Assembly: GCA_963762145.1 (NCBI GenBank)
Contig: CAVXJS010000021.1
Coordinates: forward strand, 1,162,671 to 1,226,670
DNA length: 64,000 nucleotides
Source of the DNA: an uncultured Candidatus Rokubacteria bacterium
Lineage (GTDB): Bacteria; Methylomirabilota; Methylomirabilia; Rokubacteriales; CSP1-6
Direction: 5' to 3'
Shown here: one piece after another, positions 1 through 64,000 of the stretch
How positions within the stretch are numbered: position 1 is the first letter of the stretch
Layout: each line of letters begins with the position of its first letter
Translations under genes and position numbers: made by a program
The notes under the pieces: generated by a model
What the model was told of the DNA's origin: nothing
What the model saw: the letters and a program-made list of their open reading frames with translations, nothing else
The model's database searches: none

Positions 1-1
1 T

Positions 2-211
2 CGCGGGCGATCCGCGCAGGCGTCGGTCCAGGTTCGGCCCTGGATCCAGGACTTCCGCGACTACGCCTTCGACCGCCGTTCGTTCGGGGTGCCGGAGATT
101 CGCGCCCAGATGAGAGGCGCCCTCGATGGGGGGGCGACCGGCTGGATGCTCTGGAATCCCGCCAATCGCTACACCGCGGAAGCGCTCGAGTCCAGCAACG
201 GCCGGGGCTAG
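2..211 (+). CDS. C-terminal part of putative glycoside hydrolase (DUF4015-like), truncated by window start
   Basis: Frame 2 reads VRPWIQDFRDYAFDRRSFGVPEIRAQMRGALDGGATGWMLWNPANRY...TAG at 209-211; RPWxQDF and GWxLWNP motifs. Confidence 0.65.
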   Translation, partial: RGRSAQASVQVRPWIQDFRDYAFDRRSFGVPEIRAQMRGALDGGATGWMLWNPANRYTAEALESSNGRG

Positions 212-230
212 CCCCGAGGCGGCTGCGCCC

Positions 231-620
231 CTACACACCCAGCTCGGCGCGCACCCGGACGTAGTGGAGAATCTGCTCCCGGCCGATCATGCCGACGAGC
301 TGGCCGCCGGCAAGCACCGGCACCTGCGCCACGTTGGCGTCGTCCATCCTCTTGAGCGCGGTGAGCAGATCCGCCGTCGGCTCCACCGTGGTCACCTTCT
401 CCGCCGGCGTCATGACCTCCCCCGCGGTGACCGCGGCCCAGCGATCCTGCGGGATGGCCTTGATCTCGTGCAGCGTGAGCAGGCCCGTCAGCCGCCCGCC
501 CTCTGTCACCGCGAAGCAGCGCCGCCCCGCGCCCAGCACGTCCTCGCGAACGATGCGCTCGAGGCTCGCGCCACGCTCGATGCGCCGGCAGTCCGATGTC
601 ATCGCCTGGGCCACTGTCAC
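231..620 (-). CDS. Tandem CBS-domain protein resembling the C-terminal part of an M50 site-2 protease-CBS protein (N-terminus missing)
   Basis: Two CBS repeats. The in-frame upstream linker HAAAHSHAEANLRELLRDVTVAQAM is like the M50-CBS junction; the RBS+ATG at ~681 is out of frame. Confidence 0.7.
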   Translation of the reverse strand: MTVAQAMTSDCRRIERGASLERIVREDVLGAGRRCFAVTEGGRLTGLLTLHEIKAIPQDRWAAVTAGEVMTPAEKVTTVEPTADLLTALKRMDDANVAQVPVLAGGQLVGMIGREQILHYVRVRAELGV

Positions 621-712
621 GTCACGCAGCAGCTCTCGGAGATTGGCCTCGGCGTGGCTGTGAGCGGCGGCGTGCGATCATGATGGCCTCCTGTGCTCCA
701 CACGACGCACGC

Positions 713-728
713 AGCAAGGACGGTGCCA
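713..728 (-). promoter_or_regulatory. sigma-54 -24/-12 promoter
   Basis: Minus strand TGGCACCGTCCTTGCT (GG-N10-GC). Confidence 0.8.
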
Positions 729-891
729 CGCGGGTGGCCGAGGTATCCCGCGCTCGTGATCCGGACTGAGCCTCGCCGGGCATGGGCGAGTGAGGCGACG
801 GCTCCCCGATGAGGCGGCGGAGTCCCGACATGGCCGGTGCCCTTGCGCTGGGGCACAGGTCCTGCTATCCGTCGGGGCCAGGAGAATCCTG

Positions 892-1915
892 GTGACACGC
901 AGGCCGGTGGTCCTGGTGACCGGCGCGGGGGGCGAGGTCGGGCACGGCCTCATCCATCAGCTCGCGGATCTGGCGGTCTATGACGTGCTGGCCCTCGACG
1001 TCCGGGCCGTGGACGAGGCGATCGCGCGGCGCTGCGCGGCGACCCGGATCGGGGACATCCTCGACCGCCACCTGCTGGACCGCCTGCGGAGCGAGTTCGA
1101 GATCTCGGTCGTCTTTCATCTGGCCGCGCTTCTCTCCACGCGGGCGGAGTTCGTGCCGGAAACAGCCCACGAGGTCAACGTGCAGGGCACGCTGAACCTC
1201 TTGCGTCTCGCCGTCGACGAGGCCCGCTCGCTCGACCATCCGGTCCGGTTCCTCTTCCCGAGCTCGATCGCGGTCTACGGGCTGCCGGACCTCCACACCA
1301 AGCGCACGGCCGGCAAGGTGGCCGAACCGTCCTGGCTTTCGCCGACCACGATGTACGGCTGCAACAAGCTCTACTGCGAGCACCTCGGGCGCTACTACGC
1401 GCGTCACTACCGGCAGCTGGCCGCGGGCGAGCCGAGCGGGGTCGATTTCCGGGCGGTCCGCCTCCCCGGGCTGATCTCCGCCTTCACGGAGCCGAGTGGC
1501 GGCACGAGCGACTACGCGCCGGAGATGATCCACACCGCCGCTCAGCGACGCCCCTACGCCTGCTTCGTCCGGGAGGACACGCGCATCCCGTTCATGGCCA
1601 TGCCCGACGCGGTCACCGCCCTGCTGGCGCTGCTCGAGGCGCCGGCCGGATCGCTGACCAGCCCGGTCTACAACGTCGCCGCCTTCAGCCCCAGCGCCGG
1701 CGAGCTGGCCGATCTCGTGCGCCGCGCGTTTCCCGGACGCCCGGATCTCCTTCGCGCCGGACCGGCGCCGGCAGGCCATCGTCGACTCGTGGCCCGAGGA
1801 CGTCGACGACGCGCCGGCCCGGCGCGACTGGGGCTTCCGGCCGGCCTACGATCTGACGCGCACGTTCGAGGAGTACCTCGTGCCGAACATCACGCGGCGG
1901 TACGCCCCGCGCTGA
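892..1915 (+). CDS. SDR-type L-threonine 3-dehydrogenase (NAD-dependent epimerase family), one frameshift near 1735
   Basis: GAGGEVG, YGCNK, GGTSDYA. C-terminus RQAIVDSWPEDVDDAPARRDWG lies in another frame and ends TGA 1913-1915; next to kbl. Confidence 0.8.
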
Positions 1916-1928
1916 CCGGAGATGGCTC

Positions 1929-3120
<1,192 letters not shown>

Positions 3121-3140
<20 letters not shown>

Positions 3141-3567
3141 GCACCGGGCAGGGCGCGGTCGCGATGGCGCGCGCGGCCACGCTGCCCAGGAAGAAGCGCG
3201 GAAACCCAGTGCGGCCGTGGGTGCCGACCACGAGGACGTCCGCGCGCTTCGCCCTGGCCGCCCGCACGATGACCTCGTACGGGCTTCCGGCCACGACCAG
3301 GCCCGCGGCGCGGACGCCCGCCCGCCTGGCCTTCGCCACCAGCGCTCCGACCTGCTTCTTCGCCGCCGCGTGCAGGGCCGCCTCGATCCCATCCCAGGTC
3401 GGCGGCGGGATGTACGGGCTGCCCAGGGGCGGAGTGGAGAGCATCACCGCGTGCATGACCAGGAGCCGTGCGCGATTGGCCTTGGCCAGCGCCACCGCGC
3501 GCGCGAACGCGGCGTCCGAGACCGACGAGCAATCGGACGCTATCATCACCGTTCGGATCTTCGCCAT
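3121..3567 (-). CDS. Universal stress protein
   Basis: [14 protein letters not shown]... [19 protein letters not shown]; RBS AGGAGG. Confidence 0.9.
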
Positions 3568-3606
3568 GTTCGGACCTCCTCTGCCCAACCGAGCCCCAGG
3601 CCCCGC

Positions 3607-4125
3607 ATGATCCCCCTCGCTCCGCTTCTCTTCCGGCTGGTCCAGCTCCTCTACTTCATGGCGCCGGCCTATGCCGCCAACATGGCTCCCCCGTTCGTCC
3701 GGTACTGGAGCGGGTGGAACCCGCCGATCAGTCGACGGTGGCTCGGCTCGCACAAGACCGTCGTGGGCTTCGCGGCCGGTGTCCTCGCGGCGACGGCGGC
3801 GACGTTCGTCCAGTCCCGCCTCGCCTGGGAGGGCGCGCTCGCGGCTCCCGAGCCCTGGCTGACGCTCGGGCTCCGCTTTGGCTTGGGCGCCATGGCGGGC
3901 GACACCGCGAAGAGCTTTCTCAAGCGTCGCGCCGGAATCGCCGCGGGCCATCCCTGGATCCCCTGGGACCAGATCGACTTCGTGCTGGGCGCGCTCGCGC
4001 TGGTCTGGGGTGCGGCGGCGCTGTCATGGGTCGACGTGGCGACCATCCTGGTGCTGAGCGTGATCGGACACGTCCTCGTCAACCACCTCGCCTACTGGCT
4101 CGGGATCCGCAATGCGAAGTGGTAA
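3607..4125 (+). CDS. CDP-archaeol synthase (CarS)-like membrane cytidylyltransferase
   Basis: PAYAANMAP, LGSHKT, GAMAGDTAKSFLKRR, DQIDF motifs. Confidence 0.8.
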   Translation: MIPLAPLLFRLVQLLYFMAPAYAANMAPPFVRYWSGWNPPISRRWLGSHKTVVGFAAGVLAATAATFVQSRLAWEGALAAPEPWLTLGLRFGLGAMAGDTAKSFLKRRAGIAAGHPWIPWDQIDFVLGALALVWGAAALSWVDVATILVLSVIGHVLVNHLAYWLGIRNAKW

Positions 4126-4357
4126 CCGCGCCCGAATCCAATCTCCGGCTTGAAGTGCCTGCAGCGACACCCGGCCGCCCGACATTCGCCCGTTTGGTCG
4201 TGTTCCCGGTCGGAATGTCCACAGATGCACATGTCCATGCTCGTCCCCCCAGCGCCATGACCGGGTCAACCGGACGTGGGCCGCCTCCGGATGCACCGGC
4301 AGACGGCGGCGGCCCACGTGACCCGCAATGTGGATCTCCTTCGCGCCACCTACTCTC

Positions 4358-5032
4358 TCAGACCGGCTCGGTTCGCAGATGATCCTCGACAGCGCGAACA
4401 CCGGGCGTGAAACGGGCGGCCGCCAGCACCGATTTGCGCTCCGCCCATGAATGGACCGGGCCCGTCAGCGTGACGGTGCCGTCCCGGACGTCGACGCCGA
4501 TGTGCCGGGCCTCGCGCTCGGCGCGCCGCTCCAGGGCCTGCTCGATCGCCTTGCGGACGTCCCCGACCACCGGTTTCGCAGGCGTGACGGTGATGTTGTT
4601 CACGACCATCTTCACCCCCATCAAATTGCGGACGGCCCGCGCCGCATCCTCGCGCTGACTCGAGCGCTCGACCTGACCTGCCAGCGTGACCCAGCCGTCC
4701 GTCACCGTGGATGTGATCTTCTCGTTGGGGACAAACACGTCCCATTCGATTGCTCGTCGCACCGCCTGAGCGATCTCGGTGTCGGTCCGGCCGAGAGTGC
4801 CCGGCACCTTCACCTGGATGTCGTTCGCCACGTCGAGAACGCCCATCACGCGACGGGCCGCCTCCTGAGCCGCCACGCGCTTGGCCCAGCCCGTCACGGT
4901 GCCGGTCAGCGTGACGACGCCGCCGGCTACTTGAACCCCGACCTCCGTCTCGTCGACGCGAGAATCCCACTTGAGCTCCTCGAGCACGTCATGATGGATC
5001 TGCGTGTCACTCTTCCTGATCGTCTGGGACAT
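4358..5032 (-). CDS. Triple BON-domain protein (OsmY-like)
   Basis: Three repeats with GxVTLTGxV motif. Confidence 0.9.
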   Translation of the reverse strand: MSQTIRKSDTQIHHDVLEELKWDSRVDETEVGVQVAGGVVTLTGTVTGWAKRVAAQEAARRVMGVLDVANDIQVKVPGTLGRTDTEIAQAVRRAIEWDVFVPNEKITSTVTDGWVTLAGQVERSSQREDAARAVRNLMGVKMVVNNITVTPAKPVVGDVRKAIEQALERRAEREARHIGVDVRDGTVTLTGPVHSWAERKSVLAAARFTPGVRAVEDHLRTEPV

Positions 5033-5147
5033 GGCTGTCTCCTTCCCCTTTGTTGGAGCGCAGCGCTCACTGCGCCGCGCCCTCCGCTACAACTGCATGC
5101 CTAGCGCAAGGGACCTGCTTGTACTGCAAGCCTGCTCTCCCTCGGTC

Positions 5148-5588
5148 CTACTCGCCCTTGATCGGGATCGTCGTGCCCTTGGCGGCCGGCGTCTTCGGCA
5201 GCGTCACCGTCAACAGCCCATTCTTGAACGCGGCCGAGACCTTGTTTGCGTCCACCCCGACCGGCAGCCGCGCGCTCCGGGTGAACGCCCCGTAGGACCG
5301 CTCGATGCGGTGATACCGCTCATCCTTCTGTTCCTTCTCCTGCTTCTTCTCGCCCTTGATCGTCAGCAGGTTCTCCTGCAGCGAGACCTCGATGTCCTTC
5401 TGGTCCATCCCGGGTACCTCCACCTTCACGACCACGCTGTCCTTCGTCTCCGAGATGTCCATGCTCGGAGCCCAGTCTCCGACCACCGGGAACTCGTCCC
5501 ACTTGAGCTCCTCGAGGCGATCGAACCAGCGGTCCAGCTCGCTCTTCAGGCCTGCCATCCCCGTCCACGGCATCAGTCCCCGCGTCAT
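5148..5588 (-). CDS. Hsp20/alpha-crystallin small heat-shock protein
   Basis: PSMDISET, ERSYGAFTRS, AAFKNGLLTVTLPK. Confidence 0.92.
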   Translation of the reverse strand: MTRGLMPWTGMAGLKSELDRWFDRLEELKWDEFPVVGDWAPSMDISETKDSVVVKVEVPGMDQKDIEVSLQENLLTIKGEKKQEKEQKDERYHRIERSYGAFTRSARLPVGVDANKVSAAFKNGLLTVTLPKTPAAKGTTIPIKGE

Positions 5589-5645
5589 GACCATCCTCCT
5601 TCTGGTGAAAGTGTTTCGATGAACATCGTCGCCGCCGCTGAGTAG

Positions 5646-5661
5646 TGCATCACCGATGCCA
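5646..5661 (-). promoter_or_regulatory. sigma-54 promoter for hsp20-BON
   Basis: TGGCATCGGTGATGCA (GG-N10-GC). Confidence 0.7.
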
Positions 5662-5922
5662 GTCAGATCATCCAGTGATTCAAGACGTTGCGATCGGCGG
5701 GTGGATAACGGCCGGGGCGCCCGCGCCCGCATGTGGCCGCAACGCCCCAGGGGCGATTGTCCGCAGCGTCGCGGACGGCCACGTCGGGACCCACGGTGAC
5801 AACAGCCCAGCGAAGACCGGCAGCGTGCGCGCCACCTGGCCCGGCTCCTCCCGAAGGCACCTTTCCAGAATCACCAGCTGGAGATCATGCTCGGTGAGCA
5901 TCCCGATGAGCCGCCGCCCGGC

Positions 5923-6006
5923 GTACTGGTTGTGTCTCTCAACATCGCCGATACCGGAGAGGGCATACAGCCCGAGGCGCTCAAGAGAATCTGGGAGCCG
6001 TTCCCC
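5923..6006 (+). pseudogene. Remnant of histidine kinase HATPase domain
   Basis: VVSLNIADTGEGIQPEALKRIWEPF matches the G1/F boxes; no flanking kinase sequence. Confidence 0.5.
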
Positions 6007-6067
6007 TCAGCGACGAACCCCGCTGACCTCCAAACAACCGCCGAACCGGACGAAACCGCGCGTCATC

Positions 6068-6616
6068 TCACTGCCGGCTCTTGCCCCGGACCTGTCGCAG
6101 CAGCTTCTCCAGCCACCCGGCCTCGTCCGAGGCGACCGTCGACCGGTATGCAGGCGGCGGCGGCTCCGGATCCGGGGTGGCCTGGTGCCCAGTAGTCTGA
6201 ACGATGTGGATCCGATAGAAGACCGGCACCAGAGGGCGCGTGCCGCCGCCGAGTATCGTCTTCACGTACGCGGGCTCCCACCACATGCCGCTCTGCTTCA
6301 GCAGTGTGTGGGCGAATAGGCGCGCGCTCTGCCATTGCGGCGTATCGGGCAGCTCCTCGTAGCGACCAAAGGCGATGACGCTCGCCCACTGCTGGGGGCT
6401 CACGACCTCGTCCACCTCGATACAGACCAAGGGGTTGGCGCGCATCCACTCGATTTTCTTGCCGAGCGTGGCAAAGCCATAGAGCGACCGATCCGCGTAC
6501 GCGAGATAGACGGGCACCACGTAGGGCTGGCCCCCCTGACTGCACGCCAGCCTGCCCAGCCGCGTGCGGGCCAGCAGGTCCAGGCTCGCCTGGCCGCTCA
6601 GCTCCTGGATCAACAT
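6068..6616 (-). CDS. Pyridoxamine 5'-phosphate oxidase-like flavin-binding protein (NimA family)
   Basis: LGRLACS..PYVVP, GKKIEWMRANPLVC, WASVIAFGRYEEL. Confidence 0.85.
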   Translation of the reverse strand: MLIQELSGQASLDLLARTRLGRLACSQGGQPYVVPVYLAYADRSLYGFATLGKKIEWMRANPLVCIEVDEVVSPQQWASVIAFGRYEELPDTPQWQSARLFAHTLLKQSGMWWEPAYVKTILGGGTRPLVPVFYRIHIVQTTGHQATPDPEPPPPAYRSTVASDEAGWLEKLLRQVRGKSRQ

Positions 6617-6739
6617 GATGTGGGCAACACGGAGCGCTACCGGATGCGTATGTCTCGCACGGAGCCGAGGATTCCGAACACCGGCGAGAGCCAGAGGACG
6701 ACGCCGATCCGGCTCATGTCCGCTCCTCACTCGGGGCGG

Positions 6740-6967
6740 TCACGCCGAGGACCTCCGAGAACCGATGAAGACCATTACCACACCCCCGGCAAGCGCCAGC
6801 GCGCCGACGACCGGGGGCAGCGGAATGCTCTTCTTCTTCTCGACCGAGGCCTGGAGCGGCCCCAGGTCGATGACCTTCTCCCGCGTCGTGTACGTGATGC
6901 CCTGATAGGCCAGGGCCAGCACGCCGAGAACGATCAGGGCGATACCGACGAGCGTCACCGGCTTCAT
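6740..6967 (-). CDS. Small 2-TM membrane protein (DUF3185-like)
   Basis: MKPVTLVGIALIVLGVLALAYQGITYTTREKVIDLGPLQAS...; ATGA overlap with upstream gene. Confidence 0.7.
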   Translation of the reverse strand: MKPVTLVGIALIVLGVLALAYQGITYTTREKVIDLGPLQASVEKKKSIPLPPVVGALALAGGVVMVFIGSRRSSA

Positions 6968-7257
6968 GCGTCCCTCCTCGCGGGCGCCGGCCGAATCGCC
7001 TCCTGCCCGGCCTGGAGCGCGTCGCTCACGTGCGCCTTCGTGTCCTGTAGGAAGTCCTCGGCTCGACGCAGGGCCTCGCCGCCGCGGTCCAGCACCTGCC
7101 CGGCGGTCTCCTCGATCGTCCGGACTCCCTCCGCGACCGTCGTGCGCACCCCGCGCGTCTTCTCCTCTACGTACGCCTCCATCTCCCGTCCCCACAGCCA
7201 CACGACGGCGCCCCCCACGATCGCTCCCAGCAGAAAGACCCGGCTGCTTCGCATCAC
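6964..7257 (-). CDS. YtxH-like general stress protein
   Basis: N-terminal FLLGAIVGGAVVWLW followed by a coiled coil. Confidence 0.65.
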   Translation of the reverse strand: MMRSSRVFLLGAIVGGAVVWLWGREMEAYVEEKTRGVRTTVAEGVRTIEETAGQVLDRGGEALRRAEDFLQDTKAHVSDALQAGQEAIRPAPARRDA

Positions 7258-7267
7258 ACACCTCCCG

Positions 7268-7578
7268 TCACTTCATCCGCATATCGTTCTTGACGGACTT
7301 CACGCCGGCCACCCCACACGCGAGCTTCATCGCCTGGTCTATATCCGCCTGAGATCGCACGAAGCCGCTCAGTTGCACCACGCCCTTGAACGTCTCGACG
7401 TTGATCTCGTTGACCTTGAGGCTGGCGTCGTTGAAGATCGCCGACTTCACCTTCGCCGTGATCACGGAGTCATCGACGTACTCTCCGGTCCCCTCTTTCG
7501 TCGCGGTGGATCCGCACCCCACGCCGTCGCCACGACGATGGTGAGAACCACGACCCCGAACCTCCTCAGTGCTCCCAT
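7268..7578 (-). CDS. BON-domain lipoprotein (OsmY-like), frameshift in signal peptide near 7522
   Basis: MGALRRFGVVVLTIVVAT... then GC lipobox and GEYVDDSVITAKVK, VETFKGVVQLSGFV. Confidence 0.85.
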
Positions 7579-7650
7579 GGCCAGAATCTCCTTCCGCCTG
7601 GCCGATCGTGAGCGTCACTCGGGCCGTTAACTCCGCCTGAAGCCGTCCAA

Positions 7651-7666
7651 AGCAAGCGAGGTGCCA
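7651..7666 (-). promoter_or_regulatory. sigma-54 promoter for BON-YtxH-DUF3185 operon
   Basis: TGGCACCTCGCTTGCT. Confidence 0.85.
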
Positions 7667-7961
7667 AACTCATACCGCAGAGGATTCGATATGTTGGCGC
7701 GCGGAACACGCCGCCACAGGTGGGTCAGGATCGCGACGCTGCGGCGGGGATGCCCCACACCGACCGCGCCGCCTCAGACGCTGTTGCTGATCGCCAGCGC
7801 CCGTCGGGATTCTTCGGGCCGATCAAGTAAACCTTCACGCTGTCCTCCCGCCGCGGTCCATCGCGGCCGTCACATCATGCCGAAATGCCGCAGCGCCTCT
7901 TCGATTGCTTCTCGCTTCTCGGGCGGGCACGGCTCGACGTCACGATCACGACGGGCCCGGT

Positions 7962-8465
7962 CTGCTCACCGGTGTGCTGTCGTGGCGCGACGTCGTCGGC
8001 TACACCGACGCCTGGAGGGTGCTCGTGTGGTTCGCCACCCTCGTTACGCTGGCCGACGGGCTCCACCGGGTGGGATTCCTGACCTGGTTCGCCGGTCGGA
8101 TGGCCGCCGATCTCTCATCGGTGCCGCCCACCATCCGGCTGGCACTGTTCGTCGCGGTGTTCTTCATCGCCCACTACATGTTCGCGAGCTTGACCGCCCA
8201 CGCGACCCCGCTGCTACCGGTCCTCCTGGCCGCGGGCGCGGCCATGCCCGACCTGCCGGCCCGGCCCCTCGCCCTGCTGCTCGCCTATGCCATCGGCCTC
8301 ATGGGGGTGCTGACGCCTTATGCCACCGGGCCAGCGCCGATCTATTTCGCGAGCGGCTATGTCAGCCGGCCGGCGTTCTGGGCCCTCGGCGGAATCTTCG
8401 GCGCCTTCTTCCTGCTGACGTTGCTCGCGCCCGGTGTGCCCTGGCTGCTCTCCGGCATCCCGTAG
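7962..8465 (+). pseudogene. C-terminal fragment of DASS-family (CitT/TtdT-like) anion transporter
   Basis: LLTGVLSWRDV, WFATLVTLA, YMFASLTAH, LTPYATGPAPIYFASGY; the N-terminal majority is absent. Confidence 0.75.
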
Positions 8466-9295
8466 GCGGCCAGACACTCGCTCTCACGACCGCGGACCAC
8501 ACGCCGTCCGGCCAGCCGACCCGACGGCTCCGTCACCATCGTGCGCTGTCCCTCCGATTGGGTATCGGTGTGGAAGTAGACGACGACCCAGTCGCGCGTT
8601 TTTCCGAGCTCGTGCGCCCGGGCGGTATTGGAGAACAGCACCGTGAACTGCCAGTGATCGCGCTCGGCGTGGAGGACCGGCAGCCAGGCGTGACCCTCCG
8701 GGTTGAAGCGGCGCGGCGCGATCCGGGGGAGGCGGCCCGCCTCGGCCGCGGCGCGGTACTGTCGGTCCACGTCCAGCAGCATCGCCACCGGAGGCTCCTC
8801 GGCCGGCTCGCGGAGTCGTAGCCGGGTGCGCCCCAGCATGGCGCCGAGTGCGGCGCGAAGTCCCGCGGCGCGGCGCGGGCCCATCCCGGGCACCGTGGCC
8901 AGGCGCCCGTCGTGGCCAGCGACCTCGAGGGCCTCCAGCGTGTCCACGTGCAACGTGTCGTGAATCCGTCGCGCGAGCGCGGGCCCCACGCCGGGAATGG
9001 CCCGGAAGAGCCGCTCGGCGTCCAGGCTCCCCCGGAGCCGGTCGAGCTGGCTCCAGCGGCCCGTCCGGAGCATCTCGGCGATCGCGGCGGCGATCCGCGG
9101 CCCGATCCCCGGCAGCGCGTCGAGACCCGCAACGCCGTCGCGCTCGTGGATCAGGGTAAGCTCCTGCCCGAGGCCCGAGACCGTCTGGGCGGCCTCGCGG
9201 TAGGCGCGAACCCGAAACGGGTTCGCGGCCTGCTTCTCGAGAAGATCGGCGGCCTCGCGGAGCCGGTCCGCGATGATCTGATTCGTCGCGCTCAC
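8357..9295 (-). CDS. Helix-hairpin-helix DNA-binding protein (PolX N-terminal-like, no polymerase core)
   Basis: NQIIADRLREAADLLE..ANPFRVRAYR; three HhH motifs (LPGIGP, IPGVGP, VPGMGP). Confidence 0.8.
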   Translation of the reverse strand: MSATNQIIADRLREAADLLEKQAANPFRVRAYREAAQTVSGLGQELTLIHERDGVAGLDALPGIGPRIAAAIAEMLRTGRWSQLDRLRGSLDAERLFRAIPGVGPALARRIHDTLHVDTLEALEVAGHDGRLATVPGMGPRRAAGLRAALGAMLGRTRLRLREPAEEPPVAMLLDVDRQYRAAAEAGRLPRIAPRRFNPEGHAWLPVLHAERDHWQFTVLFSNTARAHELGKTRDWVVVYFHTDTQSEGQRTMVTEPSGRLAGRRVVRGRESECLAAYGMPESSQGTPGASNVSRKKAPKIPPRAQNAGRLT

Positions 9296-9945
9296 GGCGC
9301 CGCGGGCGCGCCGCGGCCGGCATCCCGCACGACGTAGCCCCGGGCCACGAGCGCCGTTACCGCCGGCCCCGGATTGATGGTCGCGAGGCGCAGTGCGACT
9401 TCCCGCTCGCCGTTCGGCAGCTCGAGCGTCATCACGCTGCAGATCCGGCCGCCGGCCTCCTCGGCCGTGCGCACTATCTCCCCAACCCCGGCCGCCGGGT
9501 CGCGCACGATCACGTCCACGCGGCTCGACGGCTCGAGTACGCCCAAAGCCCGCACGAAGAGCTGGAGCACGTCAGTCTCCGTCACGATGCCGACGAGCCG
9601 GTCTCCCTCGGTGACCGGGAGTGCGCTGATCCTCCGCGTCGCCATCAGGCGCGCGGCTTCCTCAACGCCGGACATCGGCCCGATCGTGACCACCGTGCGC
9701 ACCATGATCTGCCCCGCGGTGAGCTCGTCGAGAAGCCGATCGCGCTCACGCCCATCGGGCGTCGAGGCCGCCGAGGCCATGGACTGCTTGAGATCGCGAT
9801 CGGAGACGATGCCCACGAGCTTGCCCCCGTCCAGGACCGGCAGATGACGGAAGCCGCGGCGCTGCAGCAACCGCACCAGGTTCGGAAGGCGCGTCTCGAG
9901 GGTGGCGGTCACCGGGTGCTCCTGCATGACGTCCTTGACGAGCAT
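9292..9945 (-). CDS. CBS + ACT domain protein (AcuB-like)
   Basis: RHLPV..GIVSDRDLK, GIVTETDVL, C-terminal ACT-like region. Confidence 0.85.
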   Translation of the reverse strand: MLVKDVMQEHPVTATLETRLPNLVRLLQRRGFRHLPVLDGGKLVGIVSDRDLKQSMASAASTPDGRERDRLLDELTAGQIMVRTVVTIGPMSGVEEAARLMATRRISALPVTEGDRLVGIVTETDVLQLFVRALGVLEPSSRVDVIVRDPAAGVGEIVRTAEEAGGRICSVMTLELPNGEREVALRLATINPGPAVTALVARGYVVRDAGRGAPAAP

Positions 9946-9948
9946 GGC

Positions 9949-11574
<1,626 letters not shown>

Positions 11575-11590
11575 GTTTTCTCTCCCTCGC

Positions 11591-11986
11591 CTATTCGGGC
11601 CGGGACCGCTTCGGTCGACGCGCGCCCGCGCCGGCTAGCGCCCGCGCCGCGAAGTACTTCTTGGGGTGCCGCTTGCTGTCGCGGTCTTTCTCGCGGTAGC
11701 GCTCGAGCTGGCGCTCGAGCACGGCGAAGGCCGCGTCGAAGGCGAGCCGGGGAGTCACGTCGCTCCGCTCCACGCGGACGCTCGGGCGGAAGGGCACCCG
11801 GACCGTCAGCGCGCAGCGCATGGCTCGGCCACCCTTTGGGCCGTTGTCGTCGAAGAACGAGGCCTCTCCCTTGACAGGAGCCACCGCCAGCTTCTGCAGG
11901 GCCTCGGTCATGAGTCTGTTGACACGGCTGCTCAGTGGACTCCGCTGCAGTCCAGCGATCCTGATTGCTTTCACGTTGGTCGTCAT
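11591..11986 (-). CDS. HPF/RaiA-like ribosome-associated protein
   Basis: [28 protein letters not shown]. Confidence 0.65.
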
Positions 11987-11999
11987 GTCAGCTATCAGC

Positions 12000-12015
12000 A
12001 GCAACGGCGATGCCA
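12000..12015 (-). promoter_or_regulatory. sigma-54 promoter for hpf-groEL-acuB-HhH operon
   Basis: TGGCATCGCCGTTGCT. Confidence 0.8.
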
Positions 12016-12025
12016 ATCGGTGCGG

Positions 12026-14656
12026 TCAATCCTTTCGCGACGTTGTCGTCGATGGCGGCCCGGCCTGGGCCGCGGCGGTGGGGTCCCCGAGCCTCATTGT
12101 GGTGAAGCGGCCCCAGGCCTTGACGGCCTCCAGCAGGGCCACGGGCCACAGCACGCCCAGCGCCAGAACGAGCCAGTCGGCGCCGGTGAGGGACTTGGTG
12201 CCGAGCAGGCGGGCCAGTGGCGCCCATGTGATCGCGAGCCACTGGAGCGCGAAGAGGGCCGCCAGCGACAGCGGGATCCATGGATTGGGCCGAAGCTGCC
12301 ACCAGTTGAGCCGCTCCGACCGACAGCTCATGGCCTGGAACGGATGGATCAGCACCAGCGCCATGAAGGCCATGGTGCTGGCCGACGCCCCTGGACCATC
12401 CCGCCAGACCGTCCAGAAATAGATGCTGAGCACCCCGGCCGCCAGCAGTGCGCCCTCGCCAAGGATGCGCGCGCCTGACTGCCAAGTGACCAGCGCCTCG
12501 GCGGGATCGCGAGGGCGGCGCCGCATGGCATCGTCGTCCGCCGGATCCCGGATCAGGGCGGTCGCGGGCAGGATGTCGGTGACCAGGTTCACCCAGAGGA
12601 TCTGCAGGGGCAGGAGCGGCGTGGGATAGCCGAGCAGGATGGCCACGAAGATGGTGAGGATCTCGGAGAGATTGCATGAGAAGAGGAAGCGGATGACCTT
12701 CCGGAGATTGGCGTAGATCACGCGGCCTTCCCGCACCGCCTCGACGATGGTCGCGAAGTTGTCGTCGAGAAGCACCAGATCGGCCGACTCTCGTGCCACG
12801 TCGGTGCCGCGCCGGCCCATCGCCACCCCGATATCCGCGCGGACGAGCGCCGGCGCATCGTTGACGCCGTCCCCGGTCATGGCCACGATCTCACCCCGAG
12901 CCTGCAGCTCAGCCACCAGCTCGAGCTTGCCCTCCGGACTGACCCGGCTCCGGATCGCCTCCGGCTCGAGGCCGAGCTGACGCCCCACCGTCAGGGCAGT
13001 GAGCTCCTGGTCGCCGGTGAGCATGATTGTTCGGATGCCGGCCTCTCGACAGGCCGCGATGGCGTCCGCCACCCCCGAACGCACCGGATCCACGAATCCG
13101 ACGAGGCCGAGGAACGTGAGCTCCTCCACGGTCGCGTCCTCGATCGACGGGACCGAGCGCCACGCGAACGCAAGCACGCGAAAGCCCTCGCGAGCCAGGT
13201 CCCGGTTTTCCTCGAGCAGGCGAACCCGATCCTCGTCGGTCAGCGCGACCGGGCCCGCGGCCGTGTGATAACGCGTTACCCGCTCCACGATCACGCCGGG
13301 GGCGCCCTTGGCCAGGAGCACCGGCCCGGCGCCCGGCATCACATGGAAGGTCGCCATCATACGCGTCGCCGGGTCGAACGGGATCTCGCGGTGACGGGGC
13401 CAGGCCCGTGCCAGGTCGGCCGGATCGAGCCCAGCCTTGCCCGCTGCCACCAGCAGGGCCGACTCGGTCGGATCGCCAAGGAGATGAAGCCCGTCGGGCG
13501 CGGCCCGGAGGCTCGCGTCGTTGCACAACGCCGCCGCGGTGAGCAGCAGCGCGAGATGCGGATCGCCGAGCGGGGTGACGACGCGGCCGGCTTCGTCCGC
13601 GAAGCTTCCCGCGGTCGAGCGTCCGCCCCCGCTCACCGTGATTCGACGCCCGCCGAACCGGAGCGCGGTCACCGTCATCTGGTTCTCGGTCATGGTGCCG
13701 GTCTTGTCCGCGCAGATCACGGTGGCCGATCCCAGCGTCTCCACCGCGGCCAGCCGACGGACGAGTGCGCCGCGGCGCGCGAGGCGCCAGAGGCCGGTGG
13801 CGAGCGCGAGCGAGACCACCGCCGGCAGCCCCTCGGGCACGGCGGCGACGGCCAGGCTTATCGCGGTCTCGAGCATCAACCCCACCGGCTCCCCGTGCAG
13901 GATGCCGGCCATGCCCACGACCGCGCAGATCCCGACCGCCAGCACGATCAGTCGCCGGCCCAGTGACTCCACCTGACCCTCGAGCGGCGTCGCACGCGAG
14001 CCGGCGGACGCCACCAGCCGACCGATCCGCCCGAGCTCCGTTGCGGGCCCGGTGGCGGTAACGAGGGCGACCGCGCTGCCGGACAGGATCGTGGTGCCGA
14101 GGTAGAGCATGTTCGCGCGCTCGGCCAGCGGGGTATCGGGCCCCGACGGCGCGGCGGCGTCCTTCCAGACGGCCGCGCTCTCGCCGGTCAGAGTGGATTC
14201 GTTCACCTGCAAGGCCGCGGCCCGCAGCAGCCGTGCGTCCGCGGGCACCGCCGTCCCGGCATCCAGGATGAGCACATCCCCGGGCACGAGCTCCGCGGTA
14301 GCGATCCGGGTCACGTACCCGTCGCGCCGGACCACCGCCTGAGACACCACGAGCGCGCGCAGCCTGGCCAGCGACAGCCGGGCGCGCCACTCGGAGCCGA
14401 AGCCGATGGCCGCGTTCAGCACGAGCGCGACGAGGATCGCCACGGCCTCGGCCCGTTCGCCCAGCGCCCACGCGATGCCGGAGGCGGCGAGCAGCAGCAG
14501 GACCACGAGGCTCCGGAACTGGCCGAGTGCCAGCTGCCACAGCGGCACCTCGGCCTGTTCGGCGACACGATTGGGGCCGAGCTCGCGAAGACGGCGCCGG
14601 GCCTCGAGCGTCGTGAGTCCTGCTTCGGCGGCGGGGGCCGTCGCGGTGTCGCTCAC
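12026..14656 (-). CDS. Cation-transporting P-type ATPase (type IIA, CtpF-like)
   Basis: TGES, PEGLP, DKTGT, KGAP, TGDGVNDAPAL, LQILWVNLVTD. Confidence 0.95.
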   Translation of the reverse strand: MSDTATAPAAEAGLTTLEARRRLRELGPNRVAEQAEVPLWQLALGQFRSLVVLLLLAASGIAWALGERAEAVAILVALVLNAAIGFGSEWRARLSLARLRALVVSQAVVRRDGYVTRIATAELVPGDVLILDAGTAVPADARLLRAAALQVNESTLTGESAAVWKDAAAPSGPDTPLAERANMLYLGTTILSGSAVALVTATGPATELGRIGRLVASAGSRATPLEGQVESLGRRLIVLAVGICAVVGMAGILHGEPVGLMLETAISLAVAAVPEGLPAVVSLALATGLWRLARRGALVRRLAAVETLGSATVICADKTGTMTENQMTVTALRFGGRRITVSGGGRSTAGSFADEAGRVVTPLGDPHLALLLTAAALCNDASLRAAPDGLHLLGDPTESALLVAAGKAGLDPADLARAWPRHREIPFDPATRMMATFHVMPGAGPVLLAKGAPGVIVERVTRYHTAAGPVALTDEDRVRLLEENRDLAREGFRVLAFAWRSVPSIEDATVEELTFLGLVGFVDPVRSGVADAIAACREAGIRTIMLTGDQELTALTVGRQLGLEPEAIRSRVSPEGKLELVAELQARGEIVAMTGDGVNDAPALVRADIGVAMGRRGTDVARESADLVLLDDNFATIVEAVREGRVIYANLRKVIRFLFSCNLSEILTIFVAILLGYPTPLLPLQILWVNLVTDILPATALIRDPADDDAMRRRPRDPAEALVTWQSGARILGEGALLAAGVLSIYFWTVWRDGPGASASTMAFMALVLIHPFQAMSCRSERLNWWQLRPNPWIPLSLAALFALQWLAITWAPLARLLGTKSLTGADWLVLALGVLWPVALLEAVKAWGRFTTMRLGDPTAAAQAGPPSTTTSRKD

Positions 14657-14685
14657 CGGCGCGACCCGCTACAATGGGCGCGCCG

Positions 14686-15249
14686 ATGGCGGTTTACCCG
14701 AATGAGCTCGAGCGCGAGGTCACCTTGCCGGACGGATCGCGGCTGCACCTGCGTCCGATCCGCCCCGAGGACCAGAATCGGCTGAGCGCGTTCTATGACG
14801 GCCTGAGCCGTCATACCGCCTACCAGCGCTTCTTCGCGGTGATGAAACGCCTCCCGCCGGACTGGGCACACTTCCTCGCCAACGTGGACTACGACCGCCG
14901 GCTCGCCCTGCTCGCCGAGCACGGCCTCCCGGAGGCCCCCGAGCTGGTCGGGGTAGCCCGCTACGAGCCCACCGACCACGCGGACACCGCCGAAATCGCC
15001 TTCGTGATCCAGGACGGCTGGCAGAATCGCGGCCTCGGCACCCTCATGCTCGACGCGCTGCTCGCCGCGGCCGAGGCGCGCGGGATCCGGCGTTTCCGCG
15101 CGTACGTGCTGGCCGGCAACGCGCGCATGATCGACCTGCTCGTGCGCTTCACGGACATCCAGGAGCGCGTCACGCAGAGCGGCGTCACCGAGCTGCTGCT
15201 GACGCGGCGCCCCGTTCCGGCGCCGCGTCAGGGCGGCAGAACGCCGTAG
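14686..15249 (+). CDS. Stand-alone GNAT (Pat/acyl-CoA synthetase-type acetyltransferase domain)
   Basis: YPNELER..LPDGSRLHLRPIRPED, AEIAFVIQDGWQNRGLGT, NARM. Confidence 0.85.
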   Translation: MAVYPNELEREVTLPDGSRLHLRPIRPEDQNRLSAFYDGLSRHTAYQRFFAVMKRLPPDWAHFLANVDYDRRLALLAEHGLPEAPELVGVARYEPTDHADTAEIAFVIQDGWQNRGLGTLMLDALLAAAEARGIRRFRAYVLAGNARMIDLLVRFTDIQERVTQSGVTELLLTRRPVPAPRQGGRTP

Positions 15250-15293
15250 AGATACCGGGCCAGCCGGGCTCAACAAGCCCCGGCCAGACACCG

Positions 15294-15752
15294 TCATGGG
15301 TACGAGACGATGACCTCCGCGCACTCCGGGACGGTCGTCGCCTCGGGCGTGCCGAGCCGGCGGAGGATGTCGATTTCCGTGAGAATGCCGACCATCCGGC
15401 CATTCTCCATGGCTGGCAGGCACCCCACCCGGTGCTTCCGCATGATGTCCGCGGCCGCGCCGACGGTCGCACCAGCCTCGACCGTCACCACGTCGGTGGA
15501 CATGATCTCCGCGACACGCACCCCGTCGAGGAGGACGTCCACCGGCGTCAAGCTCAGCACCTCGAATACTCGTGGGGTGAACAGGTGGTGACGTAGATCA
15601 CGATCTGTGACGATTCCGACCAGCAGCCCGTCCCGGTTCACCACCGGAAGGTGCCGGACGCGAGCCCGCTGCATGCGCACGACCGCGTCCAGGCACGATT
15701 CCCGCGGCCCTATCGTCACCAGCTCGCGGCTCATCATCTCTTTGACCTGCAT
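15294..15752 (-). CDS. CBS-domain protein
   Basis: RHLPVV..GIVTDRDLR, VGCLP..GILTEIDIL. Confidence 0.88.
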   Translation of the reverse strand: MQVKEMMSRELVTIGPRESCLDAVVRMQRARVRHLPVVNRDGLLVGIVTDRDLRHHLFTPRVFEVLSLTPVDVLLDGVRVAEIMSTDVVTVEAGATVGAAADIMRKHRVGCLPAMENGRMVGILTEIDILRRLGTPEATTVPECAEVIVSYP

Positions 15753-15769
15753 GGCAGCCTCCTGCCGGC

Positions 15770-15862
15770 TCAGCGCCGGGTTCTCCACCAGACGAGCAGC
15801 GCGCCCAGCAGGACGACGACGCCGAGCGCAATGACCCAGGTGTCACGAATTGGCTCGATCAC
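15770..15862 (-). CDS. Unannotated 30-aa single-pass membrane peptide
   Basis: GTG overlaps the upstream TGA; MIEPIRDTWVIALGVVVLLGALLVWWRTRR*; fills the operon gap. Confidence 0.6.
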   Translation of the reverse strand: MIEPIRDTWVIALGVVVLLGALLVWWRTRR

Positions 15863-16239
15863 GGCGCCCGGGTCCCCGCCCCATCGACGATGGAGCGGAT
15901 CGCCGCCAGCAGCACCGAGGCCGCGAAGGGCTTGGCGAGAAACGCGGTGGCACCGGCCGCAAGGGCCGCCCGCCGGGTCTCATCGGACGGATAGCCGGTG
16001 ACCACCAGGACCGGCACCGGATCGCGCGCGGCGCAGGCGGCCCGAACCACGTCGAGGCCGTCGCCGTCCGGCAGCCGGAGATCCGAGATGACGAGATGGG
16101 GTGGCTCGACCGCCAATGCCGCCAGGCCTGCGTCGCGGGACGTGGCCGTGACCACTTCATAACCCTGGCGCCCGAGCAGCCGCTCGTAGGTGGTCAGAAA
16201 ATCGGCCTCATCGTCGACCACCAGCACGCGCCGGCGCAT
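15859..16239 (-). CDS. Single-domain response regulator (receiver)
   Basis: VLVVDDE, ISDLRLPDGDG, VTG, KPF; alternative GTG start at 16248. Confidence 0.9.
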   Translation of the reverse strand: MRRRVLVVDDEADFLTTYERLLGRQGYEVVTATSRDAGLAALAVEPPHLVISDLRLPDGDGLDVVRAACAARDPVPVLVVTGYPSDETRRAALAAGATAFLAKPFAASVLLAAIRSIVDGAGTRAP

Positions 16240-16244
16240 GGGGT

Positions 16245-17354
16245 TCACGTCGGGATCGTCCGGCCGGCCAGATGCCGGATCATCGAGAGCACCCGCTCCG
16301 CGGCGGCGTGCGTGTCGTACACGTCGGTCCGGATGGCCAGATCGGGCCGCGTCGCCTCTTCGTAATCGAGGACGATGTCGGGGTTGGCGGAGGCCGGACC
16401 CGTCGGCTCGAATGTCAGGCCCCAGCGGACGGCGCGCTCCCGCTCGAGGCACACCTCGGTCGGGCACAGGAGCTGGATCTCCGCGAAGCAGGGAATCAGG
16501 GCGCGGGCCGCTTCGCGCCAGACCCGCCGCGGAGCCGTCGCGTCCACGATGACCGACACCCCGGCATCGGTCAGGAGCTTGGCGGTGTAAGCGAGCGCGC
16601 GGTAGACAAGATCCTGCTCGGCCTCGTCCCCCGTCACGGCGCCGAGCAGGACGCGCTGCACCGGGCCCAGCTCCAGCAGGCGGACGCGGGCGCCCCGCTC
16701 GCGCAGCGCGTCGGCCACCCGCGCGGCGAGCGTGCTCTTACCGCTGCCTGGCCGCCCGGTGATCCAGATCGCCCAGCTCGGTTCTCGCTCCGCGGCCCGA
16801 GCGGAGGCGCCGCCGCTGGCACGGACGAGCCGGTCGGCCAGGCGCACGACCTGGGCCACGGACTCTCCGACCGTGTGCACGCTGGTGTCGATCAGGAGTT
16901 CGGGAGCCAGGGCGGATTCGTAGGCCACGTCCACTCCCGGCACGGTCGCGCCGGGGCGTCCGGCTTGCTGGTAGATGTTCCGGGGGGCGTGCCCCGGGGC
17001 CCGCTCTCGCTCGCGCTCCTGGCAGATCGCGAGTGGGCAGACGAGCTGCACCTCCGCGAAGTGTGGCACCGCGTCGCGCACGAGGTCACGCCAGACTCGC
17101 CGGTGGGCGGTCGCGTCGACGAGGACCGGCGTGCCGGTCTCGACGAGGAGCGCGGCCATGTAGCCCAGAGCCCGGTAGACGACCTCGCGCTCGCGATCCG
17201 TGTATCGCGGAGCGGGGGTGATGCTCTCGCGGATCTCATCGAGCTCGAGGCGCACGACCGGCCGCCCGAGCGCGCGAAGCTCCGCCTCCACCCCCCGGGC
17301 GATCGCCGACTTCCCGCTGCCCGGAGGACCCGTGATCCAGATGGCCCAGCTCAT
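16245..17354 (-). CDS. Tandem adenylyl-sulfate-kinase-like P-loop kinase (two domains)
   Basis: WAIWITGPPGSGKS and WAIWITGRPGSGKS; each domain has VxVDATA and FAEV/IQL.CP. Confidence 0.8.
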   Translation of the reverse strand: MSWAIWITGPPGSGKSAIARGVEAELRALGRPVVRLELDEIRESITPAPRYTDREREVVYRALGYMAALLVETGTPVLVDATAHRRVWRDLVRDAVPHFAEVQLVCPLAICQERERERAPGHAPRNIYQQAGRPGATVPGVDVAYESALAPELLIDTSVHTVGESVAQVVRLADRLVRASGGASARAAEREPSWAIWITGRPGSGKSTLAARVADALRERGARVRLLELGPVQRVLLGAVTGDEAEQDLVYRALAYTAKLLTDAGVSVIVDATAPRRVWREAARALIPCFAEIQLLCPTEVCLERERAVRWGLTFEPTGPASANPDIVLDYEEATRPDLAIRTDVYDTHAAAERVLSMIRHLAGRTIPT

Positions 17355-18452
17355 GCGACGCCGCCGAGCAGCTCCGGCACGCAGTCCGGAGTGAGGGCGC
17401 CGCCAGCCATCACGGACCGCGCGAATCCGAACAGCGCTTCGCGAGTCCCGCGGGCCAGCGCGGGGTACCAGCGCGGATGCCCGATGACCAGCGCGCGGAA
17501 GGCGAAAAACGGGGGTATCACCTCGAACAGCTCCTGGTCGTTCGACACGTCGGCGTACTCGTCGAGGAACGCGCGGAAGAGCGTGACGAACGGCTCGGCC
17601 ACTCCGCGGCGGGTCTCGAGGGCGGCTCTTCCGGAGCCCGAAGAAAAGATAGTTGATCGCGAGCGCGCTCACGTCGTCGGCCGGCTCGCCCCACTCCCCC
17701 CGGCTCCGGTCCAGCGCCGTGAACTCGGTTCCCTCGCCGAACAGGAGGTTCCACGGGTGAAAATCGCCATGCACGCAGGCCAGCCGATGGGCCCGGCCGC
17801 GCAGACGCCAGCGCCAGGAGACCGCGTCGTGCTCGAGGGCCTCGCAAACGTCCGGCGGCAGCAGCGCATAGGGATGGGGGTAGCTATCGAGGATCCCCAT
17901 CAGACACTCGCCGTGCCCCACCAGCTCCCGAATCCGGCGCTCGTATAGGGTGGGTTCGTCCCGCCGGGTGGCGTGGGCGCGCGCGAGAAAGGTGCCGAGG
18001 GTCCGCGCCCGGGCGACGTCGAGGGGCCGCACCGGCTCCCTCAGGAGGCGATCGAGATCGAGCCAGTAGAGCGCGCCTTCCGCCTTCTCCACGAGCTGGA
18101 AGAACTCGGTGGCGTCGCCGACCGAGACCATCGCGCCCGACTTCCTCACGAACCCGACGTCCAGACTGCGGACGTGCGCGGGGAAGGTATTGTAGGCGCG
18201 GTGGCCGTAGAGCGCCTGCCACGCGCGATCCTCCGGGTAGTCATGACCGAAGCCCTGCGCGGCCCGGGTGCGCGCCACTACCAGGCTCCGGACGGCGCCG
18301 CTCACCACGCATTCCACCTCGAACGGCACCCCGTACCCGAAACCCTTCGGATCCCGCCCCTCCGCATCGGGCCCGCCCAGCGGACGCAGGCCAAGGATCT
18401 CCACCGGCCCTGCGAAGACGGAGGCCAGATACGCGGAGAGGGCGGCTTCCAC
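17351..18452 (-). CDS. Aminoglycoside phosphotransferase-like kinase, frameshift near 17610
   Basis: VHGDFHPWNLLF, LDRSRGEWGEPADD; C-terminus (FFAFRALVIGHPRWYP) in another frame. Confidence 0.8.
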
Positions 18453-18456
18453 GCGG

Positions 18457-18903
18457 CTACTTTCCCCTGACGGTGAGGACCGGACAGGGCGACACGGCCA
18501 GGACCCGGCTCGCGACGCTTCCGAGGAAGAGTTTCGCAAAGCCCGTCCGTCCATGCGTGCCGATGACAACCATGTCGGCCTTCCTGGATCGGGCGGTCTG
18601 GGCGATGCGCTCGTGCGGCACGCCTTCGAGCAGCAGCCCCTTGACGCGGACACCCGCCTGCTTGGCCTTCCCGATCAGCGCGGTGAGGTGCTTCTGTCCG
18701 TCGGCGCGTGTGGCGTTCGCCATGTCCTCATAGACCTGCGGCGAGAGGTAGCCGTCGGCCATCATGGGGATGGCGGGGGTCAGGACGTGGACGAGCAGCA
18801 ACTCGGCGCGGTTGCCCTTGGCCATCTCCACCGCGCGCTTGTAGGCGGCCGACGAGGCCTTGGAGAAGTCCGTGGGGTGCAGGATGCGTCGGATGCGGCT
18901 CAT
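18457..18903 (-). CDS. Universal stress protein
   Basis: [27 protein letters not shown]. Confidence 0.93.
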   Translation of the reverse strand: MSRIRRILHPTDFSKASSAAYKRAVEMAKGNRAELLLVHVLTPAIPMMADGYLSPQVYEDMANATRADGQKHLTALIGKAKQAGVRVKGLLLEGVPHERIAQTARSRKADMVVIGTHGRTGFAKLFLGSVASRVLAVSPCPVLTVRGK

Positions 18904-19409
18904 CGCAGGGCCTCCGTTCGGGTAGTGGGTTGAGTTTTCTCGGCCGGCCGCGCTTCCCCCTGACCGGCGGGGGCCTCCACGGGCGCGCTCGAAGGCCGGA
19001 CCAGGAGGATCGGCACCCGGGTCCCTCGCAGGACGGATTCCGCGACGCTGCCGAAGATGATCCGCCCGAGTCCGCTACGGCCATGCGTGCTCATCACGAT
19101 CAGGTCGACCTTCTGGACCTTGGCCGCCTCGACGACCGCCGGGGCCGCCGGCCCGTACCAGACGTGCGTCTCGACTCCCTTCGCGCCCGTCTTCTCGAGC
19201 CGTGCCTTCACCGCGGCCAGGTAGTCCTCCGCCTCGCGCACCGCCTGGATCTGGGCGCCGATCACATCGGCCCCGGGCAGGATTCGCGCATCGGCGGCCC
19301 GAATCAGGATGAGGGACGAGCCGGCCTGCGCCATCTCCCGCGCCGGGGCGATTGCGGCCTCGGCCATCTCCGAACCATCGAGCGGAACCAGGATCTTGTT
19401 GGCTTTCAT
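18900..19409 (-). CDS. Universal stress protein
   Basis: KILVPLDGS, MSTHGRSGLGRIIFGSVAE. Confidence 0.93.
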   Translation of the reverse strand: MKANKILVPLDGSEMAEAAIAPAREMAQAGSSLILIRAADARILPGADVIGAQIQAVREAEDYLAAVKARLEKTGAKGVETHVWYGPAAPAVVEAAKVQKVDLIVMSTHGRSGLGRIIFGSVAESVLRGTRVPILLVRPSSAPVEAPAGQGEARPAEKTQPTTRTEALR

Positions 19410-19433
19410 CGTGTCCTCCTTGGCACGGGGAAT

Positions 19434-19449
19434 AGCAACGGCGGTGCCA
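19434..19449 (-). promoter_or_regulatory. sigma-54 promoter for usp-usp-APH-kinase-RR operon
   Basis: TGGCACCGCCGTTGCT. Confidence 0.85.
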
Positions 19450-19544
19450 CCGGAGAAAAACAAGAAAACCAGAGGGTTGCAGCGTCGGGCACACCGATAG
19501 TTGAGGCAGCGCCTCCCCGCTGGGGCAACGGCGCCCCGGTGCGG

Positions 19545-20945
<1,401 letters not shown>

Positions 20946-21130
20946 CTGGCTCCCGGAATCATCGCCGAGAACCCTATTCAGATCAAATCCCCTAGAATGC
21001 CGCGCTGATGCGGTCGCGCACATCCGGCAGCCACGCACTCGGCGGGGCGCGGCCGCCCCGAACCGAGGTTGCTATGCCCCACCGGGCTCACAAGTCCTGT
21101 CCAATACCCTGATTTTGCTCTCGTGTATTC

Positions 21131-21146
21131 CGGCACGCTCGGTGCA
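21131..21146 (+). promoter_or_regulatory. sigma-54 promoter
   Basis: CGGCACGCTCGGTGCA (GG-N10-GC) about 50 bp before RBS/ATG 21195. Confidence 0.6.
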
Positions 21147-21194
21147 CGGGTCCGGCCCGGCTGCACACAACCACGGCCTTACAGGAGAAACCAC

Positions 21195-21443
21195 ATGAGT
21201 ATCCCGATCTCGGATCCACCGCGGCACACGCCGAGGCCTGTTGCGGTATGGATCCTAGGCGTCCTCAGTGCCCTGCACGCGGCGGGAGCGTTCATCTTCG
21301 TGACGGCGGCCCGAACTCCAGCCAATGAGCTCGAAGGATTCGTGATGGGTTTAACCGCGTCGGTGCTCATGGTGGGCGCAATCGTTTCCTACAGCCTGGT
21401 CCGTCTCCGGGCTGAAATCCGGAATTCACCGCCGCGCCGGTGA
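21195..21443 (+). CDS. Small 2-TM membrane protein
   Basis: RBS AGGAGA; two hydrophobic segments; GTGA coupling to the transporter. Confidence 0.65.
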   Translation: MSIPISDPPRHTPRPVAVWILGVLSALHAAGAFIFVTAARTPANELEGFVMGLTASVLMVGAIVSYSLVRLRAEIRNSPPRR

Positions 21444-22801
21444 GACCCGAGCGCTGGACGAGCCGCGCCGGTTTCATCTTCGCCGCAATGGGCTCGGCGA
21501 TCGGTCTAGGCAGTATCTGGAAGTTTCCGTACGAGGTCGGCACAAACGGCGGCGGCGCTTTCGTCGTTTTCTACTTGCTTGGGCTCGGGCTGATCGTCTT
21601 CCCACTGATGCTCATCGAGTTCGCGATCGGACGGCGCGGCCGTTCCCACGCGGTCGGCAGCATCACCGCGGTCGCGATCTCGAGCGGGGCCTCACGTTTC
21701 TGGGCCATCATCGGCGTCGTGGGGGTGGTCGGTGCGGTCGTCATCCTGAGCTTCTATTCCGTGATCGGCGGCTGGGCGCTCGCCTACGTGGTCGACACGA
21801 TCCGAGACGGGCTCCCGGGCGCATCGGCCCGAGTCGTACAGGCCCGCTTCGACGCGGTGCTCGCGTCCCCTCTGCACATGGCCGTCTACCACACGCTCTT
21901 CATGGCAGTCACCGCGGTCATAGTCGCCCGCGGGATCGCGGGCGGGATCGAGCGCGTGTCTCTCTATCTCATGCCGATCCTGATTGTCCTCGTCGTCGTT
22001 CTGGCGAGCTACTCCACCATCCAGGGAGACACGTCGGCCGCGCTGCGCTTCCTTTTCGCGTTCGACGTAGAGCGCCTGTCTCCCCGGGTTGCGCTCGAGG
22101 CCTTGGGGCTGGGTTTCTTCTCGATCGGCGTCGGCCTCTCGGTCATGATCACCTATGCGGCCTACGCGGGTACCGAGTTCGATCTGCGGTCCGTGGCGAT
22201 CGTCACACTTCTGAGCGACACCGCCATCTCCTTCCTCGCGGGCATGGCGGTGTTCCCGATCGTCTTCGCCGAGCGGCTGGATCCCGCGAGTGGGCCAGGA
22301 CTGATGTTCGTGACCCTCCCGCTCGCGTTCGCCCGCATGCCGCTCGGGGAACCAGCCGGGATCGCGTTCTTCGTGTTGCTGACTCTCGCCGCACTGGCCT
22401 CTGCTCTTTCACTTCTCGAAATGCCGGTGTCCCTCGCCCACCGCTGGCTGGGCTGGTCGCGTCCGAGGGCCACCCTCGCCTCGGCGGTCGGTTGCTGGGC
22501 GCTCGGCCTTGCCACCGTGCTGTCCTTCAGCACGTGGTCTGCCTGGTATCCACTGGCGAGAATCCCTGGTCTCGCCACCGCGACCGCGTTCGAGTCCCTG
22601 GACTACGTGTCATCCAACGTGCTCTTGCCGCTTGGGGGCCTCGGCCTCGCAATTTTCGGGGGCTGGATCGTCCAGTCCGATGCGCTCGCCAGGGAGCTTG
22701 GACTCGGCCCAGGCGCCCTCCGCGGGCTCACACTTGTCCTGCGCTACGTCGCTCCAATCGGAATCCTCGCGGCCAGCGTCGCCCCCTTCGTCCTGCGTTG
22801 A
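21440..22801 (+). CDS. Sodium-dependent transporter (NSS/SNF family)
   Basis: RWTSRAGFIFAAMGSAIGLGSIWKFPY, GPGLMFVTLP. Confidence 0.92.
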   Translation: MRPERWTSRAGFIFAAMGSAIGLGSIWKFPYEVGTNGGGAFVVFYLLGLGLIVFPLMLIEFAIGRRGRSHAVGSITAVAISSGASRFWAIIGVVGVVGAVVILSFYSVIGGWALAYVVDTIRDGLPGASARVVQARFDAVLASPLHMAVYHTLFMAVTAVIVARGIAGGIERVSLYLMPILIVLVVVLASYSTIQGDTSAALRFLFAFDVERLSPRVALEALGLGFFSIGVGLSVMITYAAYAGTEFDLRSVAIVTLLSDTAISFLAGMAVFPIVFAERLDPASGPGLMFVTLPLAFARMPLGEPAGIAFFVLLTLAALASALSLLEMPVSLAHRWLGWSRPRATLASAVGCWALGLATVLSFSTWSAWYPLARIPGLATATAFESLDYVSSNVLLPLGGLGLAIFGGWIVQSDALARELGLGPGALRGLTLVLRYVAPIGILAASVAPFVLR

Positions 22802-23242
22802 GGCTACCGTGTCCTATCGAGACACATCCCGCCAGGCGAAGTGAGGCATGGCATTCGAGACGAACAGCTCACGGGTCCCTCGGGCCGCGAATAAGGCGTG
22901 TCTACCTGGCACGACTTGTCTCAACACTCCAGTCGGCGACTCTGTGTGCGTCTCCTAGTGCCTTGTCGTTCCGCGCCTGGCGCTCGAGCGGCGCGGGGGC
23001 CGTGACCCTGTCCAGCTCGTTTTGGAAGCGGGTCTCGAGGCACGCCTCCGCGTTCCGCAGCTCGCCGTCCTTCTCGATCACGTCGGGGCGGCGCCAGTGG
23101 ACACTTTGGCTCGGACGGGTTCAGACTAGTGGGTAACTCAGTCAACGAGGGATTGAGCACTCTATTGGCTTAGCTTGGCTTTTTAGGCTGACCAACCCGG
23201 GCGACAATGTGCCTCAGCTATCACCCGACATGGAGGACCGCC

Positions 23243-23679
23243 ATGGCCGCTACCACCAGAGAAGCGATCCGTGAGTTGCTGCTACAGACCGCTTCCACGA
23301 TTGAAACACTGCTTCAGGCGTCTGATGGGGAGCTCTCGATGCCTTCGTCTCATGGGTGCGCTCAAGGGAAGGACGTGTGGACCCTCCTCACGAACGATAT
23401 CGATCACGAGAAGATACACACCGGGCGGGTTCTCGAATGTCGCTACGAGTCGAGGATCACGGCATCTCCGATGGAGCGCCTCGTGGCGGAGTGGCTCGTT
23501 GAGCGCGCGCGGTTTGTTGGATCACTGGTCGGACTAACCGATGAGCAGTTCAACAGCGAGAGCACGCCGGGGAGTGGACGTATCGAGTCATTGCCAAGCA
23601 CGTTCTGGCCTTGGAGCAAGACTCACTCAAGACGATGGCTGCGGACCAAGCGGTGAGAGCGACGCCGCCGGTGCGTTAG
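23243..23679 (+). CDS. DinB-like hypothetical protein, frameshift near 23572
   Basis: DHEKIH; LTDEQF..PG then (E)WTYRVIAKHVLALEQ in the shifted frame, ending TAG 23677-23679. Confidence 0.55.
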
Positions 23680-23761
23680 GCAACGGGTTCCGCTACACCG
23701 GCTAACCCGCGAGGGCTTCCAGACCCTACAGCGACTCCCAAGCCAGGGCTGGCAAATCCGC

Positions 23762-23793
23762 TTGACCTTGCCCCATGGGACAGGGTTTAGGCT
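23762..23793 (+). promoter_or_regulatory. MerR-type long-spacer promoter with dyad operator
   Basis: TTGACC, 19-20 bp spacer, TAGGCT; dyad ACCTTGCCCCATGGGACAGGGT; ATG 6 nt after the -10 (leaderless). Confidence 0.8.
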
Positions 23794-23799
23794 GCTCCC

Positions 23800-24306
23800 A
23801 TGGCACGAGACGGCCTCCTGATCGGTGAGGTAGCGGGGAAGAGCGGAGTTAGTCGCAAGGCGCTCCGTCTGTACGAAAAGGCCGGCATTCTGCCGCCCCC
23901 TCGGCGCACCGGGTCGGGCTATCGGATGTATGGCCCGGAGACGCTGGGCCTACTCGGGTTCGTCACGCAAGCGCGCCGGCTCGGCTTCCGACTCGAGGAA
24001 ATCAAGCGCATCGTTGTGCTCAAGCGGTCGGGCCGAACGCCCTGTAAGCACGTCTTAGACCTCGTTCAGCTAAAGCTGAACAACATCGACCAAGCGCTCA
24101 CGGACCTGGCAGAAGTCCGGGGGCAGCTTCGCGGGCTGCTCCGGTCCTGGCAGTCCCGCCGACACCGTTTTGCCGCTGTCTGTCCCTGTATCGAGCATCT
24201 AACCATCGTGAAGGGAAGGGAGGTGAACCAGAATGGAAAATCGCAAGGTGTCGCTGTGCCCAACCGGGTGTGGTCAGTGCCCAGACGTGGAGATGGCCGG
24301 CGATGA
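23800..24306 (+). CDS. MerR-family heavy-metal-responsive regulator
   Basis: IGEVA..SGVSRKALRLYE, GYRMY, GFRLEEI, Cys in PCKHV and CPCIE. Confidence 0.9.
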   Translation: MARDGLLIGEVAGKSGVSRKALRLYEKAGILPPPRRTGSGYRMYGPETLGLLGFVTQARRLGFRLEEIKRIVVLKRSGRTPCKHVLDLVQLKLNNIDQALTDLAEVRGQLRGLLRSWQSRRHRFAAVCPCIEHLTIVKGREVNQNGKSQGVAVPNRVWSVPRRGDGRR

Positions 24307-24508
24307 GGTGCGGATCGGCGAAGCAGGGAACCTCGCCGTCCTCAAGAAGGACGAATGGAACCTGCTCGTTGATCTGATTCAGTCCGGTCAGTTGACGAAG
24401 GTCTCGCGGTCCCAAGGAGTGTGGGCCCGCACGAGTGGCAGGGGGAGCGATCCTCACCACTCGTGTTGCCTGCCTTTCGGATTCAACCTAAACGACGCTA
24501 CCTCGTAG
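24233..24508 (+). CDS. Small Cys-rich putative metal-binding protein
   Basis: RBS GGAGG; LCPTGCGQCPDV...IGEAGN..LKKDEWN.LV. Confidence 0.65.
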   Translation: MENRKVSLCPTGCGQCPDVEMAGDEVRIGEAGNLAVLKKDEWNLLVDLIQSGQLTKVSRSQGVWARTSGRGSDPHHSCCLPFGFNLNDATS

Positions 24509-25238
24509 CGCACACCTCAGCCGCGGTCACGCGAGGGTCCTTGCATCGTGCGTTTCGCGTCGTGCGCAGTATGACAGCCTCACGGAACCCAGCCTCGCGG
24601 AACTCGCTCAGGAAGGTCACGCCTTCCTTGGCTCCGGCTACTCAGGCAAACCACTCTGCTTCGGTGAAATGGTCTGGTTTCGATACAGCTTCTTCTAAGA
24701 CTAACTCCGCGACGTAGACGTGTCCCCCCGGCCGTACGACCCGCGCGAGTTCTCGGAAGATGTCCGCGCGAGCGGGATTCAAGTTGAAGATGCCGTTCAC
24801 GAGCGCCACGTCTACCGAGGCGTCGTCTAACGGTAGTCGTTCGGCGTCACCCTGGTAGAAGGTCACTACATCGACGCCAGCCTCAGCGGCAGCGTGTCGG
24901 GCACGGGTGAGCATCGCCTCGCTAAAGTCGATACTGGTGACTCGGCCGGTGGGACCTACACGTCTCGCCAAGATGAGGCTGTCGAGTCCCGCCCCGCATC
25001 CGAGGTCGAGAATTTGAGCATCGGTAGGGATCGGTGCGGACAGAGCTAAGGTCGAAACTCCCGCGAACGCCTCGACGGCCACGAGGGGCAGCGCGTCGAG
25101 CAGGTCGGCGGGGTAACCCAACCGCTCGGCCAACACTCGACCTACGGGGAAGGCGTGCTTCTGCGCGGGCCGTTCAGCGGCAGCAGAATAGGCGTTATGG
25201 ACTGCGTTCCTGAGTTGTACTGAATCGTGGTTTGGCAT
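24498..25238 (-). CDS. ArsM-like SAM methyltransferase, predicted selenoprotein (UGA at 24642-24644)
   Basis: LDLGCGAGLD, NGIFNL; after WFA-TGA the frame continues VAGAKEG..FREAGF to TAG 24498; hairpin follows the UGA. Confidence 0.8.
24610..24628 (-). promoter_or_regulatory. Putative bacterial SECIS hairpin
   Basis: AGGAAGG-CGUGA-CCUUCCU; loop starts 20 nt after the UGA, G at loop position 2. Confidence 0.7.
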
Positions 25239-25533
25239 GGGCCGGCACCCCCACGAGATGGTTAGTCGTATCGGAGGTGACTATAGCTCCAGCCATATCT
25301 GATCGCAAATGCCTATAGTCGAGTGCGTGGCTACGGCTTGTACCGAACCAGGTCAATCCAGAACGTGTCCGGTTGCGTGTAGCATATCCAGCCCCCGCAA
25401 CCAATAAATGAGCGGTTAGCCAGGATCGGCTGACTCCTCCTCGTTTCTGTCCGTGTTACTGTCCGCGATCAGAATGAAACAGGAAGAATGGCAGGTCATC
25501 GCTAGAGAGGCCTGGCCGGTCCGGACTCGCCCC

Positions 25534-25977
25534 TCAGCGGGCGGGCGGCCCGGCCGCCGGAGGCATGCGCACACGCCACCACATGTTCAGCACGAAGAGA
25601 GCGGTTCCGGCAAGCTGGCCGAGCCCACCCAGCGCGATGAGCCACCGCAGGCCGAGCGCTCCCGCCAGCGCCACGCTGATCTCGGCCGCGGCGCGCAGTG
25701 CCGTCGAGATCGCCATCACCCAGTAGACAGCCTCCGCCAGCTCGGGCCGGTAGCGCGTGTCGTCGCGCGCGGGGCGCGGGAACATCCAGGTGGCGACGCC
25801 CATGACCATCATCAGCATGAAACCGACGAGCAGCAGGTGGGCGTGAGCCGTGATGAGCAGGCGGGGCGGATACGCGTCGAGGACGAATTGGCCGACCACG
25901 ATGTAGGCCCCGATGAGGAGCCCTGCGAGTAGGAAGACGAAGCTGGTCTTGATGTATCGCCGGATCAGCGGGGTCAT
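25534..25977 (-). CDS. 4-TM membrane protein (heme-copper oxidase subunit I-like fragment family)
   Basis: HAHLLLVGFMLMMVMGVATWMFPR motif. Confidence 0.7.
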   Translation of the reverse strand: MTPLIRRYIKTSFVFLLAGLLIGAYIVVGQFVLDAYPPRLLITAHAHLLLVGFMLMMVMGVATWMFPRPARDDTRYRPELAEAVYWVMAISTALRAAAEISVALAGALGLRWLIALGGLGQLAGTALFVLNMWWRVRMPPAAGPPAR

Positions 25978-26681
25978 CCTTCGTCGGCCTCGCCCTCGGC
26001 TATCGCGCTGAGCCCTGCCCAGTCCGTAAGGACGAGCCGGCCGCCGTCATCATCGAGGACGCCGTCCCGGACCCAGCGACTCATGGTCCGAATGGCGGTC
26101 TCCACCGTGGTGCCGGTCATGTCGGCCAGGCTTTGCCGGGTGAGGTGAAACGGCAGCGTCACGCCCTTGTCGCCCCACGCCCCTTCGCGCTTCGCGAGCC
26201 GCAGCAGGGCCGCGGCCAGGCGTGCCTCGACCGGATCCACCGCGAGGGAGGCGACCGAGTCGTGGGCGGCCCGGAGCCGCCGGCCGATCATGAGCGCCAT
26301 CTCCTTGATGAAGGCGGGATGCCGCTCGGCGAGCGCAATCACAGGATCGGCCGGGATCTTCAGCACCACCGTGGCCTCGGTGGCCTGAGCGGAGGCGGGA
26401 TAGGGGCGCTTCTCGATCACGGCCACGCCGCCGAAGATCTCGCCCGGCCCCAGAAGCTCGAGGACCACGTCCTTCCCCGTCCTGGAATGCCTCACGATCT
26501 TCACGTGGCCCGATCTCACCAGGTAGAGCCAGCGCGCGGCATCGCCTTCCATGAAGATCTCGCCGCGGGATCGATGCGCCTCCTCCCGTGCGACTCGCGC
26601 GAGGGACTCGAGCTCGCGCGCCGGAATACCGGCGAACACCGGGTTCCCACCCAGGAACGCGACGATCTCCTCGGGGGACAT
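25974..26681 (-). CDS. Crp/Fnr-family regulator (Dnr/HcpR-like, no Fe-S Cys cluster)
   Basis: cNMP-like beta-roll (GEIFGG), HTH LTRQSLADMTGTTVETAIR; extended -10 TGcTATCCT 7 nt before the ATG. Confidence 0.92.
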   Translation of the reverse strand: MSPEEIVAFLGGNPVFAGIPARELESLARVAREEAHRSRGEIFMEGDAARWLYLVRSGHVKIVRHSRTGKDVVLELLGPGEIFGGVAVIEKRPYPASAQATEATVVLKIPADPVIALAERHPAFIKEMALMIGRRLRAAHDSVASLAVDPVEARLAAALLRLAKREGAWGDKGVTLPFHLTRQSLADMTGTTVETAIRTMSRWVRDGVLDDDGGRLVLTDWAGLSAIAEGEADEG

Positions 26682-26797
26682 CGGCGGCAGGATAGCACGA
26701 GGCCTGTCGCGAGATTGCCCCTGGAGATGCGGCGCCGGCGCCTCAGGCGACCGTGCACGGGTGCCTCCAACTGCATGAATTCGCGACGATCCCGTGC

Positions 26798-26813
26798 TGG
26801 CACCTCGCGTGCA
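26798..26813 (+). promoter_or_regulatory. sigma-54 promoter
   Basis: TGGCACCTCGCGTGCA. Confidence 0.7.
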
Positions 26814-26840
26814 CAAAGCACAAGCCAGGGAGGACGAGTG

Positions 26841-27320
26841 ATGCGACGGATCGCGGGGCTGCTGTTCCTGGGACTCATGACTGCAATGCCGGACGGGGCG
26901 GGCGCTACCCCACCGATCATCGATGGCCCCACGGTTCTGGAGCGGTCGCCCGCCGCGATCCAGGCGTCCCTGGGTGAGCCCGTCCGCACCAAGACCGTGC
27001 CCCCGGGAGACTTCCGCCTGCCCGACGGCGGCATGGCCCGCGTCTACACCGGGCGCGGGACGCAGATCGATGTCGACTTCGTGGGGGAGCGGAGCACCAC
27101 GGTGGTCATTGCATTTCCCGACGCCACCGTCGCACCCAGGACCTACGAGGCCGCGCTCGAAGCAGTCAATCTCCGCCCCGGTCCGCCACCCGACGTGGTC
27201 ACCCGAGACAGCCGGGAATGGCACGGTCTCGGGGGTTACTACTTCGTGCGGGTGATCGCCGCGTACCCGGCGCTCGACCACATCGACGCGATCATCTTGA
27301 GTATCCACCCGCTCCCCTAG
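26841..27320 (+). CDS. Exported hypothetical protein
   Basis: RBS GGAGG; signal-peptide-like MRRIAGLLFLGLMTA..AGA. Confidence 0.65.
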   Translation: MRRIAGLLFLGLMTAMPDGAGATPPIIDGPTVLERSPAAIQASLGEPVRTKTVPPGDFRLPDGGMARVYTGRGTQIDVDFVGERSTTVVIAFPDATVAPRTYEAALEAVNLRPGPPPDVVTRDSREWHGLGGYYFVRVIAAYPALDHIDAIILSIHPLP

Positions 27321-27336
27321 ACCGTCGGTCCGCCGA

Positions 27337-27354
27337 CTATGACCCCTGTCATAG
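27337..27354. promoter_or_regulatory. Crp/Fnr-type operator
   Basis: CTATGAC-CCCT-GTCATAG, centred at -41.5 relative to the start predicted from -10 TAGCGT (27375-27380). Confidence 0.75.
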
Positions 27355-27398
27355 GACGCCCCGTCCGGCCGCGGTAGCGTGAGGCGAGGAGGAATGAC

Positions 27399-27650
27399 AT
27401 GACACACGAATGCAGTTGCCGTCACGAAGTGCCGATCGCCCCAGGACAGCCCCTCCCGCCCGTCCGCCCCGAGCAGACCGTCGCGGACATCGCGCAGCAT
27501 CGGGTCGGGGGGCTCGAGACGATGAAAGAGATGGGGATCAATCACTGCTGTGGGGCCCACCTCACCCTGCAGGAAGCGGCCGCGGCGGCGGGCGTGCCCC
27601 TCGACGCGTTGCTCGCGGCGCTCAACGAGCGGTCCAAGGCACCCGCATGA
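27399..27650 (+). CDS. Stand-alone DUF542 (ScdA/RIC N-terminal) domain protein
   Basis: MGINHCCGAHLTLQEAAAAAGVPLDALLAALN. Confidence 0.8.
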   Translation: MTHECSCRHEVPIAPGQPLPPVRPEQTVADIAQHRVGGLETMKEMGINHCCGAHLTLQEAAAAAGVPLDALLAALNERSKAPA

Positions 27651-28162
27651 TGCCGGGCGACATCCCCGTGTCGCAAGTGCACCTCGACGTGCGGGAGGAC
27701 ATCCGCCGGGGTCACGAGCCGCTCGCGCGCATCATGGCCGCAGTCAAGGCGCTCGCCGACGACGAGGCGCTGGTGCTCCGCGCCCCGTTCGAGCCGATCC
27801 CGCTCTACGACGTACTCGGCAGGCGCGGCTTCGCCCACCGCGCGGAGCATCGCGCGCCCGACGACTGGTCAGTCACCTTCTACCGGGGCGCCGCCGCGCT
27901 GCGCCCCGAGCCGGCGCCGGTACCCGCGACACCGGCACGCCGTCGCACAGTGCTGGATGTCCGGGGCCTCGAGCCACCGCAGCCGATGCTGCGGGTGCTC
28001 CAGGAGATCGACCGACTCGGCCCGTCTGCCGAGCTGGAGGTGCGTCACGATCGTCGCCCCGTCTTCCTCTATCCCCAGCTCGAGGAGCGTGGTCTCGTCC
28101 ACGAGACCGACGAGCCTGAGCCGGGACTGGTGCGCATCCTCATCCGGAGGGACGCGGGGTGA
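27647..28162 (+). CDS. Tandem DUF2249-domain protein
   Basis: LDVREDIRRGHEPL..APFEPIPLY; LDVRGLEPPQPM..HDRRPVFLYPQL. Confidence 0.85.
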   Translation: MMPGDIPVSQVHLDVREDIRRGHEPLARIMAAVKALADDEALVLRAPFEPIPLYDVLGRRGFAHRAEHRAPDDWSVTFYRGAAALRPEPAPVPATPARRRTVLDVRGLEPPQPMLRVLQEIDRLGPSAELEVRHDRRPVFLYPQLEERGLVHETDEPEPGLVRILIRRDAG

Positions 28163-29457
28163 GCCAGCCGCAGCCGCGTCCCGCGAGCGGCGTCTCACCG
28201 GTGGTCCCCCTCGCCTATCTGGTCTGTGCCGCGATCGCATTCCTCGCGGCCGCGCCAGGCGTCGCGTGGCTCGCGCCCGAGCTGGGGGGCCACTACTACC
28301 ATCCGCGGCTGCTCGCTCTCACCCACACCGTCACGCTGGGGTGGATCACGCTCGCGATCATGGGCGCCAGCTACCAGATCATCCCGATCGTGCTCGAGCG
28401 CGAGATCTGGAGCGAGCGGCTCGCGCGCTGGCAGCTCGCCATCCTCGCCGTAGCGGTGACGGGCATGGTCGCGCATTTCCAGCTCGGCACCTGGCCCGGG
28501 TTGACCGCGGCCGCGGGTCTGCTGGCCATCGGCATCACGATCCATCTGCTCAATGTCGGCATGAGCCTGCGGGGCTTCACCCGGTGGACGTTCACCGCCC
28601 GCCTCGTCGTCCTGGCCTACGGCGGGCTCGCGCTCACGACTCTCTTCGGTCTGGCGCTGTCGGTCAACCGCGTATGGCCGTTCCTCCCGGGCGAGACGTT
28701 TCCGACGTTACACGCCCACGTGCACCTGGCCCTCCTCGGCTGGGTGGCGCCGATGATCCTCGCGGTGGCCGCGCGCGTGTACCCGATGTTCTTCCTCGCC
28801 CCCGCGCCACGGCCCTGGCACTCCTTCGTGCAGCTCTGGGGGCTGACCGTCGGCGTGCCGGCGGTCGTGGTGGGCTTGCTCGCCGCGCCCGGCCTGCTCA
28901 TCCCGGGAGCGCTGGCCGTGGCCGCGACGGCGGCGGCGCACGCGGCCTGGATCGGCGAGATGGCCGGTGCACGGAAGCGGCCCGGCCTCGACTGGGGGCT
29001 CCGCTTCGTCCTCACCGCCACCGTGTTCCTTGCGCCGGCCGCGCTGCTCGGCGTGGCGATGGCGACGGATCGTCTTGCGGGGCCTCGCGTGGCGCTCGCC
29101 TACGCCGTCCTCATCCTCGGCGGGTGGGTCTCACTCACGATCGTCGGCATGATGCTCAAGATCGTCCCGTTCCTCGTCTGGTACCGCGTGTACAGTCCGC
29201 GGGCCGGCCGCGAGCCGGTGCCAACCCTCGCCCAGCTCTCCTGGCCGCGGGCTGAGGGCCTCGCCTATGGGCTCCTGACCGGCGGCGTCGTGTTGCTGGC
29301 CGCGACGGTCCTGGTGGGCGAAGTGGTCTGGATCCGCGCCGCGGGGACGATGCTGGCGCTGGGCGCGCTCGCCTTCGCGGCGGCGCTCGCGCGGGTTCTC
29401 GGATATCTGTCCATGCGCGCCCGGACATGGTCTCCGCATACGCGAAGGGTCGCGTAA
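28159..29457 (+). CDS. ~12-TM membrane protein of DUF2249 clusters (NnrS/HCO-like)
   Basis: HTVTLGW, HAHVHLALLGW, GMMLKIVPFLVWY. Confidence 0.75.
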   Translation: MSQPQPRPASGVSPVVPLAYLVCAAIAFLAAAPGVAWLAPELGGHYYHPRLLALTHTVTLGWITLAIMGASYQIIPIVLEREIWSERLARWQLAILAVAVTGMVAHFQLGTWPGLTAAAGLLAIGITIHLLNVGMSLRGFTRWTFTARLVVLAYGGLALTTLFGLALSVNRVWPFLPGETFPTLHAHVHLALLGWVAPMILAVAARVYPMFFLAPAPRPWHSFVQLWGLTVGVPAVVVGLLAAPGLLIPGALAVAATAAAHAAWIGEMAGARKRPGLDWGLRFVLTATVFLAPAALLGVAMATDRLAGPRVALAYAVLILGGWVSLTIVGMMLKIVPFLVWYRVYSPRAGREPVPTLAQLSWPRAEGLAYGLLTGGVVLLAATVLVGEVVWIRAAGTMLALGALAFAAALARVLGYLSMRARTWSPHTRRVA

Positions 29458-29460
29458 CGC

Positions 29461-29748
29461 ATGACGATCAGCTCCGCCTCGATCACGGAGGCCCTGCGCG
29501 CCGTCTTCGACCCCGAGCTCGGCAAGTCCATCGTCGAGCTGGGGCTGATCTACGGGATTGAGATCGAAGCCGGCCGGGTCCACATCACCATGACCCTGAC
29601 TGCTCAGGGGTGTCCCCTCCACGACTCGCTCGCCGAATGGGTCCGGCGGGCGATCCGCGAGATCCGCGGCGTGGACGATGTGGAGGTCACCGTGACCTTC
29701 GATCCACCCTGGACCCCGGATCGCATCGGCCGCGCCCAGATCCGTTAG
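29461..29748 (+). CDS. DUF59 metal-sulfur cluster assembly factor (SufT/PaaD-like)
   Basis: DPELGKSIVELGLIY, MTLTAQGCP, FDPPWT. Confidence 0.9.
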   Translation: MTISSASITEALRAVFDPELGKSIVELGLIYGIEIEAGRVHITMTLTAQGCPLHDSLAEWVRRAIREIRGVDDVEVTVTFDPPWTPDRIGRAQIR

Positions 29749-29810
29749 CCAGTCCGTGGGGCGCGGTCGTCCCAGGTGAGGCGTCGTCGCCCTTCTCGAG
29801 GGTAGCCCTC

Positions 29811-29826
29811 TATGACGGGCGTCATA
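29811..29826. promoter_or_regulatory. Second Crp/Fnr-type operator, upstream of nirK
   Basis: TATGAC-GGGC-GTCATA, same arms as 27338-27353. Confidence 0.75.
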
Positions 29827-29889
29827 CCGCGGGGCGAGTAACCAGGCGCATCTTCACGTTATAGGGCGGTCCGGCGGCAGCGTGGTTAC

Positions 29890-29905
29890 GGGCATCAGCG
29901 TTGCA
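29890..29905 (+). promoter_or_regulatory. sigma-54 promoter for nirK
   Basis: GGGCATCAGCGTTGCA (GG-N10-GC). Confidence 0.65.
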
Positions 29906-29948
29906 GACAGGTACAGACGACAGTCGAAGGTCCAAGGAGAGACGAGCC

Positions 29949-31013
29949 ATGAAACGAGGACTGGTGGTGACGGCGGGCGTGGTAGTGGTCGGGCTGCTGA
30001 TCGGCGGCGCGCAGCTCTGGCAGAGCCAGGCGCGGGCGAAGGTGACGGGGACCGCGGAGCTGCCGGAGGTGAAGGCGATCCTCACGTCGGCGCCGACGGT
30101 GCCGCCCCCGGTGGACCGGCCGGGCAACGCGAAGGTGATCGTGAGCCTCGAGACCACCGAGGTGAAAGGCACGCTGGCCGACGGCGTGCAGTACACGTTC
30201 TGGACGTTCGGCGGCACGGTGCCGGGGCCGTTCGTGCGCGTGCGCGTGGGCGACCTCGTGCAGATCCGGCTCAAGAACGCCGCGAAGAGCATGCACCCCC
30301 ATTCGATCGACCTGCACGCGGTGACCGGCCCGGGCGGCGGCGCGGCGGTCACCCAGCTCGGACCCGGCCAGGAAGGCGCCTTCGAGTTCAAAGCGCTGAA
30401 CCCCGGCCTCTACGTCTATCACTGCGCGACCCCGAGCGTGCCCGAGCACATCGCCAACGGCATGTACGGGCTGATCCTGGTGGAGCCCGAGAAGGGGCTG
30501 CCCCCCGTGGATCGCGAGTACTACGTCATGCAGGGCGAGTTCTACACGAAGGGGAAGACGCTGGCGCCCGGGCTCCAGGTGATCGACCGGGCCAAGCTGA
30601 CCGCGGAGCGGCCCGAGTATGTGGTCTTCAACGGCAAGATGGGGGCGCTCCTGGACGACGGCGCGGTCAAGGCCAATGTGGGCGAGACGGTACGGCTCTT
30701 CGTGGGCAACGGCGGCCCGAACCTGATCTCCTCCTTCCACGTGATCGGAGAGATCTTCGATACCGTCTACACGGAAGGCGCGGTGGGCGGTGGGACTCCG
30801 GCCAAGAACGTGCAGACCACGCTGATCCCGGCGGGCGGGGCCGCGATCGTCGAGATGACGGTGCAGGTGCCTGGGCGTTTCCTGCTCGTGGATCACAGCA
30901 TCGTCCGGGCGATGGAGAAGGGCGCGCTCGGGGTCCTGGAGGTCGCGGGCGCCGAGCAGCCCGGCATCTTCAAGACGCTGGTGCCGGGCACGCACGGGAC
31001 GGGCGGGCACTAG
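29949..31013 (+). CDS. nirK: Copper-containing nitrite reductase (AniA-like)
   Basis: [35 protein letters not shown]; N-terminal signal/TM segment. Confidence 0.95.
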
Positions 31014-31030
31014 GCAGGCCACTCTCACCA

Positions 31031-31057
31031 CCCTCTCCCCCTGAACGGGGGAGAGGG
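31031..31057. repeat. GC-rich intergenic palindrome (REP-like hairpin)
   Basis: CCCTCTCCCCC-TGAAC-GGGGGAGAGGG. Confidence 0.65.
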
Positions 31058-31070
31058 TTCGCAGGAGGAG

Positions 31071-31481
31071 ATGATGGTGTCACCGCTCCCTCGCCGTGCC
31101 GTCATGATGGCCGTCAGCTTGGGATTCGTGTTGCTGGCGAGCGGCGCCTGGGCCCAGACTCCCTGGACGGCCCCCGATTCGGAGAAGAACAGGAAGAATC
31201 CAGTCGCGGCCGGCCCCAAGATGGTCGAGCAGGGCAAGAAGGTCGCGCAGGTCAACTGCGCCTCGTGCCACGGGAACACGGGCAAGGGCAACGGGCCCGC
31301 GGCGATGGCGCTCAGCCCCAAGCCCGCCGACTGGACCTCGAAGAAGGTTCAGGACGAAACGGATGGCGAGATCTTCTGGAAGATCACGACCGGCCGGGGC
31401 GCCATGCCGTCGTGGAAGCACCTGCCCGAGAACGACCGCTGGGCGCTGGTGCAGCACATCCGGTCGCTCAAGAAGTATTAA
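31071..31481 (+). CDS. Monoheme cytochrome c
   Basis: Signal peptide, CASCH, GAMP distal Met. Confidence 0.92.
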   Translation: MMVSPLPRRAVMMAVSLGFVLLASGAWAQTPWTAPDSEKNRKNPVAAGPKMVEQGKKVAQVNCASCHGNTGKGNGPAAMALSPKPADWTSKKVQDETDGEIFWKITTGRGAMPSWKHLPENDRWALVQHIRSLKKY

Positions 31482-31495
31482 GTAGGAGGTACAAC

Positions 31496-32800
31496 ATGAT
31501 CGCGACGCTCACGAGTTCCCCCGAGACCCTCATCGTCGACACCTTTCCCGCTCCGGGCGACGGGTGCCTGGGCTACCTCGTCGTCGACGAGGTCAGCCGC
31601 ACCGCCCTGGCGATCGACCCGCGTCTGGACCAGGTCGACCGATTCATCGAGGCGCTGGCCACCCGCGACGTGCGTCTGATCTATCTCCTCGACACCCACA
31701 CGCACGCCGACCACCTGTCGGGGGTGCGCCGACTGGCCCAGCGGACCGGCGCCACCGTGTTCACCCACGCGGCGTCGAAGCTCAAAGGGCCGGCGCGGCG
31801 GATCAAGGGCGGCGAGACTTTCGAGCTTGGTGCGAGGACGGTGGCCATCCTCGACGCCCCGGGCCACACGCCGGACTCCCTCGCCATCCTCGTGGATGGC
31901 CACTTGTTCACGGGAGATGCGCTCTTCGCGGGCGGTGCGGGCCGGACGGATTTCATGGGAGGCAGCTCCGGGGATCTGTTCGAAACGCTACGGGCGTTCG
32001 AAGGCCTGCCCGACGACACGGTGGTGCATCCCGGCCACGACTACGTAGGGCGGGCGATAACGACCATCGGCGAGGAGAAGGCCGGCAATCCTCTCCTCCA
32101 GGAGCGGGACCGTGTGGCCTTCATCGCCAGGCTCTCCACGAAGTCCGCGCCTCCCACCAACATGGCGGCCATCGTGCGCCACAATCTCGGGGAGGCCGCC
32201 GCCACGACGCTCACCGCCTGGGACCTCCAGTTCCTTCGCGACCAGGGCCGCGAGCCCCTGCTCCTCGACGTGCGGAGCCCGATCGAGTTCGAGAGCGAAC
32301 GTATCGATGGTGCCGTGAACCTGCCTCTGGATGCGCTCCCGGCACGCCTGGACGAGATCCCCGAGAGCGCAGACCTGGTCGTCATCTGCCGCACGGGAGT
32401 GCGGGCGACGATTGCGGCCGACACTCTGGTCCGGGCCGGCCGCCGGGCCCGCGTGCTCGACGGGGGGATGCACGCGTGGCGCCGCGCCCGCCTGCCACTG
32501 CGGGAAGGCCGCAAGCGCCTGCCTGTCGATCGTCAGGTTCAGCTGATCGCCGGCCTCATGGTGCTCACGGGTATCGCCCTCGGCATCACGGTGAACCCGT
32601 GGTTCCTGGCTCTCGCCGCCTTCTTCGGTGCGGGATTGACCTTCGCCGGGGCGACCGGCACCTGCGGCCTGGCGCTCCTGCTGATGAGGATGCCGTGGAA
32701 CGCGGTCCCGGCTCCCTCCATCGAGGGCCCCGGCGCGGTGTGCGCGGCGGCCGCGCCCGCCGGGCCGACCTGTGCCGCGGGGCCTCGCCCGGAAGAATGA
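31496..32800 (+). CDS. Persulfide dioxygenase (MBL fold)-rhodanese-DUF2892 fusion
   Basis: DTHTHADH, GHT, GRTDF, HPGHDY; rhodanese CRTGVRA; C-terminal YgaP-like 2-TM segment with GTCG. Confidence 0.85.
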   Translation: MIATLTSSPETLIVDTFPAPGDGCLGYLVVDEVSRTALAIDPRLDQVDRFIEALATRDVRLIYLLDTHTHADHLSGVRRLAQRTGATVFTHAASKLKGPARRIKGGETFELGARTVAILDAPGHTPDSLAILVDGHLFTGDALFAGGAGRTDFMGGSSGDLFETLRAFEGLPDDTVVHPGHDYVGRAITTIGEEKAGNPLLQERDRVAFIARLSTKSAPPTNMAAIVRHNLGEAAATTLTAWDLQFLRDQGREPLLLDVRSPIEFESERIDGAVNLPLDALPARLDEIPESADLVVICRTGVRATIAADTLVRAGRRARVLDGGMHAWRRARLPLREGRKRLPVDRQVQLIAGLMVLTGIALGITVNPWFLALAAFFGAGLTFAGATGTCGLALLLMRMPWNAVPAPSIEGPGAVCAAAAPAGPTCAAGPRPEE

Positions 32801-32913
32801 CATGCCCAGGAAGCCCGTCGGGGGGCTCGACTCTGCGACGCCGCTGGACCGATGACCGCTCGGGAGGTAGTGGTGGTGCCACCCTGGCGGCGAGGACGCT
32901 GTGCGCCGATGGG

Positions 32914-34492
32914 TCACAGGTCGTTGCCCGAGTACGACTGGTTGAACGACTTGTTGCAGAGCGGGAAGTCCGGGACGATGTTCTTGAGCAGCGCGTACGA
33001 CAGCGGCCGCCAGTTCAGAAACGACGGGTCCATGATCTTGACGCGGTCGAGCCGGCCCGTCGCGTCCGCCATCACCCAGTGCACGATACCGCCCCGCCAG
33101 CCCTCGACCATCCCGAACGCCGGCTGGAAGGCTGGGAGCGGGCCGAGGGGGCCGCGAGCGCGCCCGCGGGCAGCCGCGTCACCGCCTCACGGATGAGTCG
33201 CACCGATTCCCTCGCCTCCTCCAGCCGGACCATGGTGCGCGCCTTGACGTCGCCCGACTCGAATACGGGCACCCGCACCTCCAGCTCGCCGTAGGCGGCG
33301 AAGGGATGATCGCGGCGGACGTCGACGTCGATGCCCGAGGCTCGGGCGACGAAGCCGAGGACGCCGTGGTCCCGGGCGGTGCGGGTGGTCAGCCGACCGG
33401 TGCCCTCAAGCCGATCCATGACGAGCGTGTTCTCGAGCGCAAGGCCGACGATCTCGTCGAGGTCGCGGCGCGCGGCCTCGAGCTCCCCGGGCAGATCCAG
33501 GTCAGCCGGCAGGTCGTGTCCGACGCCGCCGGGGACGATCGCGCCGCGCAGCAGCCGGTTGCCGGTGAGGCGCCGGTTCAGTCGCAGCAGGCGCTCGCGA
33601 ATACGGAAGCAGTGCGAATGCGCCACGGCATAGCCGGTGTCGTTGGCGATCATGCCGAGGTCACCCACGTGGTTGTAGAGCCGCTCCATCTCCAGCAGGA
33701 TCACCCGCAGCCACCGCGCGCGAGCCGGGACCTCGGTGCCGGCCGCGGCTTCCAGCGCCTGGCAGAAGGCGAGCGAGTGGCCGACGGTGGTGTCGCCGGA
33801 GACCCGCTCGGCCAGCTCGACCCCGCCGCCGGCCTCTCGGCCCTCGAAAAGCTTCTCGGTGCCCTTGTGCGTGAAGTACAGCCGCGACTTCATGTCGATG
33901 ATCGTCTCGCCGACCACGCTGAAGCGGAAGTGTCCCGGCTCGATCACGCCCGCGTGCACCGGGCCCACCGGAATCTCGTAGACGCCCTCGCCACCCACCT
34001 CCGTGAAGGGAAACGCGCGACCGTCGTCCTCGAAATCTCGCGGGGTCGCGTCCTTGCGCAGGGGGAAGTAGTCGGTCGGCCAGAAACCGTGGCGGACGAG
34101 CGGGCCGGGGATCGGGGTGGCCCTCGGCCACGATGCCGAACAGATCGTAGATCTCCCGCTCGAAGCGCGAGGCCGGATAGTGCAGGGTGGCCAGCGATAC
34201 GATCGCAGGCGCATCGGCGGGTACCGGGACGGTGACGTGGACGAACCAGTGCTCTCTCTCGGGCGCGAACAGGTAGTGGACCTCGAACGTCCCACGGTCG
34301 GTCCGGCGATCGGCGGCGGACCATGAACACCAGCTCGGCGCCGAACTCGCCGCGAAGCAGCCGCGCCAGCGCGGGCATCGCGGCCGGGCGCACCGAGCAG
34401 TGCAGCTCGTGTCCCCGGACGCGCCGCACGTCGGCGACCCCATCGGCGCACCCCTCGGCGAGCCGCCGCGTGAGCTGGTCCAGGCGACTCAT
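32914..34492 (-). CDS. Ehr/HycE-like large subunit (NuoC+NuoD fold) lacking NiFe ligands; frameshifts near 33150, 34110, 34320
   Basis: PVGPVHAGVIEPGHFRF, HKGTEKLFE, ERVSGDTTVGH (no CxxC), DFPLCNKSFNQSYSGNDL. Confidence 0.88.
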
Positions 34493-35946
34493 CGCTCGAC
34501 GATCTCCACGATCTGGCGGAGCAGGGTCTCGAGCGGCGCCGGGAGCGTGAGCCCGAGGACGACGAGGGCAGTCGCGCAGAGGCCGAGCGGGATCAGGGGC
34601 CAGAGGCGCTCCTCTCCGATCCGCACCCCCTCGGTGGGAGCCCCGTAGAGCATCCGGTTCAGGTGGCCGATCATCGAGACGAACGCCACCGCGAGAAGGG
34701 CCAGGATCAGGCCGACGAGCCACGGCCGGCCCACGGAGAAACCCGCCCGGAAGAGCGCGAACTCCGAGACGAAGAGGCCGAACGGCGGCAGTCCGACGAC
34801 GGCGAGAATTCCGGCGGCGAACAGGCCGCCCGTCCACGGCATGACCTTGAGCAGGCCCGAGACCCGGGCAATCTCGGTGGTGCCGTAGCGCTGGAGCACA
34901 CGGCCGGCGAGGAAGAACATCATCGACTTCGCCAGCGTGTGGTTCAGCAGGTGCAGCATCGCGGCGAAGGTGCCGAGCGGGCCGAGCGCCAGCCCGACGC
35001 AGATCAGGCCGGTGTGCTCGATGCTCGAGTACGCGAGCATGCGCTTGTAGTTTCGCTGGATCACGAGGCTGAACGCGGCGATCGCGACGGACAGCACCCC
35101 GAGCGTGATGTAGAGGCCGTCGGTGAATCCCGTTCCCACCGTCGCGTTCACCACCGCCTCCCACCGCACCACGGCGTAGAGCGCGACCGCCAGCAGGACG
35201 CCCGACATCATGGCGGACAGGGGCGCCGGCGCTTCCGAGTGGGCGTCCGGCAGCCACGTGTGCATGGGGGCGAGGCCAGCCTTCGTGCCGTAGCCGATGA
35301 GGATGAAGACGAAGGCGAGCTTCATCACTTCCGGGTGCAGGTGGGCCGCCGAGGCCCGCAGCACCGTCCAGTGCAGGGCGGCATCCTGACGGCCCGCCAT
35401 GTTGACGAAGTCGAAATAGCCGAGCACGGTGCCACCGAAGGCCAGCGCGATCCCGATCGACCCGATCAGGATGTACTTCCACGAGGCCTCCACGGAGGCC
35501 TTGGTCACGTGCAGAGGTATGAGCATGGCCGAGGTAATCGTGGTCGCCTCGATCGCGATCCACATGAATCCGACGTTGTTGGCGGTCACCGCGAACAGCA
35601 TGGTGAACGTGAAAAGGCTGCTGAAGATCCGGAATCGCCGGGCCTGGGCGGGGTCGTAGCCGTCGTCCCCGCCCAGCCCGGGCCCGAGCCATGCGGCCAG
35701 TGCCCCCACCACGCTCACGCACAGCGCGAGCAGCGTCGAGAGCGCGTCGGCCCGCAGGAATTCCCCGGGCCCCGAGGTCGGCACGTCGCCGGCCAGGAGG
35801 CAGCTCCAGAGGACGAGTGCCGCCCCGAGGGAGGACAGCGACAGCAGCGCGCCCGCCCAGCCGACCAGAGGCCGGTAGGGCACCACCACCGTCGCCAGCA
35901 CCGCGGCGAGGAGGGGTGGGCCGAGCAGCAGCGCGAATAGGCTCAC
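34489..35946 (-). CDS. hyfF: Hydrogenase-4 component F-like antiporter subunit
   Basis: EASWKY, GYGTKAGLAPMHTWLPDAHSEAP, KRMLAYSSIEH. Confidence 0.88.
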   Translation of the reverse strand: MSLFALLLGPPLLAAVLATVVVPYRPLVGWAGALLSLSSLGAALVLWSCLLAGDVPTSGPGEFLRADALSTLLALCVSVVGALAAWLGPGLGGDDGYDPAQARRFRIFSSLFTFTMLFAVTANNVGFMWIAIEATTITSAMLIPLHVTKASVEASWKYILIGSIGIALAFGGTVLGYFDFVNMAGRQDAALHWTVLRASAAHLHPEVMKLAFVFILIGYGTKAGLAPMHTWLPDAHSEAPAPLSAMMSGVLLAVALYAVVRWEAVVNATVGTGFTDGLYITLGVLSVAIAAFSLVIQRNYKRMLAYSSIEHTGLICVGLALGPLGTFAAMLHLLNHTLAKSMMFFLAGRVLQRYGTTEIARVSGLLKVMPWTGGLFAAGILAVVGLPPFGLFVSEFALFRAGFSVGRPWLVGLILALLAVAFVSMIGHLNRMLYGAPTEGVRIGEERLWPLIPLGLCATALVVLGLTLPAPLETLLRQIVEIVER

Positions 35947-35952
35947 GATTCC

Positions 35953-36609
35953 TCAGTAGCGCAGGCGGTTGAGCTGCTCGACGTCGATGCTCTCGAACGT
36001 CTCGTGGATCCGGTAGACGAAGATCTGCATGACGAGGAATCCCATCAGGACGTCGAGGGCGACCCCGAGCTCGACGATTAGCGGGATCCCGTAGGTTCCG
36101 AGCACCGCCAGCAGGGCGAGCCCGTTCTCCAGCATGAGGAAGCCGATGACCTGGGTCAGCGCCTTCTTGCGGCTGATCACCACGAACAGGCTCACGAGGA
36201 CCAGGCCCATCGCCAGCGGCATGCCCGCCCGGGTCGGCAACTGGCTGAGCGCCACGAGCGGCCGCGTGACCATGTAACCGAACAGCACCAGGAGACCGGA
36301 CACCACCAACGACGACGCGGTGTTCACGTACGGCTCCAGCTCCCGCTCGACCGCGAAACGGCGTTCCATCCGCCGCAGGAGCCGCGGGATCACCAGCCCC
36401 TTCAGCAGGAAGAGTGCGCCCGCGACCCAGTACAGCTCGGGGTCGTTCCCGAAGTAGGCCACAATTACCATCACCGCCGAGAGCGCCATGGACTGGGCAG
36501 CGAAGGCGCCGATGTAGGCGGAGATGCCGCGGCGCCAGAGCAGGATAAGCCCGAAGAGCAGCACCAGGCTCGAGCCGAGTACGGACAGCTGGGAGAAGAG
36601 GCTGTCCAT
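35953..36609 (-). CDS. hyfE: Hydrogenase-4 component E-like membrane subunit
   Basis: KGLVIP, RKKALTQVIGFLMLENG, PLIVELG. Confidence 0.88.
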   Translation of the reverse strand: MDSLFSQLSVLGSSLVLLFGLILLWRRGISAYIGAFAAQSMALSAVMVIVAYFGNDPELYWVAGALFLLKGLVIPRLLRRMERRFAVERELEPYVNTASSLVVSGLLVLFGYMVTRPLVALSQLPTRAGMPLAMGLVLVSLFVVISRKKALTQVIGFLMLENGLALLAVLGTYGIPLIVELGVALDVLMGFLVMQIFVYRIHETFESIDVEQLNRLRY

Positions 36610-36612
36610 GGG

Positions 36613-37554
36613 CTATTTCAGGAGGAACGACGAGGTGACCGCGAGCAACGCGAGGACAAAGGACACGCTGAGCAGCTCGGGCACCCGGAAGAGGCGCAGC
36701 TTCGCGATCCGCGTCTCGAGCACCGCGACCACCGCGGCCAGGACCACGAGCTTGACGAGCAGACTCGCCACCGCGACCGCGAGGGTGGTCGGCGTCAGGA
36801 CCGCAGACACCCCCCACGGAATGAAGAGGTTGCCGAGCAACGCGAAGAAGATGAAGAGCTTGAGCGCCGCCGCCCACTCGATGAGGGCCAGGTAACGCCC
36901 GGAGTACTCGAGCACCATCGCCTCGTGGATCATGGTGAGCTCGAGGTGCGTGGCCGGGTTGTCGATCGGCAGGCGCCCGGTCTCGGCGAGGGTGACGATG
37001 AAGAGAGCCCCGAACGCGAGGAGGTGGCCGGGGCTGAGGAAGGCGCCGGGGTCCGACATGGTGCGCGCGACGATCTGGCCCAGATTGGTGGAGCCGGCGG
37101 CCAGGGCCAGGGCGAAGATCGCGAGCGCCACCGTCGGCTCCGCGAGCGCGGCCACCGTCATCTCACGACTGGCTCCCATGCCGCCGAACGGCGAGCCGGG
37201 GTCGAGGCCGGCCAGCGAGAGGAAGAACGTGCCCAGTAGAAGGAGGTAGACGACCACCAGCAGGTCCCCCACCCCGTCGAAGGGCAGCGGCACCGCGAGG
37301 ATCGGCACAAGAAACGTAACCGCCATCGTGCTCCCGAACACGATGAACGGCGCCGCGCGGAACAGCCAGGACGCGTTGCTCGAGACCACGACCTCCTTCT
37401 GGAAGAGCTTGGCCAGTTCCCAGTAGGGCTGCCACACCGGGGCGCCCCGGCGGTTCTGCAGGCGCGCCTTCAGCCACCGGATCAGCCCGGCCAGGCCGGG
37501 CGCCAGCGCGAGCGCCAGGGTCGCCTGGGCCGCCTCGAGCACGTAGCCCATCAT
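36613..37554 (-). CDS. hyfC: HyfC/HycD (NuoH-like) membrane subunit
   Basis: KARLQNRRG, FGGMGASRE, ETGRLPIDNPATHLELTMIHEAMVLEYSG. Confidence 0.88.
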   Translation of the reverse strand: MMGYVLEAAQATLALALAPGLAGLIRWLKARLQNRRGAPVWQPYWELAKLFQKEVVVSSNASWLFRAAPFIVFGSTMAVTFLVPILAVPLPFDGVGDLLVVVYLLLLGTFFLSLAGLDPGSPFGGMGASREMTVAALAEPTVALAIFALALAAGSTNLGQIVARTMSDPGAFLSPGHLLAFGALFIVTLAETGRLPIDNPATHLELTMIHEAMVLEYSGRYLALIEWAAALKLFIFFALLGNLFIPWGVSAVLTPTTLAVAVASLLVKLVVLAAVVAVLETRIAKLRLFRVPELLSVSFVLALLAVTSSFLLK

Positions 37555-39582
37555 CCGGGTCGCACCATGAGCAGGGTCAGCAAGCCCAGGAGCGCAATCA
37601 CCAGGTACGTGAGGTAGGCGTGGGCCGAGCCCGACTGCAGCGCGCGGGCCCAGATAGCCCACCGCCGCACCCGCGTGACGAGCGGCGCGTACAAGTAGCG
37701 CTCGAACCACGGCACGATATCGCTGCGGTACTCGATGGACTGAACGAAGTACCTCGACTCCGGGTGGAAGTCGATCGAGAGGTCCTCGGTGGGCCGGTAT
37801 AGCTCGGCGAACACGCGGCGTAGCGGCTCGGCGAACGCGGTCGACGTGTACTCCATGCGCGGCGTCTGTACCACGCGTCCGCAGCCCCACGTGGCGCTCA
37901 CCCGGACCGGCCAGCGAGACGCGAAGAGCCGAACCGTCAGCCACGCACCGCCGGTGGTCAGGATCAGGCCGAGGGCCACCAGCGTCGGCGATATCTGGGC
38001 GAACCCGCCCGGCATCGAGAGAGAGCCCGGAGCCGAACCCCGCGACCGGGACCGGCAGGCGCGCCGAGCCGGCGAGCGCGGCCATCAGCGCCGGCATGAC
38101 GACGACCGAGGCCAACCCGAAGGCCGCGCAGGCGACGGCGAGCATCCCCATGCCGACGCGCATCGACACGGGCGCCTCGTGCGCGCACTCGGCCGCCGGC
38201 GAGCGCGGGATCGCGAGGAACGTGATCCCGAAGGCCTTGACGAATCCCGCGGCGGCCAGCCCGGCGGTCAGCGCGAGCACGCTGACGGCCAGCGTCATGA
38301 GCGGGGCGACCATGGGCGCCCGGCTCCCGATGCCGGGGAGCAGCGACTGGAAAAGGAGCCACTCGCTGACGAAGCCGTTCAGAGGAGGCAGCCCGGCGAT
38401 GGCCAGGGCTCCCACCAGGAAGAAGGCCGCCGTCCAGGGCAGGCCGCGGATGAGGCCGCCGAGCCGGTTCATGTCGCGGGTGCGCGTGGCGTGGAGGACG
38501 GACCCCGCACCGAGGAACAGCAGCGCCTTGAAGGCGGCGTGGTTCAGGACATGATAGAGCGCAGCCGCGAAGGCGACGAGGGCCGCCGCGGTGGCGTCGA
38601 GGCCCAGGAAGAGGAAGCCGGCGCCGAGGCCAATGAAGACGAGCCCGATGTTCTCCACGCTCGAGTAGGCGAGCAGGCGCTTGAGATCGTTCTCCATGAG
38701 CGCGTAGAGCACGCCGATCACCGCCGAGAGGGCGCCCAGGCCGATCAGGAGCGCCCCCCACCAGGCGGGCCCCCCGCCCAGCAGGTCCAGGCCGATGCGC
38801 AGGAGCCCGTACACGCCGAGCTTGATCATCACGCCCGACATCAGCGCCGAGACGTGGCTCGGCGCCGCCGGATGCGCGCGCGGCAGCCAGACGTGGAGCG
38901 GCACGATACCTGCCTTGGAGCCGAAACCGAGGAGGGCCAGCAGGAACACCGTGTTCCGCATGGCCGGGGTGAGGCTCGCCGCGGCCATGCGCAGGTCACC
39001 GAAGGCCGTGGTCGCCGCGCCCACCGCCAGGATGAGGAACCCAGCGAGCGCGAACGCCAGCCCGACGTGCGTCATGGCCAGGTACCAGCCGGCGGCCGCG
39101 ATGGTGTCCGGCTCATCGGCCTCCGTCAGGACGAGGAAGTAGGAAGTCAGCGACATGCCCTCCCACATGAGGAGGAAGGTGACGATGTTGTCGGCGCACG
39201 GGACCAGGCTCATCGTCAGGAGAAACATGTTCAGCATGGCGCCGAGAAGCCGTTGCGAGTATCGGCCTTCGTACGCCCCGGTGTACGCGAACCCGTAGAC
39301 GCCGCAGGGAACGGCGAGCAGGCCGACGAGGCCGAGGAAGAAGGCCCCCAGCGCGTCGAGGCGGAACGCGAGGCCATCGGCGATCGACAGGAGCGTCGGC
39401 ACCTCGAGCGCGAAGGCCGGTCCCCCGAGCAGGACCTGGAGGGCGAAAGCGAGCCCGGCGGCGCCGCCCGCGACCATCCCGAACGCGGCGATGCCGCGCA
39501 CTGCGCGGCCGCCCGGCATCAGGAGGGCGCCGACAGCCCCCACCCCGTAGCCGCCCAGCATGAGGCCGAACTCGAGCGTCAC
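37551..39582 (-). CDS. hyfB: Hydrogenase-4 component B-like antiporter subunit, frameshift near 38020
   Basis: KAGIVPLHVWLPRAHPAAPSHVSALMSG, KRLLAYSSVEN, WGCG..RMEYT. Confidence 0.88.
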
Positions 39583-40088
39583 CGGCGGCGCCCGATGACC
39601 GCGAGGATGCCCTGGAGGATGGCCGTCGGATCGGGCGGACATCCGTCCACGAATGCATCCACCGGAATGATCTGATCGACGCTGCCCGCCACGGCGTAGC
39701 TGCCCTTGAAGACCCCGCAGGTCCGCGCGCAGTCACCTACCGCCACCACGAGCTTCGGCGCGGGGGTCGCCTCGTAGGTCTTCACCAGGGGCACCGCCAT
39801 GTTGCGCGTCACCGGCCCGGTCACGAGCAGCAGATCCGCGTGGCGGGGGGACGCGACGAAATGCACGCCGAAGCGCTCGCTGTCGTACACCGGGCCCATG
39901 AGCCCGCTGATCTCGAGCTCGCAGCCGTTGCACGAGCCCGCGTCCACCTCGCGAATCGCGAGGGCCCGGCCGAACAGTCGACGCGCTCGCGCGTCAACCT
40001 CGTGCAGCAGGCGCAGGACGTCGTCCCCGCCGGGCGCCAGCGGCTCCGTGGCGAGGCCGACCTGCAGGATCTTGGAAAGGAGGCGCAC
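39579..40088 (-). CDS. NuoB/HyfI-like Fe-S small subunit
   Basis: GSCNGCELE, SPRHAD, GDCA, GCPP. Confidence 0.9.
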   Translation of the reverse strand: MRLLSKILQVGLATEPLAPGGDDVLRLLHEVDARARRLFGRALAIREVDAGSCNGCELEISGLMGPVYDSERFGVHFVASPRHADLLLVTGPVTRNMAVPLVKTYEATPAPKLVVAVGDCARTCGVFKGSYAVAGSVDQIIPVDAFVDGCPPDPTAILQGILAVIGRRR

Positions 40089-40089
40089 G

Positions 40090-40443
40090 TCAGCGGCGTC
40101 GGGACTCACGGCGCAGCTGCTGGAGCATCGTCTGCGTGCCGATGAGGTGGTTGTCGAAGATGCGACGAGCCACGTCCAGCAGATCCCGCAGGGTGGTGTC
40201 GCGCACGGCGTAGCGCACCGCGGTGCCCTCCTTGCGGGCCTCGACGACATTCTTGGCCCGCAGGACCGCGAGCTGCTGGGAGACGGTGGGCTGGTCGACG
40301 CCGAGCGCCTCCTGGAGCTCGTTCACGCTCCGCTCGCCCCGCACGAGGATCTCCAGGATGCGGATGCGGACCGGGTGGGCGAGGGCCTTGAAGAACTCCG
40401 CCTTGAAAACCTGGAGCTGCCCGGCCTGTGTCGTCCGACTCAC
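40090..40443 (-). CDS. ArsR/SmtB regulator (Rv0081-like)
   Basis: FKAEFFKALAHPVRIRILE, VSQQLAVLR; no Cys. Confidence 0.88.
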   Translation of the reverse strand: MSRTTQAGQLQVFKAEFFKALAHPVRIRILEILVRGERSVNELQEALGVDQPTVSQQLAVLRAKNVVEARKEGTAVRYAVRDTTLRDLLDVARRIFDNHLIGTQTMLQQLRRESRRR

Positions 40444-40446
40444 TCA

Positions 40447-40480
40447 AACATATATATAGCAATATATAAGAAATGTCGAT
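40447..40480 (-). promoter_or_regulatory. AT-rich promoter/ArsR operator for the Ehr operon
   Basis: Minus strand TCGACA, 17 bp, TATATA, overlapping a TATATA-TTGC-TATATA dyad. Confidence 0.6.
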
Positions 40481-40550
40481 CTGGCATTCAAGGCGAGATC
40501 CTGAGGGCGAATGAGCGTGCCCCAGCCGCTGCCTTGTCGCCGGTGGGGAC

Positions 40551-41103
40551 CTAGAAGAGCTTAAGCAGCAACAACTGCGTCCTCCACTGATCGAACTTCC
40601 GGCCGACCTCCGTCAGCCGCGCCGCTTCGACGTAGCCGAACCGTTCGAACAGCGCGATGCTCGGCGTGTTCTCGCTGTCGATGCTTGCGACGACCGCGTG
40701 CACCCCGCGCGCCCGCGCCGCGTCGTCGAGAACCGCCAGGTGACGTCCGATGCCGCGGCGATGCGCCGCGCGCACGACGTACACGCTCGCTTCCAGCGTG
40801 AACCGGTAGCCGCTCGCCGACCGGTACGGAGACAGTGACGCCCAGGCAAGGACCTCGGTCGAGTCGCCCGGATCGGGTCGCGACCACCACGGGCAAGCCG
40901 GCCGACCGGTGCATTTGCAGCCACGAGCGGCGGTCATCGAGCGAGAGCGGGGTCTCGGCGTAAACGAACGGCGACTCCGCAATCTCCAGGTTGAAGATCC
41001 CGGCGATGGTGGGCAAATCACGCTCGTCGGCGTCGCGAATGACGATGGACGCCGAGCCTGCCTCCTCGCCTCTCGGAGTCCTTCCGGTCGGATCGTGACC
41101 CAT
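40551..41103 (-). CDS. Phosphinothricin/ArsN1-type N-acetyltransferase, frameshifted
   Basis: IRDADERDLPTIAGIFN, WASLSPYRSASGYRFTLEASVYV, NTPSIALFERFGY, VGRKFDQW. Confidence 0.8.
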
Positions 41104-41199
41104 CTGTGAGCGATTCGAGAGTGTGCCGGGTCGGGGCCAAGTGTCAAGGACACAGACCTTGGGCCCCGCTCAACGTTTCCAGAGATGTAAAAGTAATAT

Positions 41200-41245
41200 T
41201 TGACAGCCGATCCATACTTTGATAAGTATCGAACCATAATGGAAC
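41200..41245 (+). promoter_or_regulatory. Promoter with ArsR-type dyad
   Basis: TTGACA followed by imperfect dyad TACTTTGATAAGTATCGAACCA. Confidence 0.55.
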
Positions 41246-41268
41246 CAAAAGGCGAGGAGAATAGGTTG

Positions 41269-42654
41269 ATGAGCCAGAACGCTGGGGAGCTTCCGATCGT
41301 GGTCATCGGCGCCGGACCGACTGGGTTGACGGCGGCGGCACATCTTGCCGCCAAGGGCCAGCGCTTCGTCGTCCTGGAAGCCGGCTCGGGGGTGGGCGCC
41401 CACGTCGATCAGTGGGGTCACGTCCAGGTCTTCTCGCCCTGGCGCTTCAATGTGGACCCGGTGGCGCGGGGGCTGCTGCTTCGCGCCGGATGGACCGAGC
41501 CCGATGGCGACACGCTGCCGACCGGCGCCGAGATCGTGGCCGGCTACCTCCAGCCGCTGGCCAAGCTTCCGGAGCTCGAGCCTGCCCTGCGCTTCGGATC
41601 CCGGGTGGTCGCGATCGCCCGGTCCGGACACGACAAGATGAAGACGACCGGGCGTGAGCAGGCTCCGTTCGAGGTGCGGGTCCGGACTGCGGCCGGCGAA
41701 GAGAGCCTCCTGGCTCGGGCGGTCATCGATGCGTCGGGCACGTACGGGGTGCCGAATCCCCTGGGCGCGAACGGCCTCCCGGCGATCGGCGAAGGTGACT
41801 GCCGCGACCGGGTCTTCTACGGCATCCCGGATGTGCTAGGTGCCCATCGCGATCGCTACGCTGGCCGATCCGTGGTGGTAGTCGGGAGCGGGCACTCGGC
41901 CTTCAATGCGCTGCTGGACCTGGCCCAGCTGGCGGCAACGGAGCCGGGCACGACCGTCACATGGGCGGTGAGACGAGTTGAAGTCGCCGCCGCGTACGGC
42001 GGTGGGGCATCCGATGCGTTGCCGGCTCGGGGCAATCTGGGCGACCGCCTACGGGCGCTGGTCGACGGCCGACGCATCAGGCTGGAGACCGGCTTCCGGA
42101 CCCACGCGCTGGACCAGAACGGTTCCAAGATCATGCTTCGTGCCGCGGATGAGCGAGAGATCGGGCCCTTCGACGAGGTCATCGCGGTCACCGGCTTCCG
42201 GCCGGACCTGACCATGCTCGGGGAGCTTCGGCTGGACCTCGACCCGGCCGTCGAGAGCCCTCGGGCCCTGGCGCCGCTGATCGATCCGAACATCCATAGC
42301 TGCGGGACCGTGCCTCCCCACGGCGCCGAGGAGCTGCGTCAGCCGGAGCCGGGGTTCTACATCGTGGGGATGAAGAGCTATGGGCGGGCGCCGACGTTCC
42401 TGATGCTCACCGGCTACGAGCAGGTCCGATCGGTGGTCGCGGAGCTGACGGGCGATCGGGAAGGGGCCCGGCGTGTTGAGTTGACGCTGCCGGCCACCGG
42501 CGTGTGCTCGGCCACGCCCGGTGCGGGCGAAAGCGCGTGCGGCGCAGACGAGGCAGCGGCGAGTTGCGGGACCGCGGCAGTGGAGACTCAAGCCGGGTGT
42601 TGTGGCGCCACGACGACGCCCGTCCTGCTCGGCGGGCTGGGTCGGAAAGCGTGA
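41269..42654 (+). CDS. FAD/NAD(P)-dependent oxidoreductase of ars clusters
   Basis: GAGPTG, GSGHSA, HSCGTVPPHG, GMKSYGRAPTFL, Cys-rich tail. Confidence 0.85.
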   Translation: MSQNAGELPIVVIGAGPTGLTAAAHLAAKGQRFVVLEAGSGVGAHVDQWGHVQVFSPWRFNVDPVARGLLLRAGWTEPDGDTLPTGAEIVAGYLQPLAKLPELEPALRFGSRVVAIARSGHDKMKTTGREQAPFEVRVRTAAGEESLLARAVIDASGTYGVPNPLGANGLPAIGEGDCRDRVFYGIPDVLGAHRDRYAGRSVVVVGSGHSAFNALLDLAQLAATEPGTTVTWAVRRVEVAAAYGGGASDALPARGNLGDRLRALVDGRRIRLETGFRTHALDQNGSKIMLRAADEREIGPFDEVIAVTGFRPDLTMLGELRLDLDPAVESPRALAPLIDPNIHSCGTVPPHGAEELRQPEPGFYIVGMKSYGRAPTFLMLTGYEQVRSVVAELTGDREGARRVELTLPATGVCSATPGAGESACGADEAAASCGTAAVETQAGCCGATTTPVLLGGLGRKA

Positions 42655-42661
42655 GACGCCG

Positions 42662-42970
42662 ATGAAAACAATAGCGAGACTTCCCCTGACCCAGCTCCGG
42701 GCGAGCGAGGAACACGTCGAAGCGTTCAAGGCCCTCGCTCACCTGACGCGGCTCCAGGTGTTCTTCTGCCTCGTGCACGCGGGCAAGGAGCTGTCGGTCG
42801 GGGAGATCCAGGCCGAGGTCGAAATACCTGGGCCGACCCTCTCACACCATCTGGACCTGCTCCGGCGGGCCGGGCTCGTCGAGAGCCGTAAGGAAGAGCG
42901 GTACATCTACTATTCCGTGAAGCGGGAGGCGGTGACGACACTCGTTCGTCTGCTCACCGCTTGCTGCTAG
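42662..42970 (+). CDS. arsR: ArsR regulator with C-terminal CC
   Basis: FKALAHLTRL, TLSHHL..L..AGLV, ends LTACC. Confidence 0.85.
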   Translation: MKTIARLPLTQLRASEEHVEAFKALAHLTRLQVFFCLVHAGKELSVGEIQAEVEIPGPTLSHHLDLLRRAGLVESRKEERYIYYSVKREAVTTLVRLLTACC

Positions 42971-42982
42971 GGAGGTCATCTC

Positions 42983-43426
42983 ATGGGCGCGAAGGTTCAT
43001 CTCCATCTACACGTGTCGGACCTGGCGAAGAGCCGGGCGTTCTACGAGCAGTTTCTCGGGGCGGAGCCGGTCAAGGTGAAGGACGGTTACGTGAAATTCC
43101 TCCCCGACTGGGCCCCGGTGAATCTGGCGCTCTCGAGCGGCGGGGCGACGGCCGTGGGCACGATCGACCACGTCGGCGTTCAGGTCGACGCGGTGAGCAC
43201 CGTGATGGCCGAGCTGGCGCGCGTCAAGGCGGCGGGTCTGCCGGTTCAGGAGGAGATGGGCGTGGACTGCTGTCACGCCAACCAGGACAAGTTCTGGGTC
43301 AAGGATCCCGACGGCGTCGAGTGGGAGGTCTACCATCTCAACTACGACCTGGAGGGAACCGAGGCGCGGACGGTGAAGAGCACGGGGCTTCCGATGGCCA
43401 AGAGCGGGTCTTGCTGCTCGTCCTGA
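42983..43426 (+). CDS. arsI: ArsI/CadI C-As lyase (VOC fold)
   Basis: HLHLHV, DHVGVQV, DCCHANQDKFWVKDPDGVEWE. Confidence 0.8.
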   Translation: MGAKVHLHLHVSDLAKSRAFYEQFLGAEPVKVKDGYVKFLPDWAPVNLALSSGGATAVGTIDHVGVQVDAVSTVMAELARVKAAGLPVQEEMGVDCCHANQDKFWVKDPDGVEWEVYHLNYDLEGTEARTVKSTGLPMAKSGSCCSS

Positions 43427-43454
43427 GCGAACTGACCCGGCAGTGACGCGGTAG

Positions 43455-43498
43455 GCGCCGCCGCTCGTATGTTGCGCTGACGTTACGAGCGGCGGCGC
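43455..43498 (+). terminator. 15-bp stem hairpin after arsI
   Basis: GCGCCGCCGCTCGTA...TACGAGCGGCGGCGC followed by TGTCTT. Confidence 0.6.
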
Positions 43499-43562
43499 TG
43501 TCTTGACTTGCCGACATCCAACGGTGGATAGTCTCGGAGTGGCTCTCGGGACCGGTAGGAAT

Positions 43563-43862
43563 GTGGAGCAAACGCTCGGGCTCTTCCGCGCCCTTGCCGA
43601 TGAGACCCGCCTGAAGGTGATCGAGCGCCTGCGCGAAGGCGAGCAGTGCGTGTGCGACCTCACCGACGTGCTCGGGGCAAGCCAGTCCCGGATGTCGTTT
43701 CACCTCAAGGTCCTGAAGGACGCCGGCCTCGTCACCGATCGGAAGGACGGACGCTGGGTGTACTACGCGCTGAACACCGAGGCGCTCGCGCTCGTGGGGC
43801 GCGCGCTCGAGGATCTGAAGCCGGCGCCGAACTCGTTCCGCGTGATCCGACGCTGTGATTGA
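43563..43862 (+). CDS. arsR: ArsR regulator (CVCD type)
   Basis: FRALADETRL, EQCVCDL, SFHLKVLKDAGLV. Confidence 0.9.
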   Translation: MEQTLGLFRALADETRLKVIERLREGEQCVCDLTDVLGASQSRMSFHLKVLKDAGLVTDRKDGRWVYYALNTEALALVGRALEDLKPAPNSFRVIRRCD

Positions 43863-43880
43863 TTTTTTTTGCCCGAAGGC

Positions 43881-43896
43881 ATCAACCGCGATTGAT
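43881..43896. promoter_or_regulatory. ArsR operator
   Basis: ATCAA-N6-TTGAT; a related ATCCA..TGGAT dyad lies at 43516-43529. Confidence 0.65.
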
Positions 43897-43910
43897 GGAA
43901 GGAGGTTCGA

Positions 43911-44615
43911 GTGAGCACGCGACCGAGTCTCGGCCGCCGGCTGGCTGCGGAGTGTGTAGGCACCGCGATGCTCCTGGCGACGGTGGTTGGCTCAGGCATC
44001 ATGGCGGAGCGGTTGGCCGGCGGGAACGTCGCGGTCGCTCTTCTCGCTAATACAATCGCGACAGGTGCCGCCCTGGTCGCGCTCATCCTGACCTTCGGGC
44101 CGATCTCGGGCGCCCACTTCAATCCCGCCGTCACGCTGGCCGATGCCTGGCAAGGCGGCATCGAGTGGTCCGACGTGTCCGGATACATCGGGGTACAGGT
44201 CCTCGGGGCCTACGCCGGGGTGGCCGCGGCCCACGTGATGTTCGAGCTGCCGCTGTTCTTCGCCTCTCAGCACGTACGCTCCGGCCCGGCCCAGATGTTC
44301 AGCGAGTTCGTCGCGACATTCGGCCTGCTCGCGGTGATCTGGGGATGCGTCCGGTCCCACTCCGCGGCGGTGCCGTTCGCGGTCGCCGCGTACATCACCG
44401 CCGCCTACTGGTTCACGGCGTCCACGTCGTTCGCCAACCCGGCGGTGACCCTGGCGCGCGCCGCCTCGGATACCTTCGCGGGCATCCGCCCCGCCGATGC
44501 GCCCGGGTTCATCGTGGCGCAGCTCCTCGGAGCAGCCGCGGCGACGGGACTGTTTCGATGGCTCGTCCCGGCCTTGCCCGCCTCCGCACCGGACGTGGTG
44601 GTGCCATCACGGTGA
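43911..44615 (+). CDS. MIP/aquaporin (AqpS-like arsenic channel)
   Basis: SGAHFNPAVT, AYWFTASTSFANPAVT. Confidence 0.9.
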   Translation: MSTRPSLGRRLAAECVGTAMLLATVVGSGIMAERLAGGNVAVALLANTIATGAALVALILTFGPISGAHFNPAVTLADAWQGGIEWSDVSGYIGVQVLGAYAGVAAAHVMFELPLFFASQHVRSGPAQMFSEFVATFGLLAVIWGCVRSHSAAVPFAVAAYITAAYWFTASTSFANPAVTLARAASDTFAGIRPADAPGFIVAQLLGAAAATGLFRWLVPALPASAPDVVVPSR

Positions 44616-45889
44616 GTGTTTTCGAGCCGGGCGGGCGCAGCTGGCTGCTCGCCATCTGTGTCTCCCGGGTCGGCGCCTACATGATCTACATCGCCTTTGC
44701 GGCCACCCTCCCCGTCCTGCAGCGTGAGTGGCATCTCACGGGGACCGCGGCCGGGAGCATCGCCTCCGCCTTCCAGGTAGCCTACGCAGTCTCGCTCATG
44801 GGCTGCTCGGCGCTAGCCGACCGCGGCGGGGCGCGCCGAGTCTTCCTCATCGGCACCGTCGCCTCGGCGGTGGTCTCGGTCGTTTTCGCCATGTTCGCTC
44901 GCGACTACTGGTCCGCTTTGGTGCTCTACACACTACTCGCGCTGGCCTTGGGCGGCACGTACACGACGGGAATCCTGCTCGTCGCAGAGAACGTGCCGGT
45001 GGAGCGACGCGGCCGGGCAATGGGGAGCTATATCGCCGGTCATTCACTCGGACTGGCCGTGGCACTCATGCTCGCGGGCATCGCAATTCCGCGAGGTGGG
45101 TACGAGCTCGCATTCTGGCTTCTCGCCTCGGGCCCTGTCGTCGGAGGTCTGCTTGCCTGGATGGCCGTGCGATCGACCGCCAACGTGGTGACACCTCGCG
45201 CGGGCGGTCAACGTTTCGGCGGCGAAGTCCTCAAGAACCGACCGGCGATGCTGGTCATCGCTGGCTACACGTTTCATTCCTGGGAACTACTCGGCATGTG
45301 GGCTTGGACACCCGCATTTCTCGCCGCGTGCTTCGTGGCGGCCGGCTCCGAATTGACGCGCGGCGCTGGTCTCGGCGCCTACATGACGTCGCTGTTTCAC
45401 GTGACCGGCATGATCGCTTCGCTCCTGGCCGGGGTTTTCGCCGACCGCTTCGGCCGGACGCCGGTGATCCTGGTGATGGCGACGGTCAGCGCCGCGTGTT
45501 CGCTCATCTTCGGCTGGCTGATCGGGATGTCCCTGGCCCTGGTCGTCGTGGTGGGACTGCTATACGGGTTCGCTGCGCTGGGTGACTCCCCCATCTATTC
45601 CACCGCCATCACCGAGGTAGTGGCCCCGGCCTACCGCGGATCGGCCCTCGCCCTCCGCTCGCTCCTCGGATACGGAGCGGGCGCGGTCGCGCCGCTGCTC
45701 TTCGGCGCGATCCTGGACTGGTATGGGATCACGAATCCCGGCGCGTGGGGCTGGGCGTTCGTGAGCCTCGGCATCGCAGGCCTCGGGGCCGTGATCTCGG
45801 TGGTGCTATTGCACCGAACTCCTGAGGCGTCGGCCCTGCACCGGGGCAGCTCCCCACAGGCTTCAGCTATCTCGGAGGCGGCGCGATGA
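44612..45889 (+). CDS. MFS transporter
   Basis: ~12 TM; DRGGARR, HSWELLGMWAW, DRFGR, DSPIYS. Confidence 0.88.
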   Translation: MSVFEPGGRSWLLAICVSRVGAYMIYIAFAATLPVLQREWHLTGTAAGSIASAFQVAYAVSLMGCSALADRGGARRVFLIGTVASAVVSVVFAMFARDYWSALVLYTLLALALGGTYTTGILLVAENVPVERRGRAMGSYIAGHSLGLAVALMLAGIAIPRGGYELAFWLLASGPVVGGLLAWMAVRSTANVVTPRAGGQRFGGEVLKNRPAMLVIAGYTFHSWELLGMWAWTPAFLAACFVAAGSELTRGAGLGAYMTSLFHVTGMIASLLAGVFADRFGRTPVILVMATVSAACSLIFGWLIGMSLALVVVVGLLYGFAALGDSPIYSTAITEVVAPAYRGSALALRSLLGYGAGAVAPLLFGAILDWYGITNPGAWGWAFVSLGIAGLGAVISVVLLHRTPEASALHRGSSPQASAISEAAR

Positions 45890-46389
45890 CCAACGGAGCG
45901 CTCAAGACGCGACTGGCGACGACAGCCGACGCGGCGGCGATCGCGGCGATCTACAACGAGGGTATCGCCGACCGTATCGCGACCTTCGAGACCGAGCCCC
46001 GGACCCCGCAGCAGCTCACCACCCAGCTCACGGACAAGGGGGACCGCTTCCCCACCGTCGTGGTGGAGCGCGATGGACAGGTCGTGGCCTGGGCCAGCGC
46101 CGGCCCCTACCGGAGTCGCCCGGCCTATGCGGGCGTCGCGGAGCATTCGGTGTACGTGGCCCGCGCGGCCCGCGGGACCGGCGCGGGACGGGTGGCGCTG
46201 GAAGCGCTCTGCCGCGTCTATGCCGAGCGGGGTTTCTGGAAGATCCTGTCGCGGATCTTCCCGGAGAATACGGCGAGCCTGGCCCTTCACGAACGATGCG
46301 GGTTCCGGGTGGTGGGTGTCTATCACCGCCACGGTAAGCTCGAAGGAGAGTGGCGAGATTGCGTGATCGTGGAGCGTCTCCTCCAGTGA
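45886..46389 (+). CDS. arsN1: Arsinothricin-resistance N-acetyltransferase ArsN1-like
   Basis: IYNEGIADRIATFETEPR, YAGVAEHSVYV, RIFPENTASLALH, HGKLEGEWRD. Confidence 0.8.
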   Translation: MTNGALKTRLATTADAAAIAAIYNEGIADRIATFETEPRTPQQLTTQLTDKGDRFPTVVVERDGQVVAWASAGPYRSRPAYAGVAEHSVYVARAARGTGAGRVALEALCRVYAERGFWKILSRIFPENTASLALHERCGFRVVGVYHRHGKLEGEWRDCVIVERLLQ

Positions 46390-46808
46390 CCAAACCGAGG
46401 GTTCTCTTTCTGTGCACCCACAACTCGGCGCGAAGCCAGATGGCCGAGGGGTTTCTCCGTGCCATGGCCGGCGACCGCTTCGAGGCGGGGAGCGCCGGTA
46501 CGGAGAAGACCGCGGTGAACCCGCTGGCGATCCGAGCGATGGCCGAGAAGAACATCGACATCAGCCATCACACGTCGAAGCGGTACGAGGATATCGCTCA
46601 GCCGCCGTGGGACTATCTCGTCACGGTTTGCGACGACGCCAAGGAGCATTGCCCGTTCGTGCCCGGCACCGTGAAGCGCCTGCACTGGTCCTTCGAGGAT
46701 CCCTCGCGAGCGACCGGTGACGAGGCCCAGCGGCTCGCGGTCTTCCGTCGGGTGCGGGACCAGATCCACGAACGCCTGGCCGCCTGGCTGAAAGCGCCCA
46801 CCCCCTGA
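46386..46808 (+). CDS. arsC: Thioredoxin-coupled arsenate reductase (LMW-PTP fold)
   Basis: CTHNSARSQMAE, VTVCDDAKEHCP, HWSFEDP. Confidence 0.92.
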   Translation: MTKPRVLFLCTHNSARSQMAEGFLRAMAGDRFEAGSAGTEKTAVNPLAIRAMAEKNIDISHHTSKRYEDIAQPPWDYLVTVCDDAKEHCPFVPGTVKRLHWSFEDPSRATGDEAQRLAVFRRVRDQIHERLAAWLKAPTP

Positions 46809-46831
46809 CTCCGGCTCGCCTCGTCGCCTGC

Positions 46832-48028
46832 GTGTGCGCGGCGCAGGTGTGCGCGCAGATCGGATCGTACACCTGGCCCGCCTTGCTTCCGGTCTTCATG
46901 AGCGAGTGGCACCTCACGAACCGAGAGGCCGGCTGGATCACCGGGGTGCTGTACGCCGCCTATGCCGTGTCCGTGCCGATCCTGGTCACCCTGACGGATC
47001 GGGTCGACGCGCGCCGCGTCTACCTGTCGGGCGTGGCGCTCACGGTCGCGAGCCATCTGGGATTCGCAGTCTTTGCGGAGGGGTTCTGGAGCGCCCTGGC
47101 GATGCGGGCGCTGGCCGGCGTAGGCTGGGCGGGCACCTACATGACCGGCTTGAAGCTGCTGGCCGACCGGGTCGATCCGGTGCTGATGTCACGCGCGGTC
47201 GCCGGTCACGCCGCGAGCATCGGGATCGCCGGCTCGCTCTCGTTCGTGTTTGCCGGCGCCCTGAGCCACTGGTACGGCTGGCGTGAAGCCTTCCTGGGAG
47301 GCGCGCTGGTGACGCTGGTGGCCTGGCTCCTGGTCTTCTGGTGGGTGCCCGCTCGAGAGCGCCACGCCCATCCCGCGCCTTCCGGCGCGCTGTTCGACTT
47401 CCGACCCGTATTCCGAAACCGCTCCGCCATGGCCTACGCGCTGGGCTACTGGGCCCACACATGGGAGATGAACGCGCTGCGCGGCTGGGTCGTCGCCTTC
47501 CTCACGTACGTGGCCGCGACAACCGGGGAGACGCCCTGGCTTGCCCCAACCACCGTGGCGATGCTGATGGGTCTCGTCGGAACGTGGGTGAGTGTGGCGG
47601 GCAACGAGGCATCGATCCGCCTTGGCCGACAGCGGTTGGTGCACCTGGCCATGACCGGCTCCGCGCTCTGCGGTGCCGTGATCGGCTTCCTGGGCCCGCG
47701 ATCGTATCTGCTCGCCGCTCTCCTGGTGCTCGTCTACGGGTTGCTGATCTGGCTAGATTCCTCGTCTCTCACTGCCGGGGCGGCCGGGAGCGCCGATCCC
47801 AAGCGTCGCGGGGCGACCCTGGCGATCCATTCGATGTCCGGGTATGTCGGCGGGTTCATCGGCCCGATCGTGATCGGCTGGATCCTGGACCTCTCGGGAG
47901 GCATGTCGGTCCGGGGCTGGGGGCTTGCCTTCCTGCACGTTGCCATCATCATGGGAGTCGGCCAGGTCGCCTTTCGCCTCCTGGCGCCCCGCGACCTGGC
48001 CGGTGACCGGAGCCCGAGCCGGCGCTGA
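46832..48028 (+). CDS. MFS transporter (same subfamily as 44612-45889; may start at CTG 46805)
   Basis: DRVDARR, HTWEMNALRGW, LDSSSLTAG. Confidence 0.88.
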   Translation: MCAAQVCAQIGSYTWPALLPVFMSEWHLTNREAGWITGVLYAAYAVSVPILVTLTDRVDARRVYLSGVALTVASHLGFAVFAEGFWSALAMRALAGVGWAGTYMTGLKLLADRVDPVLMSRAVAGHAASIGIAGSLSFVFAGALSHWYGWREAFLGGALVTLVAWLLVFWWVPARERHAHPAPSGALFDFRPVFRNRSAMAYALGYWAHTWEMNALRGWVVAFLTYVAATTGETPWLAPTTVAMLMGLVGTWVSVAGNEASIRLGRQRLVHLAMTGSALCGAVIGFLGPRSYLLAALLVLVYGLLIWLDSSSLTAGAAGSADPKRRGATLAIHSMSGYVGGFIGPIVIGWILDLSGGMSVRGWGLAFLHVAIIMGVGQVAFRLLAPRDLAGDRSPSRR

Positions 48029-48204
48029 GTTACGAGAACGCTTCAATTCCCCTGTTTGCGAATCAGTTGCTACCACTGGCACGGCCACCCGCTTATACCA
48101 GCCGCACGCGTGCTATAAGCCAAGTTCCAGCTAAGTTGAGGAGCGGGGTAGGGCGCTGCCCCACATGCCGGGCGGGCAAACTAGTCGAAATAAACCGAAT
48201 CAAA

Positions 48205-48249
48205 TGGTGGGCTGGGACGGGATTGAACCGCCGACACCAGGATTTTCAG
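48205..48249 (-). tRNA. 3' half of tRNA-Phe(GAA): att-site duplication, not a full tRNA
   Basis: Minus strand CTGAAAATCCTGGTGTCGGCGGTTCAATCCCGTCCCAGCCCACCA; similarity stops at the anticodon loop. Confidence 0.85.
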
Positions 48250-48506
48250 ACCCGCCGCCACCGCCTACCTCAGGCACGTGATCCGGGGGCATTCGTTGTG
48301 ATCCGGGGTTTTCTGGGCGCGGGCCTGACGTGCTGCTCACGCACCTGGCCCGACGGCAACCAATGAGTCAGTCCGAGTAGGGTTCGAGTCGCTATTGTTC
48401 GTAGCTCGGGTGCTCGCTTCGCCGCTTGGTCCCCTGCGACCGCATGTGCGGCTCGTCCTGTGGCCACGTTCCAGTGTCGCCAACGCGCTGCCCTCACATC
48501 GGGTGC

Positions 48507-48571
48507 GCCGAACGGCGCGCGAACCGGCGCGCGGCGCCGTTTCGCGCGTCTGGTTCAGCGCAGAGTTAGGT
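48507..48571 (-). repeat. attC site 4
   Basis: ACCTAAC-TCTGC-GCTGAACC...GGTTCGC-GCGCC-GTTCGGC. Confidence 0.75.
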
Positions 48572-48639
48572 GGCGACGAATTCGATTGAAGGGAGTGACC
48601 GCATTCCGGCAAAGCCGTGAGCGATCTGTAACGGCTCGA

Positions 48640-49623
48640 TCACTGGATCACCTCGTCCGCACGCTGTAGCAGCGATTGCGGAATAGCAATACCGAGTGCC
48701 TTTGCGGTCTTGAGGTTGATGACCAGCTCAAACTTCGTTGGTTGCTCCACCGGAATATCGGCGGGTTTTGCGCCCTTAAGAATCTTGTCTACGAAGCTAG
48801 CTGCGCTGCGCCAATGCCATGCGTTGGATGAAAGATAGGACATCAAGCCGCCAGCAGCGACGTACTCACGGCCGCCGAAGCTGGATGGCACCTCGAATCG
48901 AAGCGTCAGCCCGATGATGTGGATACGGTGTGAAAAAAAAATCGGGTCGGGCACGACTACGAGCGCCCCGCCTTTGGCGCGCGCAATGGCTTCGTTCAGT
49001 TCGCCTTCTACCGCGACGTCGATACGGTCAAGGCGAAGGCCCAGTGTCTTCGCGCGCAACGACATCGCGTCAAAGAAGAATCCGTTGGCAGGATTGGCGC
49101 CGTTCATCAGCACGCTGATCCTCTTGAGTTGCGGCACGGCAGCCGACAGCAATTCCACTTGTTTGGAAAGAACCTCTTCGCCCGCCGCCGAAGTGCCAGT
49201 GAGGTCGCCGCCCGGCCGGGCCAGGCTGGCGACGAATTTCGCCCCCATAGGGTCCCCGGCGTTGATCATGACAACAGGCAGTCTAGGAGCACCATCACGC
49301 GTCGCGCGGATCGCAGCCGTGCCGACCGCAAGGATCAGCGCCACCGGAAGCGCCTTGAGTTCGGCGGCGAGTTCGCGCTGGCGCCGCGGATTCACGCCCG
49401 CCCAACGAATCTCGATTGCGAGGTTCTTTCCTTCGACCCAGCCCAGGTCGCGCAAACCCATGCGCAGTTCTTTCAGGTCGATCCGCCCCCCGGGTGTGGG
49501 TTCGGTATACGGAGCAAGCAATCCAATCCTGAAAACCTTGCCTGTCGGCTGTGCGCGAATCGGAGCTGCCTCGATCAGGCATGATCCGGCGACGAAGGTA
49601 ACGAATGTCCGCCGGTCGATCAC
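48640..49623 (-). CDS. ABC transporter substrate-binding protein (ABC_sub_bind), cassette 4
   Basis: DRRTF signal, VASLARPGGDLTG, VDKILKGAKPADIPVEQPTKFELVINLKTAKALG. Confidence 0.92.
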   Translation of the reverse strand: MIDRRTFVTFVAGSCLIEAAPIRAQPTGKVFRIGLLAPYTEPTPGGRIDLKELRMGLRDLGWVEGKNLAIEIRWAGVNPRRQRELAAELKALPVALILAVGTAAIRATRDGAPRLPVVMINAGDPMGAKFVASLARPGGDLTGTSAAGEEVLSKQVELLSAAVPQLKRISVLMNGANPANGFFFDAMSLRAKTLGLRLDRIDVAVEGELNEAIARAKGGALVVVPDPIFFSHRIHIIGLTLRFEVPSSFGGREYVAAGGLMSYLSSNAWHWRSAASFVDKILKGAKPADIPVEQPTKFELVINLKTAKALGIAIPQSLLQRADEVIQ

Positions 49624-49735
49624 TGAAACACCTCGTCGACTAGAGGAAGCCCAGCTATCGTACGCCTACAGCGGGAATTGAGCGCCACCAACGAGAACCT
49701 GCCCTGGGCGGAATTCCGACGCCCGATGGGTTGCC

Positions 49736-49793
49736 GCCCAACGGTCCGTATCAGCCGCGGCCGAAGGCCGTCGGCTGGATACGGTAGTTCGGG
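49736..49793 (-). repeat. attC site 3
   Basis: CCCGAAC-TACCG-TATCCAGC-CGACGGCCTTCGGCCGCG-GCTGATAC-GGACC-GTTGGGC, with extrahelical bases. Confidence 0.8.
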
Positions 49794-49825
49794 TTCGCGC
49801 CGGCTCGGCCATGGAATGCCAGCCC

Positions 49826-50800
49826 CTATTCGATGACATGATCCGCCCGTAGCAACAATGGCCGCGGGATCGTAAGGCTCAGCGTTTTGGCGGTCTTCAA
49901 GTTGAAGACGAGTTGGAAATGTGTGGGCTGCTCCACGGGTAAATCGCCGGGTGCGGCGCCTTTGAGGATCTTGTCGACGTAGATGGCCGCACGCTTTGGC
50001 AGATCGCTGAACTCCGACGCATAGGCGACCAGCCCGCCCGCTTCCGCGAAACGCCGGAGGCCGGACACTGCAGGTAACCGGTGTTTTAGCGTGAGTCGCA
50101 CGAGCGTCGATCGGACCTCCGGATCGACCGTGAAGATGGGCTGGACGACAATGCCTCCAACCCGATCTCGCGCGATCGAGCCGAGCGCGGTCTCGAGTTC
50201 TCCAATGCTTCCCAGGATGACGGGCCGACATTGGAGGCCGAGTCGCCGGGCCGACGATTCGGCCTCGCCGAGAAACTCGCGATGTAGCGGATCGTCGCTG
50301 TGCACCACGCACGCGAACCGCGTGGCGCGAGGCAAGGCTTCGTGGAGTAGTTCGACGGTCTTGCCGGCCAATTCGATCAACGCCAGCGACAGGCCCGTGA
50401 CGTTGCCCCCTGGCCGTGCCAAGTTGGTGACGAGCCCTGTCCGGAGCGCGTCACCGGCCGCGGCCATAATGATCGGAATGTGGCGCGTCGCCTCCATGGC
50501 CGCCTGAACGCTCGGCGTAGCAGAGGCGACGATGAGGTCCATGTTCGCGCGGACTAGTGCTTCGGCCAGCATGGGGAGACGATTGGTCTGGCCGTCTGCC
50601 CAGCGGTGCTCGATGACGACGTTGCGCCCTTCGACGTAGCCGAGGTCGACAAGGGCTCGCCGGAACCCCTCCCGGAACGGTTCCGGGGCGCCAAAGGACA
50701 GTACACCGATGCGGGCGACTTTGTCCGCTTGCTGCGCCGCGAGGACGACTGGTGCGACAAGAACGGTCAGGGTGCCGGCGAGAAAGACCCGACGCTCCAT
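49826..50800 (-). CDS. ABC transporter substrate-binding protein (ABC_sub_bind), cassette 3
   Basis: MERRVFL, NLARPGGNVTG, VDKILKGAAPGDLPVEQPT. Confidence 0.92.
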   Translation of the reverse strand: MERRVFLAGTLTVLVAPVVLAAQQADKVARIGVLSFGAPEPFREGFRRALVDLGYVEGRNVVIEHRWADGQTNRLPMLAEALVRANMDLIVASATPSVQAAMEATRHIPIIMAAAGDALRTGLVTNLARPGGNVTGLSLALIELAGKTVELLHEALPRATRFACVVHSDDPLHREFLGEAESSARRLGLQCRPVILGSIGELETALGSIARDRVGGIVVQPIFTVDPEVRSTLVRLTLKHRLPAVSGLRRFAEAGGLVAYASEFSDLPKRAAIYVDKILKGAAPGDLPVEQPTHFQLVFNLKTAKTLSLTIPRPLLLRADHVIE

Positions 50801-50872
50801 CACCCACCTGGGCTGAGTCGTTCGACCGTTATCACTGCGCACTGTGCCAGTCGTGCTGCCGGTGCCCGCGAA

Positions 50873-50930
50873 GCCTAACGCTTGAGCTCAGCCGCGCGCG
50901 GAGGCCGCAGGCTGCAGCGATGGGTTGGGC
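50873..50930 (-). repeat. attC site 2
   Basis: GCCCAAC-CCATC-GCTGCAGC...GCTGAGCT-CAAGC-GTTAGGC. Confidence 0.85.
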
Positions 50931-50976
50931 CGCGCTCGTTGGGACCAAAGCATTGCCGTTGGCAAAGCAGCCTGAC

Positions 50977-51408
50977 CTATTTCCTGATTACAGATTCTGC
51001 CGGGCGCGGCGTCGTAATTGGATCAGCGTGGCGATGAACGAGCCTCCACTCGCCTTGCTCGCTCCGAAACACGCTCGTGACGCGGGCAGCTATGGGTACC
51101 AATTCCGCGCCGCCACCGACCTTTGCTCTTCCGCGCTCTACCTCGACGACACATGCTAAATCGGCACTAGCGTAGATCGCGATTAGATCTGCCGCAGTCA
51201 CCTGCCCGTCGCGGTAGTGCGACGCCGCACCATCAAGTGTTGCCTCGACCTTCTTCCGGCCGTGCGCATACGGTCCGAAGGGATTGCCTAGCGTGATGTC
51301 CTCGCGCTGAGAGAACAAAGCCTTGTACCCACTGGAGTCTCCTTTGAGGATCAACGCTAGCGCCTCGTGACTTCGCTCGATTGCGCGTTCAAGGTCGGTC
51401 GTTGCCAT
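50977..51408 (-). CDS. NTF2/SnoaL-like protein, cassette 2
   Basis: LGNPFG, RVTSVFR..GEWRLVHRHADP. Confidence 0.85.
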   Translation of the reverse strand: MATTDLERAIERSHEALALILKGDSSGYKALFSQREDITLGNPFGPYAHGRKKVEATLDGAASHYRDGQVTAADLIAIYASADLACVVEVERGRAKVGGGAELVPIAARVTSVFRSEQGEWRLVHRHADPITTPRPAESVIRK

Positions 51409-51483
51409 ATGCCCTTCTCCGTTTGCTTGATTGCGCGGTCTTCGCGGGCGCATCTCGATGCCCGGGCGGCGTGTGAGCGCGCG

Positions 51484-51554
51484 GCCCAACGCCACGTTGA
51501 CCGGCCGTGGCGAGCGAATGCGAGCCAGCGGTCCGTTCGAACGTGAAGTTGGGC
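51484..51554 (-). repeat. attC site 1
   Basis: GCCCAAC-TTCAC-GTTCGAAC...GGTCAAC-GTGGC-GTTGGGC. Confidence 0.82.
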
Positions 51555-51592
51555 GTCACGCCGCGGGCAGGCAGTTCCGAGGAATCCCTCGA

Positions 51593-52012
51593 TCACTTGC
51601 GATCCACTCCGTGCGCAACCTGACGTTGGTACTCCACAGCATCGAAGTTGCCGAGCGATTCGGCGCCCAAGCCACCACTACCAATCCGCCACTCTTCGGA
51701 TCCGCTGATACGAACCCGCTTGCCAGTACCACCAGGTCCGCTGTTGGTGCCTTCTAAGGTCCACTTGTAGATCACCTTGCCCCGTTGCTCGAGCAGATCA
51801 TCCATATATACCTTGAGATCAGGAAAGGCACTCATGAACCCCTGCGCAGCTTCGGTGATCGCGCTTCGTCCCACCGACGGGGTGCCTCCATTGATGGTCA
51901 GCGAGCCGCCTGGAGCAAAGAACGCAGCAACGCTGGCCGCATCCTGGCTGCACCAGGCAGCCGTATATCGGGTGGCAAACTCACGGAGCTCAGTCATTCT
52001 GTCTTGTGCCAT
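51593..52012 (-). CDS. SnoaL-like ester cyclase family protein, cassette 1
   Basis: RYTAAW, FMSAFPDL, WTLEGTNSGPGGTGKRVRISG. Confidence 0.85.
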   Translation of the reverse strand: MAQDRMTELREFATRYTAAWCSQDAASVAAFFAPGGSLTINGGTPSVGRSAITEAAQGFMSAFPDLKVYMDDLLEQRGKVIYKWTLEGTNSGPGGTGKRVRISGSEEWRIGSGGLGAESLGNFDAVEYQRQVAHGVDRK

Positions 52013-52063
52013 GGGCTCCTCCGGTGGATGGGTGCGTATCCGCGGAATCACTGTATTCGTGAC

Positions 52064-52095
52064 GTCCAACTAGAATTATCTAGACCTGGATAACG
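52064..52095 (-). other. Putative attI site
   Basis: Minus strand GTTATCCAGGTCTAGATAATTCTA-GTTGGAC: a GTTRRRY core at the head of the array with no attC partner. Confidence 0.55.
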
Positions 52096-53067
52096 GCGTA
52101 CACTGCAGTCCCGGTCAGGCTAATCCGCCCGAGCGACCGGTTCATCCTGAGCAGAAAGCCTTCGCTGATCCGCCTTTGCCCCATCGTCCTGTCTTGGCCC
52201 CGCAGTGTTACACAGACCCGCGTAATCCGGTAGATCAGGGCAACGGGCCTGCTCCTCTTACGCGCCGCGCCGAGTCTGCGCGGCGCCAGTGGATCCTGAC
52301 CTGCAGGAAAAGGGCGATGAATCCCTTGGATCCGGGGACGGGTATCGGGGGGCTGGAGCCGTCCAGACCGATGCCGCCGCCACGGATTCCGTGACGGCCC
52401 GCGAGCTGCGCATCGGGAACCGTGCGGTGGGGCAATCCGCCGGACGATTCCGCCTGCGTCAGCCGCAGGCCCTCAGAGAACTCGGCCTTAACCTTAAGGC
52501 TGGCGCCTCCGTTCCCCGAGCCACGGCCTCGGTGTCCAGGTCCGCCAGTTCGCAAGCGTCGTCCAAGATCAATCCGTGAATAGTGCTTCCGGGCCGCGCC
52601 GAGGACTTCCAATCCCGAGCGCGCGGATCCGAAGACGTTGCCTCAAGTCAGTTCGCGAATAACATCGTGGGGTGATCCCCGCTACTCGTGGAGTGCACTT
52701 TCAGGTTGTTGCCAGGGCCCGCAAGCACTTGCAGGCAAACAGGTCACTCGCATTCCGGTTCGATGTCATGCTCTGAAGCTCGCGCGGAGGGCTTTATCTG
52801 CGCTGTGTCTCCGGCGGGGCGGCTGGCGTCTGAGTCTCGCATTATGTCACGGGGACGGGGCCCACGGACGGGGCGACCGCGCCGCCGGAGGGGGCCAATG
52901 CTGCCTACGCTCGGCCCCGCTGCTCGCCCTCACGCACAGTGGGCCCGCTCGCCACCTTGCTCGTATCCATGTGCAGGGTCGCGTGGCGGCCCTCCAGGTT
53001 CCGGTGCCTTCCCGCCGCCACGCTGTCCCTTGCCGGACGTTTCGTCGACGAGGCTGAAGGTCCGCTG

Positions 53068-54321
53068 CTAGCTCGGGTCGGCGGCGCGCAACCGCTTCGC
53101 CAGCGCCTGCAGGAGCTTCCATCCGATGGCGCCGTTCCTTTCGACCAGCGGGCGGAACTCCCAGAACGTGAGCCCGTAGCAAACCAGGTCGGTCGCAGCG
53201 GTCACCGTGGCCGAGCGGGGGCCGCCGTCGATCAGGGCGATCTCGCCGAAGTAGTCGCCCGGGCCGAGGGTGGCGAGGTCGACGCCTTTGCTCGAGACCG
53301 TGGCCTCCCCGGAGTCGATGAGGAAGAAGGCGGCGCCCCCGGAGCCCTCCATGATGACGGTCTCGCCCTTCGCGAAGGGGCGCTCCTTGAGCAGGCGGGC
53401 GATTTGCTCGGCCTGCCTCCGGTCCATATCGGCGAAGAGCTGGACGCGCCGGAGGGCGGCCACGGGGTCGCGCGGGGGCGGGCCGGGCGGTGGTGCCTCG
53501 CTGCGCGCCTTCCCGGTGGTGACGGCGCGGCACTGGAGGAGGTAGAGCGTCCCATCCTGGAACGCCCATTCGATGTCGCGCCGCGGGCCGTAGACCTTCT
53601 CGCACTGCAGGGCGAGCTCGCCCAAGGCCGCGAGCTGGGCGTCGTCGAGGCAGAGCTGGCTCACCTGCGCGGGTGGCACTTGCTGCTCGAAGGTGCCCCC
53701 GTTCGGGAGCGAGCGGATCGCGATGCGCTTGCGCCCGGCCTTGCGCTCCAGCACCTGGCCGGAGCGGTCGAGGCGGAAGTGGTCCGGGACGACGAGGCCG
53801 GCGACCACGGCTTCACCGAGGCCCCAACTCGCTTCGATCAGGCGCTCATCGGCGCCGGTGACCGGGTGCTCGGTGAACATGACCCCGGCGACGGTGGGGT
53901 TGAGGAGCGTCTGGACGACGACGCCGACGCTCGGCCGGGTGAACAGGCCGACACGCTGGCGGTAGGTGATGGCCGAGTCCGAGTTCGCAGACCACCAGAC
54001 TTCGCGGACGGCGCCGGGGACATCGGCCGCCGAATGGACGTTGAGCACGGTGAGGTGCTGGCCGGCGAAGCTCGCCGCCGCGCCGTCTTCGTCGACGGCG
54101 GACGACCGGACGGCGAACGGGGGCGGCAAGGCGGCGATGGCCTTCGCCACCTTTTCAATGGCCTTGTCCTCCCCCGAGGCGACGGCCTCGACCAGGTCGC
54201 CCGAGAGCGCCACGCCGGGCGGGACCGGGAGGCCCTGGCGCGCGGCGTCGCCGAGCCCCACGGCCTTCGACCCATAGAGCGATGTCTCGCGCGCCTTCGC
54301 GAAGGGGACGACCTTTTTCAC
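53068..54321 (-). CDS. PPDK/PEP-synthase-type ATP-grasp domain fused to C-terminal cNMP-binding domain
   Basis: GSKA, AVRSSAVDEDG..SFAGQ, WGLGEAVVAG, DIEWA..LLQCRAVT; GDYFGEIALIDGGPRSATVTA. Confidence 0.88.
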   Translation of the reverse strand: MKKVVPFAKARETSLYGSKAVGLGDAARQGLPVPPGVALSGDLVEAVASGEDKAIEKVAKAIAALPPPFAVRSSAVDEDGAAASFAGQHLTVLNVHSAADVPGAVREVWWSANSDSAITYRQRVGLFTRPSVGVVVQTLLNPTVAGVMFTEHPVTGADERLIEASWGLGEAVVAGLVVPDHFRLDRSGQVLERKAGRKRIAIRSLPNGGTFEQQVPPAQVSQLCLDDAQLAALGELALQCEKVYGPRRDIEWAFQDGTLYLLQCRAVTTGKARSEAPPPGPPPRDPVAALRRVQLFADMDRRQAEQIARLLKERPFAKGETVIMEGSGGAAFFLIDSGEATVSSKGVDLATLGPGDYFGEIALIDGGPRSATVTAATDLVCYGLTFWEFRPLVERNGAIGWKLLQALAKRLRAADPS

Positions 54322-55958
54322 CCGAGCACCGTGACTTCGCCGGCATCCCCGTCGACGCGGACAAGGACGCCGTCGGCGATGCGTTCGGTCGCCTCGCGGG
54401 TCCCGACGACGCCGGGGATGCCGTACTCGCGCGAGACGATCGCCGCATGCGAAAGGAGGCCGCCGTTGTCGGTGACGATCCCGCCAAGGAGCGGGAGGAG
54501 GATGTTGAAGGCCTCGGTCGTCGACTCGGTGACGAGCACGTCGCCCTTGGCGATCCGGCCGAACTCGGAGGGGCCGGAGACGCGGCGCGCGGGCCCTTCG
54601 TAGACGCCCTTGCTCGCCGCGAGCCCGTAGAGGACCTTTTCTTCGTTCTGCGCCTGGGAGCTCCCGAAGAGGTGGCCCAGGGCGATGAAGGTCGCGCGCA
54701 TGAGGCGGCCGACCGATGGGGGCAGGGCCGCGAGGTCAGGCGGGGGCGGTGCGGGCGGGCCAAGGAAGGGCGGGACGTCTTTGGCGGTGTAGGTCGCGCG
54801 GTATTCGGCGCGCTTGGCGAGCTCGTCCGCGGACGGGCCACCGGTGCCGGCGACCAGCGCGCACATCTCGTCGAGGCTGGCGTCCAGCATCTGCTGGGGG
54901 GTGGCGATGCGGCCGCGACTCGCGACCCGCCGGCCAGCCGCAAGGGCGGCGCGCCGCATGAGGCCCGAGGCCCAGATGTCGCTGTAGACGCCACGCTCGT
55001 CGCGGAGGCGGTAGGTGAGGCGGGCCTCGCCGAGCAGTTCGTCGAACTCGGCCTGGTGCGCCGCGGGGACCTGGGCGCGGACTTCGGCAATGCGGGCATC
55101 GACGTCCGAGGCGGCCTGGGCTTCTCCGGAAACGGCGATGCGGATGGCCCTGAGGAGTGCGTCCGGCAATTCGAGCGCCGAGGGCTCGGCGATGTCGAAG
55201 CCGTCGATGAGGCGGTTGCCGACCAGGTCGAGGTAGCCGGAGACCGCCGCGCCTGCTTCGCCCCCGAGGGAACGCAGGCTCGCGAGCACCTGTGCGGGGT
55301 CGCCGCCGGATGCGAGGACCTCGCGGGCAGCGGGGTCCTGGGCGAACGCCCCCTTCAGGCGCTCCATCTCGTCGGAGCCACCCGCGGACACCTCTGCCGA
55401 ACCGCGCATCAGGCCCAGCAGCTCGGACGGCGGCAGGCCCGTCCAGTCCCCAACGTGTGCGAGGAAGTCCCCGGTTGGGAGCACGGCACCGGCGGTGAAG
55501 CGCATGTGCTGGGCGATCATGGCCGAATGGTGGTCGCGGCAGCGCGTCAGATAGGCGACCAGCTCCGCGTCGGAGAGGGCGTCCGGATCGACGGCCTGCA
55601 GCTCCCGGTGCGTGGCAATGGAGGATGGTTTGCGATTCTCGTCCCAGTCGCGAAGCTGCTCCCGCCAGAGCTTCTGCGCGAAGACCTGTTCAGCGCGCTG
55701 AAAGCGCTCGGGGATTTCGGCCTCCGGAGCCGGCAGCACCTGGTTGTAGCCGAAGCCGTTCACGTAGCCGATCTGGAGGCCGTCGATGAGCATCCCGTAG
55801 AAGCGGGCGAAGTCGTTGGTGCCCCTCTTGAAGGCGGGGGGATGCGTCTCCTGGAAGTAGCGCGTCATCGGGCGCGGGAAGTGCACGGGGTCTTGCTCCC
55901 ACGATCCTGGCCCGGGCGGCTCAAAACGGAGTTCGGTCGAGGTGTCTGACGCAGTCAT
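54318..55958 (-). CDS. RPH-like substrate-binding domain + phospho-His swivel domain (PEP-utilizing enzyme)
   Basis: HFPRPMT N-terminus; GGLLSHAAIVSREYGIPGVVG..VRVDG; GTGA-coupled to the next gene. Confidence 0.85.
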   Translation of the reverse strand: MTASDTSTELRFEPPGPGSWEQDPVHFPRPMTRYFQETHPPAFKRGTNDFARFYGMLIDGLQIGYVNGFGYNQVLPAPEAEIPERFQRAEQVFAQKLWREQLRDWDENRKPSSIATHRELQAVDPDALSDAELVAYLTRCRDHHSAMIAQHMRFTAGAVLPTGDFLAHVGDWTGLPPSELLGLMRGSAEVSAGGSDEMERLKGAFAQDPAAREVLASGGDPAQVLASLRSLGGEAGAAVSGYLDLVGNRLIDGFDIAEPSALELPDALLRAIRIAVSGEAQAASDVDARIAEVRAQVPAAHQAEFDELLGEARLTYRLRDERGVYSDIWASGLMRRAALAAGRRVASRGRIATPQQMLDASLDEMCALVAGTGGPSADELAKRAEYRATYTAKDVPPFLGPPAPPPPDLAALPPSVGRLMRATFIALGHLFGSSQAQNEEKVLYGLAASKGVYEGPARRVSGPSEFGRIAKGDVLVTESTTEAFNILLPLLGGIVTDNGGLLSHAAIVSREYGIPGVVGTREATERIADGVLVRVDGDAGEVTVLG

Positions 55959-56332
55959 GGCGGTTCCTCTCTCTGGGACGGCCCGCAGATCTCGCGGCGC
56001 CGCTGGCGATTATTTTCTCGTTCGGAGCGGAGGGCAAGAGTGCCCGTTCAGGCGCCCCCTCTTTAGCAGGGGCGCGGAAGTGCGACAATCGGACCAAAGG
56101 CCTAGTGCCGTTGCACGAGAGGAGGTTCGCGCAGCGAAGCTCCATCCACTCCATCGTGTGCTCCGATGGCGATTCTCCGGGTCCGGGGTTCCCTGCCCTT
56201 CCATTCATCCCCAAGCTTCGCTCAGGAGCCTCCCGAGCGCCAGGGCAAGCGCCTCGCTAAACAGACTGCGGTAGACTGGCGCACGCGGGATCCGACGAGG
56301 TGGGGTACCAAGCGTTGGATGGGGGTGCGGCG

Positions 56333-59300
56333 ATGAACCATGGTCCAACTGTACGCCGCGGTAGGCATGCACTTGCAATCGGACTCCTCGGCATTGTGTC
56401 CGTCTTGGGATCACCTCCTGACGCATTCGCCCAGCTTCCGACGGGCCCCGACGGGGTCACTGGCACGTACGGTGAGACGAGCAGTCGTGGGATCGTCGAC
56501 GAGAGCAACGGCGCGATGACATATTCGATTCCACTCGACCTCCCTGCGGCGCGAGGCAATGTACAGCCCGTGCTCGCTCTCCACTATCGATCGAACAGTG
56601 GCACCGGGGATGCGGGCGAAGATTGGTGGCTCGGCCTACCGTCGATCGAACGTGCTCCTCTCTCGAACTGGCCGAAGTACGTCGACAACGGCAACGAGGC
56701 TCTCGAGGACCGTTACACGTACTCCGGCCGGGTGCTGGCGTACGTCTGCACGGTAGGGGTCCTGCCCGGCTGTCCCGCCGAGGCCGGCCCCATGCCGGCA
56801 TGGGCGCACGGTCACCGGCACTATCGTCTGCGCGTCGATCGGGGAGTCGAACGTTTCTTCCTCAGTCCCTCGCGCCAGCGATGGCTGGTGCAATACCGCG
56901 GCGGCCAGATCATGGAGTTCGGAGAACCACTGACGCAGGCGTCTGTCGCCGGCGCCGCCGTGGATCGCGAGCCGACGGCCGGCAACAAGGTCTTTCGTTG
57001 GAATTTGGCCCGGCACTACGACCTTCACGGCATAGAGACGGCGGCGAGCAGCGGCACGCTCGGTCTTGCGACGAACGTCGTCGTCTACAAGTGGTCGCAG
57101 TCGACCACTGCGCGTAATGTCCTCACGGATATCTTCTACACACCTCCCGCTGCGAATCCGACCACCGCAACGCTGAGCGAGTACGCCTACCACGTCGCGC
57201 TGGACTGGGAGCAATCCGTGACTCCGATGCATCCCGTTCCCTTCGCGCGCATAGACAAGCAGCGTCCGTGGCAGCGGCTGAGGCGCGTCGCGATCGCGGC
57301 GGCACCTTGGAGTCGGCCCGGCCCACGCGAGATCCTCCGTCAGTATCACTTCACCTACTACCACCCTCGATTCGGGAGTGCCGGTGGCGCTCCAACCTTG
57401 GTATCGGAGTTTTCTCCATCAAGTGGAGATCGAAGGGCGCTGCGGCGGAGTAGAGTCCGACAACGCCATTCCCGCGACGACGTGCCCGCGACTACCTGAG
57501 CAGATCTTCGAGTACGAGACGGCGCACATCGCGATCGGCACCGTCATCGCGACGGACATCAGCGGAAGCCCGGCCGGCGGGCTTCCCTACCCGGGCAACA
57601 CCGCCATCGTTGACATCGATCGGGACGGCCGACCGGACATCGTCCAAGGCTGGCCGCAGAACCGCCAAATCCACGCGAGCCCCGCATCTTCGGCGGCGGC
57701 TTGGTACAACGCGTGCAAGCCGACTGATACGAGCAGCGGGATGGTGGGTGTCTGGGTCCACGTCGCGGAGAACGGGCCTGGACAGCCCCGTGTCCTCTTG
57801 TGCCCCTACAGTGACGCTCCGCAGATCATGGGTCCCGCCCGGCGCCAAGACGCGTACGTCAACCGCGGTGTACAAGCAAACGGCACCCTGACGCTCCAGC
57901 ACAACTGCCTGGATGCGGATGCGCTCGCGGCAGTACAAGCGCCTCCTTCGCCTCCGACCTTCGTTGGCGGAAGCGCGGTTGCGCTGTTCTCCCAGTACGG
58001 CTCGCAGGTGCTCGGCCCGTGGGGAGATGCCGTCCTGCTCTGGAGCAAGGCCAGCAAGCGCGGCTTCGCCATCGACCCGACGAGCGCAGACAGTGCGTTC
58101 TGTCCAGGCGCGGCTTCCAATGCACTGTATCCATCGCTCAAGTGGCGACAAACCGAGGATTCGTGGTGGGCCAAGAGTCCACCCGTGGTGTCGCTGCAGG
58201 GAGGGGCCTACGCCGATATCGATGGGGATGGATATGTCGATCGTCTCGGCACCGCCAGCGGGACGAGTGGCCCATTCGGCAAGGCCGGGATCGCCTTCAC
58301 GCGGCGGCTATCGGAATTCGAAACTGCTGAGTCTCATCAAGGGCCGGCGTTGGTTCCGTTTGTCAGCAACCTCAGTGCGATCCCGGCGGGCTATGAGGAT
58401 GCGGCCCTGGGCCCCCCCAACGAATCCTGGTACGCCGACGTCAATGGGGATGGCCTCGCCGATCTGGTCTCGGTTGCGCCCAATCCCCAGGCGCTGATCC
58501 AGACTCGTCTCGACATTCGGCCCGGCAACGGTCGCGGTCGCTTCGGATGCACGCCCGCGGAGGGCTGTCTCGTCGCCGCGGGCAGCGAACCGGTCTCGTG
58601 GCTGGGAAATGCATACACCGCCTCGACCGATGTCCCACTTCCCGCTCGGCTACAAGCGTGGGGGTACCCACTGTACGCCGACCCGATTGGTCCCCACCCA
58701 ACCCTGTTCATCCACGACGTGACGGGCGACGGGCTCGCCGACCTCGTCGTCATCCACTTTGCCCTCGGACCCAACGGAGCACAGACGCCGCGTGTGCGCC
58801 TCTGGGTGAACATCGACGGGCATCGCTTCATGTGCGCGAACCCCGCGGACGACTGCACCGTCGGAACGTTCTCGGGAACCGCACCGGCACCCAACAACGC
58901 TTCTCCCCTTGCGCTCAACGTCACGTTCGTGGACGTGGATGCGAATGGCGTCGATGATCTGCTGATCCTCGGGGAGACCACGATCTGGCACTTCTCGTTT
59001 CTGACCGTTCCCTCCACTCCGATTTCGGGCGGCCGTCGCGCGCCTCGTCCCGGCCTCCTCACCCACGTGCGCAATGGCGCCGGTGCCGACACGGACATCG
59101 TCTACCAGACGGTCCAGGAGCTCGATGTCGAAGCCTCCACGTACCTCCCGCACAACTTCGACAACTTCCTACGGCCCTGGACGACGCACGTCCCCGTGGT
59201 CCTGCCGGTGGTGACGAGAGTCACCGTTCGTGACACCCCGACCGCTTCGGGATCGCCGCTCCAGCAGCCATTCCGCTTCGATCGCGAGACCCGCTTCACC

Positions 59301-62300
59301 TACCGCGATCCGGCCTACGATCTCTGGACGCGGTCGTTCAAAGGATTCGCGCGCGTGCGCGTGGCGCGCGAGACCGGCGAGACCGTACAGACGTGGCGCT
59401 GGTTCACCGCATGCGAACGCGGCCGGGTGGAGGACAGCCAACCGCAACGACCCGTGTGCCCCGAGACGAGCGACAGAGCCGGCGACGCGGCATTCGTCGG
59501 CCTGCCGGTTCGAGTCGACCGCTTCTTCCCGGGAAGCGGTCCCGAGCGGCCCACGCAGTGGCTCTCGACCAAGACGTTCCGGTACGCCATCACGCCCGAT
59601 CCTCTGATCAACTCCACTCAGGTCTGGCGACGTGCGGACCTCGACCGGGTCGACGAGTACCTGTACGACACGGCGGCCGAGATCTCGCGTGCCGACACGA
59701 TCAGTGCGCCGAATACGACCCAGAGGGCGCCGGAGCAACCGGCCGGCCGCGTTCGCCTCGTGACGTCGATGAGCTACAACACCGAGGGGAGCCGAACCGG
59801 CACGGTCCGCTGTGGGCGGACGGACGCCGCCGGGGACTGTGGAAGTCTGATCGACCCGGAGATCACGGAGGCCGTCCTGCCCACGTTCGCGGGTGCCACG
59901 TGGTGTAGGGGCGACTGGCGCTGCCAGCCGACCGGCATGGAGGTGCGTGAGAGACGAAGGAACGACGCCGGGGACATCGCAACGATGCTTCTTCGGCAGC
60001 AGCGCTTCGAGTACGGCCCCGACCCGAGCGGAACCGACTTCAACGGTGATCTGGTCAATCTGTACAGCCGGCTTCTGTACCCGGGAATCCCGGGACTGCC
60101 GAATCATACCCCCCGCGATTTGAGCCACGGCGTAGGTGTCCCGCCGAGTGCTTCTACGCTGGTTGGCGAGCGGCGGGTGATGAGCATCGTCCGCGACGCA
60201 TTCGGCACGCCCACGCAGGTTCTCGGCGCGCCGGGTTCGCAGCAGCCGTGCGTGGCCTACGTGCTCGATCCGACCTTCGCCCAGTTCAGCGCCAGCGTGA
60301 TCGCATACGTGGGAGCGAGCTGCACCGGTCCGACCCTCGAGCACCAGCTCATCTTCGACCGCGGGCTGGGACAGGTGACCGCGATCGTCGATCAGCAGAG
60401 GAGGACGCTGGAGACCCTCGAGTACGACGCCTTCGGTCGATTCCACAAGCGATTCGTTCCCCACGCAGAGGTGCCGTATGCGACCCTGCTCGCCCTGCAG
60501 ATCGACCACTTCCTCCAGAGTCCCACCCCCTACCTCGTCATCAAGCAACGGCTCTACGAGCCGGATGCCGATCCGGGCACTCTCGCCTCGATCGAGATCT
60601 TCAACGGCATGGGTGAGCATGTCCTCGGCTTCGACACCGCCGACAGCTTCGCCTACGGCGCGCCGTGGATCCTGCGCGACTGGACCGAGAGAGACGCCAG
60701 CGGCGCCGTCACGGCAATAAGCCGTCCGGTCCTGTTCTTCGGAGATCCATACTCCGTCGCCGCCACCGCTCCGCCACTCACCCCTCACGGTACGCGAATG
60801 ACGGCGGTTCGTGATGTCTTCGGACGGCCCCGAACCATCGCCGACGCCTCGACGATCGTCGCCGACTATCGCTACTTGCCGCTCCAGGTTGAGATCCGCG
60901 ATGCGGAACAGGCAAAGTCGAGCGGGCCCTACTCCGGCAACTTCTCGCGCTCGACCATCGACGGACATGGCCGGCCGATCCAGAGCCAACGCCAGGAAGG
61001 ATCCAGGGCCGTCATCACGACGGTGGACTTCCTGGGAACTGGTGAGCCCCGAAGGGTCTGCAGGCACTCACCCCTCACCGGTCCGCCTCCGGCACTACCC
61101 GCTCCGCTCTGCGACGCTCCCGGCGCGTATGTTCGGAAGTTGCAGTGGGACTCGTTCGGACGACTCGTACAGAACGATGAACCAAACACGTCGCGCTTCT
61201 CGGGATCGGACAGAGTGGGCTGGGGCTACGCGTATGACGATTCGGGGCGCCTGGTCGCGACCACCGATGCGCGCGGATGCGGCAAGAACATCTACTACGA
61301 TGCGCTGGGGCGCGTGCTCGCCGCGGACTTCTCTCCGTGCGACGCAAGCCAGCCCGCGTACACGCCACCGGACCTCACGACTGGCGACGGAACCGAGGCG
61401 TTCTACCGTTACGACCGCTACGAGCCCACTGACGACTTCGCCGGTCGCGCCGAGTCGGCCGCGAGGAACCTCGTGTCGGTTCAGGATCGAGGCTCTCACA
61501 CGCGTTTCAACTATGACGCACGCGGTCGCCTGCAGCGCGTCGCGCGACGCCTCGTGAAGCCGGGGACCCCCGCCGCGACCCTCACGGACCGCTACACGAC
61601 GAGCTGGTTCGGCGAGATGCTGACGTACGATGACTCGGATCGCCTGAGACGGCGCACCACGACCCTTCACACGCCGGAACTCCTCGTGAATGGCGAGAGC
61701 GCGGAGACGTTCGACTACGTCGGCTTTCTGATCAGCAGCGTGGGATCGAGCTACGGAACGCTCGCTTCGACGTTCCGCTATCTTCCCAACCACGCATTGA
61801 GCGCGATGACGTACGGCGACGCGGCATCGACGCGCGCCACCTTCGACTACGACGCTCGTGATCGACTATCGCGATACCACCTGTTTCGGCACGCTGCGCC
61901 AGGAGTGTGGTCCACTTCTACATCGCTCTACCCCTTGCCGGGGCCCGAGACGACACAACTCGACCTCAGTCTGAACTCCTTCACGTACGACGACGTTGGG
62001 AACCCGATCTCGATCACGGACGAGAGCACCTCCACCTGGCCGACCGGGGCCCGCCCAGTGTCCCGCCTGATGCAGCACGACGCGGCGTATCGAGTGATGA
62101 GCGTCCAGAGCGTCCATGGCGGGGACGGTCACGTCCCGGCCTACCTCGCCGAGGCTCTGGCGGGGGATCGCCGGCCCGTCGCCGTCCGGCAAGGCGGTCA
62201 GCGGCCGAGCCTTCAGACGTTCGAGTACGACTGGCAGGGCAACACGACCTTCACCGACGACGATGAGGGGCTTCGCTACGACCGATCGCTCGGCCGGGTC

Positions 62301-63977
62301 ACCAATGGCGGGCCGAGCGCGGGGCCGAATCAGCTGGTCGACGCGGCCGGCGTTCATGCCGACTACGATGTCGCAGGGAATCTGATCGAGCTCACCGTCG
62401 CACGCACAAGCTGTTGGGACCAGATGCCGAACTGCAGTCACCGCTTCCGCTACGAGTGGAACGAAGTCGGCCAGCTCGTTCGCGCCCGCCGTTGGGATTA
62501 TGGGGGCGGACCCGTTCCTCCGCCTCTCCCAAGTGAAGTCCCGACGTGGGATCTGGCCTACGGGTACAGCTCCGGTCAGCGCGTGCTCAAGACGGTAACC
62601 GACGCGCTCGGCACCGCGAAGCACACGCTCGATGCTTCCGGGACGCAGCGCATCTCTCGAGCCGACTACGATCCCGCCAGTTCGGACTACCGAGTACAGG
62701 GAGGGAACGAGATCCGTTTCGTCGCGGGGCTGGGGCGCGTCTTCCATGATCCGACTCGTCTCATGCCGGTCGCGCGCGGGGACGGCATGCCGATCCACGT
62801 GTTCCTCACGCTCGGCGATCATCTCGGCTCGACCGCGTTCACGATCGACAAGGACTCGGGCGAGGTCGTGGAGCGGTCCATGCATCAGCCGTTTGGTGCG
62901 ATCGAGAGTGATCTGCGCCCGCTCCGCTGGGCGGCGTCCCGTGAGGACTTCAAGTTCACGGGCAAAGAGGACGACATCGAGGTCGGGCTGACCTATTTCG
63001 GGGCGCGCTACTATCAGGCGCAGCTCGGGAGGTGGGCGAGCGCCGACCCGTTCTCGATTCACGCGCTCGGTGGAGACATCAACCCGTATGCATACGTGAG
63101 CGGGCGCGCACTGAGTGACGTGGATCCGTTGGGCCTATGCGCACCTTGCCCGGCCGGCGACGAGTACGGCCCGGACGTATTCGTCCGCGCGCCCCCGCGG
63201 CGTCGCGAACCCACACACGATTGGGCACCGGAGAGGAAGCGAGTGCCGCTCGGTCCGCAGACACCTATTCAGCAAATGATGTGGCAGCAGCTGGCGCGTT
63301 TTCTCGGGCGGAACGGAGACATCGAACGCGGCGTTCGAGACCAGGCGCTCGACAGCGTTGCCAGCTCATTTGGCCCCATCACCGGTCCCGTGGTGAGAGA
63401 AGTGCTGCCGCGCGCCTCGAGCGGCTCGCCTTCGCTCGCCTACTACGTCGGTCGTGTGCCGGTCCTCGGGATGGAGCTCTACGCCGGGGCTGCCGTGGGG
63501 GCGCTCGGGACCCTGAGCAAATCCAATGCGATCATCACCCCCCTCGCCGAGGGCACGTTGTCCGGTATTCGGCCGAGTCAGGCTCTAATAACGGAGATCG
63601 GCGTCTGCGGCCGGTCCAACTGCTTCAACCGCGCGATCGCCCTCGAACGTCGCCTTGCCGGTTCTCCGACCTCGGCGATTGGTGGTGAGGAGGTCAGGCT
63701 AAGCGCAGCCTACGCCTACCTCCGGGAGGTCTACCCGTCCGGTACGACGGCCGAGTTCATGTCACGCGCCCCGATGGAAGACATTTTCTTGGTCCTGGGT
63801 GAAGGAACGCGCGGCGTCGTGTTTGGTCTCCGAGCAGCGGAAACGGGTCACGCGTTCAATGCGATGGTGTCGAACGGACGGGTGGTCTTCATGGATGCGG
63901 GGCTGGTTGGGCGCGCCAGCCTTGGCGGCTACTCCAGCTTCGGCGTGTTCTTCACGCAACTCGGCGGTGGTTTTTGA
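56333..63977 (+). CDS. SpvB/FG-GAP/RHS (TcB-TcC-like) polymorphic toxin with papain-fold C-terminal toxin; frameshift near 57380
   Basis: Signal-like N-terminus; GAMTYSIPLDLP..QPVLALHYRS (SpvB); DxDGDG repeats; YD repeats; FTGKE..YFGARYY..DPLGL; toxin motifs NCFN, GHAFN, VFMD. Confidence 0.88.
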
Positions 63978-64000
63978 CTCCCCGTGCGCCGCGCGCTACC

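Follow-up and report, generated by a model that had tools for sequence, protein, structure and literature searches.

A probable selenocysteine-containing methyltransferase of the ArsM/AS3MT-like lineage with a single putative nucleophile in a Rokubacteria genome

The window analysed here, a stretch of 64,000 nucleotides from an uncultured Candidatus Rokubacteria bacterium, carries on its minus strand an open reading frame (24642..25238) which the ORF track gives as a protein of 198 aa, ending in ...TEAEWFA and closing at a TGA. When this TGA is read as selenocysteine (U), the frame continues for 47 more codons, beginning VAGAKEGVTFLSEFREAGF..., up to a TAG at 24498-24500. The initial annotation had pointed to this open frame beyond WFA-TGA, and translation with TGA as U confirms it. 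The residues that follow U199, through to the TAG at 24500-24498, are VAGAKEGVTFLSEFREAGFREAVILRTTRNARCKDPRVTAAEVCATR. The full-length product would thus comprise 246 aa, with a single Sec at U199 and the C-terminal end ...AAEVCATR-TAG. The features of the locus are the following:

24498..25238, minus strand: full coding sequence, with ATG at 25238-25236, predicted Sec-UGA at codon 199 and TAG at 24500-24498
24642..24644, minus strand: in-frame UGA, predicted U199, in the motif W-F-A-U-V-A-G-A
24610..24628, minus strand: SECIS-like hairpin AGGAAGG-CGUGA-CCUUCCU, starting 13 nt past the UGA
24501..24641, minus strand: C-terminal extension of 47 codons, residues 200-246, predicted to hold one helix and the two final beta strands of the methyltransferase fold
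25280..25308, minus strand: sigma-70-like promoter TTGCGA-17-TATAGT, matched by consensus alone, ~42 nt before the ATG
24495..24511, minus strand: weak terminator-like hairpin, overlapping the TAG of the full-length frame and not the TGA

Sigma-70-like matches number one in the 2-kb region, where 0.4 are expected, and terminator-like sites number three for 1.6 expected.

The gene is convergent with a MerR-type regulator (23800..24306, plus strand), which scores under every NCBIfam cut-off, and is accompanied by a small Cys-rich ORF (24233..24508, plus strand); a small membrane protein and a Crp/Fnr regulator lie upstream. The MerR-type regulator and the Cys-rich ORF are shared only with a locus of the same genus (L035) and are already gone in a homologue locus with 84% identity (L036). 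No conserved partner gene was found in the flanks of 15 homologue loci, in which LysR appears twice and an MFS transporter with an amidohydrolase twice within one genus, the other neighbours being unrelated. We therefore rejected the gene neighbourhood as a clue to function, as the neighbours are not conserved beyond the genus.

At the level of the protein, the Pfam matches are Methyltransf_31, Methyltransf_25 and Methyltransf_11, with Methyltransf_31 at 1.8e-28. The best NCBIfam models all remain below their cut-offs: NF041537 (170 bits, cut-off 510), NF047649 (159, cut-off 460), NF008823 (150.1, cut-off 263) and NF041536 (145, cut-off 575). A profile search of the PDB placed ArsM structures first (5evj, E 1.8e-38; 4fr0, 2.3e-37), and in a Foldseek search with an AF2 model (24-sequence alignment as input, mean pLDDT 92.3, pTM 0.91), ranks 1-11 were all ArsM/AS3MT (TM 0.63-0.69). 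The profile alignment to CmArsM 4fr0, with residue numbers counted along the printed alignment, pairs Cys72 with Val61 (FAGVS), Cys174 with Gly149 (VNGIFNL) and Cys224 with U199. It had been proposed from the sequence that the UGA stands at the Cys position of the ArsM C-terminal motif and that the other ArsM Cys positions are substituted (FAGVS, NGIFNL), and both statements agree with this alignment. The first Cys of the protein is C81, which lies in motif I, and an equivalent of Cys44 is missing. The loss of the three ArsM cysteines is found in every clade member, and the residues invariant in the 24-sequence alignment are N148, G149, N152, L153, W196, U/C199, G202 and A203.

Homologues were sought in 251 genomes of the phylum (E<=1e-40), which yielded 30 matches from 28 genomes. 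Homology runs on beyond the interruption in all 30, so that the frame is not ended at this codon; the interruption is an in-frame TGA in 29 of them and a TAA in the remaining one (L056, genome G006), in which the downstream frame is otherwise intact. Without two unpublished genomes (G217 and G044), the in-frame TGA is present in 27 of 28 matches. Wherever the sequence reaches far enough (28 homologue loci), the TGA is embedded in W-x-x-U-[IV]-[AG]-G-A. Cysteine occurs at the same position in P0114, a full-length form of 246 aa that is 57% identical and has a matching tail (...NDWFACITGAKEGGAFLDEFRVAGFREATILRTSRNARTKDQ...). Among the metagenome relatives of P0114, the codon is TGA in 26 of 27 and TGT in one (L064), giving the Cys/TGA pairing that the initial annotation had proposed to look for. 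In several homologues (L038, L039, L044, L045 and L062) the true stop 47 codons later is again TGA, and the use of this triplet both as Sec codon and as final stop fits context-dependent decoding. It is extremely improbable that a TGC or TGT (Cys) or a TGG (Trp) was turned into TGA by a mistake in sequencing or assembly: the source is indeed a metagenome-assembled genome, and a few database translations (P0199, P0122, P0170 and P0261) have W or G at the position, but these may represent TGA read by gene callers under other genetic codes, the TGA recurs across dozens of independent assemblies, and contigs from two other studies that cover the site (runs X9 and X12, depth ~3) show TGA alone, with no variant letter. 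A further run, X16, which is labelled RNA and is probably DNA, gave contig coverage of 25007-25230, the UGA lying outside.

The stretch beyond the UGA varies in the manner of a coding sequence. Among 35 distinct clade sequences, differences after the UGA fall on codon positions 1, 2 and 3 in the numbers 5484, 5314 and 16507, the third position accounting for 60%, and none of the 35 has a stop inside the extension. The extension is conserved in all homologues, down to 33-41% overall identity. In the AF2 model, the segments past U199 are a helix and two strands (219-228 and 237-245), which we read as probably corresponding to beta6 and beta7 of the class I fold. On this reading, the product of 198 aa would be an incomplete domain, with part of the core sheet missing.

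Bacterial SECIS elements are limited by a set distance from the UGA and by a G early in the loop. The initial annotation had claimed a perfect 7-bp hairpin beginning 13 nt past the UGA; AGGAAGG-CGUGA-CCUUCCU is seen at 24628..24610 on the minus strand, with G as the second letter of its loop, and its seven pairs are present in the MFE fold. We defined a strict hairpin as having at least 7 Watson-Crick bp and a loop of 3-8 nt, 8-45 nt downstream. Such a hairpin has a background of 1.4% of positions in the window (916/63940 per strand), and it follows 22 of the 1482 TGA triplets of the window. Over its full length, the 81-nt stretch is no more stably folded than shuffled sequences (z -0.79), and the local hairpin alone stands out. 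A crude screen of the window for a TGA flanked by open frame and followed by a strict hairpin returned, apart from this gene, 10 sites, whose translations do not look like protein. We know of no bacterial SECIS family in Rfam, and the sole Rfam match over 24300-25400 was a chance mir-999 (E 0.79).

A hairpin lies 12-19 nt past the UGA in all 28 homologue loci that were folded, the MFE fold giving a slightly different stem in two of them (L051 and L057). The strict test is passed by 23 of 29 loci, the window's own included (22/27 without G217 and G044); in the six that fail, the MFE stems are shorter or contain G-U pairs. Four clades have four unrelated hairpin sequences, encoding the peptides KEGGAFL, LPEAGLL, LLEGEY and VTRKVFL. 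Within clade A, to which the gene of the window belongs (36 sequences), five of nine proposed pairs are altered on both sides, and the observed covariation values were reached by none of 500 shuffles. The outermost proposed pair, 16-36, is not real, being unpaired in 31 of the 36 sequences. The hairpin sits within coding sequence, and the peptide KEGGAFL dictates part of it. A version of the hairpin that contains G-U is retained in the Cys form L064, which indicates that the hairpin is not exclusively tied to UGA; either the peptide accounts for part of the structure or this Cys form is recent.

The genome from which the window derives (6.26 Mb, 25 contigs, 88% complete) encodes the whole Sec machinery whose presence the initial annotation had suggested verifying. 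The genes selA (577 bits) and selB (363 bits) stand side by side on contig C9. A tRNA-Sec lies ~1.4 kb from selA, with an Rfam score of 69 bits, and is called by ARAGORN as tRNA-SeC with anticodon tca. The selD gene is present twice, one copy having an in-frame TGA of its own. All four components exceed the cut-offs of their families.

The presence of this machinery, the retention of TGA, the existence of Cys forms, the conserved extension, the recurring and covarying hairpin and the strands modelled after the TGA all support the idea that codon 199 is almost certainly a Sec codon. Together with the family assignment, this makes the product of the locus 24498..25238 on the minus strand very probably a selenoprotein of 246 residues, a class I SAM-dependent methyltransferase in the ArsM/AS3MT-like lineage. 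The UGA would be decoded by the genome's own SelA, SelB, SelD and tRNA-Sec, the mRNA hairpin 13 nt downstream would serve as the SECIS element bound by SelB, and translation would proceed past the UGA for 47 codons to the TAG, thereby completing a seven-stranded fold. The alternative is that the UGA is an ordinary stop and the protein one of 198 aa, followed by a frame that merely happens to be open or is a remnant in decay. In its favour, most of the best 120 database homologues are public calls of 194-200 aa, covering 78-80% of the query, and the TAA of L056 could be read in the same sense. However, the short database proteins are cuts made by gene callers at the Sec codon. A chance or decaying frame is also hard to reconcile with 47 downstream codons that are conserved as protein and dominated by third-position variation, with a TGA kept in 29/30 and 26/27 homologues and replaced by Cys in others, with a shortened product that would miss two core beta strands, and with the co-occurrence of the Sec machinery and a covarying hairpin. 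We consider an ordinary stop very improbable.

The selenoprotein nature of the gene is not new in itself, as selenoproteins of the ArsM family have been known since 2007-2008 according to the passages cited here. The entry 'Arsenite methyltransferase, NF008823, UxxG, 1 Sec' is listed in PMC13188914, citing Fomenko et al. 2007 Science, and stands just before the sub-heading 'Predicted with high confidence'. A passage of PMC2398784 places arsM among selenoprotein families already in 2008, and an ArsM-family selenoprotein is also named in PMC9312934. PMC13188914 further lists three UxxG selenoproteins of the ArsM/methyltransferase type, fused or double, which it credits to Haft & Tolstoy 2025, and mentions a Methylomirabilota MAG predicted to have 63 selenoprotein genes.

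The protein of the window resembles each of the known groups in part. With the arsenite methyltransferase selenoproteins (NF008823/PRK11873, example WP_011987699.1), as they are presented in these passages, it has in common the fold family and the position of the Sec in UxxG (U-V-A-G in the window); both are bacterial and dependent on SelB and SECIS, in the case of the window gene by prediction. In contrast to that family, it reaches 150 of the 263 bits of the cut-off and lacks equivalents of Cys44, Cys72 and Cys174. With CmArsM, CrArsM and human AS3MT (4fr0, 4fsd, 6cx6, 5evj, 8xt7) it shares the class I SAM core, the N-terminal LGY...P segment and the nucleophile loop. It differs from them in keeping one of the four catalytic Cys, predicted as Sec, and in its length of 246 aa without the C-terminal domain, as against crystallised chains of 377-387 aa; unlike ArsM, it also has no ars operon context. 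The UxxG Sec is likewise shared, from what is described of them, with NF041537 (ArsM/AhpD), NF047649 (methyltransferase/UXPK-star double) and NF041536 (ArsM/DUF2284). These three match with the methyltransferase part of the profile only, whereas the window protein has one predicted Sec, no AhpD or DUF2284 fusion and no C-terminal UXPK. Membership of NF047649 in particular was rejected (159 vs 460 bits), and none of the 251 phylum genomes reaches its cut-off. We therefore regard the gene as real, mis-annotated in public records and outside the cut-off of every curated model, and not as a new type of system, since ArsM-family UxxG selenoproteins are already present in the literature and in NCBIfam.

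The same genome also carries a canonical ArsM (G000, contig C11:576203-577012), which scores 367 bits against the cut-off of 263. This paralogue has the loop W-x-x-C-x-A-G-A, similar to that of the window protein, and shows the motifs CCG, GCGNP, NCVINL and GCVAGA. It possesses all four Cys, has no Sec and lies in an ars cluster of the order ArsR - ArsI/CadI-like - ArsM - MIP channel - ArsN1; the window protein differs in each of these respects. No arsenic-resistance structural genes were found beside the predicted Sec gene or in the 15 homologue loci, and the sole ars-family match in these flanks is an ArsR-type regulator ~650 nt upstream of L063, a distant clade member.

What is known of the ArsM cycle gives a frame for these differences. 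According to PMC6138428, AsMTs are defined by four Cys, all four of which are required for As(III) methylation. MAs(III) is bound by Cys174 and Cys224, DMAs(III) has Cys224 as its single, weakly binding ligand, and Cys224 is the residue bonded to arsenic throughout the cycle (PMC6138428). Three, two and one thiol ligands are described across arsenic methylation in PMC3877260. As ArsM binds As(III) with three thiols, inorganic As(III) appears ill-suited to a one-ligand site.

One possibility is that the protein is nevertheless a functional arsenite methyltransferase, in which Sec offsets the lost Cys while small thiols such as glutathione or mycothiol complete the coordination of arsenic and act as reductants. 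Selenols bind more strongly than thiols, and further ligands for arsenic could come from glutathione or a different thiol. The closest structures and the named families are all ArsM/AS3MT, and the retained position is that of the residue whose bond to arsenic persists through the cycle (PMC6138428). Moreover, the ArsM selenoproteins catalogued in PMC13188914 share the Sec in the UxxG motif, and L063 lies downstream of an ArsR-family gene. However, three of the four defining cysteines are gone in every clade member, the NF008823 score is below the cut-off, ars genes are absent from the flanks of this gene, with no arsenic-resistance structural genes in the 15 homologue loci, and the genome already has its four-Cys ArsM in an ars cluster. 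We thus find arsenite methylation unlikely.

A role of Sec as the sole nucleophile of the protein fits both the alignments and the gene context, and would suggest a different substrate. Sec199 could hold a soft, lone-pair-bearing substrate by a single Se-X bond beside the methyl group of SAM, and methylation would follow. A one-ligand site of this kind would suit substrates that need one bond to the enzyme, the candidates being trivalent arsenicals (dialkyl or methylated) and compounds of selenium, tellurium or sulfur. Considering the missing cysteines, the separate canonical four-Cys ArsM and the lack of conserved neighbours, we lean towards a physiological substrate other than inorganic arsenite.

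The loss of cysteines extends well beyond the gene of the window. Among the best 150 cluster representatives (50% identity), Gly occupies the position of Cys174 in 116, and the canonical Cys/Cys pattern is seen in 26. Of the 116 with Gly, 32 have Cys at position 199 and 78 have no aligned residue there; 32 of these 78 terminate exactly at residue 198. By this pattern the gene falls within a large branch of the ArsM-like lineage with one putative nucleophile, which exists in predicted Sec forms as well as in Cys forms. The branch would be common in soil Methylomirabilota/Rokubacteria. It is tempting to generalize that this whole clade, recognisable by Gly in place of Cys174, by the lack of an N-terminal Cys pair and by Sec or Cys where ArsM has Cys224, does not methylate inorganic arsenite and acts through a single Se-X or S-X bond, a proposal for which we see the chances as evenly balanced. 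If it is true, the clade would represent a so far overlooked enzyme by which metalloids or chalcogens are volatilised in soils; the candidate substrates would be dimethylarsenite, whose methylation is the final step towards trimethylarsine, or compounds of selenium, tellurium or sulfur. We found nothing on the function of the one-nucleophile clade in the literature searched, and selenoproteome surveys or their supplements may list it. A clade that retains one of the four ArsM cysteines, often as Sec, offers a natural test of the one-ligand steps of metalloid methylation and may indicate a methylation substrate other than arsenite.

Finally, the gene of the window and most of its best 120 homologues have been deposited cut at the Sec codon, as proteins of ~197-200 aa, often under the name 'arsenite methyltransferase'. 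Among named genome records, the two closest to the gene are a Methylomirabilota MAG with 95% identity and a Rokubacteria MAG with 84%. Since the deposits are truncated in this way and no curated model reaches its cut-off, a soil metagenome survey that counts arsM genes or selenoproteins will both overlook the complete protein and give it a wrong label.

In eight homologues of the selenocysteine (Sec) gene (loci L038, L039, L044, L045, L054, L057, L060 and L062), the full-length frame closes with TGA. One and the same gene thus uses this codon in two ways, once with the hairpin for Sec and once as a stop. At L056, a homologue locus on contig C265 of another genome of the phylum (G006), the Sec position reads TAA, not TGA, and the frame that follows is conserved in full (IGGALLEGDYLEAIRSAGL...); the gene may have been inactivated recently, or the TAA may be a strain variant or a mistake in the assembly. 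In database translations of the homologues P0199, P0122, P0170, P0261, P0127 and P0242, the Sec position is occupied by W, G or R, and W and G could stem from TGA translated by metagenome gene callers under genetic codes 4 and 25.

Two selD genes were found in the genome that carries the Sec gene, the best match being:

Contig C11:419505-420437 (locus L010), selD with one in-frame TGA

Judging from this in-frame codon, the SelD protein encoded there is probably a selenoprotein itself. The second selD, on contig C14, is devoid of TGA.

The Sec gene has the following neighbours in the window:

25537..29454, upstream: small membrane protein, Crp/Fnr-type regulator, ScdA_N (DUF542), DUF2249/TusA-like protein and COX1-like membrane protein
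23800..24306, + strand, downstream: MerR-family regulator with likeness to heavy-metal sensors
24233..24508, + strand, after the regulator: 91-aa ORF starting with MENRKVSLCPTGCGQCPDVE...

Taken together, the upstream genes resemble a cluster for nitric-oxide or redox stress; the small membrane protein among them has a weak COX1-like match. The MerR-family regulator, convergent with the Sec gene, scores 90 bits for CueR and 82 bits for MerR, each below the cut-off. The 91-aa ORF runs 11 nt into the 3' end of the Sec gene and has no family match in Pfam or NCBIfam. Both are retained in the same genus at L035 (91% and 83% identity, respectively) and neither at L036, where the Sec-gene homologue is 84% identical.

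The same genome also encodes a canonical ars cluster:

Contig C11:574703-578512 (locus L150): ArsR-type regulator, ArsI/CadI-like protein, four-Cys ArsM, MIP-family channel and ArsN1 acetyltransferase

Its four-Cys ArsM and ArsN1 acetyltransferase score 367 and 214 bits, and the ArsI/CadI-like protein 87 bits, below the cut-off of 116.

Follow-up and report, generated by a model that had tools for sequence, protein, structure and literature searches.

A probable four-cassette integron array, headed by attI and lacking its integrase, with PF04392 binding-protein genes in a Rokubacteriales genome

The window, i.e., the whole 64-kb stretch of DNA that was analyzed, came from a soil Rokubacteria/Methylomirabilota genome of the order Rokubacteriales (assembly 6.26 Mb, 88% complete). 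It contained four attC sites (lying within 3.05 kb) and four cassettes, all on the minus strand, and these were headed by an attI core. The array had a G+C content of 0.59-0.66 against ~0.70 for the genome, and about half of its length was taken up by two 1.1-1.2 kb cassettes encoding exported binding proteins. The features were as follows (R2 is a covariance model described below):

48203..48249, minus: tRNA-Phe 3' fragment, 47 nt, its first 45 nt being the 3' end of tRNA-Phe; outside the array
48507..48571, minus: attC A, 65 nt, ending cassette 4; R2 40.1 bits, E 1.4e-7
48640..49623, minus: cassette 4 gene, encoding SBP1 (PF04392, 327 aa); cassette ~48513-49741, 1229 bp
49736..49793, minus: attC B, 58 nt, ending cassette 3; R2 62.3 bits, E 4.1e-13
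49826..50800, minus: cassette 3 gene, encoding SBP2 (PF04392, 324 aa from ATG); cassette ~49742-50878, 1137 bp
50873..50930, minus: attC C, 58 nt, ending cassette 2; R2 36.8 bits, E 9.3e-7
50977..51408, minus: cassette 2 gene, SnoaL_3/DUF4440; cassette ~50879-51489, 611 bp
51484..51554, minus: attC D, 71 nt, ending cassette 1; R2 51.3 bits, E 2.3e-10
51593..52012, minus: cassette 1 gene, SnoaL polyketide-cyclase-like; cassette ~51490-52069, 580 bp
52064..52080, minus: attI core GATAATTCTAGTTGGAC, with GTT crossover triplet at 52070-52068
52081..52235, minus: intI-attI spacer remnant, with conserved motif GGTCTGTGTAACACTG at 52203-52218

All four cassette genes were full length. SBP1 (125.1 bits, profile positions 20-293) and SBP2 (153.5 bits, profile positions 8-292) both spanned almost the full PF04392 profile with scores above its gathering cut-off (25.9 bits), shared 41% identity with each other, and carried RR-type signal peptides: a twin-arginine-like signal (DRRTFV) at the N-terminus of SBP1 and MERRVFLAG in SBP2. 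The solved chains nearest to SBP1 were 3lft, 3lkv, and 6hni, and the nearest homologue of SBP2, from a betaproteobacterial MAG, displayed 74.6% identity (dN/dS 0.15). The idea that SBP2 homologues elsewhere were themselves cassettes was unsupported, since its closest homologues in other genomes had no attC beside the gene; one attC-like site lay 2.1 kb upstream at the betaproteobacterial MAG locus. The cassette 2 product matched PF13474 (35.8 bits) and PF14534 (32.5 bits), and its start was set by eye at ATG 51408 because an extended frame starting at GTG would run into attC D; the cassette 1 product matched PF07366 (55.3 bits) and PF12680 (50.2 bits), with GGAGGAG preceding its ATG at 52012. 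No permease or ATPase gene lay beside SBP1 or SBP2, the neighbors being attC sites and SnoaL cassettes, and the PF02653 match nearest to the array was >220 kb distant. The binding-protein genes of the array are supported as true cassettes. A scan near attI found no consensus sigma-70 promoter or terminator.

An attC site is an imperfect palindrome of ~57-141 nt with an R'' box ending in AAC and an R' box beginning with GTT; the four window sites were all of this form, and each gave one long imperfect hairpin when folded as single-stranded DNA. attC A had R'' ACCTAAC at 48571-48565 and R' GTTCGGC at 48513-48507, fitting the consensus pairing, and its R'' box was less certain because the site has an alternative fold whose outer stem is shorter (48507-48559). 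The fold z-score of attC D was -3.38 (top strand), and the fold energy of attC C was no better than that of shuffles (z -0.95 and +0.66). AAC and GTT were invariant or nearly so across nine sites of this genome and 42 sites of relatives. Two sets of pairing values were obtained: (i) across this genome's nine sites, a 24-pair structure had 81.0% of its cells paired versus 29-38% with partners slid, 11 of the 17 L-helix pairs had compensatory changes, and the inner stems varied in sequence with pairing kept, and (ii) in the 42 relatives' sites, 91.2% of cells paired versus 29-37% with partners slid, and 14 of 17 L pairs were compensatory in an alignment that was fitted to the model. The 5' (R''-L'') arm of the consensus attC carried two single-base bulges and its 3' arm was bulge-free, and bulged extra bases were located on the gene-proximal R''-L'' arm in the folds of attC B, C, and D, so that the extra L'' base claimed initially was borne out, less clearly at attC A. 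One or more unpaired extra bases on the L'' side are said, from the work of Stokes in 1997 and Bouvier in 2009, to set attC strand polarity.

Two covariance models were applied: R1, built from the nine own sites, and R2, built from 42 intI-adjacent attC sites at 18 loci, all in other genomes. R2 picked out exactly these four sites in the window, each lying on the minus (cassette) strand, with scores of 36.8-62.3 bits (E 4e-13 to 9e-7), a test that was not fully independent because the R2 training sites had been found via R1, from sites first picked here; at E<=0.05, one further window match appeared, an 18.5-bit plus-strand echo of attC D. An nhmmer profile of the nine own sites returned, genome-wide, only those nine at E<0.001, and the own-genome attC sites were confined to two clusters of one contig; the genome-wide covariance-model search scored 150 of 19,557 first-look candidates and was backed by nhmmer and by filter-free targeted searches. 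Scans for AAC...GTT hairpins were used solely for locating the second array: the strict scan missed attC A and B, and the loose scan gave 74 matches genome-wide, mostly GAAC...GTTC inside genes. A MAFFT/RNAalifold consensus of the first four sites was meaningless because of misaligned loops, and it was replaced by a hand-written structure and a nine-site alignment. Rfam, with no usable attC model, gave no match in the window at gathering scores.

The core pattern GATAATTCTAGTTGGAC occurred only twice in 6.26 Mb, once at the window attI and once at that of the second array, and the window attI aligned with those of relatives G013, G020, and G023, all of which had intact intI; judged from this homology, the window's minus-strand GTTGGAC core (52064-52070) is genuinely attI. 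The adjoining spacer stretch aligned with sequence that, in relatives, follows the intI stop codon and precedes attI, and the spacer motif GGTCTGTGTAACACTG had three occurrences in the genome. With attI and part of the spacer kept, the window array clearly represents the head of what was once a complete integron, not a stray cluster. An attI was thus present at the array head, and no intI lay beside attI and the cassettes: no intI-like coding remnant was found beyond the window spacer, no TIGR02249 match was found near 1.21 Mb of the contig (C21), and tblastn with a sister IntI gave nothing credible in the window (the best match, E 0.61, being elsewhere). No intI in the whole assembly passed the TIGR02249 cut-off of 265 (best 82.7 bits). 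The initial annotation had described four attC sites of 58-71 bp, each following one minus-strand gene, a lone GTTGGAC attI-like core heading the array, no intI beside it, and a cargo of two SnoaL/NTF2 and two divergent ABC_sub_bind proteins, and the site positions and lengths (58-71 nt), the attI alignment, the integrase searches, and the Pfam matches all agreed with this description.

The second array, on the same contig at a distance of 580 kb, had six to seven attC sites. Its flanks were syntenic with the intact integrons of G013 and G020 (82-92% identity), and its intI was internally deleted, residues 10-26 being joined to 295-328, with 94% identity to G013 IntI; this deleted copy (C21:632.4-632.56 kb) was the only intI trace in the genome. 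The second array held PF04392 cassettes, two of which were decayed (one frameshifted and one truncated), and its cassette content and order differed from those of the syntenic G013 array. The window array was located at a synteny break that 11 same-genus loci lacked.

The comparison was also applied to the integrons of relatives. TIGR02249 was passed in 31 of the 101 genomes searched, and an intI match at E<=1e-30 was found in 12 of 20 same-genus genomes. R1 gave 17 sites in one search and 36 in another; at 18 of the 24 intI loci examined it had matches, all of them 3' of intI and on its strand, and the deleted intI of the second array had the same layout. The window element is an integron of the type found in its lineage (Rokubacteriales, Methylomirabilota). 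In Treponema-type chromosomal integrons (the 'inverted integrase group'), intI is transcribed toward attI, according to PMC3607928 and PMC3575428; the relatives' integrons were alike in layout, attC lying 3' of intI on the same strand at 18/18 loci with attC, but their hosts were Rokubacteriales instead of spirochaetes, and the comparison is one of layout. A co-directional integron type is hereby documented in Rokubacteriales; a literature search on integrons of this order returned no paper, and the supplementary tables of the Cury 2016 and IntegronFinder 2.0 surveys may list the phylum.

Beyond the window, attC-associated PF04392 genes were present in the second own array, so that both own arrays harbored them, and in four of the 18 arrays linked to intI in relatives, which together represented two families of the order: (i) cassettes between attC sites in G057 and G042, (ii) a gene after attC, at a contig end, in G071, and (iii) a fragment before attC plus a full copy inside the array in G013, the full-length gene having no recognised attC on its 3' side. 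About five of 53 attC-defined cassettes in relatives were PF04392, compared to an estimated <1% of genes there (11-38 matches per genome). No PF04392 cargo was found at 80 intI loci (962 kb) of other lineages, loci that were often short and were searched with a profile made from own paralogs. PF04392 cassettes are a recurrent cargo special to the Rokubacteriales lineage; from this recurrence and the 0/80 elsewhere, the cassette cargo is tied to the expanded gene family of the host. Apart from those of clinical integrons, most cassettes code for small proteins whose role is unknown. The element here is of a known kind with a new cargo, exported PF04392 binding proteins, and these cassettes make a concrete case for studying cassette origins.

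The window locus is very probably a genuine four-cassette array, the attI end of an integron without its integrase, carrying promoterless minus-strand cassettes; it is classed as a CALIN since intI is absent from the assembly. In the available part of Cury et al. [quoted passage not shown] A CALIN call takes two or more attC sites, clustered within 4 kb on a single strand, and no integrase nearby, as at the window. Relative to the CALINs of that paper, the window array was alike in its four sites (near the average), in the lack of resistance cargo, and in having a second integron-related element in the same replicon, but it differed in that its attI was still recognisable and some of the intI-attI spacer survived; the window likewise had no intI pseudogene, while the second array of the same genome had its deleted intI.

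Each cassette would have been inserted at attI, IntI recombining its folded single-stranded attC with attI, and from this rule the SnoaL cassette adjoining attI would be the newest arrival and SBP1 the oldest. Expression of the cassettes would probably depend on read-through from the attI side. Given that no integrase was found in the assembly, the array would now be frozen unless IntI is supplied in trans. The genome appears to be caught after integrase loss, with one array having a deleted intI and the other having attI only.

The Vibrio superintegron and other sedentary chromosomal integrons were a further comparison type. They have >19 attC sites by the definition quoted in Cury et al. 2016 (PMC4889954), and the window array differed from them in having four sites, in its location at a synteny break, and in giving about half of its length to two cassettes that encode exported binding proteins. 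It was alike in that attC was fairly homogeneous within the lineage and the cargo was mostly small proteins of unclear role, and the second array was alike in its conserved chromosomal locus with cassette content variable between sister genomes.

Among the alternatives, it is rather unlikely that the array is still active, its cassettes being excised and reordered by an intact integrase whose gene lies in the 12% of the genome that is missing from the assembly, is plasmid-borne, or belongs to co-resident strains. An unassembled intI is conceivable given that the genome is only 88% complete; moreover, intI is common in the genus (12/20), the four genes and attI are intact, and CALINs may be served in trans (Cury et al. 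2016, PMC4889954). Against this activity, no intI was found in 6.26 Mb (TIGR02249), the syntenic integron locus of the genus has a deleted intI here, two binding-protein cassettes of the second array have decayed, and, as a weak argument, the contigs of four soil runs contained no attC-to-attC joint. The same contigs gave no circles or order variants, rare forms being beyond what contigs can show. Skips of 1201-1292 nt in these contigs were rejected as attC excisions: they joined conserved C-terminal regions of both binding-protein genes with sides <30 nt, as cross-matches of other paralogs, and a 402-nt skip ran from 49987 to 50390 inside SBP2. The initial annotation had the array mobilised and shuffled by integron recombination; a cassette array with attI stands, but present-day shuffling is unsupported here since the genome has no assembled integrase, and an array frozen after integrase loss is the preferred reading.

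Orphan extracytoplasmic solute receptors of the Bug/TctC family are known to have expanded without transporters. The PF04392 family, for which many orphan copies had been correctly predicted, resembled it in being large here (74 matches, 48 of them long) and mostly without an adjacent permease (PF02653 within 5 kb of three of the 48 long copies, none for the other 45), but it is another protein family, and a few of its members here are attC-bounded cassettes. No attC was found within 450 nt downstream of 39 other long paralogs (best 13.6 bits), and no convincing attC was found in the tandem cluster holding six further long copies, leaving 45 of the 48 without attC. Many copies were in tandem runs, which suggested local duplication; one such run (contig C14, 42.7-51.5 kb) contained six long matches and one fragment. 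In a quick tree, the six PF04392 cassette copies were scattered and unclustered, needing 6 changes compared to 5.8 for shuffled labels, and none had a close chromosomal twin. A search of 80 family genomes with the array DNA (three candidates scored per genome) recovered nothing beyond the conserved ~170 nt at the 3' ends of PF04392 genes, a result that is silent on cassette sharing. The PF04392 cassettes were most likely recruited from the large paralog pool of the host, not the source of that pool.

A two-way traffic is unlikely: Rokubacteriales integrons would act as an exchange platform for transporter-less exported PF04392 proteins, drawn from and returned to the paralog pool, with attC decaying after fixation. 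If so, strains would vary in the ligands captured or sensed, and the family expansion would be fed over the long term. It is also quite improbable that, as the initial annotation proposed, integron recombination spread and multiplied the orphan proteins into a shuffled sensing or scavenging repertoire. The recurrence of PF04392 cassettes in both own arrays and 4/18 relatives' arrays of two families, their excess over the genomic share, the 45/48 long paralogs without a nearby permease, and the differing content and order of the syntenic own and G013 arrays would fit such spread; it is opposed by the 45/48 long paralogs without attC (only nine known sites genome-wide), the tandem runs, the unclustered cassette copies without close twins, and the missing intI. 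The window array therefore leaves the orphan binding-protein expansion unexplained by integrons, and recruitment from the pool is preferred. Finally, although a 70% G+C genome folds into many hairpins (74 AAC...GTT in the loose scan) and attC C folded no better than shuffles, it is extremely improbable that the palindromes are ordinary extragenic hairpins (REP elements or terminators) with chance AAC/GTT ends, given their confinement to two clusters of one contig, their strand-polar match to a model of intI-linked sites from 18 loci elsewhere, inner stems that diverge in sequence and keep pairing, and an array start homologous to attI.

Outside the array, 258 nt past the last attC, the stretch 48203..48249 matched, at 100% identity, the 3' portion of the tRNA-Phe(GAA) located at contig C22:1374-1449. 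A tRNA-Phe directly after the MFS gene in relatives was considered and rejected (0/11 loci), and ARAGORN found no whole tRNA in the 64-kb window. By its sequence, this tRNA-Phe fragment is likely the att scar of an integrative island.

The window harbored four minus-strand genes within 48507-52080, each followed by one imperfect palindrome that, read on the gene strand, started with RYYYAAC and ended with GTTRRRY:

48507-48571, minus strand, attC site A (palindrome after gene)
49736-49793, minus strand, attC site B (palindrome after gene)
50873-50930, minus strand, attC site C (palindrome after gene)
51484-51554, minus strand, attC site D (palindrome after gene)

By Pfam matches, these genes encoded two PF04392 (ABC_sub_bind) binding proteins (125.1 and 153.5 bits; SBP1 in cassette 4 and SBP2 in cassette 3) plus two SnoaL-type proteins, in agreement with the cargo listed in the initial annotation. 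Folded as single-stranded DNA, sites A to D each formed a single long hairpin, and B, C, and D displayed extra unpaired bases on the gene-proximal arm, matching the extra L'' base reported in that annotation. Extra bases on one arm are expected of attC sites, and B, C, and D showed this polarity, a feature reportedly described by Stokes in 1997 and Bouvier in 2009. The fold energy of site C was no better than that of shuffles; at 70% G+C of this genome, fold energy by itself was weak evidence.

The first whole-genome hairpin scan identified a second hairpin cluster on the same contig (C21:622-632 kb), and the four window sites plus five from this cluster composed a nine-site alignment, in which a 24-pair structure had 81.0% of cells paired (vs 29-38% with partners slid) and 11 of 17 inner-stem pairs displayed both-sided changes. 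These nine sites served to build covariance model R1, which was searched in DNA beside integron integrases of relatives and gave 17 sites at E<=0.01 in one search and 36 at E<=0.001 in another. All of them lay 3' of intI and on its strand. Of 24 intI loci examined, 18 had matches; the six others were mostly cut by contig ends. A second model, R2, was trained on 42 relatives' sites only, with no window or own-genome sites; its training set had 91.2% of cells paired, but the alignment was fitted to the model. R2 was run with filters off on the window, the second locus, and the left flank of the latter: the window contained exactly four sites, namely A to D on the minus strand (B 62.3, D 51.3, A 40.1, and C 36.8 bits), and no further match at E<=0.05 in 64 kb except an 18.5-bit plus-strand echo of D. 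Genome-wide, only the nine known sites were recovered, both by a model search that scored 150 of 19,557 candidates and by an nhmmer profile. The identity of A to D as attC sites, one behind each gene as initially annotated, was thus strongly supported, the test being not fully independent because the R2 training sites had been gathered with R1.

The GTTGGAC initially taken as a lone attI-like core belonged to GATAATTCTAGTTGGAC (52080-52064, minus strand), and a conserved spacer motif GGTCTGTGTAACACTG was located at 52218-52203, within about 150 nt beyond this core. The core and these about 150 nt aligned with the stretch from the intI stop to the first cassette in three relatives (G013, G020, and G023) and in the second array of this genome, bearing out the attI assignment. 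The 6.26-Mb genome contained two copies of the core pattern and three of the spacer motif. As first noted, there was no intI beside attI: tblastn with sister IntI gave nothing credible there. The search for intI in trans was also negative in this assembly, which had no integron integrase above the TIGR02249 cut-off (best match 82.7 bits, Xer-like; cut-off 265). The window locus is a CALIN, an attC cluster lacking integron-integrase, by the definition of Cury et al. 2016 (PMC4889954), with attI still retained. The third spacer copy, including GGTCTGTGTAACACTG, was found at C9:216060-216230 (about 5060-5230 of extracted locus L194, minus strand) between PNPOx-like and GNAT-like frames (both read by eye), with neither attI core nor attC match; it may represent a scar left by a further integron since lost, or else an independent small element.

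The second array was longer and occupied the minus strand of C21:622.8-632.2 kb (element 622800-632560; 6800-16560 of extracted locus L009). It contained six R2 sites and another R1 match at 13722-13781 of L009, also found by R2; its cargo (ABM, GNAT, glyoxalase, SnoaL_3, PNPOx, and two damaged PF04392 genes, one frameshifted and the other a C-terminal fragment) was typical of cassettes. Its intI had residues 10-26 joined directly to 295-328, with 94% identity to G013 IntI. On both flanks, synteny with G013 and G020, whose integrons are intact, was found at 82-92% identity; the cassette content differed, and two common cassettes (glyoxalase and SnoaL_3) were in swapped order. Integron integrases were common in the group: of 101 genomes searched, 31 passed the TIGR02249 cut-off, and a match at E<=1e-30 was present in 12 of 20 genomes of the same genus (this tally takes in unpublished G029 and G043, on neither of which a locus-level claim was built). 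The relatives' attC sites, lying 3' of intI on the same strand, resembled the Treponema integrons, from which an atypical layout with intI transcribed toward attI is known (PMC3607928). The literature search on integrons of the Rokubacteriales lineage gave incidental co-mentions only. GroEL of the window shared 89-97% identity with GroEL of MAGs mostly labelled Candidatus Rokubacteria or Methylomirabilota, a few top matches being labelled otherwise. The window array is a real, well-formed integron remnant of known kind in a little-studied phylum.

SBP1 and SBP2 were divergent (41% identity), full length against the Pfam profile, and had twin-arginine-like signal peptides at the N-terminus (DRRTFV and MERRVFLAG, respectively). 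SBP2 showed 74.6% identity to a betaproteobacterial MAG homologue with dN/dS of 0.15, and therefore had been under past purifying selection. The solved relatives of SBP1 were uncharacterised structural-genomics entries and one sugar-family receptor. The attC association of such genes extended beyond this genome, with PF04392 cargo in 4 of 18 intI-linked arrays of relatives from two families of the order, making up roughly 5 of 53 attC-defined cassettes: (i) a gene between two attC matches in G057 and G042, (ii) a gene after attC at a contig end in G071, and (iii) a fragment before attC plus a full-length copy inside the array without recognised 3' attC in G013. PF04392 was absent from 80 intI loci of other lineages, searched with our own profile (962 kb, many loci short). 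The literature searched held nothing relevant on binding proteins as integron cassettes, and this recurrent cargo type is apparently undescribed there.

The closest SBP2 homologue (about 75%) lay in a cassette-like string of short same-strand frames in L029 (800-6600; betaproteobacterial MAG), which had a sole attC-like match (818-892, 36.4 bits) and none between genes; this string may represent an array that has decayed, or be unrelated. The last about 170 nt of the PF04392 genes (48636-48810 and 49826-49994) displayed 70-83% DNA conservation in many of the family's paralogs and genomes, unusually strong for paralogs so divergent, and in soil-run contigs the depth over these 3' ends spiked to more than a thousand.

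It had been proposed that integron recombination could explain the many orphan PF04392 copies. Their abundance was confirmed: this genome had 74 PF04392 matches, 48 of them long, with a PF02653 permease within 5 kb of 3 long copies and within 10 kb of 7. The explanation itself was not supported, since only 3 of 48 long copies and one fragment were attC-linked, leaving 45 long copies without attC. With filters off, R2 gave no attC in the 450 nt following each of 39 other long copies (best 13.6 bits), and none of weight in a 13-kb tandem cluster holding six further long copies (best 18.6 bits). A quick maximum-likelihood tree (55 sequences) showed the family as a deep star; in it, the six cassette copies needed six changes (vs 5.8 for shuffled labels), did not cluster, and lacked close chromosomal twins. 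At C14:42770-51532, seven PF04392 matches (six long and one fragment) stood in tandem on a single strand, with neither attC nor permease nearby; such arrangements suggest local duplication. The lineage-specific cargo would agree better with host genes having been recruited into cassettes than with the reverse direction.

Insertion of folded bottom-strand attC at attI is the established integron mechanism, and the cassettes would accordingly have been inserted singly at attI by the lineage's IntI. Transcription would enter the array from the attI side; upon loss of intI, the array would have become a fixed operon-like string, which only an integrase acting in trans could mobilise again. The binding proteins are putatively exported; they would either act with partners whose genes lie elsewhere or scavenge on their own.

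The window stretch was present in soil metagenome runs of several studies. Contigs of three of the four soil runs examined, each from another study, covered array parts without differences, and one contig spanned the attI-to-cassette-1 junction (51960-52296); the contigs of these four runs contained no attC-to-attC joint, circle, or order variant. The alignment skips listed for these contigs were cross-matches at conserved ends of genes.

In comparison with 11 loci of the same genus, homology broke exactly at the stop codon of an MFS transporter gene (48010-48033). The downstream DNA of these loci mapped elsewhere in this genome (6 of 11 to C11:579-582 kb, 81-89% identity), indicating that the break stems from a rearrangement or an insertion; the array therefore lies on the border of a genome-specific segment. 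A 47-nt stretch at 48203-48249, 258 nt beyond the last attC, had its first 45 nt matching the 3' end of tRNA-Phe and showed 100% identity to the intact tRNA-Phe (C22:1374-1449), itself near the contig start with lower-G+C DNA on its 3' side. The contig ended at the window end, and the segment may be an island in tRNA-Phe spanning the contig gap. A tRNA-Phe after the MFS gene was found in 0 of the 11 relatives' loci. Further tRNA-Phe 3'-end copies were located at C21:1112226-1112278 (50 kb upstream of the window) and C14:45299-45347 (in the C14 tandem cluster, 90 nt past the end of a binding-protein gene), and a coding fragment resembling an SBP C-terminus (read by eye) lay about 1.2 kb from the intact C22 tRNA-Phe; integration at tRNA-Phe may have occurred repeatedly near PF04392 genes. 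The same genome-specific segment harbored a Tc-toxin/RHS-like locus at 56300-63977, composed of a SpvB-domain frame (399 aa) and a 2199-aa frame with TcdB_toxin_midN, FG-GAP, and RHS repeats running to the contig end.
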